Positions 1-64,000 of a DNA stretch of 64,000 bases are shown here, piece after piece; the stretch's first letter is position 1, and each line of letters begins with the position of its first letter. Under the pieces are notes generated by a model. It worked only from the letters and a program-made list of their open reading frames with translations. It did not search any database and had not been told where the DNA came from. This DNA is from Opitutia bacterium (GTDB lineage: Bacteria > Verrucomicrobiota > Verrucomicrobiia > Opitutales > Opitutaceae): assembly GCA_947478395.1 (NCBI GenBank), contig CANJVR010000004.1, positions 64,001 to 128,000 on the forward strand, given 5' to 3'. The position numbers and the translations under genes were made by a program.

Positions 1-264
1 GCCCTGGGGGTCTTTTGCTTCTGGGTCGACGTTGGTTACTTGGTAAGGCAGCACGCGACCCGAGGCATCTTTCACGGCGATGTGCTGGAGCTGCACGCCG
101 GGAAGAACCTCGTTCACCTTGCTCCACGGGACGGTGATCGTCTCCGACGGACGGGCGATGGCGAGATCGTGGGTGACGGTGATGGTGGCTTTGTCAGCGG
201 AACGAAGGGCCGTGACCGTGGCAACAAAGGCCAGCACCAGGCCGGCAAGACGACAGGTTTTCAT
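1..264 (-). CDS. Exported protein, DUF4861-like N-terminus (partial, runs off the window edge)
   Basis: Manual translation from ATG at 264: MKTCRLAGLVLAFVATVTALRSADKATITVTHDLAIARPSETITVPWSKV...VKDASGRVLPYQV. It has a signal peptide and the R-x-x-E-T-I...IPYQ pattern recalled from DUF4861-type proteins of pectin loci. Not in the ORF track because it lacks a stop within the window. Confidence 0.6.
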   Translation of the reverse strand, partial: MKTCRLAGLVLAFVATVTALRSADKATITVTHDLAIARPSETITVPWSKVNEVLPGVQLQHIAVKDASGRVLPYQVTNVDPEAKDPQG

Positions 265-278
265 AGTGGAAAGGGAGC

Positions 279-482
279 TCACGGAATCACCGGCGCAACC
301 CGGAACCAATCAAAATCCGCATGGCCGGCTGACGCTTTGCCGGCCATGGTTGAAGCGGCGAAGACGCCGACTTTTGCGCCGACCCAGCGCCCCACGGTCG
401 CGTGCAGCTCGGTTCCGAACGGCGTGAACGATTGTCCGTCGATGCTGGAGGCGAAGCGGCATTTTGCGTCCGCCACCGTGGC
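279..482 (-). pseudogene. C-terminal remnant of a GH43 beta-xylosidase-type protein (concanavalin-like C-domain)
   Basis: The last ~67 codons read ATVADAKCRFASSIDGQSFTPFGTELHATVGRWVGAKVGVFA...GHADFDWFRV*, typical of a GH43 C-terminus. No catalytic domain or convincing start is seen upstream. The stop lies 14 bp before the next gene's start. Confidence 0.65.
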
Positions 483-686
483 TGGATGGTGGCCGTCTCG
501 CTGGTGAGCAGGAGCGGGCTGAGCTGAAACGTCGCGAGCGAATCGGCCTCTCTTTTGGAATCGGCACAACCTTCTCCGCAACCATCCCGGCGCGTCACGG
601 CCGGTGATTTCAATTCTGAATCCTGCGCGCAAACTCCCTTCGGCGAGTGAAACATTTCGACCGACGGCGGCTGTTTTTCAGAGGGA

Positions 687-705
687 ATGTCACTTAATAG
701 GTGAC
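687..705. repeat. 19-bp palindromic dispersed element ATGTCACTTAATAGGTGAC, copy 1
   Basis: Identical 19-mer at 48604-48622; GTCAC-N7-GTGAC dyad. Confidence 0.75.
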
Positions 706-870
706 GTGTTGTCGGCGGCGAAACGCGTCCGGCCAAAGCTCAAGTCGCCAAGCTCGCTCGATGCGGATCGTTTTCGAGGCGGGCGAGTCCGGCGCGGTAA
801 TTTTTGGGCGCAAAATCGAAGTGCACGCGGCGAATCTCGAGCCCGAGCGCCGCGTGCGCAGACCCAGGCT

Positions 871-3054
871 TCAGCGCGATTGCGCGGGGTAGCGGCGGAG
901 GTCGAGGGTGTGGCGGCCTTCGGGTGGGAAATCGATTTTCGGAATAAAACGCGACTGGCCGACGTTCTTTTCCCACCGCTCCCAGCGCTCGGCGCGGCGC
1001 GTGGCGGCCTCGGCGTCAGTCCCCGGACGCGTGGTATAGTCGGTGTTGCCCGGGTTCCAAACGTGCCAGCGAGCGGCGGCGAGCACGGTCAATGTTTTGC
1101 GGTCGACCCATTCGATGAGCAGCGGTGCATGGATGGGCACGTGCGGCTGGAGCGATGGCGTGAGGTAGAACGCGCGGTAGCGAATTCCGCACGCCGCGCC
1201 GCCATCGGTGGAGGCGCGGAATTCGCAGGGTAGACCGTTGACGAGGAGGAGACCGTGCTCGAGGACCTGGGCATCGGCGACGCGGGCTTCGAGTCGGTCT
1301 AAGCTGGCGTCGACCGTGCGGGCGACGGTGCCGGCGTTGGGCGATTCACCGAGGAGCGGCCAAGCTTCCAGGGCTTGGCGAAACTCGACGGAGAATTTTT
1401 CGCTTTTGGATTTTGGGTCGTGAGATTTGGGTTCGACGGCAAGGCTTCCGACCGTGGGGAAGCGGAATTCCCAAGGTGGGCGCAGCCACTCAGGATCGAA
1501 GACGATGCCGTGAGCTTTGAGGTCGTCGCAAATCGCGACCAAGTCCTGCCACACGAATGCCGGCAGGAAGAAGCGATCATGCAGCTCGCCGGCCCAGCGG
1601 ATGAACGGCGCGGAGAGCGGTGCGGCGCAGAGGCGGGCGAGGATGGCGCGAACGAACAGCGCGGTGATCGATTGCACGGCGCAGTCCGGATGCGTTTCGA
1701 ACGCGCGAAACTCCACGAGCCCGAGACGGCCGTTCGGCGAAAAGGGATTCCATAGTTTGTCGACGCTGATCTCAGCGCGATGGGTGTTGCCGCTGCGATC
1801 CATGAGCAGATCGCGAAAAAGCAGATCGTAGAGCGCGAGGTTCTGCGGCGAGCCGAGGGTCTCGGCGGCGGCGCAGGCGATTTCCAATTCGTAGAGCGCC
1901 TCGTAGGTCGACTCGTCGATGCGCGGCGCCTGCGAACTGGGCCCCATGTAAGCGCCGGTGAAAGCGTAGCTGAGCGACGGGTGCCGTTGAAAATAACGGA
2001 TCACTGAGGGCAGGAGCGCGGGGAACGCGAAGAACGGCGAGTACAGTCCGGGGGGTGCACCGAAAACCAGATGAGCGCCGCCGCCCGTGCCGACCTCGCG
2101 GCCGTTGTGCTGGAGTTTGCGCGCGCAGAGGCCGATGGACGCAGCGGCTCGGAAGAGGTGCGTGAGTTGTCGGTCGTAGTCGGTCCACGTGGCGCACGGC
2201 GCGAGATTGATCTCCAGCACGCCCGGGTCGCTCGCGAGCCCGATCGTGGGCAACGCGGCGTCGGGCGGCGGCACGTAGCCGGCGAGGACGACCCCGGAGA
2301 GTTTGGTTGCAACGAGTGCGGCTTCGATTTTTCCGATCAGCTCGACGTAGGATGCGAGCAGGAGCGGGGGAATGAAAACGGTGAGTGTCCCGTCGCGAAT
2401 TTCGACGGTGAGGGCGCGGCGGAGATTTTTTTCGGCCAGTTGACCGAGCGGGAGGCGAAGGCCCACGGGACTTTCACCGGGGAAAAGAGCCAGCGGTTTT
2501 CCGCCGAACACGTGCGTCCAGTTGTCGCTGATCCAAGCGCCGGATGGATGATCGAGCGGCAGAGCATACCCGACCGCGGTTTCAGGTGCATCGGTCTCGG
2601 CCACCGGCTGGGCGTCGCCCGCGTCGACGCCGAGGGCGCTCGCGAGTGCGGTGAGAAATTTTTTCACCTGAGCGAGCGTGTGGTGCCCGGGGCTGGTGTC
2701 GGCGGCGAGCAGCGAAAGGTTGTGCCAGAGCGGATGGCCGTCGGCGCGATGCTGCACAAGCAAGGCCCACCGAGGAAGCGGTTCGCCGGGATAATGTTTG
2801 CCGGAGGTTTCCAGAATGACGGAGCCGGGAACGGCGGTGCGAATGAGAGCGTGGGCGAGCTGTCGCGCGTAGGCGAGTTTGGTCGGGCCGAGCGCGGCGG
2901 TCTGCCATTCGGCGCCGTCGGGAATCACCGGAACGAAGGTGGGCTCGCCGCCCATGGTGAGGGCGATGCCGCTGCGCTTGAGCGATGCTTCTACGGCCTC
3001 GCCGCAGGTGTGGATATCTTGCCAGACGGAGGTGGCGTAAGGGGCGTGTGACAT
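871..3054 (-). CDS. DUF2126 putative amidoligase (COOH-NH2 ligase-like), stand-alone
   Basis: 727 aa with motifs LTMGGEPTFV, GKHYPGEPLPRW, DPGVLEIN, GTGGGAH, GPSSQAPRIDE, GNTHRAEISVDKL, GRLGLVEFRAFE and HDRFFLP. Confidence 0.9.
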   Translation of the reverse strand: MSHAPYATSVWQDIHTCGEAVEASLKRSGIALTMGGEPTFVPVIPDGAEWQTAALGPTKLAYARQLAHALIRTAVPGSVILETSGKHYPGEPLPRWALLVQHRADGHPLWHNLSLLAADTSPGHHTLAQVKKFLTALASALGVDAGDAQPVAETDAPETAVGYALPLDHPSGAWISDNWTHVFGGKPLALFPGESPVGLRLPLGQLAEKNLRRALTVEIRDGTLTVFIPPLLLASYVELIGKIEAALVATKLSGVVLAGYVPPPDAALPTIGLASDPGVLEINLAPCATWTDYDRQLTHLFRAAASIGLCARKLQHNGREVGTGGGAHLVFGAPPGLYSPFFAFPALLPSVIRYFQRHPSLSYAFTGAYMGPSSQAPRIDESTYEALYELEIACAAAETLGSPQNLALYDLLFRDLLMDRSGNTHRAEISVDKLWNPFSPNGRLGLVEFRAFETHPDCAVQSITALFVRAILARLCAAPLSAPFIRWAGELHDRFFLPAFVWQDLVAICDDLKAHGIVFDPEWLRPPWEFRFPTVGSLAVEPKSHDPKSKSEKFSVEFRQALEAWPLLGESPNAGTVARTVDASLDRLEARVADAQVLEHGLLLVNGLPCEFRASTDGGAACGIRYRAFYLTPSLQPHVPIHAPLLIEWVDRKTLTVLAAARWHVWNPGNTDYTTRPGTDAEAATRRAERWERWEKNVGQSRFIPKIDFPPEGRHTLDLRRYPAQSR

Positions 3055-3142
3055 CAGGCCAGTAGGTCGAAGCGGAACGATTGATTTACGGAATAAAGGA
3101 GGAAAGCGTCACGTGAAGGCGATGGAGAGCGCGGCGGGCGGT

Positions 3143-4006
3143 TCAGAGTTTTTGGACCGTGAGTTCGTGGTGCAGGCTGGAGGTGACGGGGCTGGCGCCG
3201 TAGAAAGCGCCTTGGATGGGATTAACCGTTTCGGCGAGGGCGGCGTGAGCGACGGGAACAAAGGCGTCGTCGCAGAGCACCGCATGCGTGGGGTCGAGTC
3301 CGCGCCAGCCTGCGCCCGGAAGATAGACTTCAGCCCAAGCGTGCATCGCCGGGGATGCCGAGGGGGAGCCGTTGGCGAACGGTGGCTCGTACAGGTAGCC
3401 GCTGACGAAGCGGGCGGCGAGGCCGACGAGGCGGCAGAGTTCAATGAAGAGTACGGCGTAGTCGCGGCAGGAACCGGAACCGAGGCTCAGCGTGTCGGTG
3501 GACGACTGGATGCCGGGAACGTCGCGCCGATTGTAAGTCAGGCTGCGATTCACCGCGGCGTTGAGTTCGGTGACAAAGGAAACGGTCTCCGTGGGCGGAT
3601 GGGGGAGATGTTGCGCGAGCCAAGCCTGAAGCGGAGCGGGATCGAGCGGGGCGCTGAGGCAGGGCGCGAGGACGAATTTTTCCGCGAAGTCGTAGGTGAA
3701 CGGAAATGTGAGCGCGGTGGGCTTGAGCAGAAAATCGAAGGGATTTGCATCGAGCGTCTCGACCATGAACTCGGTGCGGAACTCCAGCACCGAGGCGCGG
3801 GTTTCGATTGGGAAATAAGCCCAGTCGAGCGGGTTTTCCTGCATGTCGCTCGTGGCGACCACGCGGGCGGTGGGCGAAATGGTCAGCGCAAAATTGTGCA
3901 GACGCTGGCGGGTCGTCTCGCGCGGCCGAAGGTAGAGGGCGTGGGCATCGAATCCGACTGATTTGGAATATTCGTAGCGGGAAAGATGGGAGATGCGGAG
4001 AAACAT
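3143..4006 (-). CDS. Transglutaminase family protein (Bact_transglu_N + core)
   Basis: 287 aa; N-terminal HLSRYEY..LRPR; catalytic triad in GSCRDYA, HAWAEVY and LDPT; ARFVSGYL. Confidence 0.92.
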   Translation of the reverse strand: MFLRISHLSRYEYSKSVGFDAHALYLRPRETTRQRLHNFALTISPTARVVATSDMQENPLDWAYFPIETRASVLEFRTEFMVETLDANPFDFLLKPTALTFPFTYDFAEKFVLAPCLSAPLDPAPLQAWLAQHLPHPPTETVSFVTELNAAVNRSLTYNRRDVPGIQSSTDTLSLGSGSCRDYAVLFIELCRLVGLAARFVSGYLYEPPFANGSPSASPAMHAWAEVYLPGAGWRGLDPTHAVLCDDAFVPVAHAALAETVNPIQGAFYGASPVTSSLHHELTVQKL

Positions 4007-4033
4007 GCGTTAAGCTCAGGCCGGAAATGACGG

Positions 4034-4065
4034 ATAAACGACGCCGGCCCGATGAGCCGGCGTCG
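4034..4065 (-). terminator. GC-rich hairpin, possible intrinsic terminator after ltaE
   Basis: 10-bp perfect stem CGACGCCGGC/GCCGGCGTCG followed on the minus strand by TTTAT (short T tract). Confidence 0.4.
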
Positions 4066-4097
4066 GTCCAGTGGTTTGTTGGTACCAGGCCTGTAGC

Positions 4098-5201
4098 TCA
4101 AACCTTGCCGTTTAGCGCAGATTTTAGATCGGCAATAAAACGCGTGATATCTTCCGAGCGGGTGGACCACGAGCACATGAGCCGGTAGCCGTGCTCGCCG
4201 ATGAACGGATAAAAATGCCAGCCGCGAGCCCGCATCGCGGCGGAGGCGGCGGGTGGAAGATTGACGAAGACGGCGTTGGCCTCGGGCTCGAGCGCGAGAG
4301 TGACCCCGGGTAACGGACGCAGGGCGGCGGCGAGAGTTTGAGCGGCAGCGTTGGCGTGAGCGGCGTGGCGGAGCCAGGCGCCGTCGGCGAGCACGGCGGC
4401 CCACTGGGCGCTGGCGAAGCGCTGTTTGGACGCGAGCTGGCCGGATTGTTTGACGCGGGCGGCGAAATCGCGGGCCAGGGACGGGTTGAAAAATACGACG
4501 GCCTCGGTCGTGAGCAGACCGTTTTTCGTACCGCCGAAACAAAGGACATCGACGCCGGCGCGCCAAGTGAGATCAGCCGGCGAGGCGGCGGGCACTACGC
4601 TCGGGCGCGGTGCGGCGCTCTGCTCAAGGGGAGATTTCGAAGTAAATACTGCCGCGGCGTTGGCGAAGCGGGCGCCGTCGAGGTGCACGTGCAGGCCGCG
4701 GGCGTGTGCGAGGTCGGCCAGGGCGCGGAGCTCCTCGGGTGAGTAGAGGGTGCCGAGCTCGGTCGATTGCGTGAGCGAGAGCGCGGCAGGTTTCGGGAAA
4801 TGAATGCCGTGGCCGCGGCTGAGGGCGCGCTCGATTTCGGCGGCGGCGAGCTTTCCACGGGCGCCGGGGAGCGGCAGGAGTTTACTGCCACCGGTGAAAA
4901 ACTCCGGCGCGCCGCACTCGTCGGTGTCGATGTGGGCGACCTCGTGGCAGAGGATACTTTGGTAACGGGAGCAAAGGGCGGAGAGCGCCAGCGCGTTGGC
5001 GGCAGTGCCGTTGAAGACGAAGAAGGTTTCGCAGTCGGTCTCGAAGAGCTCGCGCATCAATTGCTGCGCGCGGAAAGTGAAAGGGTCTTCGCCGTAGCTC
5101 GCCGACGGGCCGTCATTGGCGGCGTGCAAGGCCGCGAGCGCCTCGGGGCAGATGCCGGCGGTGTTGTCGCTGGCGAAGGTGTAGTCGTGGCGGACGGACA
5201 T
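4098..5201 (-). CDS. ltaE: Low-specificity L-threonine aldolase (PLP-dependent)
   Basis: FASDNTAG, SYGED, FNGTAANALAL, AHIDTDECGAPE, HLDGARFANA and DVLCFGGTKNG; start moved to ATG 5201 (MSVRHDY). Confidence 0.9.
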   Translation of the reverse strand: MSVRHDYTFASDNTAGICPEALAALHAANDGPSASYGEDPFTFRAQQLMRELFETDCETFFVFNGTAANALALSALCSRYQSILCHEVAHIDTDECGAPEFFTGGSKLLPLPGARGKLAAAEIERALSRGHGIHFPKPAALSLTQSTELGTLYSPEELRALADLAHARGLHVHLDGARFANAAAVFTSKSPLEQSAAPRPSVVPAASPADLTWRAGVDVLCFGGTKNGLLTTEAVVFFNPSLARDFAARVKQSGQLASKQRFASAQWAAVLADGAWLRHAAHANAAAQTLAAALRPLPGVTLALEPEANAVFVNLPPAASAAMRARGWHFYPFIGEHGYRLMCSWSTRSEDITRFIADLKSALNGKV

Positions 5202-5333
5202 AGCGGCGGTTTCCTCGTGAGCGACAGCGGATGCCGCGCCCAAGGCAAAACGATTTACGTTCCCGCCATTAGTGGTCGCCGTTTCGCGATTGGCAATCGT
5301 TGACCCGCAAGGTTGCGTGCACCTGCACACGCG

Positions 5334-5885
5334 ATGAACGCAGCAGATGTTAATCTCTATCTGGTCGGCTTTATGGGCACGGGTAAAAGCACCGTGGGCC
5401 GGGCGGTCGCGCATAAACTAGGTTTTGCGTTGTTGGACAGCGATCACGAGATCGAGCGGGTGCAGGGGAAAGGCATCCCGGCAATTTTCGCACAGGACGG
5501 CGAACCGGTCTTTCGCGCGATGGAGCGGACATTTATCGAGAGCGGACACGCGTCCGAACGCACGGTGATTTCATGCGGCGGCGGACTGGTGGTCCAGCCG
5601 GGGATGTTGCCGCTCTTAAAACACCGGGGTGTGGTGGTTTGCCTGCATGCCTCGGTCGAGACGATTCTCGAGCGCACGAGTCGCCAGAAGAACCGGCCGC
5701 TGTTGGAAGTGGAGGATCCCGAGCTCAGGATTCGAAAACTTTTCGCGGAGCGCGAACCGATCTACCGGACCACAGGCAGCGTGATTCTTACGGATGCGCG
5801 GCCCATGACGGACATCGTGACGCACGTGTTGCGCGTGTGGCGGCGCGATGCGGCGGATTTTGTGCGCGAGGCGGCGACCCGCTGA
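5334..5885 (+). CDS. aroK: Shikimate kinase
   Basis: LVGFMGTGKSTVG Walker A, GEPVFRAME, CGGG and RPLL; start at ATG 5334. Confidence 0.93.
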   Translation: MNAADVNLYLVGFMGTGKSTVGRAVAHKLGFALLDSDHEIERVQGKGIPAIFAQDGEPVFRAMERTFIESGHASERTVISCGGGLVVQPGMLPLLKHRGVVVCLHASVETILERTSRQKNRPLLEVEDPELRIRKLFAEREPIYRTTGSVILTDARPMTDIVTHVLRVWRRDAADFVREAATR

Positions 5886-5887
5886 AG

Positions 5888-7051
5888 ATGGACGCACGGC
5901 AGGAAGAGTTGCGGCGTCGGCTGGCTGCGTTGGGATTCGACGATGTGCGTTTCGCGGCGCTGGCCGGGTTGCACGACGAAACCCTGCGCGCATGGCTGGC
6001 GGCGGGCTATCACGGTGAAATGCAGTGGATGGAGCGCACCGCGGAGAAACGACTGCAACCGGAGTTGGTCCTGTCGGGCGCGCGTTCGGTGATCATGCTG
6101 GGCGTCAGTTATGCGCCGGATGCGGAGCAGCGTGGCTCGCCGGCCGAAGGTGCGGCGAGCTTAGCGCGACCGGTGTGGGCCCGCTACGCGTTGCATGAGG
6201 ATTATCATGATACCATCAAACCGGCGCTCGTCGCGGCGGGGCGTATCGTCGAGGAAATTTACGGCGTGCGGGAGAAGGACTATCGCTACTACGTCGATAC
6301 CGGACCGGTGCTGGAGCGCGGCTGGGCGGCGCGGGCGGGTTTGGGTTTCATCGGTAAGAATGCGATGCTGATTTCGCGGCGACATGGAAACTGGCTGTTC
6401 CTGGCGTCGCTGTTAACGACGGTTGAATTCACCCCGGATGCGCCCGTGCGAAAAAAAATCCCCGAGCCTGAGGCGGGGAAAGAAGCCGTCGGCCTGCTCT
6501 GCGGAAAGTGCACCCGTTGCCTCGACGCCTGCCCGACGGATGCGTTTGCCGCGCCGGGCGTCGTGGATTCGCGCCGGTGCGTTTCCTACCAGACGATCGA
6601 AAACAAAGGCGTGATTCCGCGTGAACTTAGAGCGGGAATCGGCCGCCGCGTTTATGGCTGCGATGTGTGCCTCGAAGTTTGCCCCTGGAACCGTTTTGCG
6701 CAGGCGGGGCGCGCCACGCTGCTGGTGGCGCGAAGGGAACTGGCGGAGTTGACCGTGCGTGAAATCCTCGCGCTCACGCCGGAGCGTTTCGCGGCGGTGT
6801 TTCGCCGCACACCGATCAAGCGGGTGAAACTCGCCGGGCTTTTGCGCAACGCCTGCGTCGTCGCGGGCAATTCGGGCGACGCGAGCCTGATCGAGCCGTT
6901 GCTCGAACTCGTGACCCATGGGTTACCGTTGGTGCGGGCGCATGCAGTGTGGGCGGTTCGAAAACTGGGAGGAGCAGACAGGCTCGCAACCGCGCGTGAA
7001 ATCGAGACGGATGCGAGCGTACTCGAAGAATACGCGGCGGAAATCGTCTGA
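5888..7051 (+). CDS. queG: tRNA epoxyqueuosine(34) reductase
   Basis: YHGEMQWM, ARYA..EDYH, VDTGPVLER, CGKCTRCLDACPT and GCDVCLEVCPWN Fe-S motifs; start at ATG 5888. Confidence 0.95.
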   Translation: MDARQEELRRRLAALGFDDVRFAALAGLHDETLRAWLAAGYHGEMQWMERTAEKRLQPELVLSGARSVIMLGVSYAPDAEQRGSPAEGAASLARPVWARYALHEDYHDTIKPALVAAGRIVEEIYGVREKDYRYYVDTGPVLERGWAARAGLGFIGKNAMLISRRHGNWLFLASLLTTVEFTPDAPVRKKIPEPEAGKEAVGLLCGKCTRCLDACPTDAFAAPGVVDSRRCVSYQTIENKGVIPRELRAGIGRRVYGCDVCLEVCPWNRFAQAGRATLLVARRELAELTVREILALTPERFAAVFRRTPIKRVKLAGLLRNACVVAGNSGDASLIEPLLELVTHGLPLVRAHAVWAVRKLGGADRLATAREIETDASVLEEYAAEIV

Positions 7052-7106
7052 CCGAAACAAAGCGACCCGGACTCGAGAGGTTTATGTTTTCCTTGGCCGT
7101 TTTGGG

Positions 7107-7176
7107 GTAGCGGCAGACGTCCGGCCGGCCGAAACGAGGGCACCGAACCCGGCCGGCAGGGACGCCTGGCCGCTAC
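7107..7176. repeat. GTAG...CTAC REP-doublet (REPIN-like) element, copy 1
   Basis: Inverted arms GTAGCGGC-AGACGTCC...GGACGCCT-G-GCCGCTAC between convergent genes; related copy at 47577-47650. Confidence 0.6.
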
Positions 7177-7199
7177 GGCAATATCGACTGCGCTACGGG

Positions 7200-7610
7200 T
7201 CAACCCGCCTGGCCGAAAATTCTCCCCATCACCGCGACCACTGACGGTGGCGGTCTCACGGGCCGTCCCTTCAGGTCGACGAACGCGTGAATGCTGTACC
7301 CGGTTGCGAGCAATTCCTGATCGCGGAAAACTTCATACTCGAGCCGGATGCGCAGCAGCGGTTTTTCGTTCATGGTCGTGACAACCGTGAGCGTGTCGTC
7401 GTAAACCGCGGGCTTCGCATATTTCGCGGAGATCTCCAGCACCGGCAGACGATAGCCCTCGGTCTCAAGCTGGCGGTAGGGCACGCCGATTTCCTTCAGA
7501 AGCGTGGTGCGCCCGATTTCGAACCACGGCAGATAATTCGCGTGGTAAACGATGCCCATCATGTCGGTCTCGGCGTAGCGGACCGTGACCTGCGCGCGTG
7601 ATTGGATCAT
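7200..7610 (-). CDS. Acyl-CoA thioesterase, YbgC/4HBT family
   Basis: VRYAETDMMGIVYHANYLPWFEIGRT motif; start ATG 7610 overlaps the upstream glycosyltransferase stop by 4 bp. Confidence 0.9.
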   Translation of the reverse strand: MIQSRAQVTVRYAETDMMGIVYHANYLPWFEIGRTTLLKEIGVPYRQLETEGYRLPVLEISAKYAKPAVYDDTLTVVTTMNEKPLLRIRLEYEVFRDQELLATGYSIHAFVDLKGRPVRPPPSVVAVMGRIFGQAG

Positions 7611-8770
7611 GCGCCCTCGTCGGAGTCGGGGTCGGGCTGAAACAGCGCGGTGGCGGATTCTTTCCAGCAGTTGCGTCCGGCCCATTCGTGGCCGGCGGTG
7701 CCGAGGCGGTGGCGGAGGAGCGGATCGTGAACGAGTTTTTCGAATGCCGCGGCGAGCTGGGCCGGACGGTGGGGCGGAACCAGAAGACCGGTGACGTTAT
7801 CGACGACGGCTTCGGAAACTCCGCCCACATCGTGAGCGACGACCGGCAGGCTGTGGGCGGCCGCTTCGAGATAGACGAGGCCGAAGCCCTCGATGCTTTG
7901 GCCATGATTCACGCTGGTCATCGCAAAAATATCGGCGCTTTCGTAGATATGCGCGAGTTCGTCGTCCGGGATATTTCCGAGAAATTTAACCGCCAAGTCG
8001 GGTGTGGCGGCAGCAGCCGCACGGAGGTTCGACTCGTAGCGTCCCTTGCCGGGACCGCCGACGATCCAGTATTCGAGTCGGGCGCGGATGGCGGCGGGGA
8101 GCATTTGCAAAGCCTCCAGCGTGAGGAGCTGGCCTTTGCGCGGATGCAGGCGACCGACCGTGAGAATGATGATTTTGTCCTTGGTCGCCACGGGGCGTGG
8201 AGGCACCACGACGAAATCTGAGCGGAGGGCGCCGGGCGTGAGAAAAATTTTGTTGGCCGCTTCTGGAAAATGCGTGAGCAGCAGCTCCTGGGTGTAGTTG
8301 CTAAGCGTGCTGATGCGCGCGGCGTGATTCACCAGTCGGCGCGCGAGCGCGCGCCGGATGGGACTGCTCGAGAACCTCAGAATCTCAGAACCGTGAAATG
8401 TCAGGATGAGCCGGTGCGGACGGAAGGCGCGGAAGAACTGGAGCAGCATCATCGTTAGCATCGGACCTGGCTCCGGCAGATATACGGTCGCGTAGCGTAG
8501 CTGGCGCCGCGCGCGAATCAGTTCGCGCGCCAAACTGATCTGGCACCAGAGATCGTGCGTGCCTTTGAGGGGCAGGCGGCGCAGACGGAACGGCCACGCT
8601 TTTTCTTCGAACGGTGCGGCGGATTGCGCCCAGACCTCCACATCGTGGCCGAGACTGGCGGCGGCCTTGGCGATTTCCTCCGTGAAGGTCGCGATACCCC
8701 CGCGCACCGGATAAAACTCATGGGTGATGAGAAAAACCGGGGACGTGGCGGCGGAGGAAGGGTCGCTCAT
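7607..8770 (-). CDS. Glycosyltransferase family 4 (GT-B)
   Basis: THEFYPVRGGI, VGRLHPRKG and EGFGLVYLEAAA (E-x7-E); start at ATG 8770. Confidence 0.9.
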   Translation of the reverse strand: MSDPSSAATSPVFLITHEFYPVRGGIATFTEEIAKAAASLGHDVEVWAQSAAPFEEKAWPFRLRRLPLKGTHDLWCQISLARELIRARRQLRYATVYLPEPGPMLTMMLLQFFRAFRPHRLILTFHGSEILRFSSSPIRRALARRLVNHAARISTLSNYTQELLLTHFPEAANKIFLTPGALRSDFVVVPPRPVATKDKIIILTVGRLHPRKGQLLTLEALQMLPAAIRARLEYWIVGGPGKGRYESNLRAAAAATPDLAVKFLGNIPDDELAHIYESADIFAMTSVNHGQSIEGFGLVYLEAAAHSLPVVAHDVGGVSEAVVDNVTGLLVPPHRPAQLAAAFEKLVHDPLLRHRLGTAGHEWAGRNCWKESATALFQPDPDSDEGA

Positions 8771-8986
8771 TCTGGGTGGTGAGGAGGCGCTCGGGCGGAG
8801 AATCGCGCCAAGACCGCAGGAGTTAGGTGGGCGGAGTGAGCCTGACAAGCGCGATGATTGCAGTGCTCGTTGAGCCGGCGATGTTCCGGGGGACGGTAAC
8901 CAGCGCCGGCGTCGTCGCACCAACCCGACAGCTCGTTCGAGAAATTGGGTTTACTTTCCGCTTCTCGAACCTAGAAAAAACCAACA

Positions 8987-9964
8987 ATGCCAGAAGCAGC
9001 TCAACCCGGCCCCGGCGGGAATAAAACATTTGTCGCTCTAGCAAAGCCATTTGCGCCAGAGGATGAAGTCGCGCTGCGCGAGGCGTTGAAGCGTTGTTCG
9101 CCGTCTGCGTTTGAATCCGCCGTGCAATATCGGAAAACCGGCAACCCGGAGCACGTTCCGGCGGTGGTGATCGGTATCATCGAGCGATTCGTCGAACCTG
9201 ACCTGAGGATGAAGCTGAAGGATGCGGACGACGATCTGCGCCTGATCGAGGATCTCGGCATCGATTCGCTGACCATGATGGAAATCGTGATCCTCGTCGA
9301 AGATGTGCTCCAGATGTCGATCAACAATGACGAGCTGCGCAATCTGCGCACCGTGGGCGACGTGAAGACGTTTATCGACTGCAAGATTCGTGGTCTCACG
9401 CTGCCGAAGCCCACCAAATTCCTCCCTATCGAACAGATTGTGGCCGTGATGCCGATTCAGCCCCCGTTCCTGTTCTTGAATGAAGCCTCCGTGAGTTCCA
9501 GCGGTGCTAACGGCAAATACAAGATTTCCGGCCAGGAGTTTTTCCTGCAGGGTCACTTCAAGGATAACCCCGTGCTGCCCGCGTCGATCATGCTGGAAGC
9601 GTTGGGCCAGCTGGCGGTTTTGTATTTGCTTGAGGGCGCCGCGCCGGAACCAGGCAAGGTGATCAGTGCGTCGCTGATTTATTTTACGGGCTGCGAGGGC
9701 GTTCGGGCCCACCGCAAATGTGTACCGGGTGATATTCTTACTTTGTCGATTAAGCCGAAGCGTATGAAGATGCCCCTCGCGACGTTTGAGGGTATGATTC
9801 GAGTGGGGCAGGAGAAGGCCGCGATCGCGGAAGAAATCACGCTCACCTTCGGCTATGCCGAAGCGGCGATGCCGCCGCCAGCTGCGATCAAGGGCCACGA
9901 CACCCCTGCTTCCGTGCAGGGCGATTCCAGGCCTGCTCCCTTGCGGGTGGCGTTGAAGGCCTGA
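8987..9964 (+). CDS. Acyl carrier protein fused to a FabZ/FabA-like 3-hydroxyacyl-ACP dehydratase
   Basis: ACP motif EDLGIDSLTMMEIV followed by hot-dog motif PIQPPFLFL...FFLQGHFKDNPVLPASIMLEALGQ in one 325-aa frame. Confidence 0.85.
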   Translation: MPEAAQPGPGGNKTFVALAKPFAPEDEVALREALKRCSPSAFESAVQYRKTGNPEHVPAVVIGIIERFVEPDLRMKLKDADDDLRLIEDLGIDSLTMMEIVILVEDVLQMSINNDELRNLRTVGDVKTFIDCKIRGLTLPKPTKFLPIEQIVAVMPIQPPFLFLNEASVSSSGANGKYKISGQEFFLQGHFKDNPVLPASIMLEALGQLAVLYLLEGAAPEPGKVISASLIYFTGCEGVRAHRKCVPGDILTLSIKPKRMKMPLATFEGMIRVGQEKAAIAEEITLTFGYAEAAMPPPAAIKGHDTPASVQGDSRPAPLRVALKA

Positions 9965-10165
9965 CGCTGCCGGGCGTTGGTTCGTTATTTTGGAGGGGAT
10001 ATCCCTCCCGTCTCCCCCGGATTCACCCCCGTCTGCGTCGCATTAATACCGTAGCGGGCCCGAATCTCTCGCGTTGACCGGGGTGGTTGGAGTGCCGATG
10101 GTGCAGCGAAATTTCCTGACACGGATGGCGTTCCCTTGCTCTTCCGTTGTCCTACCTTGTACCGC

Positions 10166-11425
10166 ATGCCCAGAGTTTTTATCACCGGCCTTGGTTTCAT
10201 CACCAGCATTGGCAACGATGGCGAAACCGTCACCCGCAACTTGTGCGAATTGCGTCACGGCATTGAACTTTACCCGCCGTTTCAATCCGAAGAAGTGCCC
10301 GTCAAGGTCGCGGCGCCCGTGCGCGGTTTTTCCACCGACTCCGCTGATCCCGAGGACTGGACGTTTCCCCCCGGCTACAACATCCGCCGAGAGGTGTTGA
10401 GGGGCATGGCACCGCACGGGGTGTACGCGTGGTGCGCGATGCAGCAGGCGATCAGGGATGCGAAGTTGAACGACGTCGATGTTTCCAATCGCGATACCGG
10501 CCTCTACGCCGCCTCCGGCGGGTCGCCTTTCCTCATGGGGCACATGCTCGACCGGATGCACCATCAGGGCGTGATGCGCTGCTCGCCGCTCGGCATCGTG
10601 GCTTCCATTTCCGGTACCGTGCAGTTCAACTTGGTCGCCCATTTCAAAATCAAAGGCTCGTCCTGCGGCTTCGCCTCGGCGTGTGCGTCGTCGTCCCACG
10701 CCTTGGGCTTCGCCTATGACGACCTCGTCTTGGGCCGTCAGAAACGCATGTTCGTGGTCGGTGGGGAAGACGGTAACATGGACGCAATTCTGCCGTTTGC
10801 CTCGATGCGCGCCCTCTCGCTTTCCACCAACCCGGATACCGCTTCGCGTCCGTTCGACACGGGCCGTGACGGGTTTGTGGGCACCGGCGGCGGCGTGGTG
10901 CTGGTGCTCGAGACCGAAGATGAAGTCGCCCGTCGCGGCGTGAAACCTTACTGCGAAGTTGTTGGCTGGGGGCAGGCCTCCGACGGACATAACGTAGCGA
11001 TCTCGCATCCTGAGGGCCACGGGCTGCGCGCCGCCATGCTCAACGCGCTCAAGGCGACGGGCACGGCTCCAGAATCGGTTGGCTACGTGAACGCGCACGC
11101 CACCTCGACGCCGATCGGCGACGCCTCCGAAGTCCAGGCGCTGAAGTCCGTTTTTCCAGGGCCGTCGCGGCCAGCTGTTAGCAGTACAAAAGCCCTGACC
11201 GGTCACGGACTGTCGCTCGCCGGCGCGATGGAGAGCGCGTTTTGTGCGCTGGCGCTGCGCGATGGATTCATCCCGGGCTCGGCTAATATTGCCCAGCTCG
11301 ATCCGGTTTGCGATGGGCTGAATATTCCCCGCTCCACGCTGCCCGTGCAGCCACGGGTCGTGATGAATAATGTGAGTGGCTTTGGCGGCGCCAACGTGAG
11401 TCTGATTTTTCGGCAGGCTTCCTAA
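10166..11425 (+). CDS. Beta-ketoacyl-ACP synthase (FabB/FabF family)
   Basis: RVFITGLG, SACASS (Cys), SRPFD, NAHATST (His), KALTGHGL (His) and GFGGAN; start at ATG 10166. Confidence 0.92.
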   Translation: MPRVFITGLGFITSIGNDGETVTRNLCELRHGIELYPPFQSEEVPVKVAAPVRGFSTDSADPEDWTFPPGYNIRREVLRGMAPHGVYAWCAMQQAIRDAKLNDVDVSNRDTGLYAASGGSPFLMGHMLDRMHHQGVMRCSPLGIVASISGTVQFNLVAHFKIKGSSCGFASACASSSHALGFAYDDLVLGRQKRMFVVGGEDGNMDAILPFASMRALSLSTNPDTASRPFDTGRDGFVGTGGGVVLVLETEDEVARRGVKPYCEVVGWGQASDGHNVAISHPEGHGLRAAMLNALKATGTAPESVGYVNAHATSTPIGDASEVQALKSVFPGPSRPAVSSTKALTGHGLSLAGAMESAFCALALRDGFIPGSANIAQLDPVCDGLNIPRSTLPVQPRVVMNNVSGFGGANVSLIFRQAS

Positions 11426-11426
11426 C

Positions 11427-12263
11427 GTGGCTGCTCCCCGTCTCTCCGCGCATTATCGTACCGCCTTTATCACCGGTGCGAGCACCGGTCTGGGGCGCGC
11501 GTTCGCCGAGATGTTGCTGGCCGAGGGCGTGCGCGTGTGGGGCACTTCTCGCGATCTCAGCCGGCTTGAACCGATTGAAAAGGCGTACCGGGAAAATTTT
11601 TTCGCGGTCGCTTTGGATCTGCGCGATGGCGCGAAAGCGGAAGCGGTTTTTGCCGCGGCCGACGCCGCTGCGGGCGGTTTCGATCTGGTGATCAACAATG
11701 CTGGCTACGGAGTGTATGCTGATTTTGGACGGGCCGATTTCTCAGAGTGGCGCGAGCAACTCGAGGTGATGCTGCTGAACCCGGCACGACTCACGCACGC
11801 CGCCTTGCGCGGCATGCGTGCGAGAAATCGCGGCGCACTGGTCAACGTGTCCTCCCTCGCAGTCGAATTCCCCCTGCCATTCCAGAGCGCTTACAACATG
11901 GCCAAGTCGGGGCTCTCGGCGCTCAACGAGAGTCTCATGCTCGAACTCGCTGGGAGCGGAGTAATCGTGATCGATCTGCGGCCGGGCGATTATCGCACCG
12001 ATTTTGAGGGCTCGGTCCGGCGTCCGACCGACGAGAACTCGAGCCGCATGGCCCGCGGTTGGAAGGCGTTTGAACGCATGATGCGCTCGGGTCCTTCGCC
12101 CACGCACGCCGCCGACGCGTTGCGTCGGGCGCTGCAGCGCGGGCGCAGCGACACGGTGCGTTGCGGCCGGTTCTTTCAGGCGGTGATCGCGCCTTTCATC
12201 GCACGCATTGGATCGCTGCGTTTGCGACGGGCGATTCAGGCGCGGTACTTCGACGTAGTATGA
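11427..12263 (+). CDS. SDR family oxidoreductase
   Basis: TGASTGLG, INNAG, NVSS and YNMAK; starts 1 bp after the ketosynthase stop. Confidence 0.9.
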   Translation: MAAPRLSAHYRTAFITGASTGLGRAFAEMLLAEGVRVWGTSRDLSRLEPIEKAYRENFFAVALDLRDGAKAEAVFAAADAAAGGFDLVINNAGYGVYADFGRADFSEWREQLEVMLLNPARLTHAALRGMRARNRGALVNVSSLAVEFPLPFQSAYNMAKSGLSALNESLMLELAGSGVIVIDLRPGDYRTDFEGSVRRPTDENSSRMARGWKAFERMMRSGPSPTHAADALRRALQRGRSDTVRCGRFFQAVIAPFIARIGSLRLRRAIQARYFDVV

Positions 12264-12338
12264 GAGCACCGTTTCCTGCAAAATCCCTCGCGGTGAACCG
12301 CGGATCGGTTTGGAGTTAGTTTCTCTGCCTTTCGTTTC

Positions 12339-13574
12339 ATGTCGAAAATCCGCATTTTGATTCTCACTTCCAGCACCGGCGGCGGTCACGATGCCCGCGC
12401 GGAGGCTTTTGCGGAGTGGTGCTTTCAACTTTACCGGCACGAGGTCGACGTGCGGATCGAGCAGATGCTTGAAAAATCCTCGGCGGTGAACCGGGCGGGC
12501 GTGAATTTCTATAACCGGATCCAGCGCGCCGCCCCATGGGTCCACAAGGGATTCTACGCCTTCGTCGAATTACTCAGTTATCTGAACCAGCGCGATGTCA
12601 CCTTTGGTCGCAGTTTTTATCTCGATGTGTTGAAGGAGTACCGGCCCCACCTCATCCTGAGCGTGCACGATTGCTTGAATCGCGGGTACTTTCAGCTGGC
12701 CCGTGAAGCACTCGGGGCCGAGAAGGTGCGCTGCGTGACTTATTGCGGCGAGTTCTCTGGCGGCTGGGGCTACTCGCGCAACTGGATCGAACCAACGGTT
12801 GATCTTTATTTTTCGCGCACACCCACTGCTCGCGACTACGCGATAAAGAAGGGCATTCCGGCGGAAAAGTCGCGGGTGCGCGGGCATCTGATGTCGCCCC
12901 GCGCGCTGATCGAAGTGATTTCGCCCGGTGAGCGGGGCGCGTTTCGCGAGAAACGTCTCGGCCTCCGGCCCGACCTCTTCACCGTCTTTCTCGCCACGGG
13001 TAGCAATGGGGCTAACCACCACATGGAATTGCTGCCGACGTTGGTGAAATACGCGGACCGCGTGCAGGCCATCGTCATCTGCGGCCGCAACAAGGAGACG
13101 TACAACGAACTCCTCCACTGGCGCGCCAACCACCCGGAGTTCAATTGTTACCTCGAGGGTTACTCTGATGTGGTGCACCTCCTGATGCAGGCGAGCGATG
13201 CGATCGTGACGCGTGGTGGTACGACGACGTGTGCGAAGGCGTTGCATTTCTGCTGCCCGATTATTTTCAACGCGTTCCAAGGTATCATGCCGCAAGAGGA
13301 GCTCACTTGGAAATTTTTTCATAACGGCGCCGCCTCGGAGAAAATCGAGAGCGTCACGGATTTCACCCGGATCATCGATTCGTGGATGACGGACCCGTCG
13401 ACCTATGACGTGGTAAAGAAAAATTTTCTCAATCTGCGCTACGAGGAGGATCCGACCCTGCTCATCGACGAAGTGATCAATCTAGCAAACGAAGTCGCTC
13501 TAGCGAAATTGAAACGCCGGGTCTTTCCGCCCGTGGCGAACGGCACCGCGAACGGCGTCAAGTTTCTCGGGTGA
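12339..13574 (+). CDS. MGDG synthase/UgtP-like diacylglycerol glycosyltransferase (GT28-type)
   Basis: ILTSSTGGGHDARA, VICGRN, LMQASDAIVTRGG and PQEE. Confidence 0.75.
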   Translation: MSKIRILILTSSTGGGHDARAEAFAEWCFQLYRHEVDVRIEQMLEKSSAVNRAGVNFYNRIQRAAPWVHKGFYAFVELLSYLNQRDVTFGRSFYLDVLKEYRPHLILSVHDCLNRGYFQLAREALGAEKVRCVTYCGEFSGGWGYSRNWIEPTVDLYFSRTPTARDYAIKKGIPAEKSRVRGHLMSPRALIEVISPGERGAFREKRLGLRPDLFTVFLATGSNGANHHMELLPTLVKYADRVQAIVICGRNKETYNELLHWRANHPEFNCYLEGYSDVVHLLMQASDAIVTRGGTTTCAKALHFCCPIIFNAFQGIMPQEELTWKFFHNGAASEKIESVTDFTRIIDSWMTDPSTYDVVKKNFLNLRYEEDPTLLIDEVINLANEVALAKLKRRVFPPVANGTANGVKFLG

Positions 13575-13742
13575 GCGGGTGGGGCGCGGTCTGATCGGCG
13601 TCGAGTTCCGCTCAAATCGGATCGATCGCCGCGCCCAATTTTCCCGGTGCCTCAGGTCGAGGGTGAGCTGATAACATCGGAGCGCGAGGTCGGGGTCGAA
13701 GCGATCGCTGTCGGCCCGCCCTGCGTTTTCCCGTGTTGTTAA

Positions 13743-16700
13743 CTATGGCAAACGCACGACGTCGTTCAAAGCGGTGATTTCATCGAGGCCCGCGCCGGGC
13801 TCGATCTCGATGGTGCCACCCGCGAAGTTGGCTCCGGCGGGAAGCGTGAGCGTGATGGACGCTGACTTCGGTTGCAGATCGAGCGGAGCCGCGAGGGCCG
13901 GAGTCGAGACCCGGGCGAGAATCTCACCTTGGCGGGACTTGGCGACAACGTGGGCGGCTGGCGCGGTTGCCGCGCCCACGTTGTGGACCTTCACCGCAAT
14001 TTCGCGGTCGCGAACGACGACATCCTCCGGATCGATGCCCAAGTCGGGACGCTGCCAGTAGGGCGTACCGGCGGCTTTGAGTTGGAAGGTGAAGATGGTC
14101 GTCTTCCGGGGCGCGAGGATCAGGTCGACCGAGCGGGAGCGCTCCAGCGGGAGGGTGCGTGCGGTGACAGCATCGTCCGCGATATCGTCGTTGTTGGTGT
14201 CGACCCCCTCGGTGAGTTCCCAAATACCAGGATCGATGTTCCACCCCGTCATCGTGGCTCGGACGGCGGTCGTTTCGAGATTGTACGCGATGACTTTGAA
14301 ATGAGCCGCGGTTGCATCGGGGATCAGGAGCGCGACGCTTTTGGCGTTGGCGGGGGCGGCGAATTTCCAGCTGACGGCATGGCCGGGATAGAGGGCGTTG
14401 CGCGCCAAGGCGACGCCGCCGAGACGCGCGCGCTGGAGTTCGGCCGTCGGTGCGCTGACGCGGTCAATCCACAGGCTGCCCTCGGTGTTGATGTATTCGA
14501 GTTGGGCGCACTCCTCTATTTGCGTGGCGTAAAGTTTCTCGAGCTGGGCTTTGTCGCCGCCGAGTTGCCAGGCGAAGTGCGTGAGCGACGACGTGCGGCC
14601 GCTGGCGCTGGGGGAGGGAACTCGACCGTCGGGCCGGCGCGTTTCCGTGGGCGATGCGGTCTCGCCGGCGAGCAGGCGCGCGCCCCAGTCTTTGCGCAGA
14701 TCGAGCAAGTCGAGCACGTTCGCGTTCACGGCGGCAAGCGAGCCGAGTCCGCCGTCGGTAAGCGGCGTGAGGTAGTGGCGGTCGCCGGTCCATTTCCAGG
14801 CGCCCCAAAACACGTGCCAGGGAAAATAGCCGCGTGTGGTTTCGACTTCCCGATCGTCGCCGAAGCGAATCGCGCTCGGCGCCCACGGTCCGGTGGAGCC
14901 GGGCGCACGATGGGCGAGCAAGCCATCGGCGAGCTCGAGCATGTATTTCTTGGCCACGGGGCTGCCGTTGTAGTCGACGAGCAGCTGGCCGGGTTGCAGG
15001 ACGAGGAATGAATAAGGTTTCGTCCGGCCCCACGGCTCTTCCTCGGCGATTCTCGTGCCGCTGTAGTACGACGAGCGGAAATGACGGTGACCGGCGGCAT
15101 TAACGCCGGTGACCGTTTCGACGCCGCGGGCGGTTTCCATCGTGCGCTCGAGCTGGCGGGGGCTGCCGAATTCGAGGAGCAGATTTTGCGCGAGGCAGTT
15201 GATGCCTTCCTCGTAGCTGTGAAGTTCGTCGGCCTGAATGGTCGGCAGACCGCGGGTGAACATCCCGTTTTTGAACGCGGCTTCAAGAAGCGCGTGCAGC
15301 GAGGCCCGAATTTTTTCCGGCTCGGCGCCCATGAGCGCGAGCCCGGGCCAGAGGTTGGTGAGGTCGACATCGTCGGAGATGCCGCCGCCAAAATCGCCGA
15401 AGGCCGACTGGCGGTGATCGATGTACCAGGTGACGAATTTTTCCACGCGACGCAGCAACTCGGTCTGGCGAAACGCCCAGAGCGGCACGCCGGCCGGCGC
15501 GGCGGGTTGGTTGAATTCGGGCCGTGCGGCGGGTACGCCGGCGGCGAGGGCGTATTTGAGGCCGAGCTCGTGGGTGGGATTGACGCGAAGCAGGTCGTTG
15601 AGGTCGGCCTCGAAGCGGACCCAGAGGGCCAGCTTCGGACTTTTCGGATGTTCCTCCACGAGCATCGCGTAGCTGTCGCGGGCTTGAGTGAAACGATCGA
15701 GTTCGTGTTCCGCGCGGGCGGCTTCACGCGGTTTGAAGACGAGACGGAGTTTTGCGCCGTCGAGCGAGGCTTCGCCAAAACCTTCTCCCGCGCCGGCCAG
15801 CGTGAGGTAAAGCGGTTTGCCGGCGGGCAGCAGGCGATCGCGCAAGTCGAGCCAAAGCGTTTTGGCTTCGCCCGGCTTCACGCTGAAAGTGAAGTCCATG
15901 AGGTTGCGCAGCGGCCAGAGCGGATCCTTGACCTGGATATTAATGGGGAAAAGTGCGCCGTGCGTGGCCTTCACGGGCTGGGCCGGAAGATCGATCGCGA
16001 TGCCATCGAGACCATCAGAAAGATGGTCCCAAGAATTGGGTACGATGACGTGCACGAGGGGAAGCGAACCGGTCGTGCGATGTGCGCCCGCCAAGGGCTG
16101 CGCGTTGGCGTAGAGTGTTCCGCGCTCGTACTCGGGATAGCGGTCATGGATGAATTTCTCCAGGCCACGCACGGCGGGGTCGTCGGGCCGAGCCGTCGCC
16201 AGCTGAAGTTGGAACGCGAGGACCTTGCTGCCCGCCGGTTCACGTCCGGCGGTGACGTTGTAAATGGAAAGTTCGTCGATGGGCTGCTCTTGGTTGGTGT
16301 TCGTGAAGCGAATTTGGCGGCCGGTGATGGACCGCGGAAGAATGTGGGTGGTTTTTTCCTGACCTTGCGGGCGGTTGAAGAGGGTCGATTCCGCTTTAGC
16401 TTCACTTGCGGTTTCGAGGCCGGTTCCGGCGGGTAGCAGCTCCATTTTTCCGAAAGCGGAGCCGGCGATTTCGACGTGGTTCCACGGTTCGGACGGCAGG
16501 CCGAAGGTGATGGCTTTGCCCGAGTCGACGTAGCAATCCCAGTCCGGGAGCGTGAAATAATCGAGGCGACCCGGCAGCCGTGAACGGTTGTACACGCCGG
16601 GCCACGTGGTTTCGCGGATGCCGTCGTTCGCCTTCCACCACCAGCGCTTCAAATCATAGGCGTCGGTGATTTCAACTTTGCGGACGGTGATGGCGGTTCC

Positions 16701-17633
16701 GGAATAGTCGGGCGGGGGGGAGTCAGAGCGATTCCAGCCGTAGCGTTGCAGCCAATCGGCCCGCGTACGGGCATCGGCGAGGGTGCGCACGAATGGCAAG
16801 TCGCCGTCCTTGATACTTTGGGCTGCAAAACGGGCTTGGGCAGTGTCGTCGCCAAACGCCATGTCGTCGCTGCCAGCGGGCTGGCCTAGGGCGAGCTTCG
16901 TCACGCCCTTCGCTTCGAGCATGCGGTCGTAGATGCGGATTTCGTCGATGTCTCCGCCGCGGACGAAATTATAGTCACTCTGCACATTGTGCGGACTGAT
17001 GATACGGGAGTGCGGACCGAATTGGTCGAGCGCGGCATCATAGACGGCGGTCGTCTCCTTCGTGGCGGCAAGTTTGCCGTTCACATAAAAACGAAGGCCG
17101 CGGGTCTCGTCCCACGCGAGCGCGAGGTGCGTCCACTCGTTCGGCTTGGGGAACGGCTTCAATTCCACCGATACGCGGGTGCGGGCGAGGTTGATGTCGG
17201 TAACAAAGGCATCGAAACCGTGGCCGTTGTAGTCGATGCGCAGCCAGGCCATGTCCCAGCTTGAATGGTCGGCGTAGCCGACGCGAAAGACGGGAAATTC
17301 CGTGGGTCCGACCGGGTAGCGCGAACGCCAGAAAAAGGAGAGCGTACCGCGTTGAGCGTAAATGTTACCGGGAGCCGACCAGGCGAGGCGTTGCAAATCT
17401 TCACAGCGCAGGGCGGCACCTTGGGCGCCGTCGGGGATGGTGGAAACGTCGTTGACGAAAGTCGGTGCCGCGGTACCGGGCGCGGCGATGTCGGCGGTCG
17501 TGCCGTGATCGGCCGAGAGATAAAAGAGGAGGCCGTTCGAGGGCGCAGGTGCGGCGGACACCGCGGCGGAAATCAGCGTGAATATGAACGCAGCGCGGCG
17601 GGCGCGCGCCGGGAAAAAGGCACGAGTGAACAT
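13743..17633 (-). CDS. Large exported protein: N-terminal LamG-like domain, uncharacterised central region, C-terminal CARDB-like Ig domain
   Basis: 1296 aa with signal peptide; WTHLALAWD..YVNG and GDIDEIRIYDRML (LamG); RPDLGI...VKVHNVG...DEITALNDVV (CARDB-like). Confidence 0.75.
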   Translation of the reverse strand: MFTRAFFPARARRAAFIFTLISAAVSAAPAPSNGLLFYLSADHGTTADIAAPGTAAPTFVNDVSTIPDGAQGAALRCEDLQRLAWSAPGNIYAQRGTLSFFWRSRYPVGPTEFPVFRVGYADHSSWDMAWLRIDYNGHGFDAFVTDINLARTRVSVELKPFPKPNEWTHLALAWDETRGLRFYVNGKLAATKETTAVYDAALDQFGPHSRIISPHNVQSDYNFVRGGDIDEIRIYDRMLEAKGVTKLALGQPAGSDDMAFGDDTAQARFAAQSIKDGDLPFVRTLADARTRADWLQRYGWNRSDSPPPDYSGTAITVRKVEITDAYDLKRWWWKANDGIRETTWPGVYNRSRLPGRLDYFTLPDWDCYVDSGKAITFGLPSEPWNHVEIAGSAFGKMELLPAGTGLETASEAKAESTLFNRPQGQEKTTHILPRSITGRQIRFTNTNQEQPIDELSIYNVTAGREPAGSKVLAFQLQLATARPDDPAVRGLEKFIHDRYPEYERGTLYANAQPLAGAHRTTGSLPLVHVIVPNSWDHLSDGLDGIAIDLPAQPVKATHGALFPINIQVKDPLWPLRNLMDFTFSVKPGEAKTLWLDLRDRLLPAGKPLYLTLAGAGEGFGEASLDGAKLRLVFKPREAARAEHELDRFTQARDSYAMLVEEHPKSPKLALWVRFEADLNDLLRVNPTHELGLKYALAAGVPAARPEFNQPAAPAGVPLWAFRQTELLRRVEKFVTWYIDHRQSAFGDFGGGISDDVDLTNLWPGLALMGAEPEKIRASLHALLEAAFKNGMFTRGLPTIQADELHSYEEGINCLAQNLLLEFGSPRQLERTMETARGVETVTGVNAAGHRHFRSSYYSGTRIAEEEPWGRTKPYSFLVLQPGQLLVDYNGSPVAKKYMLELADGLLAHRAPGSTGPWAPSAIRFGDDREVETTRGYFPWHVFWGAWKWTGDRHYLTPLTDGGLGSLAAVNANVLDLLDLRKDWGARLLAGETASPTETRRPDGRVPSPSASGRTSSLTHFAWQLGGDKAQLEKLYATQIEECAQLEYINTEGSLWIDRVSAPTAELQRARLGGVALARNALYPGHAVSWKFAAPANAKSVALLIPDATAAHFKVIAYNLETTAVRATMTGWNIDPGIWELTEGVDTNNDDIADDAVTARTLPLERSRSVDLILAPRKTTIFTFQLKAAGTPYWQRPDLGIDPEDVVVRDREIAVKVHNVGAATAPAAHVVAKSRQGEILARVSTPALAAPLDLQPKSASITLTLPAGANFAGGTIEIEPGAGLDEITALNDVVRLP

Positions 17634-17812
17634 GGGTAATAAAATCTGGTTAAGAAAACAGGGGCGCGACCGAGGGAAAATTCCGGTCGATGAAATTCCA
17701 ACGTTACCGTGATACCGAATACGAGGTTGGCTCTGCGTTCATTCCGATTCTGCGTCGGAGTTGGGTGCGTGTTGGCTCGGCGGGCTCGCGCGGCCGAGTC
17801 GGAAATCAAACC

Positions 17813-18508
17813 TCAGCGGGCGAGCTGGTCGAAAGGAAGTGCCACGGGGTGAATGCGAACTTCGCGAATCGCGCCTTTAAACCAAGAAACTTGATTGAGG
17901 CGAACGCCAATCGAAGTCTGGCCCGTGCTTGAAACCGACGTGAAGGCGACGTCACCGGAGAGTTCCGGTTTTCCGTCGACGAAGGAGGACATTTTTTTGC
18001 CGTCGTAGTGCAGGGTGACCCAGTGCCACTCATCCGCCGAGTGGAGCAGCTTCGGGTCGAGGAGCGCCAGACTGCTTTTCCCGCAGAATAAAAATGTATC
18101 GAGGGCCCATTTACCTTCTGGCGTGAGACGGATTTCCAGCAGACATCGGTTGCTTTCCGCGTCTTGGATGTGGAAGAAGCGCTGTTCGGCCGGGCCGTGA
18201 GAGTCGGGTTTGATGAGTAGTTGGATCGTGAATTGGGTGAGCCCCGAGAGTGGATTGACGGGAAGAATCAGCCCGTCGTGGGCGCCGTCGAAAGCGACCG
18301 CGGTGCGACCGCCTTCTTGAACCACTTTGGGTGAGCCGAGGACCGTGGTGGTATGGCCGCCAAGGTGGTCGGTGCGATCGAGCGGCCAGATGGTCGCAGC
18401 GGGTGCGGCGGCGCGAAGCGCCGGGCTGGCCAAGGAAAAAACCGCGGCGGAAGCAGCGAAAGCGAACCGGGCGACGATCGAATGACGGAGGGGATGGGTA
18501 AAAATCAC
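17813..18508 (-). CDS. Exported LamG/concanavalin A-like domain protein
   Basis: Signal peptide; FDG, WHWVTLHYDG..FVDG and FKGAIREVRI. Confidence 0.8.
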   Translation of the reverse strand: MIFTHPLRHSIVARFAFAASAAVFSLASPALRAAAPAATIWPLDRTDHLGGHTTTVLGSPKVVQEGGRTAVAFDGAHDGLILPVNPLSGLTQFTIQLLIKPDSHGPAEQRFFHIQDAESNRCLLEIRLTPEGKWALDTFLFCGKSSLALLDPKLLHSADEWHWVTLHYDGKKMSSFVDGKPELSGDVAFTSVSSTGQTSIGVRLNQVSWFKGAIREVRIHPVALPFDQLAR

Positions 18509-18582
18509 GGTGGGTAGGGCTGAAGTGAAAAGACGGATGGGCGGTATGAAAGTGAGGGAGTGAGACGATGGAAACGGAAAAT

Positions 18583-18609
18583 AAAAAGGCCCGCAGGTGA
18601 TGCGGGCCT
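18583..18609 (-). terminator. Intrinsic terminator after the TonB-dependent receptor
   Basis: Minus strand reads AGGCCCGCA-TCACC-TGCGGGCCT-TTTT. Confidence 0.75.
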
Positions 18610-18637
18610 CGATGATTTTTGCTGGTGCGTCAGGCGA

Positions 18638-21600
18638 TTACCATACGCCACGAACGCCGAGCTCGTAGATTGGGTCGCCGTACTCCGCATGATTAAACGG
18701 CAGGGTCGGAGTCGACGTGATAATTGGGCGGGCGAGGACGTTGCGCGCCTGGAAGTAGGGTGTGAGCTTCCGGCTGTATTTGTAGTCGAGGCGGATATCC
18801 ACCAACTCGCGGGGCGCCTGATATTGGAGCTCGTTGTAGTATTGCTGGTTCGCAACGGCGACGTCGGTGAACTTGACGGTCTTCTGCGAGAAGGCCTTCA
18901 ACACATGGCCGGTGTAATTGGACGTCACAGTGACACCCAGTTTGCCGATGCTGTAGTTCAAGGTGACGTTCAGGGCCTGCTTCACGGAGGCGAATTCCAT
19001 CGTCTTTTGCACCTGCTCGAGGACGGCGCGGCTGAGGTTGGCATCGGTCGAGGAGAACACGGCCCGGCTCTTGATCGGATCGATGCTTAGGATCGTCCCG
19101 TTGATTTGAAGCCCGAGGGTGTTGAACGGTTTGGGCAGGAACGAGAAGTTCTGCGCATAGCCGACTTCGAGGCCGTTGTAGTGGCCGGCCTCGGGGACGT
19201 TGAACTTATAGGTGACGTCGTAATCGCTCACCGTGCCGAGCGCGCTGGTCGAAAGACCGAGCGTGGCGGCCGTTTCATTCGTGAGACCCTGCGTGGCCGT
19301 GACGATGAAGTTCCTGAAGTCCTTCCGGAAGGCTGAGAGCGAGACGACGCTCGACCGGCTGAAGTAGTATTCGGCGCCTGCGTCGAAGCTGGTGACCTGG
19401 TAAGACTTCAAGTTGGGGTTGTAGACCGAAATTCTGCCGCGGGTGCCCGTCGTGCTGTCGGGGGGCGTGTTGGTCGCCGCACCGGGCAGCAAGTCGCTGT
19501 AATCCGGCAGACCGATCGATTTGCTCGCGGCGGCGCGGAAGACGAGCTTGTTGGTCGGCGTGTACTTCAGGTTGACGGAGGGGAACCAGCGCTTGTCGCT
19601 GAAACTGGAGCGCACGATGCTCGGCAGCGTGGGGAGTCGATTTTCCGAATCGGTCTTGTGGTCTTCGTAGCGGAAGCCGCCGGCGATCAGGAGATGATCG
19701 ATGGGGGTCACGTCGAAACGCACATACGCCGCCTTGGTATCATCGACGAAGCGGGCGTTGATGTCGCCGGACGCCGGCGCGTACGGCAGGTATGCAAGGC
19801 CGCCGACGTTGGAGTACAGGCTGTAGAGATTGGTGAAATTGAACGCCGGGAGACCGTAGCCGATCGGGTGCTGCGAAAAATTGGCGTCGTTGAGCGACGA
19901 GAGCTGGGCTCCGGTGATATTGGTCGCGGCTCCAGCGGCGCCGAAACCGGTGGTCGCGCTCGTGCCAGTGCGGTTGAACACGCGATTCTCGATGTTGCGG
20001 GTCGTGCCATCGTAACGCCCGCCGACCTTCACGGACAGGGGGATGGCGAGATGGAACGGCAGCTTGTAGTCGACGTTGTAACCGAAGCGTGTGTCGACGC
20101 CCGTCTGCGGACGGCTGCGAATGGTGGTCGCGCTGAATTTGCCGGTGTCGGTCAAGTCGACGGCGGCGCCGGTGGTGTCGGTCACGCGGTACGAAGGAAC
20201 CACACCGCCGATGTTGTCGAAGCCGACGTTAAGTCCGGTGCGGGAAATCGTGATATCGGAAAACCAGCCGCCGGTGGAGTCGCGGTATTTGCTGTAGGAT
20301 TGGCTCCACGAGCCGCCGGCCTCGAAGGTCGCACCGTTGTTGAATTCGTGGGTTAGGCCCAGTTGGCCGATCCAAGTGACGCCGGCCTTCCACCGATTGA
20401 TGGTGCCGAGGGTGACCGAGCCGGCGCCGGCGCGGCCGTTGACGGTGCCATTGCCGAATGCCGGCGTGGAGGTAGTGGCGAGGCCGGTGAGGGTGCCTGT
20501 GTTTACGGTGAGCACGCGATCCGTGAACAACAGATCGTAGAAATTCCACATGCCCATGGCAGAAATCTTGGTGTGATCATCGGGCTTCCAATCGAACTGG
20601 ACCGAGAACGACTGACGACGGGTGGTCTTTTGCTCGTTCTGCAGATTCCAAGAAGTGAGGGCGGGGTTGGTAGGGAGTCCGCCGTTGGTGGGATTGTATT
20701 CCCAGGTATAGGTGGAGCGCGGGTAGTCGTTGATGAGCGTAGAATTCTTGTAGCTCAGATTCAGGCCAAGATTTGGACGGAGATGTTTGGCCAAGTTGAG
20801 GTCGATACCGGGAAAAATCTTGCTGGTTTTTTCCTGCCCGTAGCCTTCCGTGCGACCGAATGTGAGCACAGTGTCCGTGGCTTGGAGATACGCGCGGTAG
20901 GTGATCTGGTCGCCTTCGCGGTCGAGCGCGCTCTTGCTCACGAGATTGATCAAGCCGCCGGTGCTGATGGCGGGGATTTCGGGCGAAAGAGTTTTGATGA
21001 CCTCGACGGTTTCAACGTTGTTGATCGCCACCTGCTCGAATTCGAATCGGCGGTTCAAGTTACCGGAAGTCGCGCTGGCGATGGGGCTGCCGTTCATGGT
21101 GACGTTTGTGAACGCCGTGGACATGCCGCGCAGCGTGACCGCGCGCGCATCGTTGGCGTTGTAGTCCACGCCGACACCGGGGAGGAATTTGAGGTACTCG
21201 GCGGCGTTACCTTCGGCGATGTCGCCGTATTGATCGCCTGCTGCCACTACCTTGGCGTTCATCGACATCTTCTGGATGGCGACGGCCTGGGCCATGCCTT
21301 CCTTGGTTCCGGCAACTTTGAATTCCGTCAGGGTCACGACGCCCGACGCTTGTCCTAGACGAACGGGAACGGTGGCCGTCTGGCCTGCGCCGACGGTGAC
21401 TGGCTGGGTCGCAACATCCATACCGGGATAAGTAATGACAACTTTTTGGGCTCCCGCCGGTACGCCGCTGAATTCGAAATTGCCGGAGCGGGTGGTCGTC
21501 GTCCGCAGGGCCGTACCCTCAATCACGACATCGGCGCCTTCGAGATATTTACCCGTGTTGGCGTCGGCGACCGTGCCGGCGATCGAGCCGGAAGTGGACT

Positions 21601-21751
21601 GCGCAAATAAAGATGCGCTCAGGGAGAGGAACGAGACGGCGAGCCGTGTGGTAAGCCAGCGGCCGAATCTTCCGACTTTCAGTAACGAGGTTTGGGTGGT
21701 CATTTTAGGATGGGGCGTAGTTGCTCCGGAAAAAAGAATGGGGTTCATCAT
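18638..21751 (-). CDS. TonB-dependent receptor with carboxypeptidase-regulatory-like N-domain
   Basis: 1037 aa; GSIAGTV.DA.TG.YLEGA N-domain; plug NAAEYLKFLPGV...LRGM...IETVEVIK; beta-barrel ending GVRGVW; exact start uncertain. Confidence 0.92.
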   Translation of the reverse strand: MMNPILFSGATTPHPKMTTQTSLLKVGRFGRWLTTRLAVSFLSLSASLFAQSTSGSIAGTVADANTGKYLEGADVVIEGTALRTTTTRSGNFEFSGVPAGAQKVVITYPGMDVATQPVTVGAGQTATVPVRLGQASGVVTLTEFKVAGTKEGMAQAVAIQKMSMNAKVVAAGDQYGDIAEGNAAEYLKFLPGVGVDYNANDARAVTLRGMSTAFTNVTMNGSPIASATSGNLNRRFEFEQVAINNVETVEVIKTLSPEIPAISTGGLINLVSKSALDREGDQITYRAYLQATDTVLTFGRTEGYGQEKTSKIFPGIDLNLAKHLRPNLGLNLSYKNSTLINDYPRSTYTWEYNPTNGGLPTNPALTSWNLQNEQKTTRRQSFSVQFDWKPDDHTKISAMGMWNFYDLLFTDRVLTVNTGTLTGLATTSTPAFGNGTVNGRAGAGSVTLGTINRWKAGVTWIGQLGLTHEFNNGATFEAGGSWSQSYSKYRDSTGGWFSDITISRTGLNVGFDNIGGVVPSYRVTDTTGAAVDLTDTGKFSATTIRSRPQTGVDTRFGYNVDYKLPFHLAIPLSVKVGGRYDGTTRNIENRVFNRTGTSATTGFGAAGAATNITGAQLSSLNDANFSQHPIGYGLPAFNFTNLYSLYSNVGGLAYLPYAPASGDINARFVDDTKAAYVRFDVTPIDHLLIAGGFRYEDHKTDSENRLPTLPSIVRSSFSDKRWFPSVNLKYTPTNKLVFRAAASKSIGLPDYSDLLPGAATNTPPDSTTGTRGRISVYNPNLKSYQVTSFDAGAEYYFSRSSVVSLSAFRKDFRNFIVTATQGLTNETAATLGLSTSALGTVSDYDVTYKFNVPEAGHYNGLEVGYAQNFSFLPKPFNTLGLQINGTILSIDPIKSRAVFSSTDANLSRAVLEQVQKTMEFASVKQALNVTLNYSIGKLGVTVTSNYTGHVLKAFSQKTVKFTDVAVANQQYYNELQYQAPRELVDIRLDYKYSRKLTPYFQARNVLARPIITSTPTLPFNHAEYGDPIYELGVRGVW

Positions 21752-22006
21752 ATCCCCTCAGAAAATGTCGCGTTGGGCTCCAATGAGGCAGCGCACAGTT
21801 CACGAAAAAATGTTCGGGGTTAATAGGGTGTCGCGGGAATCGCAGGGGCGCAGAGATGCGTCAAACGAAAAAGGACACGTGTCTTCTTTTCATCATTAGC
21901 CGCCTGGTGGCATGGCTTCCGATGGATGCGGCATCGCCGCGGTGGGTGGGCGGGGTCGGGCGTGCAGCGCGACCGAAATCGATGGGCCTCAGTATCGGCG
22001 GGTCGG

Positions 22007-22804
22007 CTACGGCGTCGCGGGGAGATGCAGCTCCCTCACCCAAATGTTTCTGAAGCTTACCGGATTTCCGTGATCTTGCAGAGTAATCGGCAGTGCGGCC
22101 GCGTGCGCCGCGTAGGGCGGTAATTTGGGTTCGCGAAAACTCGCGCCATTGGGCGTCGGCCCCGTCAGCACGACATCGTGAAGCACGAGGACGCCGTTGT
22201 GAAATGCCGTCATGCGAGCGGGTCGCTGTAGCTTGCCGTCGGCTGAAAATCGGGGGGCAATAAATATCGCGTCGTAGCTTTGCCACTCGCCGGGCGGACG
22301 ACTGGCATTCACCAATGGCGCGTGCTCCTTGTAGACCGATCCGGCCTGGCCGTTGACGTAGGTCGCATTGTTGTAGGAATCGAGGATTTGGAGCTCATAC
22401 AGGCCCATGAAAAAAACGCCGCTGTTTCCCCGGCCTTGACCGTCGCCTTTGACTTCCGCCGGAGTGCGAAACTCTAGGTGTAACTGGACATCCCCAAACG
22501 ATTGCTTCGTGCCCAGATCGCCGGGTCTTCCTGCTGGGACGGCCATCGTGCCGTCCGCGACTTTCCAGAGTCGCCCGGTTGGAGCCACGGGTTGCCAAGC
22601 GTCGAGATTTTGGCCGTCGAATAACACCACGGCGTCCGTCGGCAACCCGGTGCTCGATGGTACCGAAACCACCGCCGGAATTGGCGTCCATACTTCCGTG
22701 AAGGTCTCGGGCGCCGGCGGCCGGCCGGCGGCGGATTGCTCGGCCGCAGTGGCCAGTGTTGCGAATGCGAGTGACAGCGAGGCACAAAACAGAACGGGGC
22801 GCAT
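22007..22804 (-). CDS. DUF1080 (3-keto-disaccharide hydrolase-like) exported protein
   Basis: LFDGQNLDAW, LHLEFRTP, GNSGVF, YELQILDS, GEWQSYD and LQDHGNPVSFRNIWVREL; start likely ATG 22804. Confidence 0.9.
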   Translation of the reverse strand: MRPVLFCASLSLAFATLATAAEQSAAGRPPAPETFTEVWTPIPAVVSVPSSTGLPTDAVVLFDGQNLDAWQPVAPTGRLWKVADGTMAVPAGRPGDLGTKQSFGDVQLHLEFRTPAEVKGDGQGRGNSGVFFMGLYELQILDSYNNATYVNGQAGSVYKEHAPLVNASRPPGEWQSYDAIFIAPRFSADGKLQRPARMTAFHNGVLVLHDVVLTGPTPNGASFREPKLPPYAAHAAALPITLQDHGNPVSFRNIWVRELHLPATP

Positions 22805-22979
22805 GGGGTAAAAAGCTACGCAGACATTTCGCATCACCGTGGACGGCGCAATGCTATCTTAGGCGCTCGTGAACCAACGATTTTATCGGCGCCGGGCGGG
22901 CGATCATCGCGTGCGAGGTCCCGGTGTTCTTCGTCAATGCCGCTAGGTATTGCACGATGGGCTAAGTCTGTTTTAGGGC

Positions 22980-23025
22980 GCGCAATAAATGCACACGCGG
23001 CCTCCAGTGCGCGCAAAGAGTGCAC
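22980..23025 (+). promoter_or_regulatory. Tandem candidate enhancer (UAS) sites for a sigma54 activator
   Basis: GCGCAATAAATGCAC (22980-22994) and GCGCAAAGAGTGCAC (23011-23025), 31 bp apart, upstream of a -24/-12 promoter. Confidence 0.55.
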
Positions 23026-23066
23026 ATAAATGACGCCAATCCCCGCGTTTCGCCCCGTTTCGCCCC

Positions 23067-23084
23067 TTGGCATGCCCATTGCAT
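23067..23084 (+). promoter_or_regulatory. Sigma54 (-24/-12) promoter of the T2SS-like operon
   Basis: TTGGCATGCCCATTGCAT matches TGGCACG-N4-TTGCW with exact GG-N10-GC spacing, 19 bp before ATG 23104. Confidence 0.8.
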
Positions 23085-23103
23085 AGGCGACGGCCCTCAG
23101 TTT

Positions 23104-23757
23104 ATGAACTCACTAATCGACTCCTCTCGCGTTTCGTTTCGCGCTCACCCCGCTCGCGGTTTGTCGCTGTTGTTGGCCTTCGGCGTCACGGCATCCGCTC
23201 TTTTTGCCCAAGCTGATCCCAACGCCGCACCCGCTGACGCGGCGAATCAGAACGGGCGCGGTCGTCGCGGGCAAAATGCCGGCGGCCAAGGCCAGGTCCC
23301 GGGTGGCGGTCGGGGAAATTTTAATCCGGAAGAAATGCTGCAACAACGGATGACGCAGATGCGCGAACAATTTGAGATCACCGACGATGCAGAGTGGAAA
23401 GTGATCTCCGACCGCATCACGACCGTTAGCGAGGCCCAGCGTCTTTCGATGACTGCGGGCATGGGTGGCGGCGGGCGTGGCGGATTCGGCGGTCCCGGTG
23501 GCGCTCCTGGAGGCCGCGGCGCTGCTGGCGGTAATCGCGGCGGTCGCCAGGGTTTGAATGCGAACCCTGAGCAGGATGCACTGCGTCAAGCGGTGACCGA
23601 CAAACTGCCTGACGCCGAGATCAAGTCCCGTCTCGCGAGTCTGCGCGAAGCCCGCAAGGCCAACGAGGAAAAGCTCAGCAAAACGCAGGAAGAGTTGCGC
23701 GCGGTCCTCAGCGTGCGACAGGAAGCGGTCGCGGTGATGCTCGGACTACTGCCTTAA
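23104..23757 (+). CDS. Exported Gly/Arg-rich helical protein, Spy/CpxP/ZraP-like
   Basis: Signal peptide ending ALFA-Q; two helical blocks with LTxxQ-like motifs (FEITDDAE, VLSVRQ) separated by an RGG-rich linker; family call is an inference. Confidence 0.6.
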   Translation: MNSLIDSSRVSFRAHPARGLSLLLAFGVTASALFAQADPNAAPADAANQNGRGRRGQNAGGQGQVPGGGRGNFNPEEMLQQRMTQMREQFEITDDAEWKVISDRITTVSEAQRLSMTAGMGGGGRGGFGGPGGAPGGRGAAGGNRGGRQGLNANPEQDALRQAVTDKLPDAEIKSRLASLREARKANEEKLSKTQEELRAVLSVRQEAVAVMLGLLP

Positions 23758-23766
23758 CGTTTCACC

Positions 23767-25539
23767 GTGCTGACCGAAAATTCCTCCGCGGCGCAGAACG
23801 GAAACGGAACGATTCCGGAAGCGCTCAGCCGCATGATTGCGGCGAAGCAACTCACGGAAACGGACGCCCGATCCTATGTTGTCCAGAACCCTGCACCCGA
23901 AGCGCTGACGGAGGAGCGTGTTCTGCGCTGGCTGGCCCGGGAATATGGGGTCGGCTTTGCCGCGCTCGACGAACTCGAGCCGGACAAGCAAGTGCTGTCA
24001 CTTTTCCCGGCGCGGTTATTGTTGCGCGACGAACTCCTGCCGCTTCGTCGCGTCGGTCACGAAATTGAAATCGCGACGAGCCGGCTTTTTGCCACCCAAG
24101 GTCTTGATGGCCTGAAGGCGCTGACTGGCCTGCGCCTGCGGCCGGTGCTGTCGACGACCGAGATGATTGGTCGCGAAATGAAAAAGCGGCTCGGTGTCGG
24201 TGCTGATACGATCGATACGCTGGACGACGAGGCGGGTTTACAGGTCGTCGACGAAAATGGCAGCACCGACAACAACCTCGATGAGGCCGCGGAGGACGCC
24301 TCGATCATCCGGTTCGTTAATCAGGTGTTGAAAGACGCCATCGAGCTTCGCGCTTCGGACGTCCACCTCGAACCATTCGAGGACGAGTTGCGCATCCGCT
24401 ACCGCATCGACGGTGTGCTGCAGGAAGTGCCGGTGCCGGCGCAGATCAAGCGCTTCCAGCCGGCCATCGTAGCGCGCGTCAAGATTCTCAGTCATCTTAA
24501 CATCGCCGAGAAGCGCTTGCCGCAGGACGGACGCATCAAGGTCCGCATCGAGGATGCCGAGGTCGACATCCGCGTTTCAATTATTCCGATGTTGCATGGC
24601 GAAGCGGTGGTCATGCGTTTGCTGCGCCAGAATTCAAAGCTGCGCGGTGCGCGTGATCTCGGCATGGGTGCGCGCGAGCTCACCTGTCTCCAGCGCGTGC
24701 TGGAGTTGCCGCACGGCATCGTGCTTGTCACCGGTCCGACCGGCTCGGGCAAAACCTCCACGCTTTATACGGCTCTCAACGAGATTAACGACTCCGAGCG
24801 CAAGATCATCACCATCGAGGACCCCGTCGAATACCAGCTCAAGGGGGTAAACCAAATCCAGGTCTCGGAGAAATCCGGCCTGACGTTTGCCCGCGGTCTA
24901 CGTTCGATTTTGCGTCACGACCCGGACGTCGTGCTGATCGGTGAAATCCGCGATCAGGAAACCGCGCAGATCGCGGTGCAAGCGTCACTCACGGGTCACT
25001 TGGTTTTTTCCACGCTCCACACCAACGACGCGGCCGGCGCGCTCACGCGTCTGGTCGACATGGGCGTTGAGCCGTACCTCGTGGCTTCGTCCCTCGAAGC
25101 CGTCTTGGCCCAGCGCCTCGTGCGGTTGCTTTGCCCGCATTGCAAGCAGGTCGACACGACGCCCGAGGCGCGCGAGTACAAGATCAAGCTCGGGATCAAG
25201 CCCGAGGCGAAAGTCTACCGCGCCGTTGGTTGCCGCGAATGTCGCAATACCGGTTACCACGGTCGCCGCGCGATTTTCGAATGGATGGATTCGAGCAGCG
25301 AGATCCGCTCGTTGATTTTGAAAAACGCGTCGACCGACGCCATTCGCGATTCCGCTCGTCGGGCGGGCATGATCACGCTCGCCGAGGATGGACGCCGGCT
25401 CGTCGAGGAGGGCATCACCACGATCGAAGAAATTCTGAGCGTGACCACGGTGCACGAAATGGAATCGACCCCGGCGACGCCGCCGCAAACTTCCGGAACG
25501 GCCGGCGTTCAGCCGGCATTGCCGCGTTCATTGATCTAG
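23767..25539 (+). CDS. gspE: Type II secretion ATPase GspE/PilB family
   Basis: ASDVHLEP, EKRLPQDGR, GPTGSGKT, TIEDPVE, LRHDPDV, TGHLVFSTLHTN and CPHC/CREC zinc motif. Confidence 0.95.
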   Translation: MLTENSSAAQNGNGTIPEALSRMIAAKQLTETDARSYVVQNPAPEALTEERVLRWLAREYGVGFAALDELEPDKQVLSLFPARLLLRDELLPLRRVGHEIEIATSRLFATQGLDGLKALTGLRLRPVLSTTEMIGREMKKRLGVGADTIDTLDDEAGLQVVDENGSTDNNLDEAAEDASIIRFVNQVLKDAIELRASDVHLEPFEDELRIRYRIDGVLQEVPVPAQIKRFQPAIVARVKILSHLNIAEKRLPQDGRIKVRIEDAEVDIRVSIIPMLHGEAVVMRLLRQNSKLRGARDLGMGARELTCLQRVLELPHGIVLVTGPTGSGKTSTLYTALNEINDSERKIITIEDPVEYQLKGVNQIQVSEKSGLTFARGLRSILRHDPDVVLIGEIRDQETAQIAVQASLTGHLVFSTLHTNDAAGALTRLVDMGVEPYLVASSLEAVLAQRLVRLLCPHCKQVDTTPEAREYKIKLGIKPEAKVYRAVGCRECRNTGYHGRRAIFEWMDSSSEIRSLILKNASTDAIRDSARRAGMITLAEDGRRLVEEGITTIEEILSVTTVHEMESTPATPPQTSGTAGVQPALPRSLI

Positions 25540-25551
25540 CGTTTCCCCGCG

Positions 25552-26820
25552 ATGCCCCAATTTGCATTTAAAGCCATGCAGCACGATGGCGTTCTGACCG
25601 AGGGGTTTCTCGACGCGAGTAACCGGCAGGAAGCGGTGCGCCAGGTCGAGGGTCGCGGGCTGAAACCTATTCGGCTTTCGGAGTCGAGCGCCCCGGCGCC
25701 AAAAAAAATCGCGGCGAAGGCCGGCGCGACGGAGGCTACGGCGAAAGGCGGACTGCTCGCACTCTCCATCGGTGGGGCCAAAAAAATCACGCCGCGCATG
25801 TTGGAAAATTTCACGCGGCTGCTGTCGAGCTTGCTCGCGGCGGGGGTGCCGTTTAGCCGGGCGCTGGTCATTCTTCATCGTGAATCCGCGGAGCCAGTGG
25901 CGAAGGCTAAGTGGAAAGAAATCCACGATCTGGTTATCGACGGCATGTCGCTTTCGAAAGCGATGGAGCGTTCACCGGAAACCTTTCCGCGCGTTTACGT
26001 CGCGATGGTCGAGGCGGGCGAAACCGGCGGGTTTCTCGATGTTGTACTCGCGCAGATCGCGGATTTTCAGGCGCGGGAAAAAGAACTGAAATCGAAGGTG
26101 ATGACCGCGCTGATGTATCCGATCATCCTGCTGATCCTCGCGCTGGGCGTTTTGATTTTTCTGATGGTGTTTTTTATCCCGCGTTTCCAGCTGATCTTCG
26201 CGGGCTTCAACGCGGAGCTGCCGTTGATCACGCAGGTGATCGTGAAAACCAGCCAGATCGTCCGTGGTTACGGTTTGTTTCTCCTCGCCGGTGTAATCGC
26301 CGGATTTTTCTCGCTCAGAACTTGGCTGAACTCGCCGAAAGGGCGGCGGGCGTGGGAAGGGATGATGCTGAAAATCACGCTCGTCGGCCCGCTGATCGCG
26401 CAATTTGCGATGGCCCGTTTTTGCCGAATGCTGGGCACCCTATTGCAGGCCGGTGTACCCTTGATCAGCGCCCTGAACGTCGCGCGACGTTCTATTGGCA
26501 ATCAGGTGCTCATCGACGCGGTATCCGATTCGATCGATCGCGTGAAGGAGGGTAAACCCCTCGGCAAAAGCTTGGCGCAAAACCGAGATCTATTCCCTGG
26601 CGCGATCGTCGAAATGATCTCGGTCGCGGAGGAAAGCGGAAAGCTCGACGTTGAGCTGATGCGCATAGCCGCGGTGACGGAAGGCGATCTCGACCGTCAG
26701 CTCAAGTCGGTCGTGGCCCTTGCCGAGCCCGTGATGCTGTTCTTCATCGCGGCGTTCATTGGCACCATCTTCATCGGCATGGTGATCCCGATCTTCTCTC
26801 TGCAAGACCACATCAAATAA
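25552..26820 (+). CDS. gspF: Type II secretion inner membrane platform protein GspF/PilC
   Basis: FTRLLSSLLAAGVP, AGETGG.L, ALMYP, AEESGKL and LAEPVML. Confidence 0.95.
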   Translation: MPQFAFKAMQHDGVLTEGFLDASNRQEAVRQVEGRGLKPIRLSESSAPAPKKIAAKAGATEATAKGGLLALSIGGAKKITPRMLENFTRLLSSLLAAGVPFSRALVILHRESAEPVAKAKWKEIHDLVIDGMSLSKAMERSPETFPRVYVAMVEAGETGGFLDVVLAQIADFQAREKELKSKVMTALMYPIILLILALGVLIFLMVFFIPRFQLIFAGFNAELPLITQVIVKTSQIVRGYGLFLLAGVIAGFFSLRTWLNSPKGRRAWEGMMLKITLVGPLIAQFAMARFCRMLGTLLQAGVPLISALNVARRSIGNQVLIDAVSDSIDRVKEGKPLGKSLAQNRDLFPGAIVEMISVAEESGKLDVELMRIAAVTEGDLDRQLKSVVALAEPVMLFFIAAFIGTIFIGMVIPIFSLQDHIK

Positions 26821-26827
26821 TTCCTCC

Positions 26828-27283
26828 ATGAAATTAAAATCCTCCACGCAATCATTTGGGCGTCGGTCCCGCCGCGGTGGCTTCACGCTCGTTGAACTTC
26901 TGCTCGTGCTTGTCATTCTCGGAATTTTGGCGGCGCTCGTGCTGCCGAAGTTCAGCGGCCGCACCGAGCAGGCGCGCATCACCGCGGCCCAGACTCAAAT
27001 CTCCACGTTTAAAACCGCGCTCGACGGCTTTGAAGTCGACACCGGCAGCTATCCGCGGGGCACCGACGGACTGCAGCAATTGCTCGTGGCCTCGCCCGAC
27101 GTCAGCGGCTGGCGCGGACCGTATCTGAGCAGCGATATTCCGCTCGATCCCTGGGGTCATCCCTACTCTTACGAGTATCCGGGCCGCATTAATTCCAACG
27201 GATTTGATATCATTTCGATGGGACCCGACGGCCAGCCTGGCACGAACGACGACATCATGAATGCAACTATCTCGGCAAAGTAA
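26828..27283 (+). CDS. gspG: Major pseudopilin GspG
   Basis: GFTLVELLLVLVILGILAA, WRGPYL, DPWGHPY.Y and SMGPDGQPGTNDDI. Confidence 0.95.
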   Translation: MKLKSSTQSFGRRSRRGGFTLVELLLVLVILGILAALVLPKFSGRTEQARITAAQTQISTFKTALDGFEVDTGSYPRGTDGLQQLLVASPDVSGWRGPYLSSDIPLDPWGHPYSYEYPGRINSNGFDIISMGPDGQPGTNDDIMNATISAK

Positions 27284-27839
27284 CGGATTGAGCCGCGCTT
27301 CGTTTTGGGCGCGCGGTCGACGCGGTTTCACGCTGATCGAGCTGATCTTCGTGCTGACGATCCTCGCCATCAGCGCCGCGTTTGTGGCGGCGCGGATGAG
27401 TTCTTTTTTCCGTGGACGAGCGCTGAACTTCGAGGCGCGCCGCATGTTGTCGCTCGCCCACTACGGCCAGAGCCGCGCGGTGGCCGAGGGTGTGCCAGTC
27501 TTACTGTGGCTGAATGGCAAGGACTCGACCTACGGTCTCACGGTCCAATCCAGCTTCAACGATACCGATGGCGATATGCACGCGAACCTCTACACCTTGG
27601 ACCCAAGTATTAGCCTGCAGACGATCGCGAACGATGGCGCATCGGTCTCGGAGCGGGACGACGAAAAGCTCGGCGTGCCCGAGGATCTGGCGTTCATTCG
27701 TTTTACCCCCGACGGCTTCTTCGACGATTCGAGCGTGCGCAAAATCACGCTGAGTCAGGGCGTCGAAGCCGCCCTCGATCTGGTGCCAATGCTCAACCGG
27801 CTCGGTTACGAAATTCGGCCCGCTTCCAATGCCAATTGA
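27261..27839 (+). CDS. gspH: Minor pseudopilin, GspH/FimT-like
   Basis: RRGFTLIELIFVL prepilin motif; IRFTPDG; lies directly after gspG. Confidence 0.75.
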   Translation: MQLSRQSNGLSRASFWARGRRGFTLIELIFVLTILAISAAFVAARMSSFFRGRALNFEARRMLSLAHYGQSRAVAEGVPVLLWLNGKDSTYGLTVQSSFNDTDGDMHANLYTLDPSISLQTIANDGASVSERDDEKLGVPEDLAFIRFTPDGFFDDSSVRKITLSQGVEAALDLVPMLNRLGYEIRPASNAN

Positions 27840-28272
27840 GTTCGAGTCTTTCGCGCCCCGCCGGACTTCGTTTCTCCGCCATCGGAGCCAACGCGGATTT
27901 ACTTTGGTCGAAGTGCTCGCGGCGTTGTTGTTCATGGCCATTCTGATTCCGGCGACCATGCACGGCGTCGCTGTTTCGAGCCGCGCGGGTATTCTGGGAC
28001 AGCGCAAATCGACCGCGATGCGCATCGCCGAACGCGTCCTCGATGAACAGATCCTCACCGGTCAGGTGACCACCGGACCCGGCAACGGCAGTATCATCGA
28101 TGGCGACGTCACGTATCCGTGGACGTTGAAGGTCGATTCGTGGAGTGAAGACGCCATGAGTCTGGTGACCGTGTTGGTGTCTTTCGAAGTGCAAGGCAGC
28201 ACTTTCGACGTCGGCGCCAGCACGCTGTACGATCCCACTGCCGGTTCGACCACCACGGCATCCACGCCCTGA
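27829..28272 (+). CDS. gspI: Minor pseudopilin, GspI-like
   Basis: QRGFTLVEVLAAL prepilin motif; 147 aa; position in cluster. Confidence 0.7.
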   Translation: MPIEFESFAPRRTSFLRHRSQRGFTLVEVLAALLFMAILIPATMHGVAVSSRAGILGQRKSTAMRIAERVLDEQILTGQVTTGPGNGSIIDGDVTYPWTLKVDSWSEDAMSLVTVLVSFEVQGSTFDVGASTLYDPTAGSTTTASTP

Positions 28273-29000
28273 TGCGAACTCGGATTTGCAGTCGCCAGGT
28301 CATCAGGGCTTTCACGTTGCTCGAGCTGCTGCTCGCGATGGCGATCGGCGCGGTCGTGTTGCTGGTGATCAACGGGACCTTCTTTGGCGCGTTGCGATTG
28401 TACAACACGACGCACGATAAGATCGACGTCGACCTCGCGCTGCAACGCACGCTCGGGATTGTGCGCCGGGACCTCGCGGGGATCATGATTCCCGCCAGTC
28501 CCACCGCGACGACGAATAACTTCGCCGGCCAGCTGCAGTCCGACGCGACCGGCACCACCGCCCTCGACGACACCGCGCAGCGCATCACGCCCGATATCAA
28601 CACCAACTCGGGCCGCATCGACGGCTGGAGTCCGTTCGCCGATGTCCAGACCGTGACTTACTACCTGTCGTCCGCGAGTGACGGCGGGCCGACCAAAAAT
28701 CTTGTGCGTGCGGCCAACCGCAATCTTTTGTCCGCGAGTACCGAGACCACGATCGACGGTCAGGTTTTACTGACCGGCGTCAGCACCGCGGCGCTTTCGT
28801 TTTACGATGGTGAAAGCTGGGTTGAGACGTGGGACTCGACGTCGACGACGAGTTTGCCCAGCGCGCTGAAATTTAGCTTGGTAATGGCTCCGCGCGAAGG
28901 CGGGAACCGCGCCGATCCTGCGCCGATCGAGCTGATCGTGCCCGTGATCGTGAAGACCACCACCACCGCGCAACAGGAGGCGACAGCAGCCACGCCATGA
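28272..29000 (+). CDS. gspJ: Minor pseudopilin, GspJ-like
   Basis: AFTLLELLLAMAI; RRDL; FYDGESWVETWDS..LPSALKFSL. Confidence 0.8.
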   Translation: MRTRICSRQVIRAFTLLELLLAMAIGAVVLLVINGTFFGALRLYNTTHDKIDVDLALQRTLGIVRRDLAGIMIPASPTATTNNFAGQLQSDATGTTALDDTAQRITPDINTNSGRIDGWSPFADVQTVTYYLSSASDGGPTKNLVRAANRNLLSASTETTIDGQVLLTGVSTAALSFYDGESWVETWDSTSTTSLPSALKFSLVMAPREGGNRADPAPIELIVPVIVKTTTTAQQEATAATP

Positions 29001-30421
29001 TCGGAGCTCGTACCAATATTTTCCGAGATTCGCGGCGGCCTTGCGGGCCGTTCCGTCCGCTCGGCACGTCGAACCGCGCGAGGGGTTCCGTGCTGATTAT
29101 TGTGATGTGGATCTGTCTCGGGCTGGTCGCGCTCACCCTTTATTTCGCGAGCTCGATGAGTTCGGAGCTGCGGGCGGCCGACAATCGCGGAGCCGAGGTC
29201 GCATCGCGGCAGGCGATCGCCGGCGCCACGCGTTACGCGACGTATATCCTTAAGCAATACGCGGTCGGCGGGGTCGTGCCGGAGATCGATAACTACAAGG
29301 CTGAGGCGGTCCCGGTCGGCGCCGCGAGTTTTTGGTTTATCGGCCGCGCGACCGATTCACAGCAACTGCAGAAGCAGACCAATGTTCAGAACGAGCCGTA
29401 TTTCGCGCTCGTCGACGAATCGTCGAAGCTGAACTTGAACACGGCGACGGCGGCGATGATCCAAGCCCTGCCGTTGCCGGACATGACGCCCGATTTCGCC
29501 GCCGCCGTTGTCGCGTGGCGAAGCGCGAACAGCGCAAACGCGCAAACCCAGGACGGTATCCTGTCGCAGCTCAATCCGCCGCGCCACAATAAGGGCGCGC
29601 CCTACGAGACGGTGGATGAAATCCGGCTCATCAATGAGGCTGCGCTCGATCTGCTCGTTGGCGAAGATACGAATCGAAACGGCGTGCTCGACCCCAATGA
29701 AGACGACGGCGAGTTGTCCGCGCCGCGCGACGACCAAAACGGTCAGCTCCTCGCCGGCCTGCTGGAATACGTCACCGTCTACAGCAGCCAGCCGACCACC
29801 AGTGCATCCGGCACCCGGCGCACGAATGTCACCACGCTGACGACCCCGCAGGCGCGCAACACTCTCTCGCAACTCTTGGTCACGCGTGGCATCACGCAGC
29901 AGCGCGCGCAACAGATGATGGCGCGGATCACCAACACCACTACGCTGACCAGCGTCGCCGATTTCATGGTGACGACGCAGGTCACCGCTGCGGAGTTTGC
30001 GCTCATTCACACCGACTTGACCGCGGCCGCGGCGGCCGCGCCCGGCCTCATCAACGTGAACACGGCCAGTGAAGCGGTTCTCACGTGCATCCCGGGCATC
30101 GGCGCGGACGGCGCGGCCACACTCGTCGCTTATCGGGCGGCGCATCCGGAGGAGTTGACCTCGATGGCGTGGCTCACCGCGGCGGGACTTACCGCCGCCA
30201 ACATCCGGCGCGCGGGGACGTACATCACGGATCAATCTTATCAATTCTCCGCGGACATCGCGGCGGTCGGCGCCACCGGCCGCGGTTATTGCCGGGAAAA
30301 GGTCGTTTTCGATGTCAGCACTGGCACCCCGCGAATCGTCAATCGTCAGGACCTGACCGCTTTCGGCTGGGCGCTTGGGACGACCGTCAAACGCACTCTC
30401 AATGGAACGAAGGATATATGA
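28997..30421 (+). CDS. gspK: Minor pseudopilin GspK with helix-hairpin-helix motifs
   Basis: RGSVLIIVMWI (no Glu5, as in GspK), DESSKLNLNTA and INVNTASEAVLTCIPGIG. Confidence 0.85.
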   Translation: MIGARTNIFRDSRRPCGPFRPLGTSNRARGSVLIIVMWICLGLVALTLYFASSMSSELRAADNRGAEVASRQAIAGATRYATYILKQYAVGGVVPEIDNYKAEAVPVGAASFWFIGRATDSQQLQKQTNVQNEPYFALVDESSKLNLNTATAAMIQALPLPDMTPDFAAAVVAWRSANSANAQTQDGILSQLNPPRHNKGAPYETVDEIRLINEAALDLLVGEDTNRNGVLDPNEDDGELSAPRDDQNGQLLAGLLEYVTVYSSQPTTSASGTRRTNVTTLTTPQARNTLSQLLVTRGITQQRAQQMMARITNTTTLTSVADFMVTTQVTAAEFALIHTDLTAAAAAAPGLINVNTASEAVLTCIPGIGADGAATLVAYRAAHPEELTSMAWLTAAGLTAANIRRAGTYITDQSYQFSADIAAVGATGRGYCREKVVFDVSTGTPRIVNRQDLTAFGWALGTTVKRTLNGTKDI

Positions 30422-31833
30422 GTACTAAAAAGAAGGCTACGAAACGCGCCCCATCCGTCCTCGGCCTTGTGCTGGCGGACGGCCAGTTGCGGGCGTTTAA
30501 TGTGACGCGCACCAAGGACCGGTTGGAAATTGGGAAGGTCGCGAGCGCGCCGATGACGCTCGACCTGTTGCATCCGGAGGCCGAGCTCGTTGGCCGGGAA
30601 ATCAAAAACCACCTCGACGCCGCCGGGATTCGCGAGCGGCACTGCATCGTCGGTCTTCCGCCGCGCTGGGTGATGAGCCAGCATGCTGCGCTGCCTGAGC
30701 TCTCCCCGGAGGACGCGAACAGTTTTCTGCAGATGGAAGCGGAGAAAGGCTTCCCGGTTGATCCCGCGCAGTTGCAAATCGCGCGTTCCTTTCAACGTTC
30801 CACCGGTGGGACGTTCGTGACCCAGCTCGCCGTGCGCCGGGAGCAGATCGATCAGCTCAGCGCCGTGTTGAAGGCCGCGGGGTTAAAGGAAGTCAGCTTT
30901 TCGCTTGGGCTCGCGATGCTCCCGGGCGTGATTTCGCCGGCTGGCAGCGGTGGCCGTATCACCGTCGCCGTGGAAACGACCGGAATCACCCTGTTGATCG
31001 CGGCGGGGGGCGGTATCGCGGCGTTCCGCACGTTCGAGGCGAGTATAGAATCCGAGGCCGGCGAGAAACTCATCAATGGCGCGGCGGTTGCGCGCGAACT
31101 GCGCATCACGTTCGAACAGGTACCCGCGGCGCTGCGTTCCGAGGTAGGAGAACTCTTGCTGCTCGGCGATTCTGCGATGGTGCGACAGCTCGCGGAGACG
31201 CTCGGTGACTGGGCGAAAACGGCTCAGCTTACGATCGTTCGGGGCGACCAGCCGGATAAAACTTTCGCCGCCGAGATGGCGGAAATGCTCGCGTCCCGCT
31301 GGCTGGACGGCACTTCGCCCAACTTGGAATTTCTGCCGCCGCGCCCGGGCCGCTGGGCCATGTTGGTTGCACGTTATAATTCGAAGCGGCTTGCGAGCGT
31401 GGGCTTCGCCGCCGGAGCGCTCGTTTTGCTGACGATCCTGGCGTTTGGCTGGCTCGAGTTTCGCCGCTGGTCGCTCCAATCCGAATGGAGCGGTATGCAG
31501 ACCCAAGTGGTGGCGCTTGAAGCGGTGCAGGCCAAGATCCGCGAATTCTCTCCTTTCTACGATACTTCGTTCCGCAGTCTGAGCATCCTGAAACGCGTCA
31601 CCGAGTGTTTCCCGGATAACGGCTCGGTCACCGCCAAAACCTTTGAGCTGCATGGCACCTCGGCGGTGAGCATCAGCGGCACGATGCGCGATAACGCCGC
31701 CTTGATTCGGGTGCAAGACGCCCTGAGTAAATCGAAGGAAATCAAGGACGTTAAAATCGAGCAGATTCGTGGTAAATCTCCGGCTATGCAGTACACCCTC
31801 ACCGTTCGTTGGAACGCTCCCTCCGGCTCATGA
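30418..31833 (+). CDS. GspL-like / PilM-PilN-like assembly platform protein
   Basis: Start ATG 30418 overlaps the gspK stop; actin-like cytoplasmic region, one TM helix, coiled coil and ferredoxin-like C-terminus (VSISGTM); position in cluster. Confidence 0.7.
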   Translation: MSTKKKATKRAPSVLGLVLADGQLRAFNVTRTKDRLEIGKVASAPMTLDLLHPEAELVGREIKNHLDAAGIRERHCIVGLPPRWVMSQHAALPELSPEDANSFLQMEAEKGFPVDPAQLQIARSFQRSTGGTFVTQLAVRREQIDQLSAVLKAAGLKEVSFSLGLAMLPGVISPAGSGGRITVAVETTGITLLIAAGGGIAAFRTFEASIESEAGEKLINGAAVARELRITFEQVPAALRSEVGELLLLGDSAMVRQLAETLGDWAKTAQLTIVRGDQPDKTFAAEMAEMLASRWLDGTSPNLEFLPPRPGRWAMLVARYNSKRLASVGFAAGALVLLTILAFGWLEFRRWSLQSEWSGMQTQVVALEAVQAKIREFSPFYDTSFRSLSILKRVTECFPDNGSVTAKTFELHGTSAVSISGTMRDNAALIRVQDALSKSKEIKDVKIEQIRGKSPAMQYTLTVRWNAPSGS

Positions 31834-32381
31834 TATCTAATCTTCCTCCCCGTCAGCGCCTCCTCGCGATCATCGCGGGCGTCGTGGTCGCATTGCTCGT
31901 ACTCGACAGTGTTGTCATCGAACCGCTCTACCACACCTGGCAGACGCATGCGGCCGAGATCACACGGCTGAACGCGTCCGTCACTAAAGGTCGCACCACC
32001 ATCGCGCGTGCGGCGCAGAACGATCGCCGCTGGAGCGATATGCAGGCCAATGCGCTGGCCAAGGAGCCCTCGCAGGCGGAGGGCGACGTTTACTCCGCGT
32101 TCGACCGTTGGGCCGTCGCGAACCGGGTCGAACTTTCCGGCATCCGCTTTCAATGGAAACGCGGCGCGACGGACAAATATTCCCTGCTCGAAGGTCGCAT
32201 CGATGCCACGGGCACGATGACTACGCTGAGCCATTTCCTTTATGAACTTGAGCAGTCGGCCCTCGCTCTGCGCGTCGACTCGGTGGAAATTACATCCCGG
32301 GACGATAGTGGTCAGAAACTGGGCCTCAGCCTCATCGTCAGCGGCCTCCGCCTCACCCCTTTGGAGCGCAAATTACAATGA
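31830..32381 (+). CDS. GspM/PilO-like protein
   Basis: PRQRLL + TM helix + coiled coil + GTMTTLSHFLYELE..LRVDSVEI; ATGA overlap with the previous gene. Confidence 0.75.
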   Translation: MISNLPPRQRLLAIIAGVVVALLVLDSVVIEPLYHTWQTHAAEITRLNASVTKGRTTIARAAQNDRRWSDMQANALAKEPSQAEGDVYSAFDRWAVANRVELSGIRFQWKRGATDKYSLLEGRIDATGTMTTLSHFLYELEQSALALRVDSVEITSRDDSGQKLGLSLIVSGLRLTPLERKLQ

Positions 32382-33016
32382 ACCCACGTTTGATCCTCCT
32401 CTCAATTGCGATCCTTGGCGCGCACCGCGTCTCCGCGGTCGACGTCAAGCCGGCTCCCGCCGCCCCGGCGCCTGCGAAAGCGGCGGTCGGCGTGGCCAAG
32501 GCTCCGACTGCGTCGTCCGTGGCGCCCACTGGCACCTACGACGCGTTCCGCATCGTCACCGACCGCAATATTTTTAACCCCAACCGCACCGGTCGCCGCG
32601 ATCGTAGCGTCGACGAGGTGCCGCCCCGGCTCGATATCATCACGCTCGTTGGCACGATGGATTCCGACAAGGGGCTGCGCGCCTTCTGCGACGGCTCCGA
32701 TGCCGCCTACCGCAAAGCGCTGCGCGTGGGCGACTCGGTCGATAAATTTAAGGTGACCAAAATCAGCGCCAATACGGTGGACTTTGAGGCCGACGGAAAG
32801 TCGTTTTCCGCCCGCGTCGGTCAGCAATTCCATCGGCCGGAAGGCGCTGATTGGACTTTGGTTGGCGAAGATGTCGCCCGCCTTGAGGCTCAAGCCCGCG
32901 CCGCTGCGGCCAACGCTGGCCGGGTCAATCCCAACGCTCCGGTCGCAATCCCGGCCGATGCATCTGACGCCGTTCGGAAAATGATGGAGAGACGCAATCA
33001 AACTTTGAAACCATGA
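32378..33016 (+). CDS. GspC/PilP-like protein
   Basis: N-terminal hydrophobic segment, RNIFNP, LVGTM and LRVGDSVDKFKVTKISANTV (HR-domain-like); lies just before the secretin genes. Confidence 0.6.
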   Translation: MNPRLILLSIAILGAHRVSAVDVKPAPAAPAPAKAAVGVAKAPTASSVAPTGTYDAFRIVTDRNIFNPNRTGRRDRSVDEVPPRLDIITLVGTMDSDKGLRAFCDGSDAAYRKALRVGDSVDKFKVTKISANTVDFEADGKSFSARVGQQFHRPEGADWTLVGEDVARLEAQARAAAANAGRVNPNAPVAIPADASDAVRKMMERRNQTLKP

Positions 33017-34263
33017 AAACCACGCACATCACCCCGGCCGTGTGGCTCGGAATCGCCACGCTTACCTCCAGTGTCTGGGCCCAAGACCCGGTAGCTGCCG
33101 TCAACGCGCCCGCGTCCGACGTCGCTCAAGCTCCCGCCGCACGCGCCGCGGGGACGCTACGCTTTAATTTCCGCGGCGCGCCCTTAGAGGCCGTGCTCAC
33201 CTACATGAGCGAAGCCGCCGGTTACACCATCGTGCTCGACACGCCGGTGCGCGGCACCGTCGACATGTTCAGCGCCCAGCCGATCACTCGCACGGAAGCG
33301 CTTCAACTCCTCAACCTCGCGCTAAATAAAAACGGTTTCACCTCCGTCGTTGAGGGCCGGACGATCGTGATTTCGTCGAAGGAGGACGCGAAAAAGAAGA
33401 ATCTTCCGATTCGCACGAGCAACAATCCCGACGAGATTCCGAACACCGCCGAGATGGTGATTCAAATCATTCCGCTGCGGCACCTCGACGCCACGACGGC
33501 CGCGCGCGATCTGGGTGCGCTGTTACCCGGGACTTCGACGCTCACGGCCAACGCGGATAGTAATTCGCTCATCGTGACGGACACGAACATCAATCTCAAA
33601 CAGGTCGTGAAACTGGTGGATGCGCTCGACACCTCGAGCGACTCCGTTTCGACGATGAAAATTTTTGAGCTCAAGAACGCCGACCCGTATGAAATGGCGC
33701 AGCTCATCACCAATCTCTACAGCACAACCGCGCAGGCTCAGAATGGTGGGCGCGGCGGCCAGGCCGCCGGTGGTTTTGGCGCTGGCGGCTTCGGCGGCGC
33801 GGCCGGTCTCGCCGCAGTCTTTGGTGGCGGGGCCAACGCCGGCGGCGGCGGCGGCCGTGGGGGCGGCGGTGGTGGTGGTGGCGGTGGTGGTGGCGGTCGC
33901 GCGGGTCGTGGTGGCACCACGACCAACCGGACGGTTCCCGTCGTGGCAGTCGCCGATCCGCGCACGATGCGCGTGATCGTCACGGCTTCGAAAGACCAGA
34001 TGCCGGACATCACGGTCATGGTTGCCCAGCTCGATTCGACCACGGGGCGCAAGCAGCAGGCCTTCGTTTACAACATCGAGAACGGAAACGTGAAACAGAT
34101 GGAGACGATGCTGAAGGCACTCTACCCGAGCAGCTCCAATCGGACCACGACCAACAATCAGCCCGACCCGTTGACCTCGCGCGCGACGACAAACGCCAAC
34201 AGCGGCACCACGCAACTCCAACTCGGCACCACGAGCGGCACGGGTACCACGCGGACGAACTAA
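33013..34263 (+). CDS. Secretin N-terminal half (N0, NolW-like N repeats, first half of N3); no secretin barrel
   Basis: Signal peptide; LRFNFRGAPLEAVL (N0); IIPLRHLDA..SNSLIVTD; IFELKNADP..RVIVTAS; ends after FVYNIENGNVKQMETMLKALY plus an S/T/N-rich tail. Confidence 0.85.
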   Translation: MKTTHITPAVWLGIATLTSSVWAQDPVAAVNAPASDVAQAPAARAAGTLRFNFRGAPLEAVLTYMSEAAGYTIVLDTPVRGTVDMFSAQPITRTEALQLLNLALNKNGFTSVVEGRTIVISSKEDAKKKNLPIRTSNNPDEIPNTAEMVIQIIPLRHLDATTAARDLGALLPGTSTLTANADSNSLIVTDTNINLKQVVKLVDALDTSSDSVSTMKIFELKNADPYEMAQLITNLYSTTAQAQNGGRGGQAAGGFGAGGFGGAAGLAAVFGGGANAGGGGGRGGGGGGGGGGGGGRAGRGGTTTNRTVPVVAVADPRTMRVIVTASKDQMPDITVMVAQLDSTTGRKQQAFVYNIENGNVKQMETMLKALYPSSSNRTTTNNQPDPLTSRATTNANSGTTQLQLGTTSGTGTTRTN

Positions 34264-34286
34264 CCGGCTAGTCTAAATCAAATTCT

Positions 34287-35465
34287 ATGAATTCTAAATT
34301 TTTCCGGTCTCAGGCCCAGTCGGCTGTGCTGACGGCCTTCGTTTTATTCAGTTCCGTTTCCGCTTTCGGCCAAGGCCGGGGCGGTGCCGTCGGCGGCGGT
34401 GGCGGTGGAATTGGCGGCGGCGGCGGTGGTGGCGGCGGTGGTGGCGGTACAAGCTCGAGCACTCGGCAGTACCAAAATTCCACGTTGGTGGGCGACGCCT
34501 CGATATCGAGCGATGTCGACACCCGGCAGATAATCGTGGTCACGGATCCGCTCACCAACGAAAGCATCCGGGCCGTTATCGCGAGCCTCGACAAGCCGCG
34601 GCCCCAAGTGCTGATCAACGTGGTCTTCATGCAGGTCACGCATGACAACAGTTTCGACTTGGGCGCCGAGGCGAAGTACCAGGGACCGATCTCCATCAAG
34701 ACCAATCCGGAGGGCATCGCGCAGACGAAATTCGGCATCGCGAGTGCACTGGCCAACAGCTCGATCACGGGTGCGTTCTACAGTCTCATCGGGCGTGACA
34801 TTCAGTCGACCATTCACGCCTCCGCCGGCGTGAGCAAAACGGAGATTCTCTCCCGTCCCTCCATTCTGACCCGGAGCAATCAACAGGCGACGATCCTCGT
34901 CGGACAAAATGTCCCGTTGCTCAGCACCACGACGCAGAACCTGAATTCGGCGAACAATTCCATCACCAGCACGATCACCTATCAGGACGTGGGTATCATT
35001 CTTCGCGTGACGCCGTTCATCACGCAGGACGGCTTGGTGGAAATGATCGTCGCGCCCGAGATCTCCTCGATCAGTCCCACCACCGTCTCGATTCCGGGTG
35101 CGGGTAACGCCACCGTGATCGATCGCCGCTCGGCCGATACCGTAGTGGTTACGCCCAGCGACCAGACGATTGTGATCGGCGGCTTGATCTCATCCCAGAA
35201 AAACAACGTGGACAATAAAGTGCCGCTATTGGGCGACATCCCGCTCATCGGCAGCCTCTTTAAGCGGAAGACGACGGAAGACGTAAAAACCGAGCTCCTG
35301 ATTTTCCTGACGCCCCACGTCGTCAAAAAGCCGTCCGACCTTGCCGCGTTGACTGACAGTGAGCGCTCGCGCCTCAACATGGCGCCGGTGACGTTCGACA
35401 AGGCCGACATCGGCAAATTTCTTCCCGCTAGCTCGCCCGCCAATAACGCGGGCCCCAAGCCCTGA
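34287..35465 (+). CDS. gspD: Secretin C-terminal half (second half of N3 + secretin core), GspD-like
   Basis: Own signal peptide (…SVSAFG-Q); DTRQIIVVT..LDKPRPQVLINV; LSRPSILT..QQATILVGQNVP; YQDVGIILRVTP; KVPLLGDIPLIGSLF; ELLIFLTPHVV. Confidence 0.9.
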   Translation: MNSKFFRSQAQSAVLTAFVLFSSVSAFGQGRGGAVGGGGGGIGGGGGGGGGGGGTSSSTRQYQNSTLVGDASISSDVDTRQIIVVTDPLTNESIRAVIASLDKPRPQVLINVVFMQVTHDNSFDLGAEAKYQGPISIKTNPEGIAQTKFGIASALANSSITGAFYSLIGRDIQSTIHASAGVSKTEILSRPSILTRSNQQATILVGQNVPLLSTTTQNLNSANNSITSTITYQDVGIILRVTPFITQDGLVEMIVAPEISSISPTTVSIPGAGNATVIDRRSADTVVVTPSDQTIVIGGLISSQKNNVDNKVPLLGDIPLIGSLFKRKTTEDVKTELLIFLTPHVVKKPSDLAALTDSERSRLNMAPVTFDKADIGKFLPASSPANNAGPKP

Positions 35466-35521
35466 ACGTAATTGAAGCTTGGAATGGGCGGCGGTTCCGG
35501 GCGAATTGACAGCTGCGCTCC

Positions 35522-36997
35522 ATGGGCTCGCCGAATGCCAAACGCCGTCTGTTTATTTATGTCACCCTGATCGGATGCGGGCTCGGGGTGTGCGCGTGGC
35601 AGTTCGAGGAGCACGCTCGTTTTAAACGCGAGGCGGAAAACGCCCTGATCAACCGCGCCAGCGATATCACCTCGACGCTGGGGGTCGTGGTGCGTTCGCA
35701 GCAACGCTTCAGCCCGATGGTCTCGAAGGACCGTCTGGAGTCGGCGCTGAAACTGCTCGTTTCAGACGAGCTAAAGGCCATCACGATCCTAGCTGCGACC
35801 GGCCAGCCGATTGCGAGCGCGGGCAGCAAAATGGAGCTGCCGGGCGATATTTTGCAGCCACCTGGCGTGCACTGGGAGGATCGCACGCTGACGGTTATGA
35901 ACCCAACTGACCTCGGATCGCCGGCCACCGACGACCTGTCGCGGCCGCGTCCCCCGATTGTGGTGACCGACGAGAGGCTCGGTCGCGAGCGGCTTCCAAG
36001 TCGGCGCTCCCAGCCGGTGTCCACCGAAGTCCCCATGCCCGCAGCGGACGGCGGGCCCGCGCCCGTGACCCCGGCGGAGTCGCGCCCGCTCATGGGCCGG
36101 CCGTACTGGATGATGACCGCGGAGCAGATCCAAAAGCAGGGCGTGCATGCGATCGTCATCTCGCTCTCCACGGAAAAGATGCACCGCACCGTGAATGCCG
36201 ACCTGCTATTGCGTTCCATGGTCAGCCTGCTCGCGATGGGTGGGGCGATGATCTCTTCGCTGGCGTGGCGGAACGTCGGGAAAAATTCCGAGCTTCAAAT
36301 CCGCCTGATCAAGGCGGGCGAGATGAATACACACTTGAAGGAAATGAATCTCGCGGCCGCCGGACTCGCCCACGAGACGCGCAATCCGCTCAACCTGATC
36401 CGTGGCCTGGCACAGATGATTTCGATGGAGGCCAAAGATACCCCAAAGTTGAAGGAGCACGCTTCGATCATCCTCGAGGAAGCTGATCGCGTGACCGTGC
36501 AGCTGAATGAATTCATTAACTACTCGAAACCGCGCAACGTGCAGTTGGCCCCCGTTGATGTGCAGCGTCTGGTCGCGGATTTAGCGCGCACGCTCGTACC
36601 GGACATCGAAGAAAAACAGATCGTTGTGCAGCAACCAGAGTCGGCGCTCATCATCGACGCCGACGAACAGCTGTTGCGGCAGGCGTTGTTCAACGTGTTG
36701 TTGAACGCCATTCAGGCTGTGTCCTTGGGCGGACGCGTGGAGGTGCGCCTAGCCACCGTCGGCTCGCGTGAAGCCATACTTGAAATCCGTGACGACGGCC
36801 CCGGGGTACCGGCGGCTGATCGTGTTTCAATTTTTAAGCCCTACATCACCATGCGGCCCAAAGGGGTCGGGCTGGGCCTCGCCATCGTGGCGCAAATTGC
36901 CGCGGTGCATCACTGGGAAGTCAGTTGCGAAGCGAACGAACCGCGGGGCGCGTGCTTCCGATTCAGCGGACTCAAGCTCGCCGCTGCGCCGACATGA
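35522..36997 (+). CDS. Membrane sensor histidine kinase (ZraS/AtoS-like)
   Basis: Two TM segments; H-box AAGLAHETRNPL; N-box NVLLNAIQA; DDGPG; GVGLGL. Confidence 0.92.
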   Translation: MGSPNAKRRLFIYVTLIGCGLGVCAWQFEEHARFKREAENALINRASDITSTLGVVVRSQQRFSPMVSKDRLESALKLLVSDELKAITILAATGQPIASAGSKMELPGDILQPPGVHWEDRTLTVMNPTDLGSPATDDLSRPRPPIVVTDERLGRERLPSRRSQPVSTEVPMPAADGGPAPVTPAESRPLMGRPYWMMTAEQIQKQGVHAIVISLSTEKMHRTVNADLLLRSMVSLLAMGGAMISSLAWRNVGKNSELQIRLIKAGEMNTHLKEMNLAAAGLAHETRNPLNLIRGLAQMISMEAKDTPKLKEHASIILEEADRVTVQLNEFINYSKPRNVQLAPVDVQRLVADLARTLVPDIEEKQIVVQQPESALIIDADEQLLRQALFNVLLNAIQAVSLGGRVEVRLATVGSREAILEIRDDGPGVPAADRVSIFKPYITMRPKGVGLGLAIVAQIAAVHHWEVSCEANEPRGACFRFSGLKLAAAPT

Positions 36998-38376
36998 GCG
37001 CGGCCGCTCCGGATCAGCGGCGCATCCTGATCGTCGACGACGACCGCGCGCAGCGCAGCCTGTTGGAGACATTTCTCCATGCGCAGGGTTATCTCACGCA
37101 GTCGGCGGCCTCCGGCGAGGCGGCGCTCCAGCTTCTTTCAGAGGAGAAATTTGCGATGATGATTTCCGACGTCCGCATGCCGGGCATGTCGGGCTTGGAA
37201 ACGCTGCGTCGCGTGCGTCAAACGCTGCCGGATCTCCCCGTGCTGCTGGTCACCGCGTTTGCCGATATTCGCAGCGCGGTGGCGGCGATGCGGGATGGGG
37301 CCGTGAACTACCTCGCGAAGCCGATCGACCTCGACGAATTGATTCTCTCTGTGCGCAAGGCCACGGGCGGCGGGTCTAAACCTACGCCCACCGCCACGAC
37401 CGAGGCGCCGGTCCCTTCCGGGGTCATTACGAACAGTCTCTTGATGAAGGCGGTGTTTCGCGATGCGGCCGTGGTTGCGCCCTCCGAAAGTCGCGTGCTG
37501 CTCACCGGAGAAAGCGGCGTGGGTAAGGAGGTGGTCGCTGATCTCATCCACGCCTGGAGCCCGCGGGCGGGCGGGCCGTTGATTAAAATAAACTGCGCCG
37601 CGATTCCGGAGAACTTGCTGGAAAGCGAGTTGTTCGGATTTGAAAAAGGGTCGTTCACCGGCGCGATGCAGCAACGGATCGGTCGCTTCGAGGAGGCGAA
37701 TCGCGGCACCATTTTCCTCGATGAAATCGGGGAGATGGCGCTCCCGTTGCAGGCGAAACTGTTGCGGGTTTTGCACGATGGCACGTTCCGGCGCATCGGC
37801 TCGGCGCGGGATATTCACACCGACGCTCGGGTCCTGGCGGCGACCAACCGCGACTTGGAGGTCCAGATCGCCGCCGGCCAGTTTCGCGAAGACCTGTTCT
37901 ACCGACTCAACGTCATGGAAATTCATATCCCGCCTCTGCGGGATAGGCCGGAAGATATTTTGCCGCTGGCGACGTATTTCATCCAATTATTCTCACGGCA
38001 AAAACCGCGTTTCTCCGCGACGGTGACGGCCGCCATGATGCGGTACCGCTGGCCCGGCAATGTGCGTGAACTCCGCAACGCCATGGAGCGTGCAGCGCTC
38101 TTGTCCCGGGGCGAAATTGTTCTCCCGGAGCATCTGCCCACCCGCGTTTTGACTGCGCCGGCTGACGTCACAACGGGCGCTGGCGCCGCTGAACCCGCGG
38201 AGCGTCCCCGCCTCGAGGAAGTGGAGCGCGATGCGATCGTTAAAGCGCTCCGGAAAAATAATTATAACCGCACCGAAACCGCCAAGGAACTGGCGATCAG
38301 CCGCCGTGCTCTGATCTATAAGCTCCTGCGTTTGCGCGAGCAGGGTATCCAAGTCGATCTGTCGGAGGCGCCGTGA
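36994..38376 (+). CDS. Sigma54-dependent response regulator (NtrC/ZraR family)
   Basis: Receiver (ILIVDDD, DVRMPG); AAA+ GESGVGKE, ESELFG, GSFTGA, FLDEIGE, WPGNVREL; C-terminal Fis HTH; start at ATG 36994. Confidence 0.95.
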   Translation: MSAAAPDQRRILIVDDDRAQRSLLETFLHAQGYLTQSAASGEAALQLLSEEKFAMMISDVRMPGMSGLETLRRVRQTLPDLPVLLVTAFADIRSAVAAMRDGAVNYLAKPIDLDELILSVRKATGGGSKPTPTATTEAPVPSGVITNSLLMKAVFRDAAVVAPSESRVLLTGESGVGKEVVADLIHAWSPRAGGPLIKINCAAIPENLLESELFGFEKGSFTGAMQQRIGRFEEANRGTIFLDEIGEMALPLQAKLLRVLHDGTFRRIGSARDIHTDARVLAATNRDLEVQIAAGQFREDLFYRLNVMEIHIPPLRDRPEDILPLATYFIQLFSRQKPRFSATVTAAMMRYRWPGNVRELRNAMERAALLSRGEIVLPEHLPTRVLTAPADVTTGAGAAEPAERPRLEEVERDAIVKALRKNNYNRTETAKELAISRRALIYKLLRLREQGIQVDLSEAP

Positions 38377-38443
38377 TTCCTCGCGGAGAATCCGATCGGA
38401 ACTCCCCCGAGCGGATATTCGGCGGAGGGCGGCGCGCCTGCGC

Positions 38444-38689
38444 TCAAGGATCAAGGTAGGCGAATCGTGGCGTGGTGGTGCCATCGGCGAGCGTCACGTT
38501 CGCCGTGAACATCGCGTGCGGCCGCACCCAGAAGCCAAACTCGCCGTACAGGGCTTGGTAGTACACGACGACCTCACGCGTTTCCGTGTGCCGGGCGATG
38601 CCCAGAACGCGGTAGCGCTGGCCCTTGTAGTGCCGGTATTGGCCCGGACGCGGCTCCTGGGGCAGGGGATCGAGGGGCGTGTGACTCAT
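38444..38689 (-). CDS. DUF1653 domain protein
   Basis: PGQYRHYKG..YRVLGIARHTET..VVYYQALYGEFGFWVRP..MF; start at ATG 38689. Confidence 0.88.
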   Translation of the reverse strand: MSHTPLDPLPQEPRPGQYRHYKGQRYRVLGIARHTETREVVVYYQALYGEFGFWVRPHAMFTANVTLADGTTTPRFAYLDP

Positions 38690-39084
38690 AGGACATCCGG
38701 ACCGACGTGGGTGATCTTCATCTTGGGGGGAATGGTAACAGCAAAAATCGCGTTCCGGCACGGGCCGAATAAAGATCGAGCGACGTCTCCGCAGTGACCA
38801 CCTGCAAATAATCGAGGTTCCCCGCTGGAGTGCTCGGTTCAGCGTCCATGCGATGACGCTGCCTATCGCGGACGCGTAGGGACGTTGGGCCTTTCTGTTT
38901 CGCCGGCCCGCTCGCTCGATCAGCGGCAGGACGGCGTCCGCCGGATTGCCCGCATTGCGAATGAAGCGATCGTGTTCGATCCGGCCCGCCAGAGAGAATC
39001 CGGATAAGAGCAGAGTTCGCACGTCAACCGGAAGGGTGGCGCGGCGTGCGGCATGAGCGGGCAGTCAAGCGGCTCGACCTTCGG

Positions 39085-39831
39085 CTAGGATTTTAGCAGT
39101 TGCTGCGTGAGAAACGCGGTCTGCAGCGCGGAAATTTCCTTCAACCCGGATTGAGAGAGCGCGAGCAAGCTGAGCAGTTGCTCATGGGAAAACGTCGTTT
39201 CCTCACCGCTGCCCTGGACTTCGACGAATTGCCCGCGGCCGGTCATGACGATGTTGGCGTCGACCTCGGCGTCCTTGTCTTCGATGTAATTCAAATCGAG
39301 CAGTGCCTGCCCGCCGAAAATGCCGGCGCTGACCGCGGCGACGGAATCGATCAGCGGATTCTCGGTGAGCTTTTTGGCGTCGAGCAGTTTTTGAACGGCG
39401 AGACGGGCCGCGAGGTACGCGCCGGTGATCGCGGCGGTGCGCGTGCCGCCATCGGCTTGGAGCACGTCGCAGTCGAGCCAGAGCGTATTCTGCCCGAGCT
39501 TCTGGAGATCAATCACGGCGCGGAGGGAGCGGCCGATGAGACGTTGGATCTCGACCGTGCGGCCCTCGATTTTACCGCGGGAAATTTCACGAGATTTTCG
39601 CTCCAACGTGGAGTAGGGCAGCATCGAGTACTCGGCCGTGAGCCAGCCACCCGGTATCCGCTGTTGCTTCATCCACGTCGGCACGCCGGGCTCGATGGAG
39701 GCGGCGCAAATGACGCGGGTCAGCCCAAACGAAACCAGGACGGAACCGGTCGCGTACGGCGCAATGCCGGCTTCGAAAGTGATCGGGCGGAGTTGGTCGG
39801 CTTTGCGGCCGTCGAGACGGGTAGAGGACAT
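39085..39831 (-). CDS. rph: Ribonuclease PH
   Basis: GWLTAEYSMLP, EIQRLIGRSLRA and DCDVLQADGGTRTAAITG. Confidence 0.97.
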   Translation of the reverse strand: MSSTRLDGRKADQLRPITFEAGIAPYATGSVLVSFGLTRVICAASIEPGVPTWMKQQRIPGGWLTAEYSMLPYSTLERKSREISRGKIEGRTVEIQRLIGRSLRAVIDLQKLGQNTLWLDCDVLQADGGTRTAAITGAYLAARLAVQKLLDAKKLTENPLIDSVAAVSAGIFGGQALLDLNYIEDKDAEVDANIVMTGRGQFVEVQGSGEETTFSHEQLLSLLALSQSGLKEISALQTAFLTQQLLKS

Positions 39832-39900
39832 GAATTGAATAGCGTTTTGGACGTCACCGTTGGACGCAGCGGGCGCAGGGCAACCCCCCGCCGCCGTCCA

Positions 39901-40905
39901 TCAGATACCGGGAGCGCGTTCTTCGCGCTCGATGGGTTTGATCGTGGTGGTAGGCGAAACAGATTGCTTCGACATGAAAGCGATTAGGCGGTCGTTAAAA
40001 TCTTTCGCCGGATCGTGGCCCATTTTTTTCAACGCTTGCGTCAGCGCGGCCACCTCAACGAGTCGGGCGATGTCGCGGCCGGGGCGGACATACAGTTCGA
40101 TGTGTGGTACGCGCATGCCGAGGATCTCGTAGTAGGCCACTTCCAGACCGGTGCGTTCCTCGACGACGTCGGGCGTCCATTCCCGGAGGGAGACGACCAT
40201 GTCGATGCGCTTCTCCAGTCGGATGGATTTGATGCCGAACATTTCGGCGATATTGATGATGCCGATCCCGCGGCACTCCATATAGCCGCGATTGAGCGGG
40301 CGGCTGGAGGCCATCAATTCCCGTTCGTCGAGGAGCTTGATGATCGTGAGATCGTCGGCGACGAGGGAGTGTCCGCGTTCGATCAATGCGAGGGCGCACT
40401 CGCTTTTGCCGATGCCAGAATCGCCGCGCAGCATCACGCCGACGCCTTTCACGTCGAGCGTGGTGGCGTGTTCCGTCCCGCTCGGGGCGAACTCGTTGTC
40501 CACGCAGAGCGTGGCGAGATTGATGAAGTTCATTGTGATCATCGGCGACCGAAAGATCGGGAAATTCATCTCCTCGGCGACGGCGAGCAGTGGATGCGTG
40601 GGATTGAAATTGCGCGTGAGCACCAGGCAGGGCGCGCCGGTCTTCACCATTTTTTGAAATATCCCGATCTGTTCATGCTGGGCGCGGGTTTTCAGATAAT
40701 TCATCTCGGCGGCGCCGAGCACCTGAATGCGCTTGTTCGCGAAGTATTTGAAAAACCCCGTGAGCGCGAGGGCGGGACGGTTGATGCTGCCTTCCCTGAT
40801 CAGGCGGTGCAGACCGGCTTCGCCGGTGACGAGCTCCATCTTCAATTTCTCGCGGTACGTCTCGTAGAAATGAGCGACCGTGATGCCGTGGATGGCTTTT
40901 TGCAT
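39901..40905 (-). CDS. hprK: HPr(Ser) kinase/phosphorylase
   Basis: INRPALALTGFF, GDSGIGKSECAL, LVADD, MECRGIGII and VRPGRD. Confidence 0.95.
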   Translation of the reverse strand: MQKAIHGITVAHFYETYREKLKMELVTGEAGLHRLIREGSINRPALALTGFFKYFANKRIQVLGAAEMNYLKTRAQHEQIGIFQKMVKTGAPCLVLTRNFNPTHPLLAVAEEMNFPIFRSPMITMNFINLATLCVDNEFAPSGTEHATTLDVKGVGVMLRGDSGIGKSECALALIERGHSLVADDLTIIKLLDERELMASSRPLNRGYMECRGIGIINIAEMFGIKSIRLEKRIDMVVSLREWTPDVVEERTGLEVAYYEILGMRVPHIELYVRPGRDIARLVEVAALTQALKKMGHDPAKDFNDRLIAFMSKQSVSPTTTIKPIEREERAPGI

Positions 40906-40996
40906 GGGATGAGGGGACGGAAAAGGGGCGATTAAAAAGACCGTGAAGGCGTGAAAGTTTCGTCGTTCGAATGCTCGCGACCCGCTGTTTTCCTGC

Positions 40997-41737
40997 TCAG
41001 AGATTGAAATCTTCGCCGAGGTAGAACTTGCGGGCCTGTTCGTTGCGGATCAGTTCGGCGCTCGTGCCCTCGAACAGTACCTTGCCTTTCTCGAGGAGGT
41101 AGGCGCGGTCGACGATGCGGAGGGTTTCACGGACGTTGTGATCGGTGATGATCACGCCGATGCCTCGGGCCTTCAGTTGCAGGATAATTTTCTGCACCTC
41201 CGCGACCGAAATCGGATCGATCGCGGCGAACGGCTCGTCCATGAGCAAAAATTTCGGCCGGGTGACGAGGGCGCGGGCGATCTCGAGCCGCCGGCGTTCG
41301 CCGCCGGAAAGGGTGAAGGCTTTTTGCTTCGCGAGGTGCGAGAGGGAAAGCTCAGCGAGATGGTCGGCCACGCGCGCCGCGCGCTCGCGTCGGGGGACGC
41401 CCGCGACCTCGACGATGGCGAGGATGTTTTCCTCGACCGTGAGCTTGCGGAAAACCGACGCTTCCTGCGGCAGATAACCGATCCCGTGCCGCGCGCGTTC
41501 ATGCATGCGGAGCCGGGTCAGGTCGCGGCCATCGAGCAAAACGCGCCCGGCGGTGGCGGGAACGAGTCCCACCACCAGGTAGAAAGCGGTGGTCTTGCCC
41601 GCGCCGTTGCGGCCGAGGAGACCGACAATCTCGCCGGCTCCGATGCGCAGGCTGACGCCGTCGACCACGGTGCGGGCGCCATAGGTTTTGACTAAACCTT
41701 CGGCGATGATTTCGGAAACTGCGGTGACGGTGGACAA
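40997..41737 (-). CDS. lptB: LPS export ABC transporter ATPase
   Basis: GRNGAGKTT, YLPQEASVFRKL, LSGGERRR, DEPFAAIDP, ITDHNVRETL and YLGEDF. Confidence 0.96.
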   Translation of the reverse strand: MSTVTAVSEIIAEGLVKTYGARTVVDGVSLRIGAGEIVGLLGRNGAGKTTAFYLVVGLVPATAGRVLLDGRDLTRLRMHERARHGIGYLPQEASVFRKLTVEENILAIVEVAGVPRRERAARVADHLAELSLSHLAKQKAFTLSGGERRRLEIARALVTRPKFLLMDEPFAAIDPISVAEVQKIILQLKARGIGVIITDHNVRETLRIVDRAYLLEKGKVLFEGTSAELIRNEQARKFYLGEDFNL

Positions 41738-41757
41738 GGGGAAAACGGAAAACAGAT

Positions 41758-42360
41758 TTACGGGAGCCGCGGCGGCGAGGGTTTTTCCGCGGGCTTATCC
41801 TTGGCGAATCCCATATCCTTGATCGTGGGCAGAACGAAACGGCCCGTCACGCCAACCGCGGCGCCATCCTCCGCCTCGATGAGGGCGCGGCGCTCTCCAC
41901 GGTACAGCACAAGCCGCGGACCGCTCGCGACGTATTGATCGTCGATGCTGCGCACGGTTGGGAAGGGCTCGTCCTTGGATTTCGTGAGGCGGCTCAGGAC
42001 TACGCGGTCCTCGCCTGGAAAAATTTCTGCGTGGCCGCAGGAGGCTTCCCGGTCGCCTTGGACGATCTTGACGTGGCCCGTGGCGACGAGCGATTTGAAA
42101 TAGCCGAATTTGCCGATGGTGGCCTTGGGATCGCCCTTACGCGAGGCGACGACCTGTAAGTAGTCGCAGGTCACTTTGATGTTATTGCCGGTCACCACCA
42201 CTTTGTCGCGAAAGGTTGCGATCGTCTCGGTGTCAGTGCTGACCATTTCGGCGGGCCCGGCGAATTCGATGACGGTCGGGGGCAAAGCTTCTTGCGCTCG
42301 AAGACCGCAAACGGCCGCGGCGCCGAAGATGCAGGTGAACAAAAAAGAACGGAATGTCAT
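41758..42360 (-). CDS. lptA: LptA/OstA-like LPS transport protein
   Basis: Signal peptide; beta-jellyroll pattern ATGHVKIVQGDREA; lies directly upstream of lptB. Confidence 0.75.
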   Translation of the reverse strand: MTFRSFLFTCIFGAAAVCGLRAQEALPPTVIEFAGPAEMVSTDTETIATFRDKVVVTGNNIKVTCDYLQVVASRKGDPKATIGKFGYFKSLVATGHVKIVQGDREASCGHAEIFPGEDRVVLSRLTKSKDEPFPTVRSIDDQYVASGPRLVLYRGERRALIEAEDGAAVGVTGRFVLPTIKDMGFAKDKPAEKPSPPRLP

Positions 42361-42797
42361 TTGAGAAGGTCGGGCATCTGGGCCGCAAAGCTAACGCGAC
42401 CGCCTTGGGCGATGGAAACTTTTTTGGCGGTGTGATCGTAGGTCCATTGCTCGCCGTTCATCTCAAGATCGTCGCGCAGTAGCCGGACGGAACTGCGACC
42501 ACGGGCGATCTGCTCTTTGGGAAAAAAACTCGCGGCCGGACTGAGCAACACGGACTCCACCTTCGCGGCCGCGCCGCCGGTGAAAACCGTGATGTTCATG
42601 TCTACGATATCGATGCGCGTGTCGCTGACGGGTCGCACCTCGGTCCCGCGGAGTGTCATCGAGCGAAATCCTTCGGCCGTGAAGAGCGGCAGCACCCAAT
42701 TTTTGGCCGGAGCATTCGTCGTTGGCTCCTCGGCCCGCCCATGGGCCGCAAGCAGGCCGATAAAAAAGACGATGAAAACGCGGCGGAGCATGGGCAC
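42357..42797 (-). CDS. lptC: LptC-like LPS export protein
   Basis: N-terminal hydrophobic anchor, beta-rich body, kdsC-X-lptA-lptB synteny. Confidence 0.6.
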   Translation of the reverse strand: MPMLRRVFIVFFIGLLAAHGRAEEPTTNAPAKNWVLPLFTAEGFRSMTLRGTEVRPVSDTRIDIVDMNITVFTGGAAAKVESVLLSPAASFFPKEQIARGRSSVRLLRDDLEMNGEQWTYDHTAKKVSIAQGGRVSFAAQMPDLLK

Positions 42798-42808
42798 GGA
42801 GCGGAGGA

Positions 42809-43345
42809 TCAGCGTCCCGGCATTTTACCGCGAGTGGAAAGAAGGTGATCGCAGATCTCGCGCACCGCACCCCATCCGGCTTCGCGTCGCGTGATGTAGT
42901 CGGCTGCGGTCTGCGCTTCAGGCATCGCTCCCGGCACGCTCACGCCGATGCCGGCGGCGAGCAGCGCAGGCACGTCAATGACGTCGTCTCCCATATAGAC
43001 ACACGCATCGAGCCGCAGCCCGAGTTTTGCGGCGATTTCGGTGAGGGCGGTAAGTTTATCGACGCGGCCTTGGATCAAATAAGGGATTTTTAGTTCGCGG
43101 GCCCGTGCCGTGGTCGCGTCGGAGGCGCGGCCGGAAATCCAGGCGATCGGACAGCCGCTTTCGCGCAGGCGAGCCAGACCGAGTCCATCGAGAATGGAGA
43201 AGCGTTTGGCCTCGGTCCCATCAGAGGAGATGAGCACCGTGCCGTCGGTGAGAATGCCGTCGACGTCCATGGCGAAGAGCTGCATCGCAGCCCAGCGCGC
43301 CGCTGGAATTTTCGTTTTTCGATTCTGGGTTTTTGATGTCGGCAT
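42809..43345 (-). CDS. kdsC: KDO-8-phosphate phosphatase (HAD family)
   Basis: MDVDGILTDG, ISGR, YMGDDVID and GWGAVREICD; start uncertain because the 5' end overlaps a repeat arm. Confidence 0.9.
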   Translation of the reverse strand: MPTSKTQNRKTKIPAARWAAMQLFAMDVDGILTDGTVLISSDGTEAKRFSILDGLGLARLRESGCPIAWISGRASDATTARARELKIPYLIQGRVDKLTALTEIAAKLGLRLDACVYMGDDVIDVPALLAAGIGVSVPGAMPEAQTAADYITRREAGWGAVREICDHLLSTRGKMPGR

Positions 43346-43496
43346 CGGAGTTTGATCACACAGATCGCGGAGCACGGGGACAAAGTTCACGGACCAAGCC
43401 AGAACGTGAAACGGTCCATGACTTTGGCGACGCCGAGTGGGGGTGATGATGAGGTGGTCTCAAATCGGAAATCGAGAATCCAGAAACGAAAATTCC
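43305..43496. repeat. Inverted pair of 33-bp heptamer-repeat arms enclosing ~126 bp
   Basis: 43305-43337 GGAATTTTCGTTTTTCGATTCTGGGTTTTTGAT versus reverse complement of 43464-43496 GGAATTTTCGTTTCTGGATTCTCGATTTCCGAT (27/33 by eye). Confidence 0.7.
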
Positions 43497-45557
43497 TCAA
43501 CCCATCCACGCCGTGATTTGCTCGATGACCTTGTCCTTGGTGGGACGGAAGGCCTGTTCGAGTTCGGGGGCAAACGGCACGGGCAGGTCGAGCGACGCGA
43601 TGCGCAGAGGCGCCGATTTCAACACCGCGAAATGGCTCTCGGTGAGGCGGGCCACGAGTTCGGCGCCAAAGCCGTGGGTGCGGCGGCCTTCGTGCAGCAC
43701 GATGAGACGGCCGGTGCGCGCGAGCGATGCTTCGATGGCTTCCAGCTTTAGCGGCGCGAGCGCGCGCAGATCGAAAAGATCGAGCGTTGTCTCGTACTCG
43801 GCGGCGAAATAATCGCACACATCGGTGGCGAGATGGACCATTTCTCCGTACGTCACGAACGTGGCGTAGTCGCCCGGGTGAACATGGCGCGGCTGCCAGA
43901 TCGAACGATAATCTGGGTCCCAGGTAACGGGATGTTTACCCCGGCGATAAAGGCCTTTGTGTTCGAAAAGGAGCACGGGATTGTTGTCTTCGTAGGCGGC
44001 AAGGAGCGCGTTAAACGCGTCCTGCGGCGTGCTGGGGTAAAGCGCTTTGATGCCCGGCATCGCCAGAAGAAAAGACTCGAGTTCCTGCGAGTGAAACGAG
44101 CCAAAGGTCAGGCCGCCGCCAGACGGGAGGCGAAACACCAGCGGGGCGGCCGCGCCTGAGCGGAAATACATCGTGCCGGCGTTGAGCGTGAGCTGGGTGA
44201 TGGCTTCGGTGACGAAGTCGGCAAACTGAAATTCCTCGATCGGGCGGTGGCCGTTGACGGCGAGACCGAGGGCGTAGCCGGTGCAGGCACTTTCGGCGAG
44301 CGGAGTATTGAACACGCGCGGACGACCGAAGTCGGCGAGCAGGCCTTCCGTGACTTTGAACGCGCCGCCGTAGGCGCCGATGTCCTGGCCCATAACGAGC
44401 GATTCGGGCCGCTCGGTGAGAATTTTTCGGAGCGCGTGATTCAGGGCCTGCGCGGACGTGAGATTCTCAATTTTTGATCCCGGTTTTTCGATTTGAGATA
44501 AAACCGATGGAATCCAAGGCAAGGCGGGCGCCGGCGGCGCGAAGAGGTCTGCTGCCATGCCGGCGGGGCTGGGACGTGGCACCGCGAGCGAGGTCTTGAT
44601 GCACGCTTCGATGAAGGCGTTCAGGTCGGCCTCGATTGCTTGGACGCGGGCCGCACCGATTGAAGCCACGAGTTGCGCCCGCGCTTTGGGTGTCACATCC
44701 CGCGCGAAAAATCCATCGGCTTCGCCCGGCGCGAGGTAGTCGCCGGTATCGTAGGCGGCATGACCGCGGAGCCGGAGCGTGTGGGCTTCGACGAGCATGG
44801 GCCGTGACGTGGTGCGGACTTTTTCGATGGCGGCGGCGAGGGTCTTGGTGGTGGCCACGACGTCCACGGTCGTGTCGAGGGCGAAGGCCTCGATGCCGTA
44901 GCCGGCCGCGCGCTTCCAGAGTTCGGTACCGGCGGAGAATTGTTCCGCGACGGGCGTGGAATACGCATAGCGGTTGTTCTCAATCACGAACAAGATCGGG
45001 AGGGAAAGCAGCGCGGCGAGATTCATGGCCTCGTGAATATCGCCCGTGCTCGAGCCGCCGTCGCCGAATAAGGCAAACCCCACGGCGGGCCGGCCGAGCC
45101 GGCGCTGGGAATCCGTCATGCCGAGCACGGGGCTGAGCATGGCGCCGAGGTGGCTGATCATCGGCAGGGATCGGTGCGTGGGATCGCCGTGGTGGATGTT
45201 GCCCTCGCGCGCTTTCGTGGGGCTGTCGGCGTTGGCAAAATACTGGTTGAGGTGCTCACAGAGATGCCCGCTCCAGATTAGGTGCCCGCCGAAACCGCGG
45301 TGGGTAAACGAGACAACGTCAGTGGCTTTATCGGCCAGCAATGCGAGCGGGACGATAAGCCCTTCGTTACCCTGACCGCCCGTAACGGTGCCTTTGATCA
45401 GGCCCTGGCGAAAGAGATCGATAATCCGATTATCGCTGGTGCGCGCCAGATGCATCCAGGCGTAGAGGCGCAGGAGCGTTTCGGCCGGATTCTGGTCGAT
45501 CTCCGTTACGCGCACGTCGTGCGACGCGAGGATTTCAGGAGGGAAAGGAAAGGCCAT
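43497..45557 (-). CDS. Fused 2-oxoacid dehydrogenase E1 alpha/beta subunit
   Basis: TPP motif GDGG..N..ENN and RLRGHAAYD in the alpha half; GQDIGAYGGAFKVT, NTPLAES, EFQFADF, FHSQ and FEHKGLY in the beta half; start at ATG 45557. Confidence 0.92.
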   Translation of the reverse strand: MAFPFPPEILASHDVRVTEIDQNPAETLLRLYAWMHLARTSDNRIIDLFRQGLIKGTVTGGQGNEGLIVPLALLADKATDVVSFTHRGFGGHLIWSGHLCEHLNQYFANADSPTKAREGNIHHGDPTHRSLPMISHLGAMLSPVLGMTDSQRRLGRPAVGFALFGDGGSSTGDIHEAMNLAALLSLPILFVIENNRYAYSTPVAEQFSAGTELWKRAAGYGIEAFALDTTVDVVATTKTLAAAIEKVRTTSRPMLVEAHTLRLRGHAAYDTGDYLAPGEADGFFARDVTPKARAQLVASIGAARVQAIEADLNAFIEACIKTSLAVPRPSPAGMAADLFAPPAPALPWIPSVLSQIEKPGSKIENLTSAQALNHALRKILTERPESLVMGQDIGAYGGAFKVTEGLLADFGRPRVFNTPLAESACTGYALGLAVNGHRPIEEFQFADFVTEAITQLTLNAGTMYFRSGAAAPLVFRLPSGGGLTFGSFHSQELESFLLAMPGIKALYPSTPQDAFNALLAAYEDNNPVLLFEHKGLYRRGKHPVTWDPDYRSIWQPRHVHPGDYATFVTYGEMVHLATDVCDYFAAEYETTLDLFDLRALAPLKLEAIEASLARTGRLIVLHEGRRTHGFGAELVARLTESHFAVLKSAPLRIASLDLPVPFAPELEQAFRPTKDKVIEQITAWMG

Positions 45558-45677
45558 GAACTTTGCGCGACGGTGAAGGGGTGCCACGGCGCGGGCAAGC
45601 GAGAGATTGGGTGCTGCGGTCGGAAAGAAAATTGCGTGACTTGACCCCCCGGAGAGCTGGCCGGAGCGTGGCGGCGC

Positions 45678-47543
45678 TTGAAAATTGCGTCACCGCCCCC
45701 CGTCCGAAATCTGCGCCAGGAATCACCGGGCTTTTTTTCCCGGGCAACGGGAAGTTTCTCGCACACGCCACGAACCATCGGGTTGGTGTGGCGTTCTGCG
45801 CCGGGCGGGCTGGTGATGGTCGCGATCTTGGTGGTGGTCTCGGCTGTTTTACCGGTGACGGTGGCGTGGGTGGGCAAGGTGATTGTCGACGCCGTGGTGG
45901 CGGCGCACAGCGCAACAGGCGCAGGGCATGACGCCGCGGTGACGAAGGTATGGCACTGGGTGCTGATCGAGCTGGGCTTGGTGGCCGGCATCGGTCTCGT
46001 GGAGCGGGGAACCGGTCTGCTGCGGCAACTGATGGGGTCGCGGCTCGCGATCGATCTGGCGGTCACGATTATGGAAAAGGCGTTGACGCTCGATCTGCGC
46101 CATTTCGAGGACGCGCCATTCTACGATAAGCTGACGCGCGCTCGGCGGGAGGCGTCGTCACGACCGCTGTCGCTCGTGCAACAAAATTTCCAAATCGTTA
46201 GGAGCGGCCTGACGCTGGTGGGCTTTGCGGCGCTGCTGTTGAGTTTCAGTCCGTGGGTGGTCGCCGGCTTGTTGTTGGCGGCGGTGCCGGCGTTTGTGGC
46301 GGAGGCACGGTTTTCTGGCGCGGCGTTCCGGCTGCGCAACTGGCGTTCCCCGGACGCGCGCCGGCTCAATTATCTCGAGTATCTGATCGGCAATGATGAG
46401 CACGCGAAGGAGGTGAAGCTGTTCGGTCTTGGGCCGCTGATGTTGACGCGCTACAAAAAACTTTCGGAGACGTTTTTTGCCGAAGACCGAAAGCTCGCCG
46501 TGAGCCGGGCGGGCTGGACGTTTGGGTTGTCCCTGATCAGCACGGCGGCGTTTTACAGCTGTTATGTGGCGGTGGCGCTCGGGGCGGCGGCGGGGCGGGT
46601 GTCACTGGGCGAGATGACGCTTTACGTGGTCGCGTTTCGCCAGGGGCAAGGAGCGTTCCAGTCGATCTTGTCGGCGCTCGGCGGCATGTATGAGGACAAT
46701 CTGTACATGGCGAATTTGTTTGAGTTTCTCGCGATGCCGACGGGCCGGGCGGCGCGGCCCGCGATCGCGCCGCAGCCGTTCCTTGCAGAGAAGGGCATCA
46801 GGTTCGAGGGCGTGGGCTTTCGTTATCCGGCCGCGAAAGACTGGGCGTTACGGGGCGTGTCGGTTTTTATTCCCGAAGGGCAGAGCTTGGCGCTGGTGGG
46901 ACAGAACGGAGCGGGCAAGACGACCTTCATTAAACTCCTCACGCGGCTCTACGAACCGACGGAAGGACGTGTGCTGCTCGATGGAAAAGATCTCGCCGAC
47001 TGGGACGAGGCCGAGTTGCGGCGTCGCGTGGGCGTGATCTTCCAGGACTTCAACCAGTATCAATTTGCACTGCGCGAAAACGTGGGCTTTGGCAGCGTGG
47101 AGTTTCTGGCGGACGACGTGCGGATTGACCGGGCGGTGGAGCGGGGCGGGGCGAAAGAATTTGTGGCGACGCTCGCGGCGGGGCTGGATACGCAGCTCGG
47201 GCATTGGTTTAACGACGGCGCGGAGCTGTCGGGCGGCCAATGGCAACGGGTGGGATTGGCGCGGGCGTTCATGCGCGAGGAGGCGGATATTCTGGTCCTC
47301 GATGAGCCGACCGCGGCGCTGGATGCGGAGGCGGAGCATGCCGTTTTTGAACGCTTTCGCACGCTGACGCGCGGTCGCACGGCGATTCTGATCTCGCACC
47401 GATTTCCTACGGTGCGCATGGCGGATCGCATTCTCGTGATCGAGCAAGGCTCGATCCGCGAGCAGGGCTCGCACGAGGAATTGCTCGCGAGCGGCGGGAT
47501 CTACGCGCGGCTCTTTTCTTTGCAGGCGGAGGGCTATCGGTAG
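45678..47543 (+). CDS. ABC transporter, fused permease/ATP-binding (exporter type)
   Basis: Multiple TM helices; GQNGAGKTT, LSGGQWQR, LDEPTAALD and ISHRF. Confidence 0.93.
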   Translation: MKIASPPPVRNLRQESPGFFSRATGSFSHTPRTIGLVWRSAPGGLVMVAILVVVSAVLPVTVAWVGKVIVDAVVAAHSATGAGHDAAVTKVWHWVLIELGLVAGIGLVERGTGLLRQLMGSRLAIDLAVTIMEKALTLDLRHFEDAPFYDKLTRARREASSRPLSLVQQNFQIVRSGLTLVGFAALLLSFSPWVVAGLLLAAVPAFVAEARFSGAAFRLRNWRSPDARRLNYLEYLIGNDEHAKEVKLFGLGPLMLTRYKKLSETFFAEDRKLAVSRAGWTFGLSLISTAAFYSCYVAVALGAAAGRVSLGEMTLYVVAFRQGQGAFQSILSALGGMYEDNLYMANLFEFLAMPTGRAARPAIAPQPFLAEKGIRFEGVGFRYPAAKDWALRGVSVFIPEGQSLALVGQNGAGKTTFIKLLTRLYEPTEGRVLLDGKDLADWDEAELRRRVGVIFQDFNQYQFALRENVGFGSVEFLADDVRIDRAVERGGAKEFVATLAAGLDTQLGHWFNDGAELSGGQWQRVGLARAFMREEADILVLDEPTAALDAEAEHAVFERFRTLTRGRTAILISHRFPTVRMADRILVIEQGSIREQGSHEELLASGGIYARLFSLQAEGYR

Positions 47544-47576
47544 AGCGGTTTAACCAAAAGCGTAGCCTCAAACAAC

Positions 47577-47650
47577 CTAGCGGCAGGCGTCGGTGTCGCC
47601 CTGAAAATGAGGCCGCCGAACCCGGCCGGCCGCGACGCCTATCGCCGCAC
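47577..47650. repeat. REP-doublet-like element, degenerate copy 2
   Basis: TAGCGGCAGGCGTC...GAGG.C.CCGAACCCGGCCGGC...GACGCCT shared with 7107-7176. Confidence 0.55.
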
Positions 47651-47939
47651 AAAATGGCTGCGAAAAACTTATACCGCTCTTGCCGGTGCCGCGGAGCGGG
47701 TCCACGACGGGAACGCTCGTGAGCGTCGAGTCGTCGCGTAAGCGCAGCGACGGATCGTGTCCAAGGCCTGCGATTCCCCGCAGAGCCCAAGGCCGTGCCG
47801 GACGAGCTAGCGCCGGTTGTAAAAATACTTCGGGCTCGCCGGCTCGCCCGCCGAACCCGTGAAGAATGCGTCCAGCGTACGGATTAGAAGGGAGTAAAAT
47901 GTGAAATGAATTCCATCCGCGCCATCATGAGTCCTGCGC

Positions 47940-48566
47940 CTAAGAATTTTCAGCTGATCCGAGCCAGCCCCGCGCCCCATCGATGTCGGGCTGGGCTAAC
48001 CCGTGGCCTCCCCGGTTGGACTGCATCTCGACCGTTGCGCCGCCGGCTTGGAGGAGCGCCGCGAGGCACGCCGGGTCATCGCGCGGCACAATCGGGTCAG
48101 CGTCGCCGTTGAGGAGCAGGACGCGCTTGCCCGTGAGCGACCGGGATGGTGCCGCCTGATCAAGGACGACCATGGGACGAAGCAGAATTCCACCCGCGAG
48201 TGATGCGGGACGGAGTTGAAGGAGAGTGGCCGCGATATTAGCGCCGTTCGAAAAACCCACCGCGAGGAGTCGGCCGGCGTCGATCCGGTAGTGGGCCGTG
48301 GCGGCAATGATGAAGCCCGCGAGCGCGTGCGTTCGTGCGGCCACCTCCGCTGGATCGAAAACACCCTCCGAGAGACGCGCGAAGAAACGGCGGGCGCCGC
48401 CCTCGCTCACTTGTCCGAGCGGGCTGAGTACGGCCGAACCGGGTGAAAGCGCGCGGGCGAGTGGGAGAAGGTCGCGTTCGTTCCCGCCCGTACCGTGCAA
48501 AAGTAACAGCGGCGGAGCCACCGAATCAGCGCCGGGCTGGTAGAAATGTTGGTAGGAGAAATTCAT
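47940..48566 (-). CDS. Alpha/beta hydrolase (MhqD-like carboxylesterase)
   Basis: LLLHGTGGNE, GFSNGANIA, DPIVP and GHGL; start at ATG 48566. Confidence 0.9.
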   Translation of the reverse strand: MNFSYQHFYQPGADSVAPPLLLLHGTGGNERDLLPLARALSPGSAVLSPLGQVSEGGARRFFARLSEGVFDPAEVAARTHALAGFIIAATAHYRIDAGRLLAVGFSNGANIAATLLQLRPASLAGGILLRPMVVLDQAAPSRSLTGKRVLLLNGDADPIVPRDDPACLAALLQAGGATVEMQSNRGGHGLAQPDIDGARGWLGSAENS

Positions 48567-48602
48567 GAAACCGTGCGAAAAATCGAAAACCGTTCCTGAA
48601 AA

Positions 48603-48625
48603 CATGTCACTTAATAGGTGACATG
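48603..48625. repeat. 19-bp palindromic element, copy 2 (extended stem CATGTCAC-N7-GTGACATG)
   Basis: Identical core to 687-705; intergenic between dioxygenase and hydrolase. Confidence 0.75.
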
Positions 48626-48659
48626 GGGTCGATGTTTGGGGCCGGAACCGGCGGAGAGG

Positions 48660-49601
48660 TTATGAAAGTTTAGGGAGGGCGGCTTCGATGGCGGCGCGCT
48701 GCGATTCATACTGCGCGGGAAGCTGCAGGGTGGTGCCGAGGGCATCGAGCGGCTCGTCGATCGCGAAGCCGGGATTGTCGGTGGCGATCTCGAAAAGGAC
48801 CCCGGCTGGTTCACGGTAATAGATCGAATGAAAATAATTTCGATCCATGACCGGACTCGGCTGGTAGCCGAGCTCACGCAGCGTGTGGAGTGCGGTCGCC
48901 TGCGTGGTGTCATTAGGGGTCCGAAATGCGACGTGGTGAACGGTGCCCGCTCCAGCAAGACCCGAGGGCAAAGTAGGATCGGTCAGGAGATCGACGTAAC
49001 CGCCCACGCCGACCGGCAACTCGAGACGGGTCCGGTGCGCGACCGTCTGAACGCTGCGATAGCCCATGGTGCCAGTCAGCAGCGCTTCTGTGCGGCGGGA
49101 ATTGGCGAGGGCGATGGTGATTCCGTGAAAACCGCGAATGGCGGCCGTCGCCGGAATTTCCGCGGACAAATGTGCGGGCCGAAGATCTGGTGCGGCGGTA
49201 GCAATCAACTCAAGCCGGAGGCCGTCGGGGTCGGTGAAAGCGAGGACTTGATCGCCGAAGCGTTCGGTCACCGGCGAGGTCGCGACCGCGCTGGCCTTCA
49301 GCCATCCGGCCCAGAAAGAAAGCGCGCCCGCCGGAACGGAAAACGCCGTGGCGTAAACTTGACCGTGACCGGGACGCCCGCGGCGGACGCCGGCCCAGGG
49401 AAAAAACGTGAGCACGGAACCAGGCGTTCCCACGCTGTCGCCATAGTAGAGGTGATAGGTTGTCGGATCGTCGAAGTTAACGGTCTTTTTGATCAGACGC
49501 AGGCCCAGGACGCGGGTGTAGAATTCGACGTTGCGGCGGGGATCGCCCGCGATGGCGGTGACGTGATGCAGGCCGGTGAGCGGGAGAAAAGATGAGTTCA
49601 T
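48660..49601 (-). CDS. Ring-cleaving dioxygenase (VOC; MhqA/MhqO-like)
   Basis: GLHHVTAIAG, KKTVNFDDP..YHLYYGD, TVHHVAFR, DRNYFHSIYYREP and FEIATD. Confidence 0.93.
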   Translation of the reverse strand: MNSSFLPLTGLHHVTAIAGDPRRNVEFYTRVLGLRLIKKTVNFDDPTTYHLYYGDSVGTPGSVLTFFPWAGVRRGRPGHGQVYATAFSVPAGALSFWAGWLKASAVATSPVTERFGDQVLAFTDPDGLRLELIATAAPDLRPAHLSAEIPATAAIRGFHGITIALANSRRTEALLTGTMGYRSVQTVAHRTRLELPVGVGGYVDLLTDPTLPSGLAGAGTVHHVAFRTPNDTTQATALHTLRELGYQPSPVMDRNYFHSIYYREPAGVLFEIATDNPGFAIDEPLDALGTTLQLPAQYESQRAAIEAALPKLS

Positions 49602-49604
49602 CAG

Positions 49605-49626
49605 AATCGTTTAATGTTAAAGTAAT
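49605..49626. promoter_or_regulatory. Candidate MarR operator 1
   Basis: AATCGTTTAATGTTAAAGTAAT, an AT-rich dyad 3 bp from the dioxygenase ATG; its reverse complement matches 50264-50285. Confidence 0.7.
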
Positions 49627-49801
49627 CAACCTCCGGCCCGGAGAATGGCAAGCGCTTTGCCGCGAAAGATCGATTCGCCGTGGTCACTGGTGCCGGTTTT
49701 TCCCGGACCAACGTGAAAACATTCCGAGGTGATTGAGGCCCGGCGGGAATGGATCCGGCTGGACGGCGACGGGCAATGGCGGAAGTCCGCGCCGGGGGCG
49801 G

Positions 49802-50263
49802 CTACGGGGTCGCGTAGATCGGCCGACCGAGGCCAAGTTTTTTGCCCAGACGGGCCAGCACTGATTGCTCGCGGGGGGTGAGCACGGCGAATTCCTTGAC
49901 GAGTTGCGCGGCGACTTTGGGGAAGACCGTGCTGATGAGTCGGCGGCCTTTGGGCGTGAGGGTGACTTTCACGAAACGACGGTCGGCGGCGGTGCGCTCG
50001 CGGCTGATGAGTCCATCGCGTTCGAGATTTGCGACCACGAGCGTGAGGTTCCCGCCGCTGCGCAACAGTTTCGCGGCGAGGTCCGATTGGAAAAGCGGTC
50101 CGCGGTGATACAGCGCTTCGAGCGCGGCGAATTGCGTGAACGAAAGACTGGCGGGCAGCTTGGCGTGAGAGCGGGCGGTCACTGATTCCGCGGCGCGCAT
50201 GAGCTTGATATAGGCGTCCAGCGCGGCGACTTCGGCCTTTGGCCCTTGATGATGGCTGCCCAT
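49802..50263 (-). CDS. MarR family regulator (MhqR-like)
   Basis: QFAALEALYHRGPL, SGGNLTLVVANLERDGL and DRR...LTPKG; upstream of dioxygenase and hydrolase. Confidence 0.92.
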   Translation of the reverse strand: MGSHHQGPKAEVAALDAYIKLMRAAESVTARSHAKLPASLSFTQFAALEALYHRGPLFQSDLAAKLLRSGGNLTLVVANLERDGLISRERTAADRRFVKVTLTPKGRRLISTVFPKVAAQLVKEFAVLTPREQSVLARLGKKLGLGRPIYATP

Positions 50264-50285
50264 GATATTTTAACGTGAAACGATT
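50264..50285. promoter_or_regulatory. Candidate MarR operator 2 (autoregulatory)
   Basis: GATATTTTAACGTGAAACGATT abuts the marR ATG. Confidence 0.7.
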
Positions 50286-50450
50286 CCTGAATCGGGCGCA
50301 AGTTGCACCGGGCGATTTACCGCGGCGGCCTTATTTCCAAGGCCAGTGAATAATCCCAGTAGCCGAGCGAGCGCGAAAATGAAAATTCGATCGGGTTTGC
50401 GGCCAGTGTCTCGACAGGGAGGCGATCGTCCTTCGGGCCCCGGCGATGCG

Positions 50451-50900
50451 TCACGTCGTAGCGTCAATTTTTGCGATGCGGGCGATGTGACGTCCGCCTT
50501 CGAACGGCGTCGCGAGCCAGACGCGCACGATCTGCAAAGCCTCTGCTTCGGTGACAGTGCGCTGGCCGAGGGAGAGGCAGTTCGCGTCGTTGTGCGATCG
50601 ATTCCAAATGGCGACCTGCTCGTTCCAGCAAAGTCCGCAGCGCACGCCTTTGACCCGGTTGGCGACGATTGCCTCGCCGTTACCGGAGCCGCCTAATACG
50701 ATGCCGCGCTGATATTCCCCGCGGGCGACGGCTTCTGCGACGGGCCGGATAAAATCAGGGTAGTCGCAACTAGCCTCGGAGTAGGTGCCGAGGTCGCGCA
50801 CGGTGTGCCCTTCGGCGAGGAGCATCGTCTTGATGGCTTCCTTGTAGGCGTAACCGGCGTGATCCGAGCCGATGGCGATCGTGAAAGTCGGAGTGGACAT
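50451..50900 (-). CDS. rpiB: Ribose 5-phosphate isomerase B
   Basis: IAIGSDHAG, DYPD, GGSGNGEAIVANRVKGVR, HNDAN and FEGGRH. Confidence 0.95.
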   Translation of the reverse strand: MSTPTFTIAIGSDHAGYAYKEAIKTMLLAEGHTVRDLGTYSEASCDYPDFIRPVAEAVARGEYQRGIVLGGSGNGEAIVANRVKGVRCGLCWNEQVAIWNRSHNDANCLSLGQRTVTEAEALQIVRVWLATPFEGGRHIARIAKIDATT

Positions 50901-51371
50901 GGTGGCGGAGGCGGGCGACCTGAGGGGAGCTTGGGCGTGTTACGCCGGGTTTCATTTCGTCCACAGTCCTCCGGTGGCAGCAAACAAAATTACCCAGATG
51001 AAATTTAGTTCGGCGATTTCGACGTCAGTGGTCGTCGCGGACGCCAGAGGTTACGCTCCTGGTCTGGACGCGAGGCTCGTGAAAATTTGACGCTCGTTGC
51101 GACGCGGTCGGCTGGTGTGTAAGCCACGGTGCGCGCGGGGCTAGGCGCGGTTGGTTTTACGCCGGATCAGGTGCAGGTGGTGGCGGCGATCCTGCACGCA
51201 GGCGGGTGATTTTTGAAACGGGTCGAGGTGCGCGATCGAGCAGATTTAAAACAAACGGCTTATCGGCGGGGAAATGAGGGTCTGGTCTGAAGCCGTAGGA
51301 TCGTACGTAAAAAAGATCAGAGGGCCGCGTCAGGCGGTTGCGATTTAGGAAATCAGCGGCACATTCTTACC

Positions 51372-51812
51372 ATGAATGCACGCAAGGTTTTCATCCTGAT
51401 GGCCGCTGCGTTTGGGTGGGCGGGGTGCGCCACGCCCGAGGCTCGGATTCAGCGACGCCCGGAAATCTTCGCCCGCCTCACGCTGGCAGAGCAGGAAACA
51501 ATTAGGAAAGGCGGAGTGAACGTCGGCTTTGACCAGGAGATGGTGAAGCTCGGCTTGGGTGAGCCCGATCGAGTGCGCAGTCGGACCGATGCGAGAGGAA
51601 CGACCGACGTCTGGATTTATGCGACCTACGATCGCTCGGATGGACTTCCGCTCTATCGCGGCTGGTATCACCGTTACTACGGTTGGGGCGATCCGCTCTA
51701 CCCGTACTACCTCGATTATCCGGCGCGGCGGACGCACGAATATTTGCGCGTTGCGTTCGACGTGAGTGGCAAGGTTTCGAGTATCGAGAAAGACCAGCGG
51801 GACCGCTATTAG
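51372..51812 (+). CDS. Hypothetical lipoprotein (SmpA/BamE-like fold possible)
   Basis: Lipobox WAGC; GFDQEMVKLGLGEPD...VWIY pattern. Confidence 0.75.
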   Translation: MNARKVFILMAAAFGWAGCATPEARIQRRPEIFARLTLAEQETIRKGGVNVGFDQEMVKLGLGEPDRVRSRTDARGTTDVWIYATYDRSDGLPLYRGWYHRYYGWGDPLYPYYLDYPARRTHEYLRVAFDVSGKVSSIEKDQRDRY

Positions 51813-52672
51813 TCGGAAACCAGCCGTGGGGAGGCTTCCCGCACGCGGACTTCGACCTTCAGTGAACGCGTGGGCGCACCGCGATATGTGCCGTTGATCG
51901 GACGGATATCGGCGTAATCGCGGCCGGTCGCGATCTTGACGTAACGGTCGTCGGCGACGCGATCGTGGGTGGGGTCAAACGCGGCCCACCCGTAGCCGGG
52001 AACGTAGGCTTCGATCCAGGCGTGCGAGGCTTCTATTTCCCGCGGACGGCGGGTCGTGTTGAAAAAATATCCACTCACGTAGCGGGCGGGAATGCCGAGG
52101 CTGCGGCAGAGACCGAGGTGGACGTGAGCGAAATCCTGGCAGACGCCCATACGGAGTTTGAGCGCGTCGTTGGCTCGCGTGCTGACGCCCGTGGTCTTCG
52201 GTTTGTAGGCAAACGTGCGGTAAATGTGCCCGCCGAGCCGTCTGACATCGTTCCATATATCGCCTCGCCCTTCGGCCAGCGCGTCCTGGGCCTCGCGCCA
52301 GAGGTCTACCTCCAGCGGGACATAGGGGGAGCTCGTATAAAACTCCGCGAGCATCTCTCGCTCCGACGAGTTTTTTAGATCGGAACTCGTCACGGATGGA
52401 ACTGGCGGACGTTCGGCCAGCGGGACGGTTTCAACCACGGACTGAACCTCGACGACGAGTTTGTTGTGCGCTTCGGCGATGTCGAAGTAGTGAATGGTGT
52501 TGCCGTAGAAATCCGAATATTCCTGCGGGGCTGCGACGGGATCGAGGCGCAGGTTGAACGACCGGCAGGTTTGCGTGGCGTCATCGACGGGTCGGAGACG
52601 GACCTCGTTGAAGCTGTCCTGTGCCTTGCCCGCGTAGTTGAATGTGGTGCGATGGAGAATGCGAAGATGCAT
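51809..52672 (-). CDS. Transglutaminase family protein
   Basis: HRTTFNY..NEVRLRP; GVCQDFAH, ARYVSGY, SHAWIE, FDPT and GRDYADIRP. Confidence 0.93.
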   Translation of the reverse strand: MHLRILHRTTFNYAGKAQDSFNEVRLRPVDDATQTCRSFNLRLDPVAAPQEYSDFYGNTIHYFDIAEAHNKLVVEVQSVVETVPLAERPPVPSVTSSDLKNSSEREMLAEFYTSSPYVPLEVDLWREAQDALAEGRGDIWNDVRRLGGHIYRTFAYKPKTTGVSTRANDALKLRMGVCQDFAHVHLGLCRSLGIPARYVSGYFFNTTRRPREIEASHAWIEAYVPGYGWAAFDPTHDRVADDRYVKIATGRDYADIRPINGTYRGAPTRSLKVEVRVREASPRLVSD

Positions 52673-52692
52673 GGCTGCGGCCGAGGCTCTGA

Positions 52693-53697
52693 CTACTGCT
52701 GCTGCTGTTGTTGCTGCTCCTCGCCGGAAGCCTCAATCGGATAAAACATGGTGGTCTGAACCACCTCCTCGCCGATCGCATCGAGCTTAGTTTGGATTTC
52801 TTCGAGAAACTCGTGAATGCCCTGTTCCAGAACATCGGTGATGGTAAGCGACTGGAGGTCCGCGACGAGGCGGCGGGCGGCGCGACCCGCATCGGAGCGG
52901 GGCCGGGCGCCGGTTTCGCCCAGGATGCGGCGGAGGAATTCGTCGATCTGCGTGGCGCAGTAGTGCAGCGAGCGTGGAAAGGAGTCGGAGAAGATGAGGA
53001 ACTCCGCTGCTTTCCAGGGCAGAATTTCGCGGACGTAATACCGCCGGTAGGACTCGAGCGCGCTGGCGGAGCGGAGCACGGCCTGCCATTGCGCCGTGTC
53101 AACGGCGCCGCCGACGTCGGTGGCGTCTGGTAGCAGAATGTGGTATTTCACGTCCAAGATCCGGGTGGTTTTGTCCGCCCGCTCAATGAACTTGCCGAAC
53201 TGGATAAACTCCCAGCCCTCGCTGCGGGTGTAAGTGGCATCGGTCAGGCCCTGAAAGAGGTGCGAGGCGCGTTTGATGTGCTGGAAAAATTCATTGGGAC
53301 TACCGGCCCAGACTTCCGCCGTGCTGCTCGATTTGAGGAAAATATGTAGCTCGTTTAAGGTCTCCCACATTTCGAGCGAAATTTGGTCGCGAATCATCCG
53401 GGCGTTTTCCCGCGCGGCGAAAACGCAGCTCAAAATTGAACTTGGATTGCGCAGATCGAAGGCGAGGAAATCGGTGACGGTGCGGCTGGTCGCGTGGGTC
53501 CCGTGGATCTTTCCGAAGAGTTCCTCATCGCCTGAACTGTAAATGATCGAGTCCCAGTGTTCGCGCAGCTTCGAATCGTCGAGGCCTTGGAAATCGAGCA
53601 GGAACTGGAGGTTGACCTCCAGCAGCCGGGCGATGTTTTCCGAGCGCTCGATGTAGCGGCTCATCCAATAAAGCGAGTGGGCCACGCGGGAGAGCAT
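52693..53697 (-). CDS. Alpha-E domain protein (DUF403) with C-terminal polyQ
   Basis: MLSRVAHSLYWMSRYIERSEN.ARLL, ARENAR..R..IS.EMWE, IERADKTTRILDVKY and FPRS; ends EEQQQQQQQ; alternative start at 53745. Confidence 0.93.
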   Translation of the reverse strand: MLSRVAHSLYWMSRYIERSENIARLLEVNLQFLLDFQGLDDSKLREHWDSIIYSSGDEELFGKIHGTHATSRTVTDFLAFDLRNPSSILSCVFAARENARMIRDQISLEMWETLNELHIFLKSSSTAEVWAGSPNEFFQHIKRASHLFQGLTDATYTRSEGWEFIQFGKFIERADKTTRILDVKYHILLPDATDVGGAVDTAQWQAVLRSASALESYRRYYVREILPWKAAEFLIFSDSFPRSLHYCATQIDEFLRRILGETGARPRSDAGRAARRLVADLQSLTITDVLEQGIHEFLEEIQTKLDAIGEEVVQTTMFYPIEASGEEQQQQQQQ

Positions 53698-53869
53698 GGT
53701 GGAAGACTGGGCGCGGGCGGGCGGTAGCTTGGCGGCGGGAGGCATCGGAGGATTAGGTTGCAGATCCCAAATCTCCAAACGCCAAAATAGTCCCGGATTT
53801 GGCCGGCTGAAAAATTTGTGGATTCATGGGGTCGATGGGGATTCGTACGGTTGCGATCGAGGTTTTTGC

Positions 53870-55318
53870 CTACTCGTCTCCTTGCAGAACCCACGTGTCC
53901 TTGGAGCCGCCACCCTGCGAAGAGTTTACGACCAACGAGCCTTTTCTGAGGGCGACGCGCGTTAGACCGCCGGGAGTGACGGTGATCTTCTCGCCGTAGA
54001 GGATATAAGGGCGGAGATCGATGTGGCGGCCTTCGAGGGCGCCGTTGCACCACGTGGGTGAACGCGAAAGCGCGATCGGATCCTGCGCGATGAAATTGCG
54101 CGGTTGCGCCGCGACCTTGGCGCGAAAGTCGTCGCACTCCGCCTTGGTGGCAGCGGGGCCGATGAGCATCCCGTAGCCGCCGGCTTCGTTGGCGGATTTC
54201 ACGACGAGTTTCGCGATGTTTTCCAGGATGTATTTCCGGTCGAGCGGCTCGGATGCCAAATACGTGTTCACGTTGGCGAGGATCGGCTCTTCGCCGAGGT
54301 AGTATTTGATGATTCTCGGCACGTACGCGTAGATCACCTTGTCGTCGGCGACGCCCGTACCGATCGAGTTGGCCAGCGCGACGTGCCCGGCGCGGTAGGC
54401 GCCGACCAGGCCTTGGACGCCGAGCATCGAGTCGGAGCGGAAGACGGAGGGATCGAGAAAGTCGTCGTCGATGCGACGGTAGATTACGTCGACTTGGACG
54501 AGGCCTGCGGTGGTGCGCATGTAGACCTTTTGGTCGCGCACGACGAGGTCCCGCCCCTCGACAATCGGGATGCCCATTTGGCGGGCCAGAAACGTGTGTT
54601 CGAAATACGCGCTGTTGTACACGCCGGGCGTCAGCAGCACGACGTTCGGTTTGTCGATCCGATCGGGCGCGAGATGCAGCAGCGATTTCAGCAGCGCGTC
54701 ACCGTAAGTTTCCACGGGCCGCACGCCATAGGATTGAAAGAGATTGGGAAACGCGCGGCGCATCGCGACCCGGTTCTCCAGCATGTAGGAAGCGCCGGAG
54801 GGACAGCGCAGGTTGTCTTCGAGGATGAGGTAATTGCCGTCGTGATCGCGAATGAGATCGGTGCCGCAGATGTGGACGTAGATGTCGCGCGGTACATTGA
54901 AGTTCATGAACTCGCGCCGGAAATGTTTGGCGCTGAGGATTTGCGCGGCAGGGATGATCTTGTCCTTCAGGATCTTTTGCTCGTGGTAGATATCGTGCAG
55001 GAAAAGATTCAGCGCGGTGATGCGCTGGATCAGCCCGGCTTCCAGGCGGGCCCATTCACGCGAGGGGATGATGCGAGGAATGAGGTCGAAGGGGAAGATG
55101 CGCTCCGTGCCCTCGGAGTCGTTGTAAACGGTGAACGTGACCCCGCGCCGGAGGAACGCCAGGTCCACCGCGGCCCGGCGTTGGTTGAACTCTACCTCAG
55201 GTAAGCGGGTGAGGCGCTCGGCCAGGCGGCGATAGTGGGGACGAACAGTTTTGCCGTCGGGCTCGAACATCTCGTCGAAAAACGCGCCGGCGTCATAGGT
55301 AGAACTGATAAGCGACAC
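53870..55318 (-). CDS. Circularly permuted type 2 ATP-grasp protein
   Basis: [62 protein letters not shown] and [15 protein letters not shown]. Confidence 0.95.
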
Positions 55319-55351
55319 AGGGAGGGATTTTGGTTTGCTGGCGACCTACCT

Positions 55352-55368
55352 AGCAGGTCCTTTGCCAG
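55352..55368 (-). promoter_or_regulatory. Candidate sigma54 promoter of the ATP-grasp/alpha-E/transglutaminase operon
   Basis: Minus strand CTGGCAAAGGACCTGCT has GG-N10-GC spacing and ends 33 bp before the GTG start. Confidence 0.6.
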
Positions 55369-55760
55369 CGCGCCGTCCATCTCCGCTTCGAGTACCTCTG
55401 GTTGCATCGTCTGCAGCGGTCCCTTCATCGCGTCGTACTCGGCCGGCGTTCGTATCAGATCGTGTTTCGTTACGTGGATTCTCGCATCGCTTCGCTCCAG
55501 GCGGGCTACCGTTTTCCTCGGCTCGTGGTTTTAGGCGTCATCACCAAACCAGGTGCCGTGATCCGCTTTCTTGCTGAACTCGGCGGACTCTACGGTTGAA
55601 AACGCCGGCGAGAGGGTGAGGCGAAAGCCCTGCCCCGGGACTCCGGATTTTACCCTTTCAAGGGATGGAGCGTTCGCGTCGGAGGATGCGGGCCTGAAAG
55701 GGCTATCCCCTTATGGGAGACGATCGAAACCGATTCAGCAGAGCCGGGAGGCCCGCGTGC

Positions 55761-57152
55761 TTACATCGCGTGAATCGCGCTCTTGCTGACGGCGAGCCCG
55801 GCTTCTTTCACGGCTTCGCTCATTGTCGGATGCGCATGGATGGTGCGCCCAAGATCTTCGGCGCTGCCGCCATATTCCATGTGGGTGACGACTTCACTGA
55901 TGAGTTCTCCGGCTCCGTGGCCGACGATTTGGGCGCCGAGAATCTGGTCGGTCTTCGCGTCGGCGATGATCTTCACGAAGCCATCCATGGCATCGGCGGC
56001 AATGGCGCGGCCATTGGCGGCGAAGTTGAATTTGCCGACGTTGATCGCGCGGCCGGCGACTTTGGCGGCGTCCTCCCCGAGGCCGACGCAGGCGACTTCG
56101 GGTTCAGTGTAAACGACGGCGGGCACGAGGTCCCAATTTACGTGGCCGGCCTTGCCGGCGATCCATTCGGCGACGGCAACGCCGTCTTCCTCGGCTTTGT
56201 GGGCAAGCATCGGGCCGGCGACGACATCGCCGATAGCCCATATGCCCGGAGCCGTGGTCTTGAGATGAGCGTCGACTTTCACGCGCTTCTTTTCGTCGAG
56301 CTGCACGCCGGCTTTCTCCAAGGAGAGACCATCGGTAAACGGCCGCCGCCCGACCGAGACGAGAACCTTGTCGGCCGGAAAGGAAAGTTTTTCGGTGCCG
56401 CGTTCGGCGGTGAGGGTCCCCTTGGTGAAGCCGGTGACTTTGGCCCCGACTTCGATCTTCAGGCCTTGCTTCTGGAGCATGCGGGTGAAGCTACGCACAA
56501 TGTCGTCATCGTAGGTCGCGATGATTTTGGGGAGAAATTCGATGACAGTCACGTCGGAGCCAAGTCGCGACCAGACGGAGCCAAGCTCGAGACCGATGGC
56601 GCCGCCGCCGACGACCACGAGTTTTTTCGGCACGGAATCGAAAGCGATGGCATGATCGCTGGAGACGACAGTCTGGCCGTCGAACTTCATGAACGGGAGC
56701 TCGACCGGCGCGGAGCCGGTGGCGATGACGATATTTTTCGCGGTGAGTTGGGACGTTTCCTTTTCGCCTTTTACTTCGATCGTAGTGGCGGAGACGAATG
56801 CGGCTGCGCCGGTGATGACCGTAATTTTGCGGGCCTTGGCCAGTTGGGCGACGCCGCCGACGAGTTTTGTGACGACGTCGTCCTTCTTTTTGAGCAGCGT
56901 GGCGAGATCGAGTTCGACGGAGCCAAGTTTGATGCCGTGAGCGGCAGCGTGGCCTTTGGCGAAGGCGAAATGTTCGCTCGAGTGGAGCAGGGCCTTGCTC
57001 GGGATGCAGCCGACATTGAGGCAGGTGCCACCGAGGGTGGCGCGCTTTTCGACCAGTGCGACCTTGAGGCCGAGTTGGGCGGCGCGAAATGCGCAGACGT
57101 AGCCGCCGGGGCCGGCGCCAATTACGATCAAGTCAAAGGAAGTCGCAGACAT
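55761..57152 (-). CDS. lpdA: Dihydrolipoamide dehydrogenase (E3)
   Basis: [28 protein letters not shown] and HAHPTMSE; start at ATG 57152. Confidence 0.97.
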
Positions 57153-57245
57153 TTTTAGCAGTGGAAGTTGGAAGGTTAAGTTGAAGAGAAATCGCCCTGG
57201 CAAACGCGCTCTATCTTCAACTTTTCACATGAACTCTTTTGAGCA

Positions 57246-58448
57246 TCAGATGCTCAAAAGCAGGCGGGCGGGGTCTTCGATCGCTTGCTTTACTTTCACG
57301 AGGAACGTCACGGCTTCCTTGCCGTCGACGAGGCGGTGATCGTAGCTCAGCGCGAGGTACATCATCGGCCGAATGACAACCTGGCCGTTGAGGGCGACCG
57401 GGCGGTCGTTGATCGCGTGCAGTCCGAGGATGGCGCTTTGCGGGGCGTTGATGATCGGCGTCGACAGCATCGAGCCGAAGGTGCCGCCATTCGTAATCGT
57501 GAACACGCCGCCTTCGAGATCGGCGAGGGTGATCTTCCCGTCACGCGCGCGTTTGGCGACGTCACCGAGGGCTTTTTCGATGCCGGCCATGCCGAGACTA
57601 TCGCAGTCGCGAATGACTGGAACCATCAGGCCCTTCTCGGTCGAGACGGCGACGCCGATGTCGTAGTAATGATTTTCAACGATCTGGTCGCCGTCGATCT
57701 GGGCGTTGATCGCGGGAATCTCCTTGAGCGCGTTGACCACGGCCTTCGCGAAGAACGACATGAAGCCGAGTTTGAACCCATTCTTTTTGACGAAATCGTC
57801 CTGATATTTCGCGCGCAGGCCCATGACCGCGGACATATCGACTTCGTTGAACGTCGTGAGCATCGCCGCGTCGTGTTGGGCGGCGACGAGGCGCTGGGCG
57901 ATCTTCGCGCGCAGCGGAGTCATCTTGCGGCGGGACTGCCTTGCCCCTGCGGGGAGCGAGGGTTTCGGGTTGGGAATGGGAGCGGGCGAGGGCGCGACGG
58001 TTACGGGCTTCGTTTCGGTGGCAGCAAGCATATCGCCCTTGGTCACGCGGCCGGCTTTGCCGGAACCGGAAACGCTGGCTGGATCGATGCCAGTTTCCGC
58101 GGCGAGTCGGCGCACGGCCGGCGATTGCTCGGTCGGCGCAACCGGTTTCGAGCTTTGGGCTTCGGTTTTCGCGTTGGATGCCGGTGCGGCCGGTGCGGCG
58201 GGCGCGGTGGCGTCGGAGTCGATGGTGGCGACTTGCTGGCCGATTTTGACTTCGGTGCCGGCGGCGACCTTCAAGGTGATTTTTCCGGCTGACTCGGCGG
58301 TGCCTTCGGAGGTGATTTTGTCCGTCTCCAGCTCGAAGAGCGGCTGGTCCTTTTTGACGACGTCGCCGTCTTTAACGTGCCATTTGGCGAGCACACCGGA
58401 GCTGATCGATTCGCCCATCGGCGGGATTTTGACTTCGAGGAGAGGCAT
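57246..58448 (-). CDS. sucB: 2-oxoglutarate dehydrogenase E2 (dihydrolipoyl succinyltransferase)
   Basis: Lipoyl motif ETDK, E3-binding [18 protein letters not shown] and [12 protein letters not shown]. Confidence 0.96.
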
Positions 58449-58464
58449 GGGAGGAGAAGGAAAA

Positions 58465-58499
58465 GTAGTGAGTAGCGGGTAGTGAGTAGCGAGTGGAAA
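58465..58499. repeat. Heptamer tandem repeat (GTAGYGR)x4-5
   Basis: GTAGTGA GTAGCGG GTAGTGA GTAGCGA GTGGAAA in the sucA-sucB spacer. Confidence 0.7.
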
Positions 58500-58552
58500 G
58501 ACAGCAGGCGGCGGAGAGAGGGATCGAAATCTGTGCTACGCGCTACCTCAAA

Positions 58553-61321
58553 TCAGAGCGTGAAGGCGTCGTTGAGCAGGGCGGTGAGTTCCATCCGGTG
58601 CAACGCGAGGTTGCCGACGGCGGGAGAGGCCGAGGCGTCGCGGCCCGCATAAGTGGGCTTACGGCCGAAAATTTCCTCGATTTGTGGGGCGATGTACGAC
58701 CACGCCCCCATGTTCTGCGATTCTTCCTGACACCAGACGAGTCGCGCGGCGTGGCCGTAGGCGTCGGAAAGTTTGGCGAGGGCGTTCGTGTGCAGGGGAT
58801 AAAGTTGTTCCACACGAATGATCGCCGTGTCCGCAAGCTTTCGCTTGGTGCGGTACTCGAGCAAGTCGTAGTAGATTTTGCCGGAGCAGAGGATGATGCG
58901 GTCGGCTTTTTTTGGCGCCGTCGGATCATCGATGATTTCTTGGAAACTGCCGCTCGTGAAATCGCTGAGCCGGGAAACGGCGGCGGGATGGCGCAACAGC
59001 GATTTGGGCGACATCACGATGAGCGGCTTGCGGAAATCTCGTTTTATCTGGCGGCGCAAGGCATGGAAAATTTGCGCCGGCGTCGTGAGGTTCACGACCT
59101 GCATATTATTTTCCGCGCAGGACTGGAGGAAGCGTTCCAGCCGGGCCGAAGAATGCTCTGGCCCCTGGCCTTCGTAGCCGTGCGGCAGGAGCAGTACGAT
59201 GCCACTCGTGCGCTGCCATTTCGATTCGCCGCTCGAAATGAATTGGTCGATGACGACTTGGGCGCCGTTGGCGAAATCGCCGAACTGGGCCTCCCAAATG
59301 CAGAGCATCTGGGGATAATCGAGCGAATAGCCGTAGTCGAAGCCGAGGACCGCGACTTCGGATAGCAGCGAATTATAAACGCAGAAACGCGCGTCAGCGC
59401 CTTCGATGTTTTTGAGCGGGGTATATTTTTCGCCCGTCTCCGTGTCGGACACGACCGCGTGGCGGTGAGTGAACGTCCCGCGCTCGCAGTCCTGACCGCT
59501 GAGGCGAACGGGCACGCCTTCAACCAAAAGGGTGCCGAACGCGAGGGCTTCGCCGAAACCCCAGTCGATCGCGCTGTCGTCCTTGTGCGCCGCGAGGCGG
59601 GCGTCGAGGAATCGTTTGATTTTGGGGTTCAGTTTGAAATTGGCGGGGACGGTTGTGAGCCCGCGCACGACGGTGTCGATGACCGCCGCAGACACGGCGG
59701 TGTTCACCGGAGTGTGGTGAAACGGCGGCTGGAACACCGCGGTGGAACCCTTGAAAGCGTCGGAGGCTTTGGCGCGCTTCGCGGTTTTGACGGCCTCGCG
59801 TTCTTTGGCCTTGGCTAGGTTTTCCTCGAGGGACGCGGAATATTCCGCGGTGATCGCTTCGCCTTCGGCGGCGGTGATGGTGCCGGCGCTGACGAGCTGT
59901 TCGGTGTAGATCGCAGAGACCAACGTGTGCGCGGCGATTTTCTTGTAGAGCGTGGGCTGCGTGAACGCGGGTTCATCGGTCTCGTTGTGGCCGTGCCGCC
60001 GGAAGCAGTACATGTCGATGAACACGTCGCGATGAAACTGCACACGGAAGTCGAGGGCGAGTTGGGCGACCATGCACACGGCTTCGGGATCGTCGCCGTT
60101 CACGTGAAATATCGGCGCCTCGATCATTTTCGCGACGTCGGTGCAGTAGCGCGTCGAGCGAGCATCGCGGGGATCCGTCGTGAAACCGATCTGATTGTTG
60201 ATCACGAAATGGAGCGTGCCGCCGGTGCGATAGCCGGGGAGCTGCGAAAAATTCAGGGTCTCGGCCACGACGCCCTGGCCGGCGACCGCGGCATCGCCGT
60301 GGATCAACAGCGGCAGCACTTTGGTGCGCGTCTCGGTGTCGCCGCGGATGCGTTGACGCGCGCGGGCCTTGCCTTCGACCACCGGATTCACGATCTCGAG
60401 GTGGGAAGGATTGGCGGCGAGGCGAACCTCGACCTTGGCGCCGGACGTGGTCGTGAGGATCGACTCGTAGCCGAGGTGATATTTGACGTCGCCGTCGCCG
60501 GCGACGGTATCGGGCAGATAGTTTTCGGAGAATTGCTCGAAGAGCTGGTCGAACGATTTCCGCATGACGGAGCAGAGGACGTTGAGCCGGCCGCGATGCG
60601 CCATGCCCATGACAATCTCCTCCACGGCGACGTCGGGGCAGTGGTCGATCACCGCGTCGAGCGCGGCGATGATGGTTTCGCCGCCTTCGAGCGAAAAACG
60701 TTTCTGGCCAACATACTTCGTGTGGAGAAATTTTTCAAAAAGCTCGGCTTTGTGGACGCGACGGAGAAAGCGGACTTTCTGGGCCTTCGTAAATTTTGGC
60801 TGCAGCCGGCTGGACTCGATGCGATCCTGCAGCCAGCGGCGGCAATCCGTGTCCTGAATATGCGCGTACTCGACGCCAACGTGGCCGCAATAGGTTTCTT
60901 GGAGCGTGGTGACGATATCGCGGAGCTTCATTTGTCCGCCGCCGAGGTAAGTGCCGGTGTCGAAGGACGTATCGAGGTCCGCGGTTGAGAGCTCGAATTG
61001 TTCGAGGGAAAGTTTAGCGACGGGCGCGGGCGGGCCGCTGAGCGGATCGATGTGGGACTGGAGATGGCCGATCGCGCGATAGGCGTTGATCAGGTAGTGG
61101 ACGTGAGCCTGTTTCAGGCTGTCGACGATCGCGACCGCAGCGCCCGGAGCGGTGCCATCGCCTAAGGCGGCGGCCATGGAGCCGTTGTTGTTGCCGAGCG
61201 CGAATCCTTGAAAGAAGGCGCGCCACGTCGGATCGACGGAGTCGGGATTATCGAGCCACGCTTGGTACATCTGCTCGATGACGGCAGAATTGGCGCGGGT
61301 AGGAACGGTCATGGAATTCAT
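58553..61321 (-). CDS. sucA: 2-oxoglutarate dehydrogenase E1
   Basis: KRFSLEG, GMAHRGRLN, GDVKYHLG, NPSHLE, HGDAA, WEAQFGDF and PHGYEGQGPEHSSAR. Confidence 0.97.
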   Translation of the reverse strand: MNSMTVPTRANSAVIEQMYQAWLDNPDSVDPTWRAFFQGFALGNNNGSMAAALGDGTAPGAAVAIVDSLKQAHVHYLINAYRAIGHLQSHIDPLSGPPAPVAKLSLEQFELSTADLDTSFDTGTYLGGGQMKLRDIVTTLQETYCGHVGVEYAHIQDTDCRRWLQDRIESSRLQPKFTKAQKVRFLRRVHKAELFEKFLHTKYVGQKRFSLEGGETIIAALDAVIDHCPDVAVEEIVMGMAHRGRLNVLCSVMRKSFDQLFEQFSENYLPDTVAGDGDVKYHLGYESILTTTSGAKVEVRLAANPSHLEIVNPVVEGKARARQRIRGDTETRTKVLPLLIHGDAAVAGQGVVAETLNFSQLPGYRTGGTLHFVINNQIGFTTDPRDARSTRYCTDVAKMIEAPIFHVNGDDPEAVCMVAQLALDFRVQFHRDVFIDMYCFRRHGHNETDEPAFTQPTLYKKIAAHTLVSAIYTEQLVSAGTITAAEGEAITAEYSASLEENLAKAKEREAVKTAKRAKASDAFKGSTAVFQPPFHHTPVNTAVSAAVIDTVVRGLTTVPANFKLNPKIKRFLDARLAAHKDDSAIDWGFGEALAFGTLLVEGVPVRLSGQDCERGTFTHRHAVVSDTETGEKYTPLKNIEGADARFCVYNSLLSEVAVLGFDYGYSLDYPQMLCIWEAQFGDFANGAQVVIDQFISSGESKWQRTSGIVLLLPHGYEGQGPEHSSARLERFLQSCAENNMQVVNLTTPAQIFHALRRQIKRDFRKPLIVMSPKSLLRHPAAVSRLSDFTSGSFQEIIDDPTAPKKADRIILCSGKIYYDLLEYRTKRKLADTAIIRVEQLYPLHTNALAKLSDAYGHAARLVWCQEESQNMGAWSYIAPQIEEIFGRKPTYAGRDASASPAVGNLALHRMELTALLNDAFTL

Positions 61322-61544
61322 GGGAAACGATGAGCGAAGACGGTGAAGAGAATAAAATCGACGCGTCAGCGATGCCTAGCAGCCGGGCGAACGTAACGGG
61401 TCAAAGGAAGGGTTTCCCCTGACCACAACAGGGCTTCAGCGGGCTGACAAGTCCGGTGGCGGGCGGGACGGGGATTGCAATCGTGCTTAAGGTGGGTAGC
61501 AGACGCATTAGCTTAGCACCTAAACGCGAATTCACCTTTTAACG

Positions 61545-61796
61545 ATGGAAACCCAGATCAAAGAAGGAGTCGTGGCGCTTTTGGCCGCGATCAAAGCCGG
61601 GGACGGCCCGGCTGTGGCCACGACGATGGCGCGTTTGGACGATCTAGCCGCCCAAGGGCGGGATACGCTCCACCCCCAGCTCGCTCATTTCCTCGAACGT
61701 CGAAGTTACGCGAAAGCGTTGATGTTCTTGGGCGGAGAGACCGATATTCCGGTGGGTGCCTGCGGTGGGCGGGCGGAAAAACCCCGGGGGAATTGA
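61545..61796 (+). CDS. Hypothetical small helical protein
   Basis: 83 aa, ATG start after an AT-rich leader, LHPQLAHFLERRSYAKAL; 2 bp from the next gene. Confidence 0.65.
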   Translation: METQIKEGVVALLAAIKAGDGPAVATTMARLDDLAAQGRDTLHPQLAHFLERRSYAKALMFLGGETDIPVGACGGRAEKPRGN

Positions 61797-61798
61797 CC

Positions 61799-62197
61799 AT
61801 GGCGTCCGGCGAAAAAATCCAGACGGACGGTGGCAGTTCGCTGGCCAACAATCCTTTTGCGGCCCTCAGCGGTGCTGGTCTGCCTGCGTTTTCTAAATCT
61901 TCTGAGATCAAGCCCTTGCCGGGGAAATCGGTGATAGCGGTCGCGCCGAAGAATCGCGGGCGGGTCGACATCAAACGCGAGACCGGCAACCGCGGCGGGA
62001 AAACGGTCACAACCGTGAGCGGGTTTACCGGCATTGGCCTGCCGGAAAAAGAGCAGCTCATGAAAAAGATGAGGGCGGCGTGCGGCTGTGGCGGCACCGT
62101 CAAGGACGGCCAGATCGAAATTCAAGGAGACCAGCGGGAGACAATCGCGCGAATTTTGACGGAGGCCGGTTTCAGACCGGTGATGGCCGGCGGCTAA
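61799..62197 (+). CDS. yciH: Translation initiation factor SUI1/YciH
   Basis: RETGNRGGKTVTTV, CGCGGTVKDG and IEIQGDQR. Confidence 0.92.
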   Translation: MASGEKIQTDGGSSLANNPFAALSGAGLPAFSKSSEIKPLPGKSVIAVAPKNRGRVDIKRETGNRGGKTVTTVSGFTGIGLPEKEQLMKKMRAACGCGGTVKDGQIEIQGDQRETIARILTEAGFRPVMAGG

Positions 62198-62242
62198 AGC
62201 CGCCGACGGCCCGCCAGGCGGAACTCGAAAACGGAAATAGGA

Positions 62243-63367
62243 TCAACGCACCGGAACAAACCGTTCGCAGAACGGATAGGGAACGGAAACGGGTTGGCCG
62301 GTTGGCGTCAGCTGACCGCTGGTTTCGTCGACGCGGAAGACCGCGGCGTTATCGCTGCCGTGATTGGTGCATACGATCCATTTCCCCGTTGGATCGAATG
62401 CGAAATTACGCGGCGTCTTGCCGCCGCTGGAAACGTGCGCGACGAGGGAAAGGCGTCCGCTGTCGGCATCGATCGCAAACGCGACGAGGCTGTCGTGCCC
62501 GCGATTGGAGCCATAGATAAATTTGCCATTGGGGTGAACCTCGAGTTCCGCGGTCGCATTCGCCCCCTTGAAATCGGCGGGCAGGGTTGAGATCGTTTGA
62601 AATTCGGCAAGCCGTCCCGCGGCGGAATCCCAGTTGAAGGCGATGACCGTGCTGGCAATTTCGTTGATGAGATAGACCCAGCGACCGTTCGGATGAAATT
62701 TCACGTGACGCGCACCTGAGCCGGGCGCGACGCCGACGAAGGCCGGATCGTGGGGCTTCAACGTTCCGTCTTTTTCGTTGAAACGATAGACGTAGATCTT
62801 GTCTACGCCGAGATCGGCGACGAGCGCGAAGCGGTTGGTCGGATCGGTGATGATGGAATGGGCGTAGGCATGGCTTTGTCGCTGCGGGTTCAGACTGCTG
62901 CCGGTGTGCTGCACAAACGCGGTCCAGTCACCGATCGAGCCGTCGGGCTTTAGCGCGAAGGCCGCGATATTACCGCCCTCGTAATTGGCCACTAGCGCGT
63001 AACGACCGCTGCGATCGAGGCTGAGGTAGCTCGTGTCCGCGCCGTTGGCGAGGGTTCGGTTGAGATACGTTAGACGGCCTGTATGGGGATCTAGCGCGTA
63101 GGCAGACACGCCTCCGGTCCGGCCCGAGTTGCAGGTGTAGAGGTGCTGTCCATCGGGATGGATTTGAAAAAACGCCGGGGCAACTGCGTCCAGGAGGAAT
63201 TCCGGTTTCGTGAGAACTCCGGTGTCCGTGTCGAAATGGGCGAGGGAGAAGCCGATACCGGGTCCGGCGCGATGGGAGCCGAAGTAAACAAACATGTCCG
63301 CGGCGATAGCGTGGATGGGGCCAAGGCAAAGGACGGCAAACACTCCGGCAAAGCAGCGGGATTTCAT
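62243..63367 (-). CDS. pgl: 6-phosphogluconolactonase-family lactonase (7-blade propeller), exported
   Basis: LVANYEGG, HAHS, DLGVD, GSGARH, SNRGHDS and GKTPRNF; signal peptide from ATG 63367. Confidence 0.88.
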   Translation of the reverse strand: MKSRCFAGVFAVLCLGPIHAIAADMFVYFGSHRAGPGIGFSLAHFDTDTGVLTKPEFLLDAVAPAFFQIHPDGQHLYTCNSGRTGGVSAYALDPHTGRLTYLNRTLANGADTSYLSLDRSGRYALVANYEGGNIAAFALKPDGSIGDWTAFVQHTGSSLNPQRQSHAYAHSIITDPTNRFALVADLGVDKIYVYRFNEKDGTLKPHDPAFVGVAPGSGARHVKFHPNGRWVYLINEIASTVIAFNWDSAAGRLAEFQTISTLPADFKGANATAELEVHPNGKFIYGSNRGHDSLVAFAIDADSGRLSLVAHVSSGGKTPRNFAFDPTGKWIVCTNHGSDNAAVFRVDETSGQLTPTGQPVSVPYPFCERFVPVR

Positions 63368-63713
63368 GGCGATTAAATGAAGGGGTTCAAACTTGGCCGT
63401 TGGAAAAAACGAACGGACGTACGGTAGGGCGGAGGCGAAGGACGAAGCCAGCGACATTTTTTGCCGGACGGAAGATCGTGAATCAGCATGACCCGCCTCG
63501 TCGCCTTTCGAGAGGCTCATGGTCCTGAGCGTGTCGAACGCGCTGCGCCCCGTCCCTCGCCAGAGGGACGGCAATTAGGTTGCACCCCAATTTCCTCTTG
63601 AGAGGGTTGCCGGAAAGGCGGGGTGTGCTCGGGGGGCGCGCCCCCTGAGAATCAGATCAAGCACGAGCCGAATTGGCGCGAAGCGCCAACTCGGCTGATC
63701 GGTACCACCCCGC

Positions 63714-64000
63714 TTAAATAGCGCCTTGCAACCGGCCGTTCGAATCGCCGATGCGCTCGGTGCCCCGGACTCCTAGGCGGTCGTTCAAGCTGAGGAAGAG
63801 ATTGGACATCGGCTGCGACTCCAATTTTGCGAAACGGCCGGGAGTGAGGGTGCCGCCGCCCGCGCCAGCCACGATCACCGGCAGGTTGTCATGCGTGTGG
63901 CGGTTGCCGTCCGCATTGCCCGAACCATAGACAATCATTGAATTATGCAGCAGTGACTTTCCGTCCACGTCCTTGGTCTGGTCTAATTTTTCCAGAAAGC
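63714..64000 (-). CDS. DUF1552 family protein, C-terminal part (partial)
   Basis: DGKSLLHNSMIVYGSG.ADGNRHTHDNLPVIVAG..G and PMSNLFLSL; open to the window edge. Confidence 0.85.
   Translation of the reverse strand, partial: FLEKLDQTKDVDGKSLLHNSMIVYGSGNADGNRHTHDNLPVIVAGAGGGTLTPGRFAKLESQPMSNLFLSLNDRLGVRGTERIGDSNGRLQGAI

What the first reader, a model, noticed from the sequence alone, without database searches (positions are those of the whole stretch)
33013..35465. Secretin naturally split into two exported proteins inside the N3 loop
Seen: gene 1 encodes N0, two NolW-like repeats and only the first strand-helix of the last repeat (FVYNIENGNVKQMETMLKALY), then an S/T/N-rich tail and a stop. After a 23-bp AT-rich spacer, in another frame, gene 2 starts with its own signal peptide and a poly-Gly tract. 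It then supplies the missing strand-strand-helix (ASISSDVDTRQIIVVTDPLTNESIRAVIASLD) and the full secretin core. Known: GspD is one chain, the N3 ring is needed for assembly, and N3 carries a variable disordered loop at this position. Inference: N3 is rebuilt by fragment complementation between two polypeptides, making the periplasmic vestibule a detachable or exchangeable module. The second signal peptide argues strongly against a frameshift artefact.
Basis: partly seen in the sequence, partly recalled or inferred. Interest (0 to 1): 0.88.

Follow-up and report, generated by a model that had tools for sequence, protein, structure and literature searches.

The report
Naturally split type II secretin
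The outer-membrane pore protein of this bacterium's type II secretion system is encoded as two adjacent genes, each with its own export signal and cut in the middle of one small domain; this is an old, conserved arrangement rather than an error.

Summary
ORF 33013-34263 (416 aa) carries a signal peptide, N0, N1, N2 and only strand 1 and helix 1 of N3, then a conserved Ser/Thr/Asn-rich tail. ORF 34287-35465 (392 aa) carries its own signal peptide, a poly-Gly tract, N3 strands 2-3 and helix 2, and the secretin core.

It is not an artefact:
- Contigs from three other studies bridge the junction without indels.
- No frameshift can join the two frames.
- 23 of 23 loci examined, window included, show the same split. 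Spacers are 21-58 nt where measured (17 loci), and all three frame offsets occur.
- On a tree of 155 relatives, the split forms are one clade (support 100) holding none of the 88 unsplit forms.
- A second, independent split at the same loop exists in another clade.

The pair closes a complete T2SS operon (gspE-F-G-H-I-J-K-L-M-C-like) and is followed by a conserved histidine kinase and sigma-54 regulator.

Rebuilding of N3 in trans is inferred, not shown. Both half-domains are as conserved as whole domains. The one complex prediction gave no verdict.

Precedents exist: the rhizobial T3SS secretin RhcC1/RhcC2, cut between domains, and the half-N-domain proteins of the mitochondrial T2SS. This scan had already noted the same split on at least six other genomes. 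I rate it a new variant of a known kind.

The parts
33013..34263 (+). gspD-N: N-terminal half of the split secretin (416 aa)
   Evidence: ORF. Pfam N0 and Secretin_N. TIGR02517 profile positions 1-297 of 600. The best 120 of 120 listed homologues are 352-462 aa and carry N0 and Secretin_N but no Secretin domain.
33013..33081 (+). Signal peptide of gene 1 (aa 1-23, V-W-A/Q site)
   Evidence: Read from the translation. The pattern is conserved in the family (listing), but hydrophobicity is below my crude threshold in 46 of 102 members. SignalP was not run.
33157..33399 (+). N0 domain (aa 49-129)
   Evidence: PF21305. AF2 secondary structure with pLDDT about 86.
33454..33645 (+). N1 domain (aa 148-211)
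   Evidence: PF03958 best stretch 151-208. Strand-helix-strand-strand-helix in the AF2 model.
33646..34041 (+). N2 domain (aa 212-343) with a 67-aa Gly-rich loop (aa 239-305, 33727-33927) between helix 1 and strand 2
   Evidence: AF2 model: E213-219, H225-236, disorder 239-305, E311-315, E320-326, H330-341. Loop conservation is 0.55 against 0.84-0.85 for the flanks.
34060..34128 (+). N3a: strand 1 and helix 1 of N3 (aa 350-372)
   Evidence: Aligns to 6hcg_A residues about 262-287. Helix 360-370 in the AF2 model; strand 1 is not formed in isolation. Conservation 0.88, the highest of any segment.
34129..34260 (+). Ser/Thr/Asn-rich tail (aa 373-416) with a conserved P/T-L-x-x-R motif region
   Evidence: D385 and N394 are invariant; R377, Q383, L387, R390, A391 and L404 are nearly invariant. 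Conservation of aa 373-400 is 0.79. The motif is visible in most of the distant loci. Low-confidence helix 386-399.
34264..34286 (.). 23-nt intergenic spacer holding an in-frame TAG (34269-34271) that closes the gene 2 frame
   Evidence: Sequence. Spacers of 21-58 nt and frame offsets 0, 1 and 2 in 7, 4 and 6 of 17 loci.
34287..35465 (+). gspD-C: C-terminal half of the split secretin (392 aa)
   Evidence: ORF. PF00263 E 1e-47. TIGR02517 positions 280-600. The best 120 of 120 listed homologues are 311-404 aa. The AF2 model matches XcpQ 5wln_A with Z 15.6, rmsd 6.1, 286 residues aligned, model 59-372.
34287..34370 (+). Signal peptide of gene 2 (aa 1-28)
   Evidence: Helix 6-21 in the AF2 model. 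93 of 97 family members pass the crude signal-peptide test and none has a lipobox.
34371..34448 (+). Poly-Gly tract (aa 29-54), remnant of the ancestral N3 loop
   Evidence: pLDDT below 50. Unsplit relatives have a 40-110 aa Gly/Ser/Thr/Asn-rich loop at this place.
34449..34592 (+). Conserved head (aa 55-71) and N3b: strand 2, strand 3 and helix 2 of N3 (aa 72-102)
   Evidence: E72-76, E81-85, H88-101 with pLDDT 73-86. R60, G69, A71, R80, D87, T90, L101 and D102 are invariant. Conservation 0.82.
34593..35327 (+). Secretin core (aa 103-347)
   Evidence: PF00263, PDB profile matches and structural matches.
23767..33016 (+). Rest of the T2SS operon: gspE 23767-25539, gspF 25552-26820, gspG 26828-27283, two pseudopilin-like genes 27261-27839 and 27829-28272, gspJ 28272-29000, gspK 28997-30421, gspL-like (PilM/PilN-like) 30460-31833, gspM 31809-32381, gspC-like 32378-33016
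   Evidence: Pfam. NCBIfam GspM E 5e-8, GspC_delta E 2e-5 (below cut-off) and pilM E 3e-5. The order K-L-M-C-like-DN-DC is kept in all 10 loci whose upstream flank reaches back to gspK.
35522..38376 (+). Histidine kinase (35522-36997) and sigma-54 response regulator (36925-38376) directly downstream
   Evidence: Pfam. A kinase homologue lies downstream in 15 of 16 distinct loci and a regulator in 14 of 16.

Best explanation
This is a working two-gene secretin of a type II secretion system.

An ancestral single-chain GspD had a long low-complexity loop between helix 1 and strand 2 of its N3 domain. The gene broke inside that loop, and the downstream piece gained its own Sec signal peptide.

Both products are exported separately:
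- GspD-C (N3 strands 2-3, helix 2 and the secretin core) builds the outer-membrane pore.
- GspD-N (N0-N1-N2, N3 strand 1 and helix 1, then a conserved tail) supplies the periplasmic vestibule and the N0 site for the GspC-like protein.

The two chains are held together by rebuilding the N3 fold in trans, probably helped by the conserved tail of GspD-N and the conserved head of GspD-C.

Shown: the gene structure, its conservation, its single main origin and a second independent origin, and the operon context. Inferred: export of both chains, 1:1 assembly and complementation of N3.
For: Anatomy:
- The two ORFs tile one GspD profile: positions 1-297 and 280-600 of 600.
- The cut maps between 6hcg_A residues 287 and 306, in the N3 loop.
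- AF2 models give gene 2 only strand-strand-helix before the barrel. They give gene 1 only helix 1, with strand 1 unformed, after complete N0, N1 and N2.

Not an artefact:
- Contigs of three other studies bridge 34255-34295 with 0-1 differences and no indels (X10 record 3, X9 record 21, X12 record 10).
- The gene 2 frame is closed after the gene 1 stop.

Conservation:
- 17 of 17 loci and 6 of 6 further loci are split. In the 17 loci, spacers are 21-58 nt and frame offsets are 0, 1 and 2 in 7, 4 and 6.
- The best 120 of 120 listed homologues of each half are half-length.
- Tree of 155 rows: one clade with SH-aLRT 100 holds 43 split rows and 4 fragments, and 0 of 88 unsplit rows.
- Unsplit relatives at about 40% identity have a 40-110 aa Gly/Ser/Thr/Asn loop at this site.
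- A second split at the same loop, again with a new signal peptide, is nested among unsplit relatives (P0313, L067/L068).

Constraint on the halves: N3a scores 0.88, N3b 0.82 and tail 373-400 0.79. The whole domains score 0.84-0.86 and the other low-complexity loops 0.53-0.55.

Signal peptide: 93 of 97 family members pass, against 186 of 1117 control windows.

Context: a full T2SS operon, syntenic in relatives.
Against: - No direct evidence that the two proteins bind, and no experiment of any kind.
- The signal peptides were judged with my own crude rule, not SignalP. The gene 1 peptide is under my hydrophobicity threshold in 46 of 102 family members.
- RNA-library contigs lie on both genes but none bridges the junction, and DNA carry-over is not excluded.
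- The orthologue is patchy: 7 of 401 sampled genomes of the phylum, with only 4 candidates scored per genome. It is therefore an accessory system.
- The tree used the quick method. It is rooted at the midpoint only, and 22 rows could not be classified.
Confidence: 0.7

Rival explanations
1. Two real proteins, but N3 is not rebuilt. GspD-C alone forms the pore with a vestigial N3 remnant. GspD-N is a separate periplasmic ring or adaptor held by other contacts, such as its conserved tail, the GspC-like protein or the pseudopilus.
For: The gene 1 tail is conserved well beyond what a linker needs (0.79; invariant D385 and N394) and could be a docking peptide in its own right. AF2 folds N3b against the barrel with pLDDT 73-86 without N3a.
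Against: N3a (strand 1 and helix 1) is the most conserved segment of gene 1 (0.88). Its hydrophobic positions F351, Y353, V360, L367, L370 and F371 are nearly invariant, which is hard to explain if it never packs into a domain. The strand-strand-helix of N3b would have an open hydrophobic face. This last point rests on established knowledge of the secretin N-domain fold, not on a test here.
Confidence: 0.2
2. Assembly error, sequencing frameshift or a recently broken pseudogene.
For: Poly-Gly (GGC-rich) repeats flank the site, and read cover dips at 33828-33905 and 34380-34450.
Against: Three independent assemblies agree over the junction with no indels. 23 of 23 loci down to 42-49% identity keep the split with different spacers. 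Both halves are strongly conserved. The split forms are one deep clade.
Confidence: 0.01
3. Programmed frameshift or stop read-through makes one chain from the two ORFs.
For: The genes are adjacent and on the same strand. In 7 of 17 loci they share a frame.
Against: In the window the gene 2 frame is closed by TAG at 34269-34271, after the gene 1 stop. Spacer length (21-58 nt), spacer sequence and frame offset are not conserved. A fused product would carry a hydrophobic signal peptide in the middle of a periplasmic domain.
Confidence: 0.02
4. GspD-N is a shared or exchangeable vestibule that also serves other secretins of the cell, or GspD-C also works as a pore for another machine.
For: The genome has three other secretin loci. 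The split in principle allows mixing.
Against: Those three are long single frames of 694-974 aa with their own N-terminal regions. The two halves are always adjacent, and where flanks allow they lie in the same operon. No evidence of exchange was found.
Confidence: 0.05

Closest known systems
Canonical single-chain T2SS secretin GspD (PulD 6hcg, XcpQ 5wln, E. coli GspD 5wq7, V. cholerae EpsD 5wq8)
   Same: Same domain order N0-N1-N2-N3-secretin core and the same operon partners. The gene 2 model aligns to 5wln_A (Z 15.6, rmsd 6.1, 286 aligned) and to 5wq7_A (Z 15.5, rmsd 7.0, 281 aligned).
   Different: Here there are two polypeptides with two signal peptides, cut inside N3. Each half scores under the curated TIGR02517 cut-off of 351 bits (159 and 242 bits). 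Gene 1 also has a conserved tail with no counterpart that I could see in the loops of 18 unsplit relatives.
Rhizobial-type T3SS split secretin RhcC1 (NolW) / RhcC2
   Same: A secretin encoded by two genes in working machines. The papers say its significance is unknown (PMC3574062 section 16 and PMC3973906 section 11, passages read).
   Different: That is a T3SS, and its genes are not adjacent. On pNGR234a the N0-and-Secretin_N ORF and the only Secretin-domain ORF lie about 12 kb apart. The N-part holds a complete Secretin_N domain (profile positions 1-63 of 69) and covers SctC profile 2-142. The C-part has its own T2SS-T3SS_pil_N and BON domains before the core and covers SctC profile 234-462. 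That cut is therefore between domains, not inside one. Only this one replicon was tested, and equating these two ORFs with RhcC1 and RhcC2 is my inference from the papers.
Mitochondrial T2SS-derived system of some protists (GspD, GspDL, GspDN1-3)
   Same: GspD is split into several polypeptides. GspDN3 and GspDN2 correspond to the N-terminal and C-terminal halves of one N domain (PMC8134430 section 9, passages read). This is the only described case of half-N-domain proteins that I found.
   Different: It is eukaryotic, highly diverged and has no N0. The paper does not say which N domain is halved. I did not test homology with the present split. Its Supplementary Fig. 4B-D was not seen.
Unsplit relatives at about 40% identity (for example P0267, 876 aa; P0270, 752 aa; P0275; P0282)
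   Same: They are the nearest single-chain forms. They have the same N3 sequence pattern on both sides of a long Gly/Ser/Thr/Asn loop.
   Different: They are continuous through the loop, with no internal signal peptide.

Membership tests
T2SS secretin GspD (TIGR02517 / PF00263) | Secretin C-domain | tested here: met
   PF00263 E 1e-47 on gene 2 residues 183-347. Structural match to XcpQ and GspD with Z 15-16.
T2SS secretin GspD (TIGR02517 / PF00263) | N0 domain and N1-N3 Secretin_N repeats ahead of the core | tested here: met
   N0 and two whole repeats lie in gene 1. The third repeat is divided between gene 1 (strand 1 and helix 1) and gene 2 (profile positions 25-69 of 69).
T2SS secretin GspD (TIGR02517 / PF00263) | One polypeptide scoring over the curated equivalog cut-off (351.35 bits) | tested here: not met
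   Gene 1 scores 159.3 bits and gene 2 scores 242.2 bits. Each is under the cut-off, and they cover profile positions 1-297 and 280-600.
T2SS secretin GspD (TIGR02517 / PF00263) | Encoded with GspE, F, G, minor pseudopilins, L, M and C | tested here: met
   The L, M and C assignments rest on sub-threshold matches.
T2SS secretin GspD (TIGR02517 / PF00263) | Forms a multimeric outer-membrane pore used for secretion | not testable with these tools
   Needs biochemistry or cryo-EM.
Sec-exported proteins (both halves) | Cleavable N-terminal signal peptide: charged n-region, hydrophobic h-region, small residues at -3 and -1 | tested here: inconclusive
   Crude rule: gene 2 family 93 of 97 pass, gene 1 family 55 of 102 pass (weaker hydrophobicity, same pattern), controls 186 of 1117. 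SignalP is not available.
Rhc-type split T3SS secretin (RhcC1/RhcC2) | Part of a T3SS gene cluster | tested here: not met
   The neighbours are T2SS genes only.
Rhc-type split T3SS secretin (RhcC1/RhcC2) | Cut between whole domains, with the genes apart | tested here: not met
   Here the cut is inside N3 and the genes are 23 nt apart. On pNGR234a the N-part has a whole Secretin_N domain and the genes lie about 12 kb apart.
Mitochondrial GspDN2/GspDN3 half-N-domain proteins | Sequence homology to those families | not tested
   No sequences of those proteins were at hand. Only passages of PMC8134430 were read.

The most novel reading that the evidence does not exclude
The split makes an obligate two-chain secretin whose N3 ring exists only after both chains meet in the periplasm. 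Insertion of the pore into the outer membrane and docking of the N0-N2 vestibule, and through it the inner-membrane platform, would then be separate steps that could be reversible or regulated. The N3 loop would be a recurrent fission point, used at least twice in bacteria. It may also be the route by which the half-N-domain proteins of the mitochondrial T2SS arose.
Probability: 0.2. Interest if true: 0.85.

Novelty: new variant of a known kind. Interest (0 to 1): 0.62.

Why it matters
N3 is the periplasmic domain closest to the secretin core. The paper I read states that it is required for pore assembly (PMC8134430 section 8, citing earlier work).

A natural system in which N3 is divided between two separately exported chains is a ready-made tool. 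It could show in which order the parts of a secretin fold, oligomerise and connect to the inner-membrane platform.

It also has practical consequences:
- Annotation pipelines name the halves inconsistently: 'GspD', 'secretin N-terminal domain-containing protein' or 'hypothetical'.
- Each half scores under the GspD equivalog cut-off, so T2SS detection by whole-protein models can miss the secretin in these lineages.

Tried and rejected
**Complex prediction**
- I sent gene 2 residues 52-392 with gene 1 residues 350-416, each with its own alignment. The score was 0.20 against a mark of 0.32, and the controls were not run. This is no verdict, and I do not count it for or against binding.

**Literature**
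- Four full-text searches were run: 'split secretin'; secretin/split/GspD/'two genes'; secretin/Verrucomicrobia/'type II secretion'/GspD; and secretin/'two polypeptides'/'N3 domain'/'separate genes'.
- None turned up a description of a split bacterial T2SS secretin. They gave only the Rhc T3SS and mitochondrial cases.
- The library holds open-access papers and bioRxiv only, so absence from print is not shown.
- In PMC6668835 I read the passages containing 'split'. None concerns secretin genes.

**Link to the mitochondrial system**
- I asked whether the 245-aa ORF upstream of gspE (23020-23757) could be the PVC/Gcp16-type metallopeptidase of PMC8134430. Its translation has no H-E-x-x-H motif and no family hit. 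Rejected.

**Locating the Rhc genes**
- My first guess at the T3SS region of pNGR234a (450-500 kb) was wrong. The genes were then found by family search.

**Read laying**
- RNA-library contigs of X19 cover parts of both genes but not the junction. They cannot show transcription or co-transcription.
- The holes in cover at 33828-33905 and 34380-34450 are skipped Gly-codon repeats, not findings.

**Earlier notes and unused searches**
- Earlier notes of this scan for this genome: none.
- I did not use the third word-indexed protein search ('longer' lengths). The exhaustive representative search has no length limit. None of its first 26 hits (E 3.9e-64 or better) is a full-length single chain. Twenty-two are half-length proteins with a signal peptide. 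Four could not be classed, and two of those (P0263, P0266) look like truncated records of unsplit forms. The first full-length unsplit hit is P0267 (E 4.9e-64).
Full report
**What is there**

The window holds two same-strand ORFs: 33013-34263 (416 aa) and 34287-35465 (392 aa). They are separated by 23 nt and lie in different frames.

Domain content:
- Pfam finds N0 and Secretin_N in the first ORF. In the second it finds the Secretin core plus a sub-threshold match to only the second half of Secretin_N (profile positions 25-69 of 69).
- Against the NCBIfam GspD equivalog, the first ORF covers profile positions 1-297 of 600 and the second covers 280-600. Each scores under the curated cut-off: 159 and 242 bits against 351.
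- Family profiles of the two halves were laid on solved PulD (6hcg_A). The first ends on residues 228-287, which are the end of N2 followed by N3 strand 1 and helix 1. The second starts at residue 306, which is N3 strand 2.
- The AF2 model of gene 2 has mean pLDDT 71. It shows a signal-peptide helix (6-21), a disordered poly-Gly stretch (25-64), then strand 72-76, strand 81-85 and helix 88-101, then the barrel.
- That model matches XcpQ 5wln_A (Z 15.6, rmsd 6.1, 286 aligned) and GspD 5wq7_A (Z 15.5, rmsd 7.0, 281 aligned).
- The AF2 model of gene 1 has mean pLDDT 64. N0, N1 and N2 are complete, and N2 has a disordered Gly-rich loop at 239-305. Only a helix at 360-370 follows for N3, with strand 1 unformed. 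There is a low-confidence helix at 386-399 in the tail.

**Is it real?**

- The gene 2 frame is closed by TAG at 34269-34271, after the gene 1 stop at 34261-34263. No shift of frame can join them.
- Contigs of three runs from three other studies bridge the junction without insertions or deletions. X10 record 3 covers 33906-34379 with 0 differences. X9 record 21 covers the same span with 1 difference. X12 record 10 covers 34063-34379 with 1 difference. Table 4 of that call lists no indels.
- The only close orthologue among 40 relatives' genomes (69% identity, another genus) has the same stop, a 58-nt spacer and its own signal peptide.
- I read the junction in the window plus 16 distinct loci. 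These were L002 and 15 of the 16 loci; L032 is the same contig as L002. All 17 are split.
- In those 17, spacers are 21-58 nt and frame offsets are 0, 1 and 2 in 7, 4 and 6 loci.
- The loci include bins labelled Pedosphaera, Verrucomicrobiales and Omnitrophota, at 45-49% identity.
- Six further loci from a sample of the phylum are also split, 6 of 6. The total is 23 of 23.
- In the word-indexed protein search, the best 120 of 120 listed homologues of gene 2 are 311-404 aa.
- The best 120 of 120 listed homologues of gene 1 are 352-462 aa. All carry N0 and Secretin_N, and none carries Secretin.

**How old, and how often?**

- The exhaustive search of 50%-identity representatives has no length limit. 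Of its first 26 hits, 22 are half-length proteins with a signal peptide and none is a full-length single chain. The other four are P0246, P0247, P0263 and P0266. P0247 was left out as a fragment and the other three were classed ambiguous. P0263 and P0266 start inside an N domain and later sat among unsplit rows on the tree, so they look like truncated records of unsplit forms.
- The first full-length unsplit form is P0267 (876 aa, E 4.9e-64, 42% identity).
- I classified the best 150 by where N3 strand 2 falls and by a signal-peptide test: 29 split, 88 unsplit, 22 ambiguous and 11 fragments. The fragments were left out. One 'split' call, P0349, was corrected to fragment.
- The tree has 155 rows: 139 representatives, the window and 15 loci. 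It uses 299 columns and the IQ-TREE quick method.
- It puts 43 split rows and 4 ambiguous fragments in one clade with SH-aLRT 100, containing 0 of the 88 unsplit rows. Only P0313 was called split outside that clade.
- The root is at the midpoint only. The reading 'one fission' assumes that the root lies outside this clade.
- The orthologue is patchy: 7 of 401 sampled genomes of the phylum at E 1e-50 or better, own genome included, with only four candidates scored per genome.

I followed up the outlier P0313, using the single metagenome scan:
- I read 36 of the 80 loci returned. Thirty-two are continuous through N3. Three (L095, L097, L099) look like the main split type.
- L067, with its near-twin L068, has a gene 1 that ends in a Thr/Gly/Arg-rich tail. 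Its TGA overlaps the ATG of a gene 2 that starts with a fresh signal peptide, followed by N3 strand 2.
- Its nearest relatives (L050-L064, 60-67% identity to P0313) are unsplit.
- This is therefore a second, independent fission in the same loop, again paired with a new signal peptide.
I could not test the taxonomy.

**Where the cut fell**

Eighteen unsplit relatives at about 40% identity have a 40-110 aa Gly/Ser/Thr/Asn/Gln-rich stretch between N3 helix 1 and strand 2. The Ser/Thr/Asn tail of gene 1 and the poly-Gly head of gene 2 look like the two ends of that loop, with a stop, a spacer and a signal peptide set into it. N2 of gene 1 has a 67-aa Gly-rich loop at the equivalent place.

**Constraint**

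Conservation was measured as the mean fraction of sequences sharing the commonest residue.

| Segment | Conservation |
|---|---|
| N0 | 0.85 |
| N1 | 0.86 |
| N2 flanks | 0.84-0.85 |
| N3a | 0.88 |
| Gene 1 tail, aa 373-400 | 0.79 |
| Gly loop of N2 | 0.55 |
| Linker, aa 24-48 | 0.53 |
| N3b | 0.82 |
| Secretin core | 0.78 |

- The hydrophobic positions of N3a are nearly invariant, as are those of N3b.
- A short motif in the tail, P/T-L-x-x-R as I read it from the printed tails, recurs in most of the distant loci. I did not see it in the loops of the 18 unsplit relatives. That is an impression from reading, not a statistical test.

**Signal peptides**

My rule asks for three things: a 10-residue hydrophobic window scoring at least 2.0, a Lys or Arg before it, and a small-x-small site after it.
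- 93 of 97 gene 2 family members pass, and none has a lipobox.
- 186 of 1117 internal control windows pass.
- Only 55 of 102 gene 1 family members pass, because their h-region is weaker (1.7-1.9). The pattern itself is conserved.
- SignalP was not available.

**Context**

- The pair ends a complete T2SS operon: gspE, F, G, two pseudopilin-like genes, J, K, a PilM/PilN-like GspL, GspM and a 212-aa GspC-like protein. The GspC-like match is NF041515 at E 2e-5, under its cut-off.
- A histidine kinase and a sigma-54 response regulator follow.
- The order K-L-M-C-like-DN-DC is found in all 10 loci whose upstream flank reaches back to gspK. The kinase lies downstream in 15 of 16 distinct loci and the regulator in 14 of 16.
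- The same genome has three other secretin loci in long single frames of 694-974 aa. The split is therefore a property of this system, not of the organism's secretins in general.

**How it most likely works**

Both chains are exported by Sec. GspD-C builds the pore. GspD-N provides N0-N2 and completes N3 in trans, possibly clasped by the conserved tail and head.

The gene structure, conservation and origins are shown. Export, stoichiometry and complementation are inferred.

The main rival, at about 0.2, is that the chains associate without rebuilding N3. Artefact and recoding are practically excluded.

**Compared with what is known**

- A split secretin is established for the rhizobial-type T3SS (RhcC1/NolW and RhcC2). 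Its significance is stated as unknown (PMC3574062 section 16 and PMC3973906 section 11, passages read; their supplementary alignments were not seen).
- On pNGR234a the N-part ORF has N0 and a whole Secretin_N domain and covers SctC profile 2-142.
- The only Secretin-domain ORF there lies about 12 kb away. It has its own T2SS-T3SS_pil_N and BON domains.
- That cut is therefore between domains. I tested one replicon only, and naming the two ORFs RhcC1 and RhcC2 is my inference.
- In the mitochondrial T2SS of some protists, GspD is in several pieces. GspDN3 and GspDN2 are the N-terminal and C-terminal halves of an N domain (PMC8134430 section 9, passages read; Supplementary Fig. 4 not seen).
- Four full-text searches gave no description of a split bacterial T2SS secretin. 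The library is open-access only.
- This scan had already reported the same split on other genomes: e1-4737596, e1-2330221, e1-1365515, e1-4965776, e1-4744680 and e1-3618054. Those are unchecked AI notes. Everything claimed here rests on my own calls.

**Verdict**

This is a real, ancient and recurrently evolved two-gene T2SS secretin, cut inside N3. I rate it a new variant of a known kind, with interest 0.62.

Noticed in passing
L067:511-2355 and 2355 onward (near-twin L068); protein P0313: A second, independent split of a secretin at the same N3 loop. The gene 1 TGA overlaps the gene 2 ATG, and gene 2 starts with a new signal peptide. It is nested among unsplit relatives (L050-L064).
   Followed up: partly
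Proteins P0277, P0279, P0314, P0336, P0339, P0341, P0342, P0347, P0355, P0356, P0362, P0371, P0377, P0380, P0389: Giant proteins of 3,400-4,700 aa end in a secretin core at about 35-45% identity to gene 2. They cluster together on the tree. What the roughly 3,000-aa N-terminal part is was not examined.
   Followed up: no
window 33727-33927: N2 of gene 1 has a 67-aa Gly-rich disordered loop at the same helix-1/strand-2 position that is cut in N3. This loop position seems generally expandable in this lineage.
   Followed up: partly
window 35522-38376: A histidine kinase and a sigma-54-dependent response regulator sit directly behind the secretin pair. They are syntenic even in relatives at 45% identity (kinase in 15 of 16 loci, regulator in 14 of 16), which suggests a dedicated regulator of this T2SS.
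   Followed up: partly
window 23020-23757: A 245-aa ORF just upstream of gspE has a hydrophobic N-terminal stretch and Gly/Arg-rich low-complexity regions. It has no Pfam or NCBIfam match.
   Followed up: partly
window 30460-31833: The GspL position is taken by a protein with weak PilM-like (N-terminal) and PilN-like (C-terminal) matches, that is, a PilM/PilN-type fusion rather than a classical GspL.
   Followed up: no
window 33907-34174, 34657-35006, 35276-35500: Contigs of a freshwater metatranscriptome library (X19, 95-99% alike) lie on both halves of the secretin. This is compatible with expression in nature but is not proof, because DNA carry-over is not excluded.
   Followed up: partly
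window 18638-22837 (- strand): A TonB-dependent receptor with a carboxypeptidase-regulatory-like domain (18638-21751) and a 3-keto-disaccharide hydrolase (22007-22837) lie upstream of the T2SS operon on the other strand.
   Followed up: no
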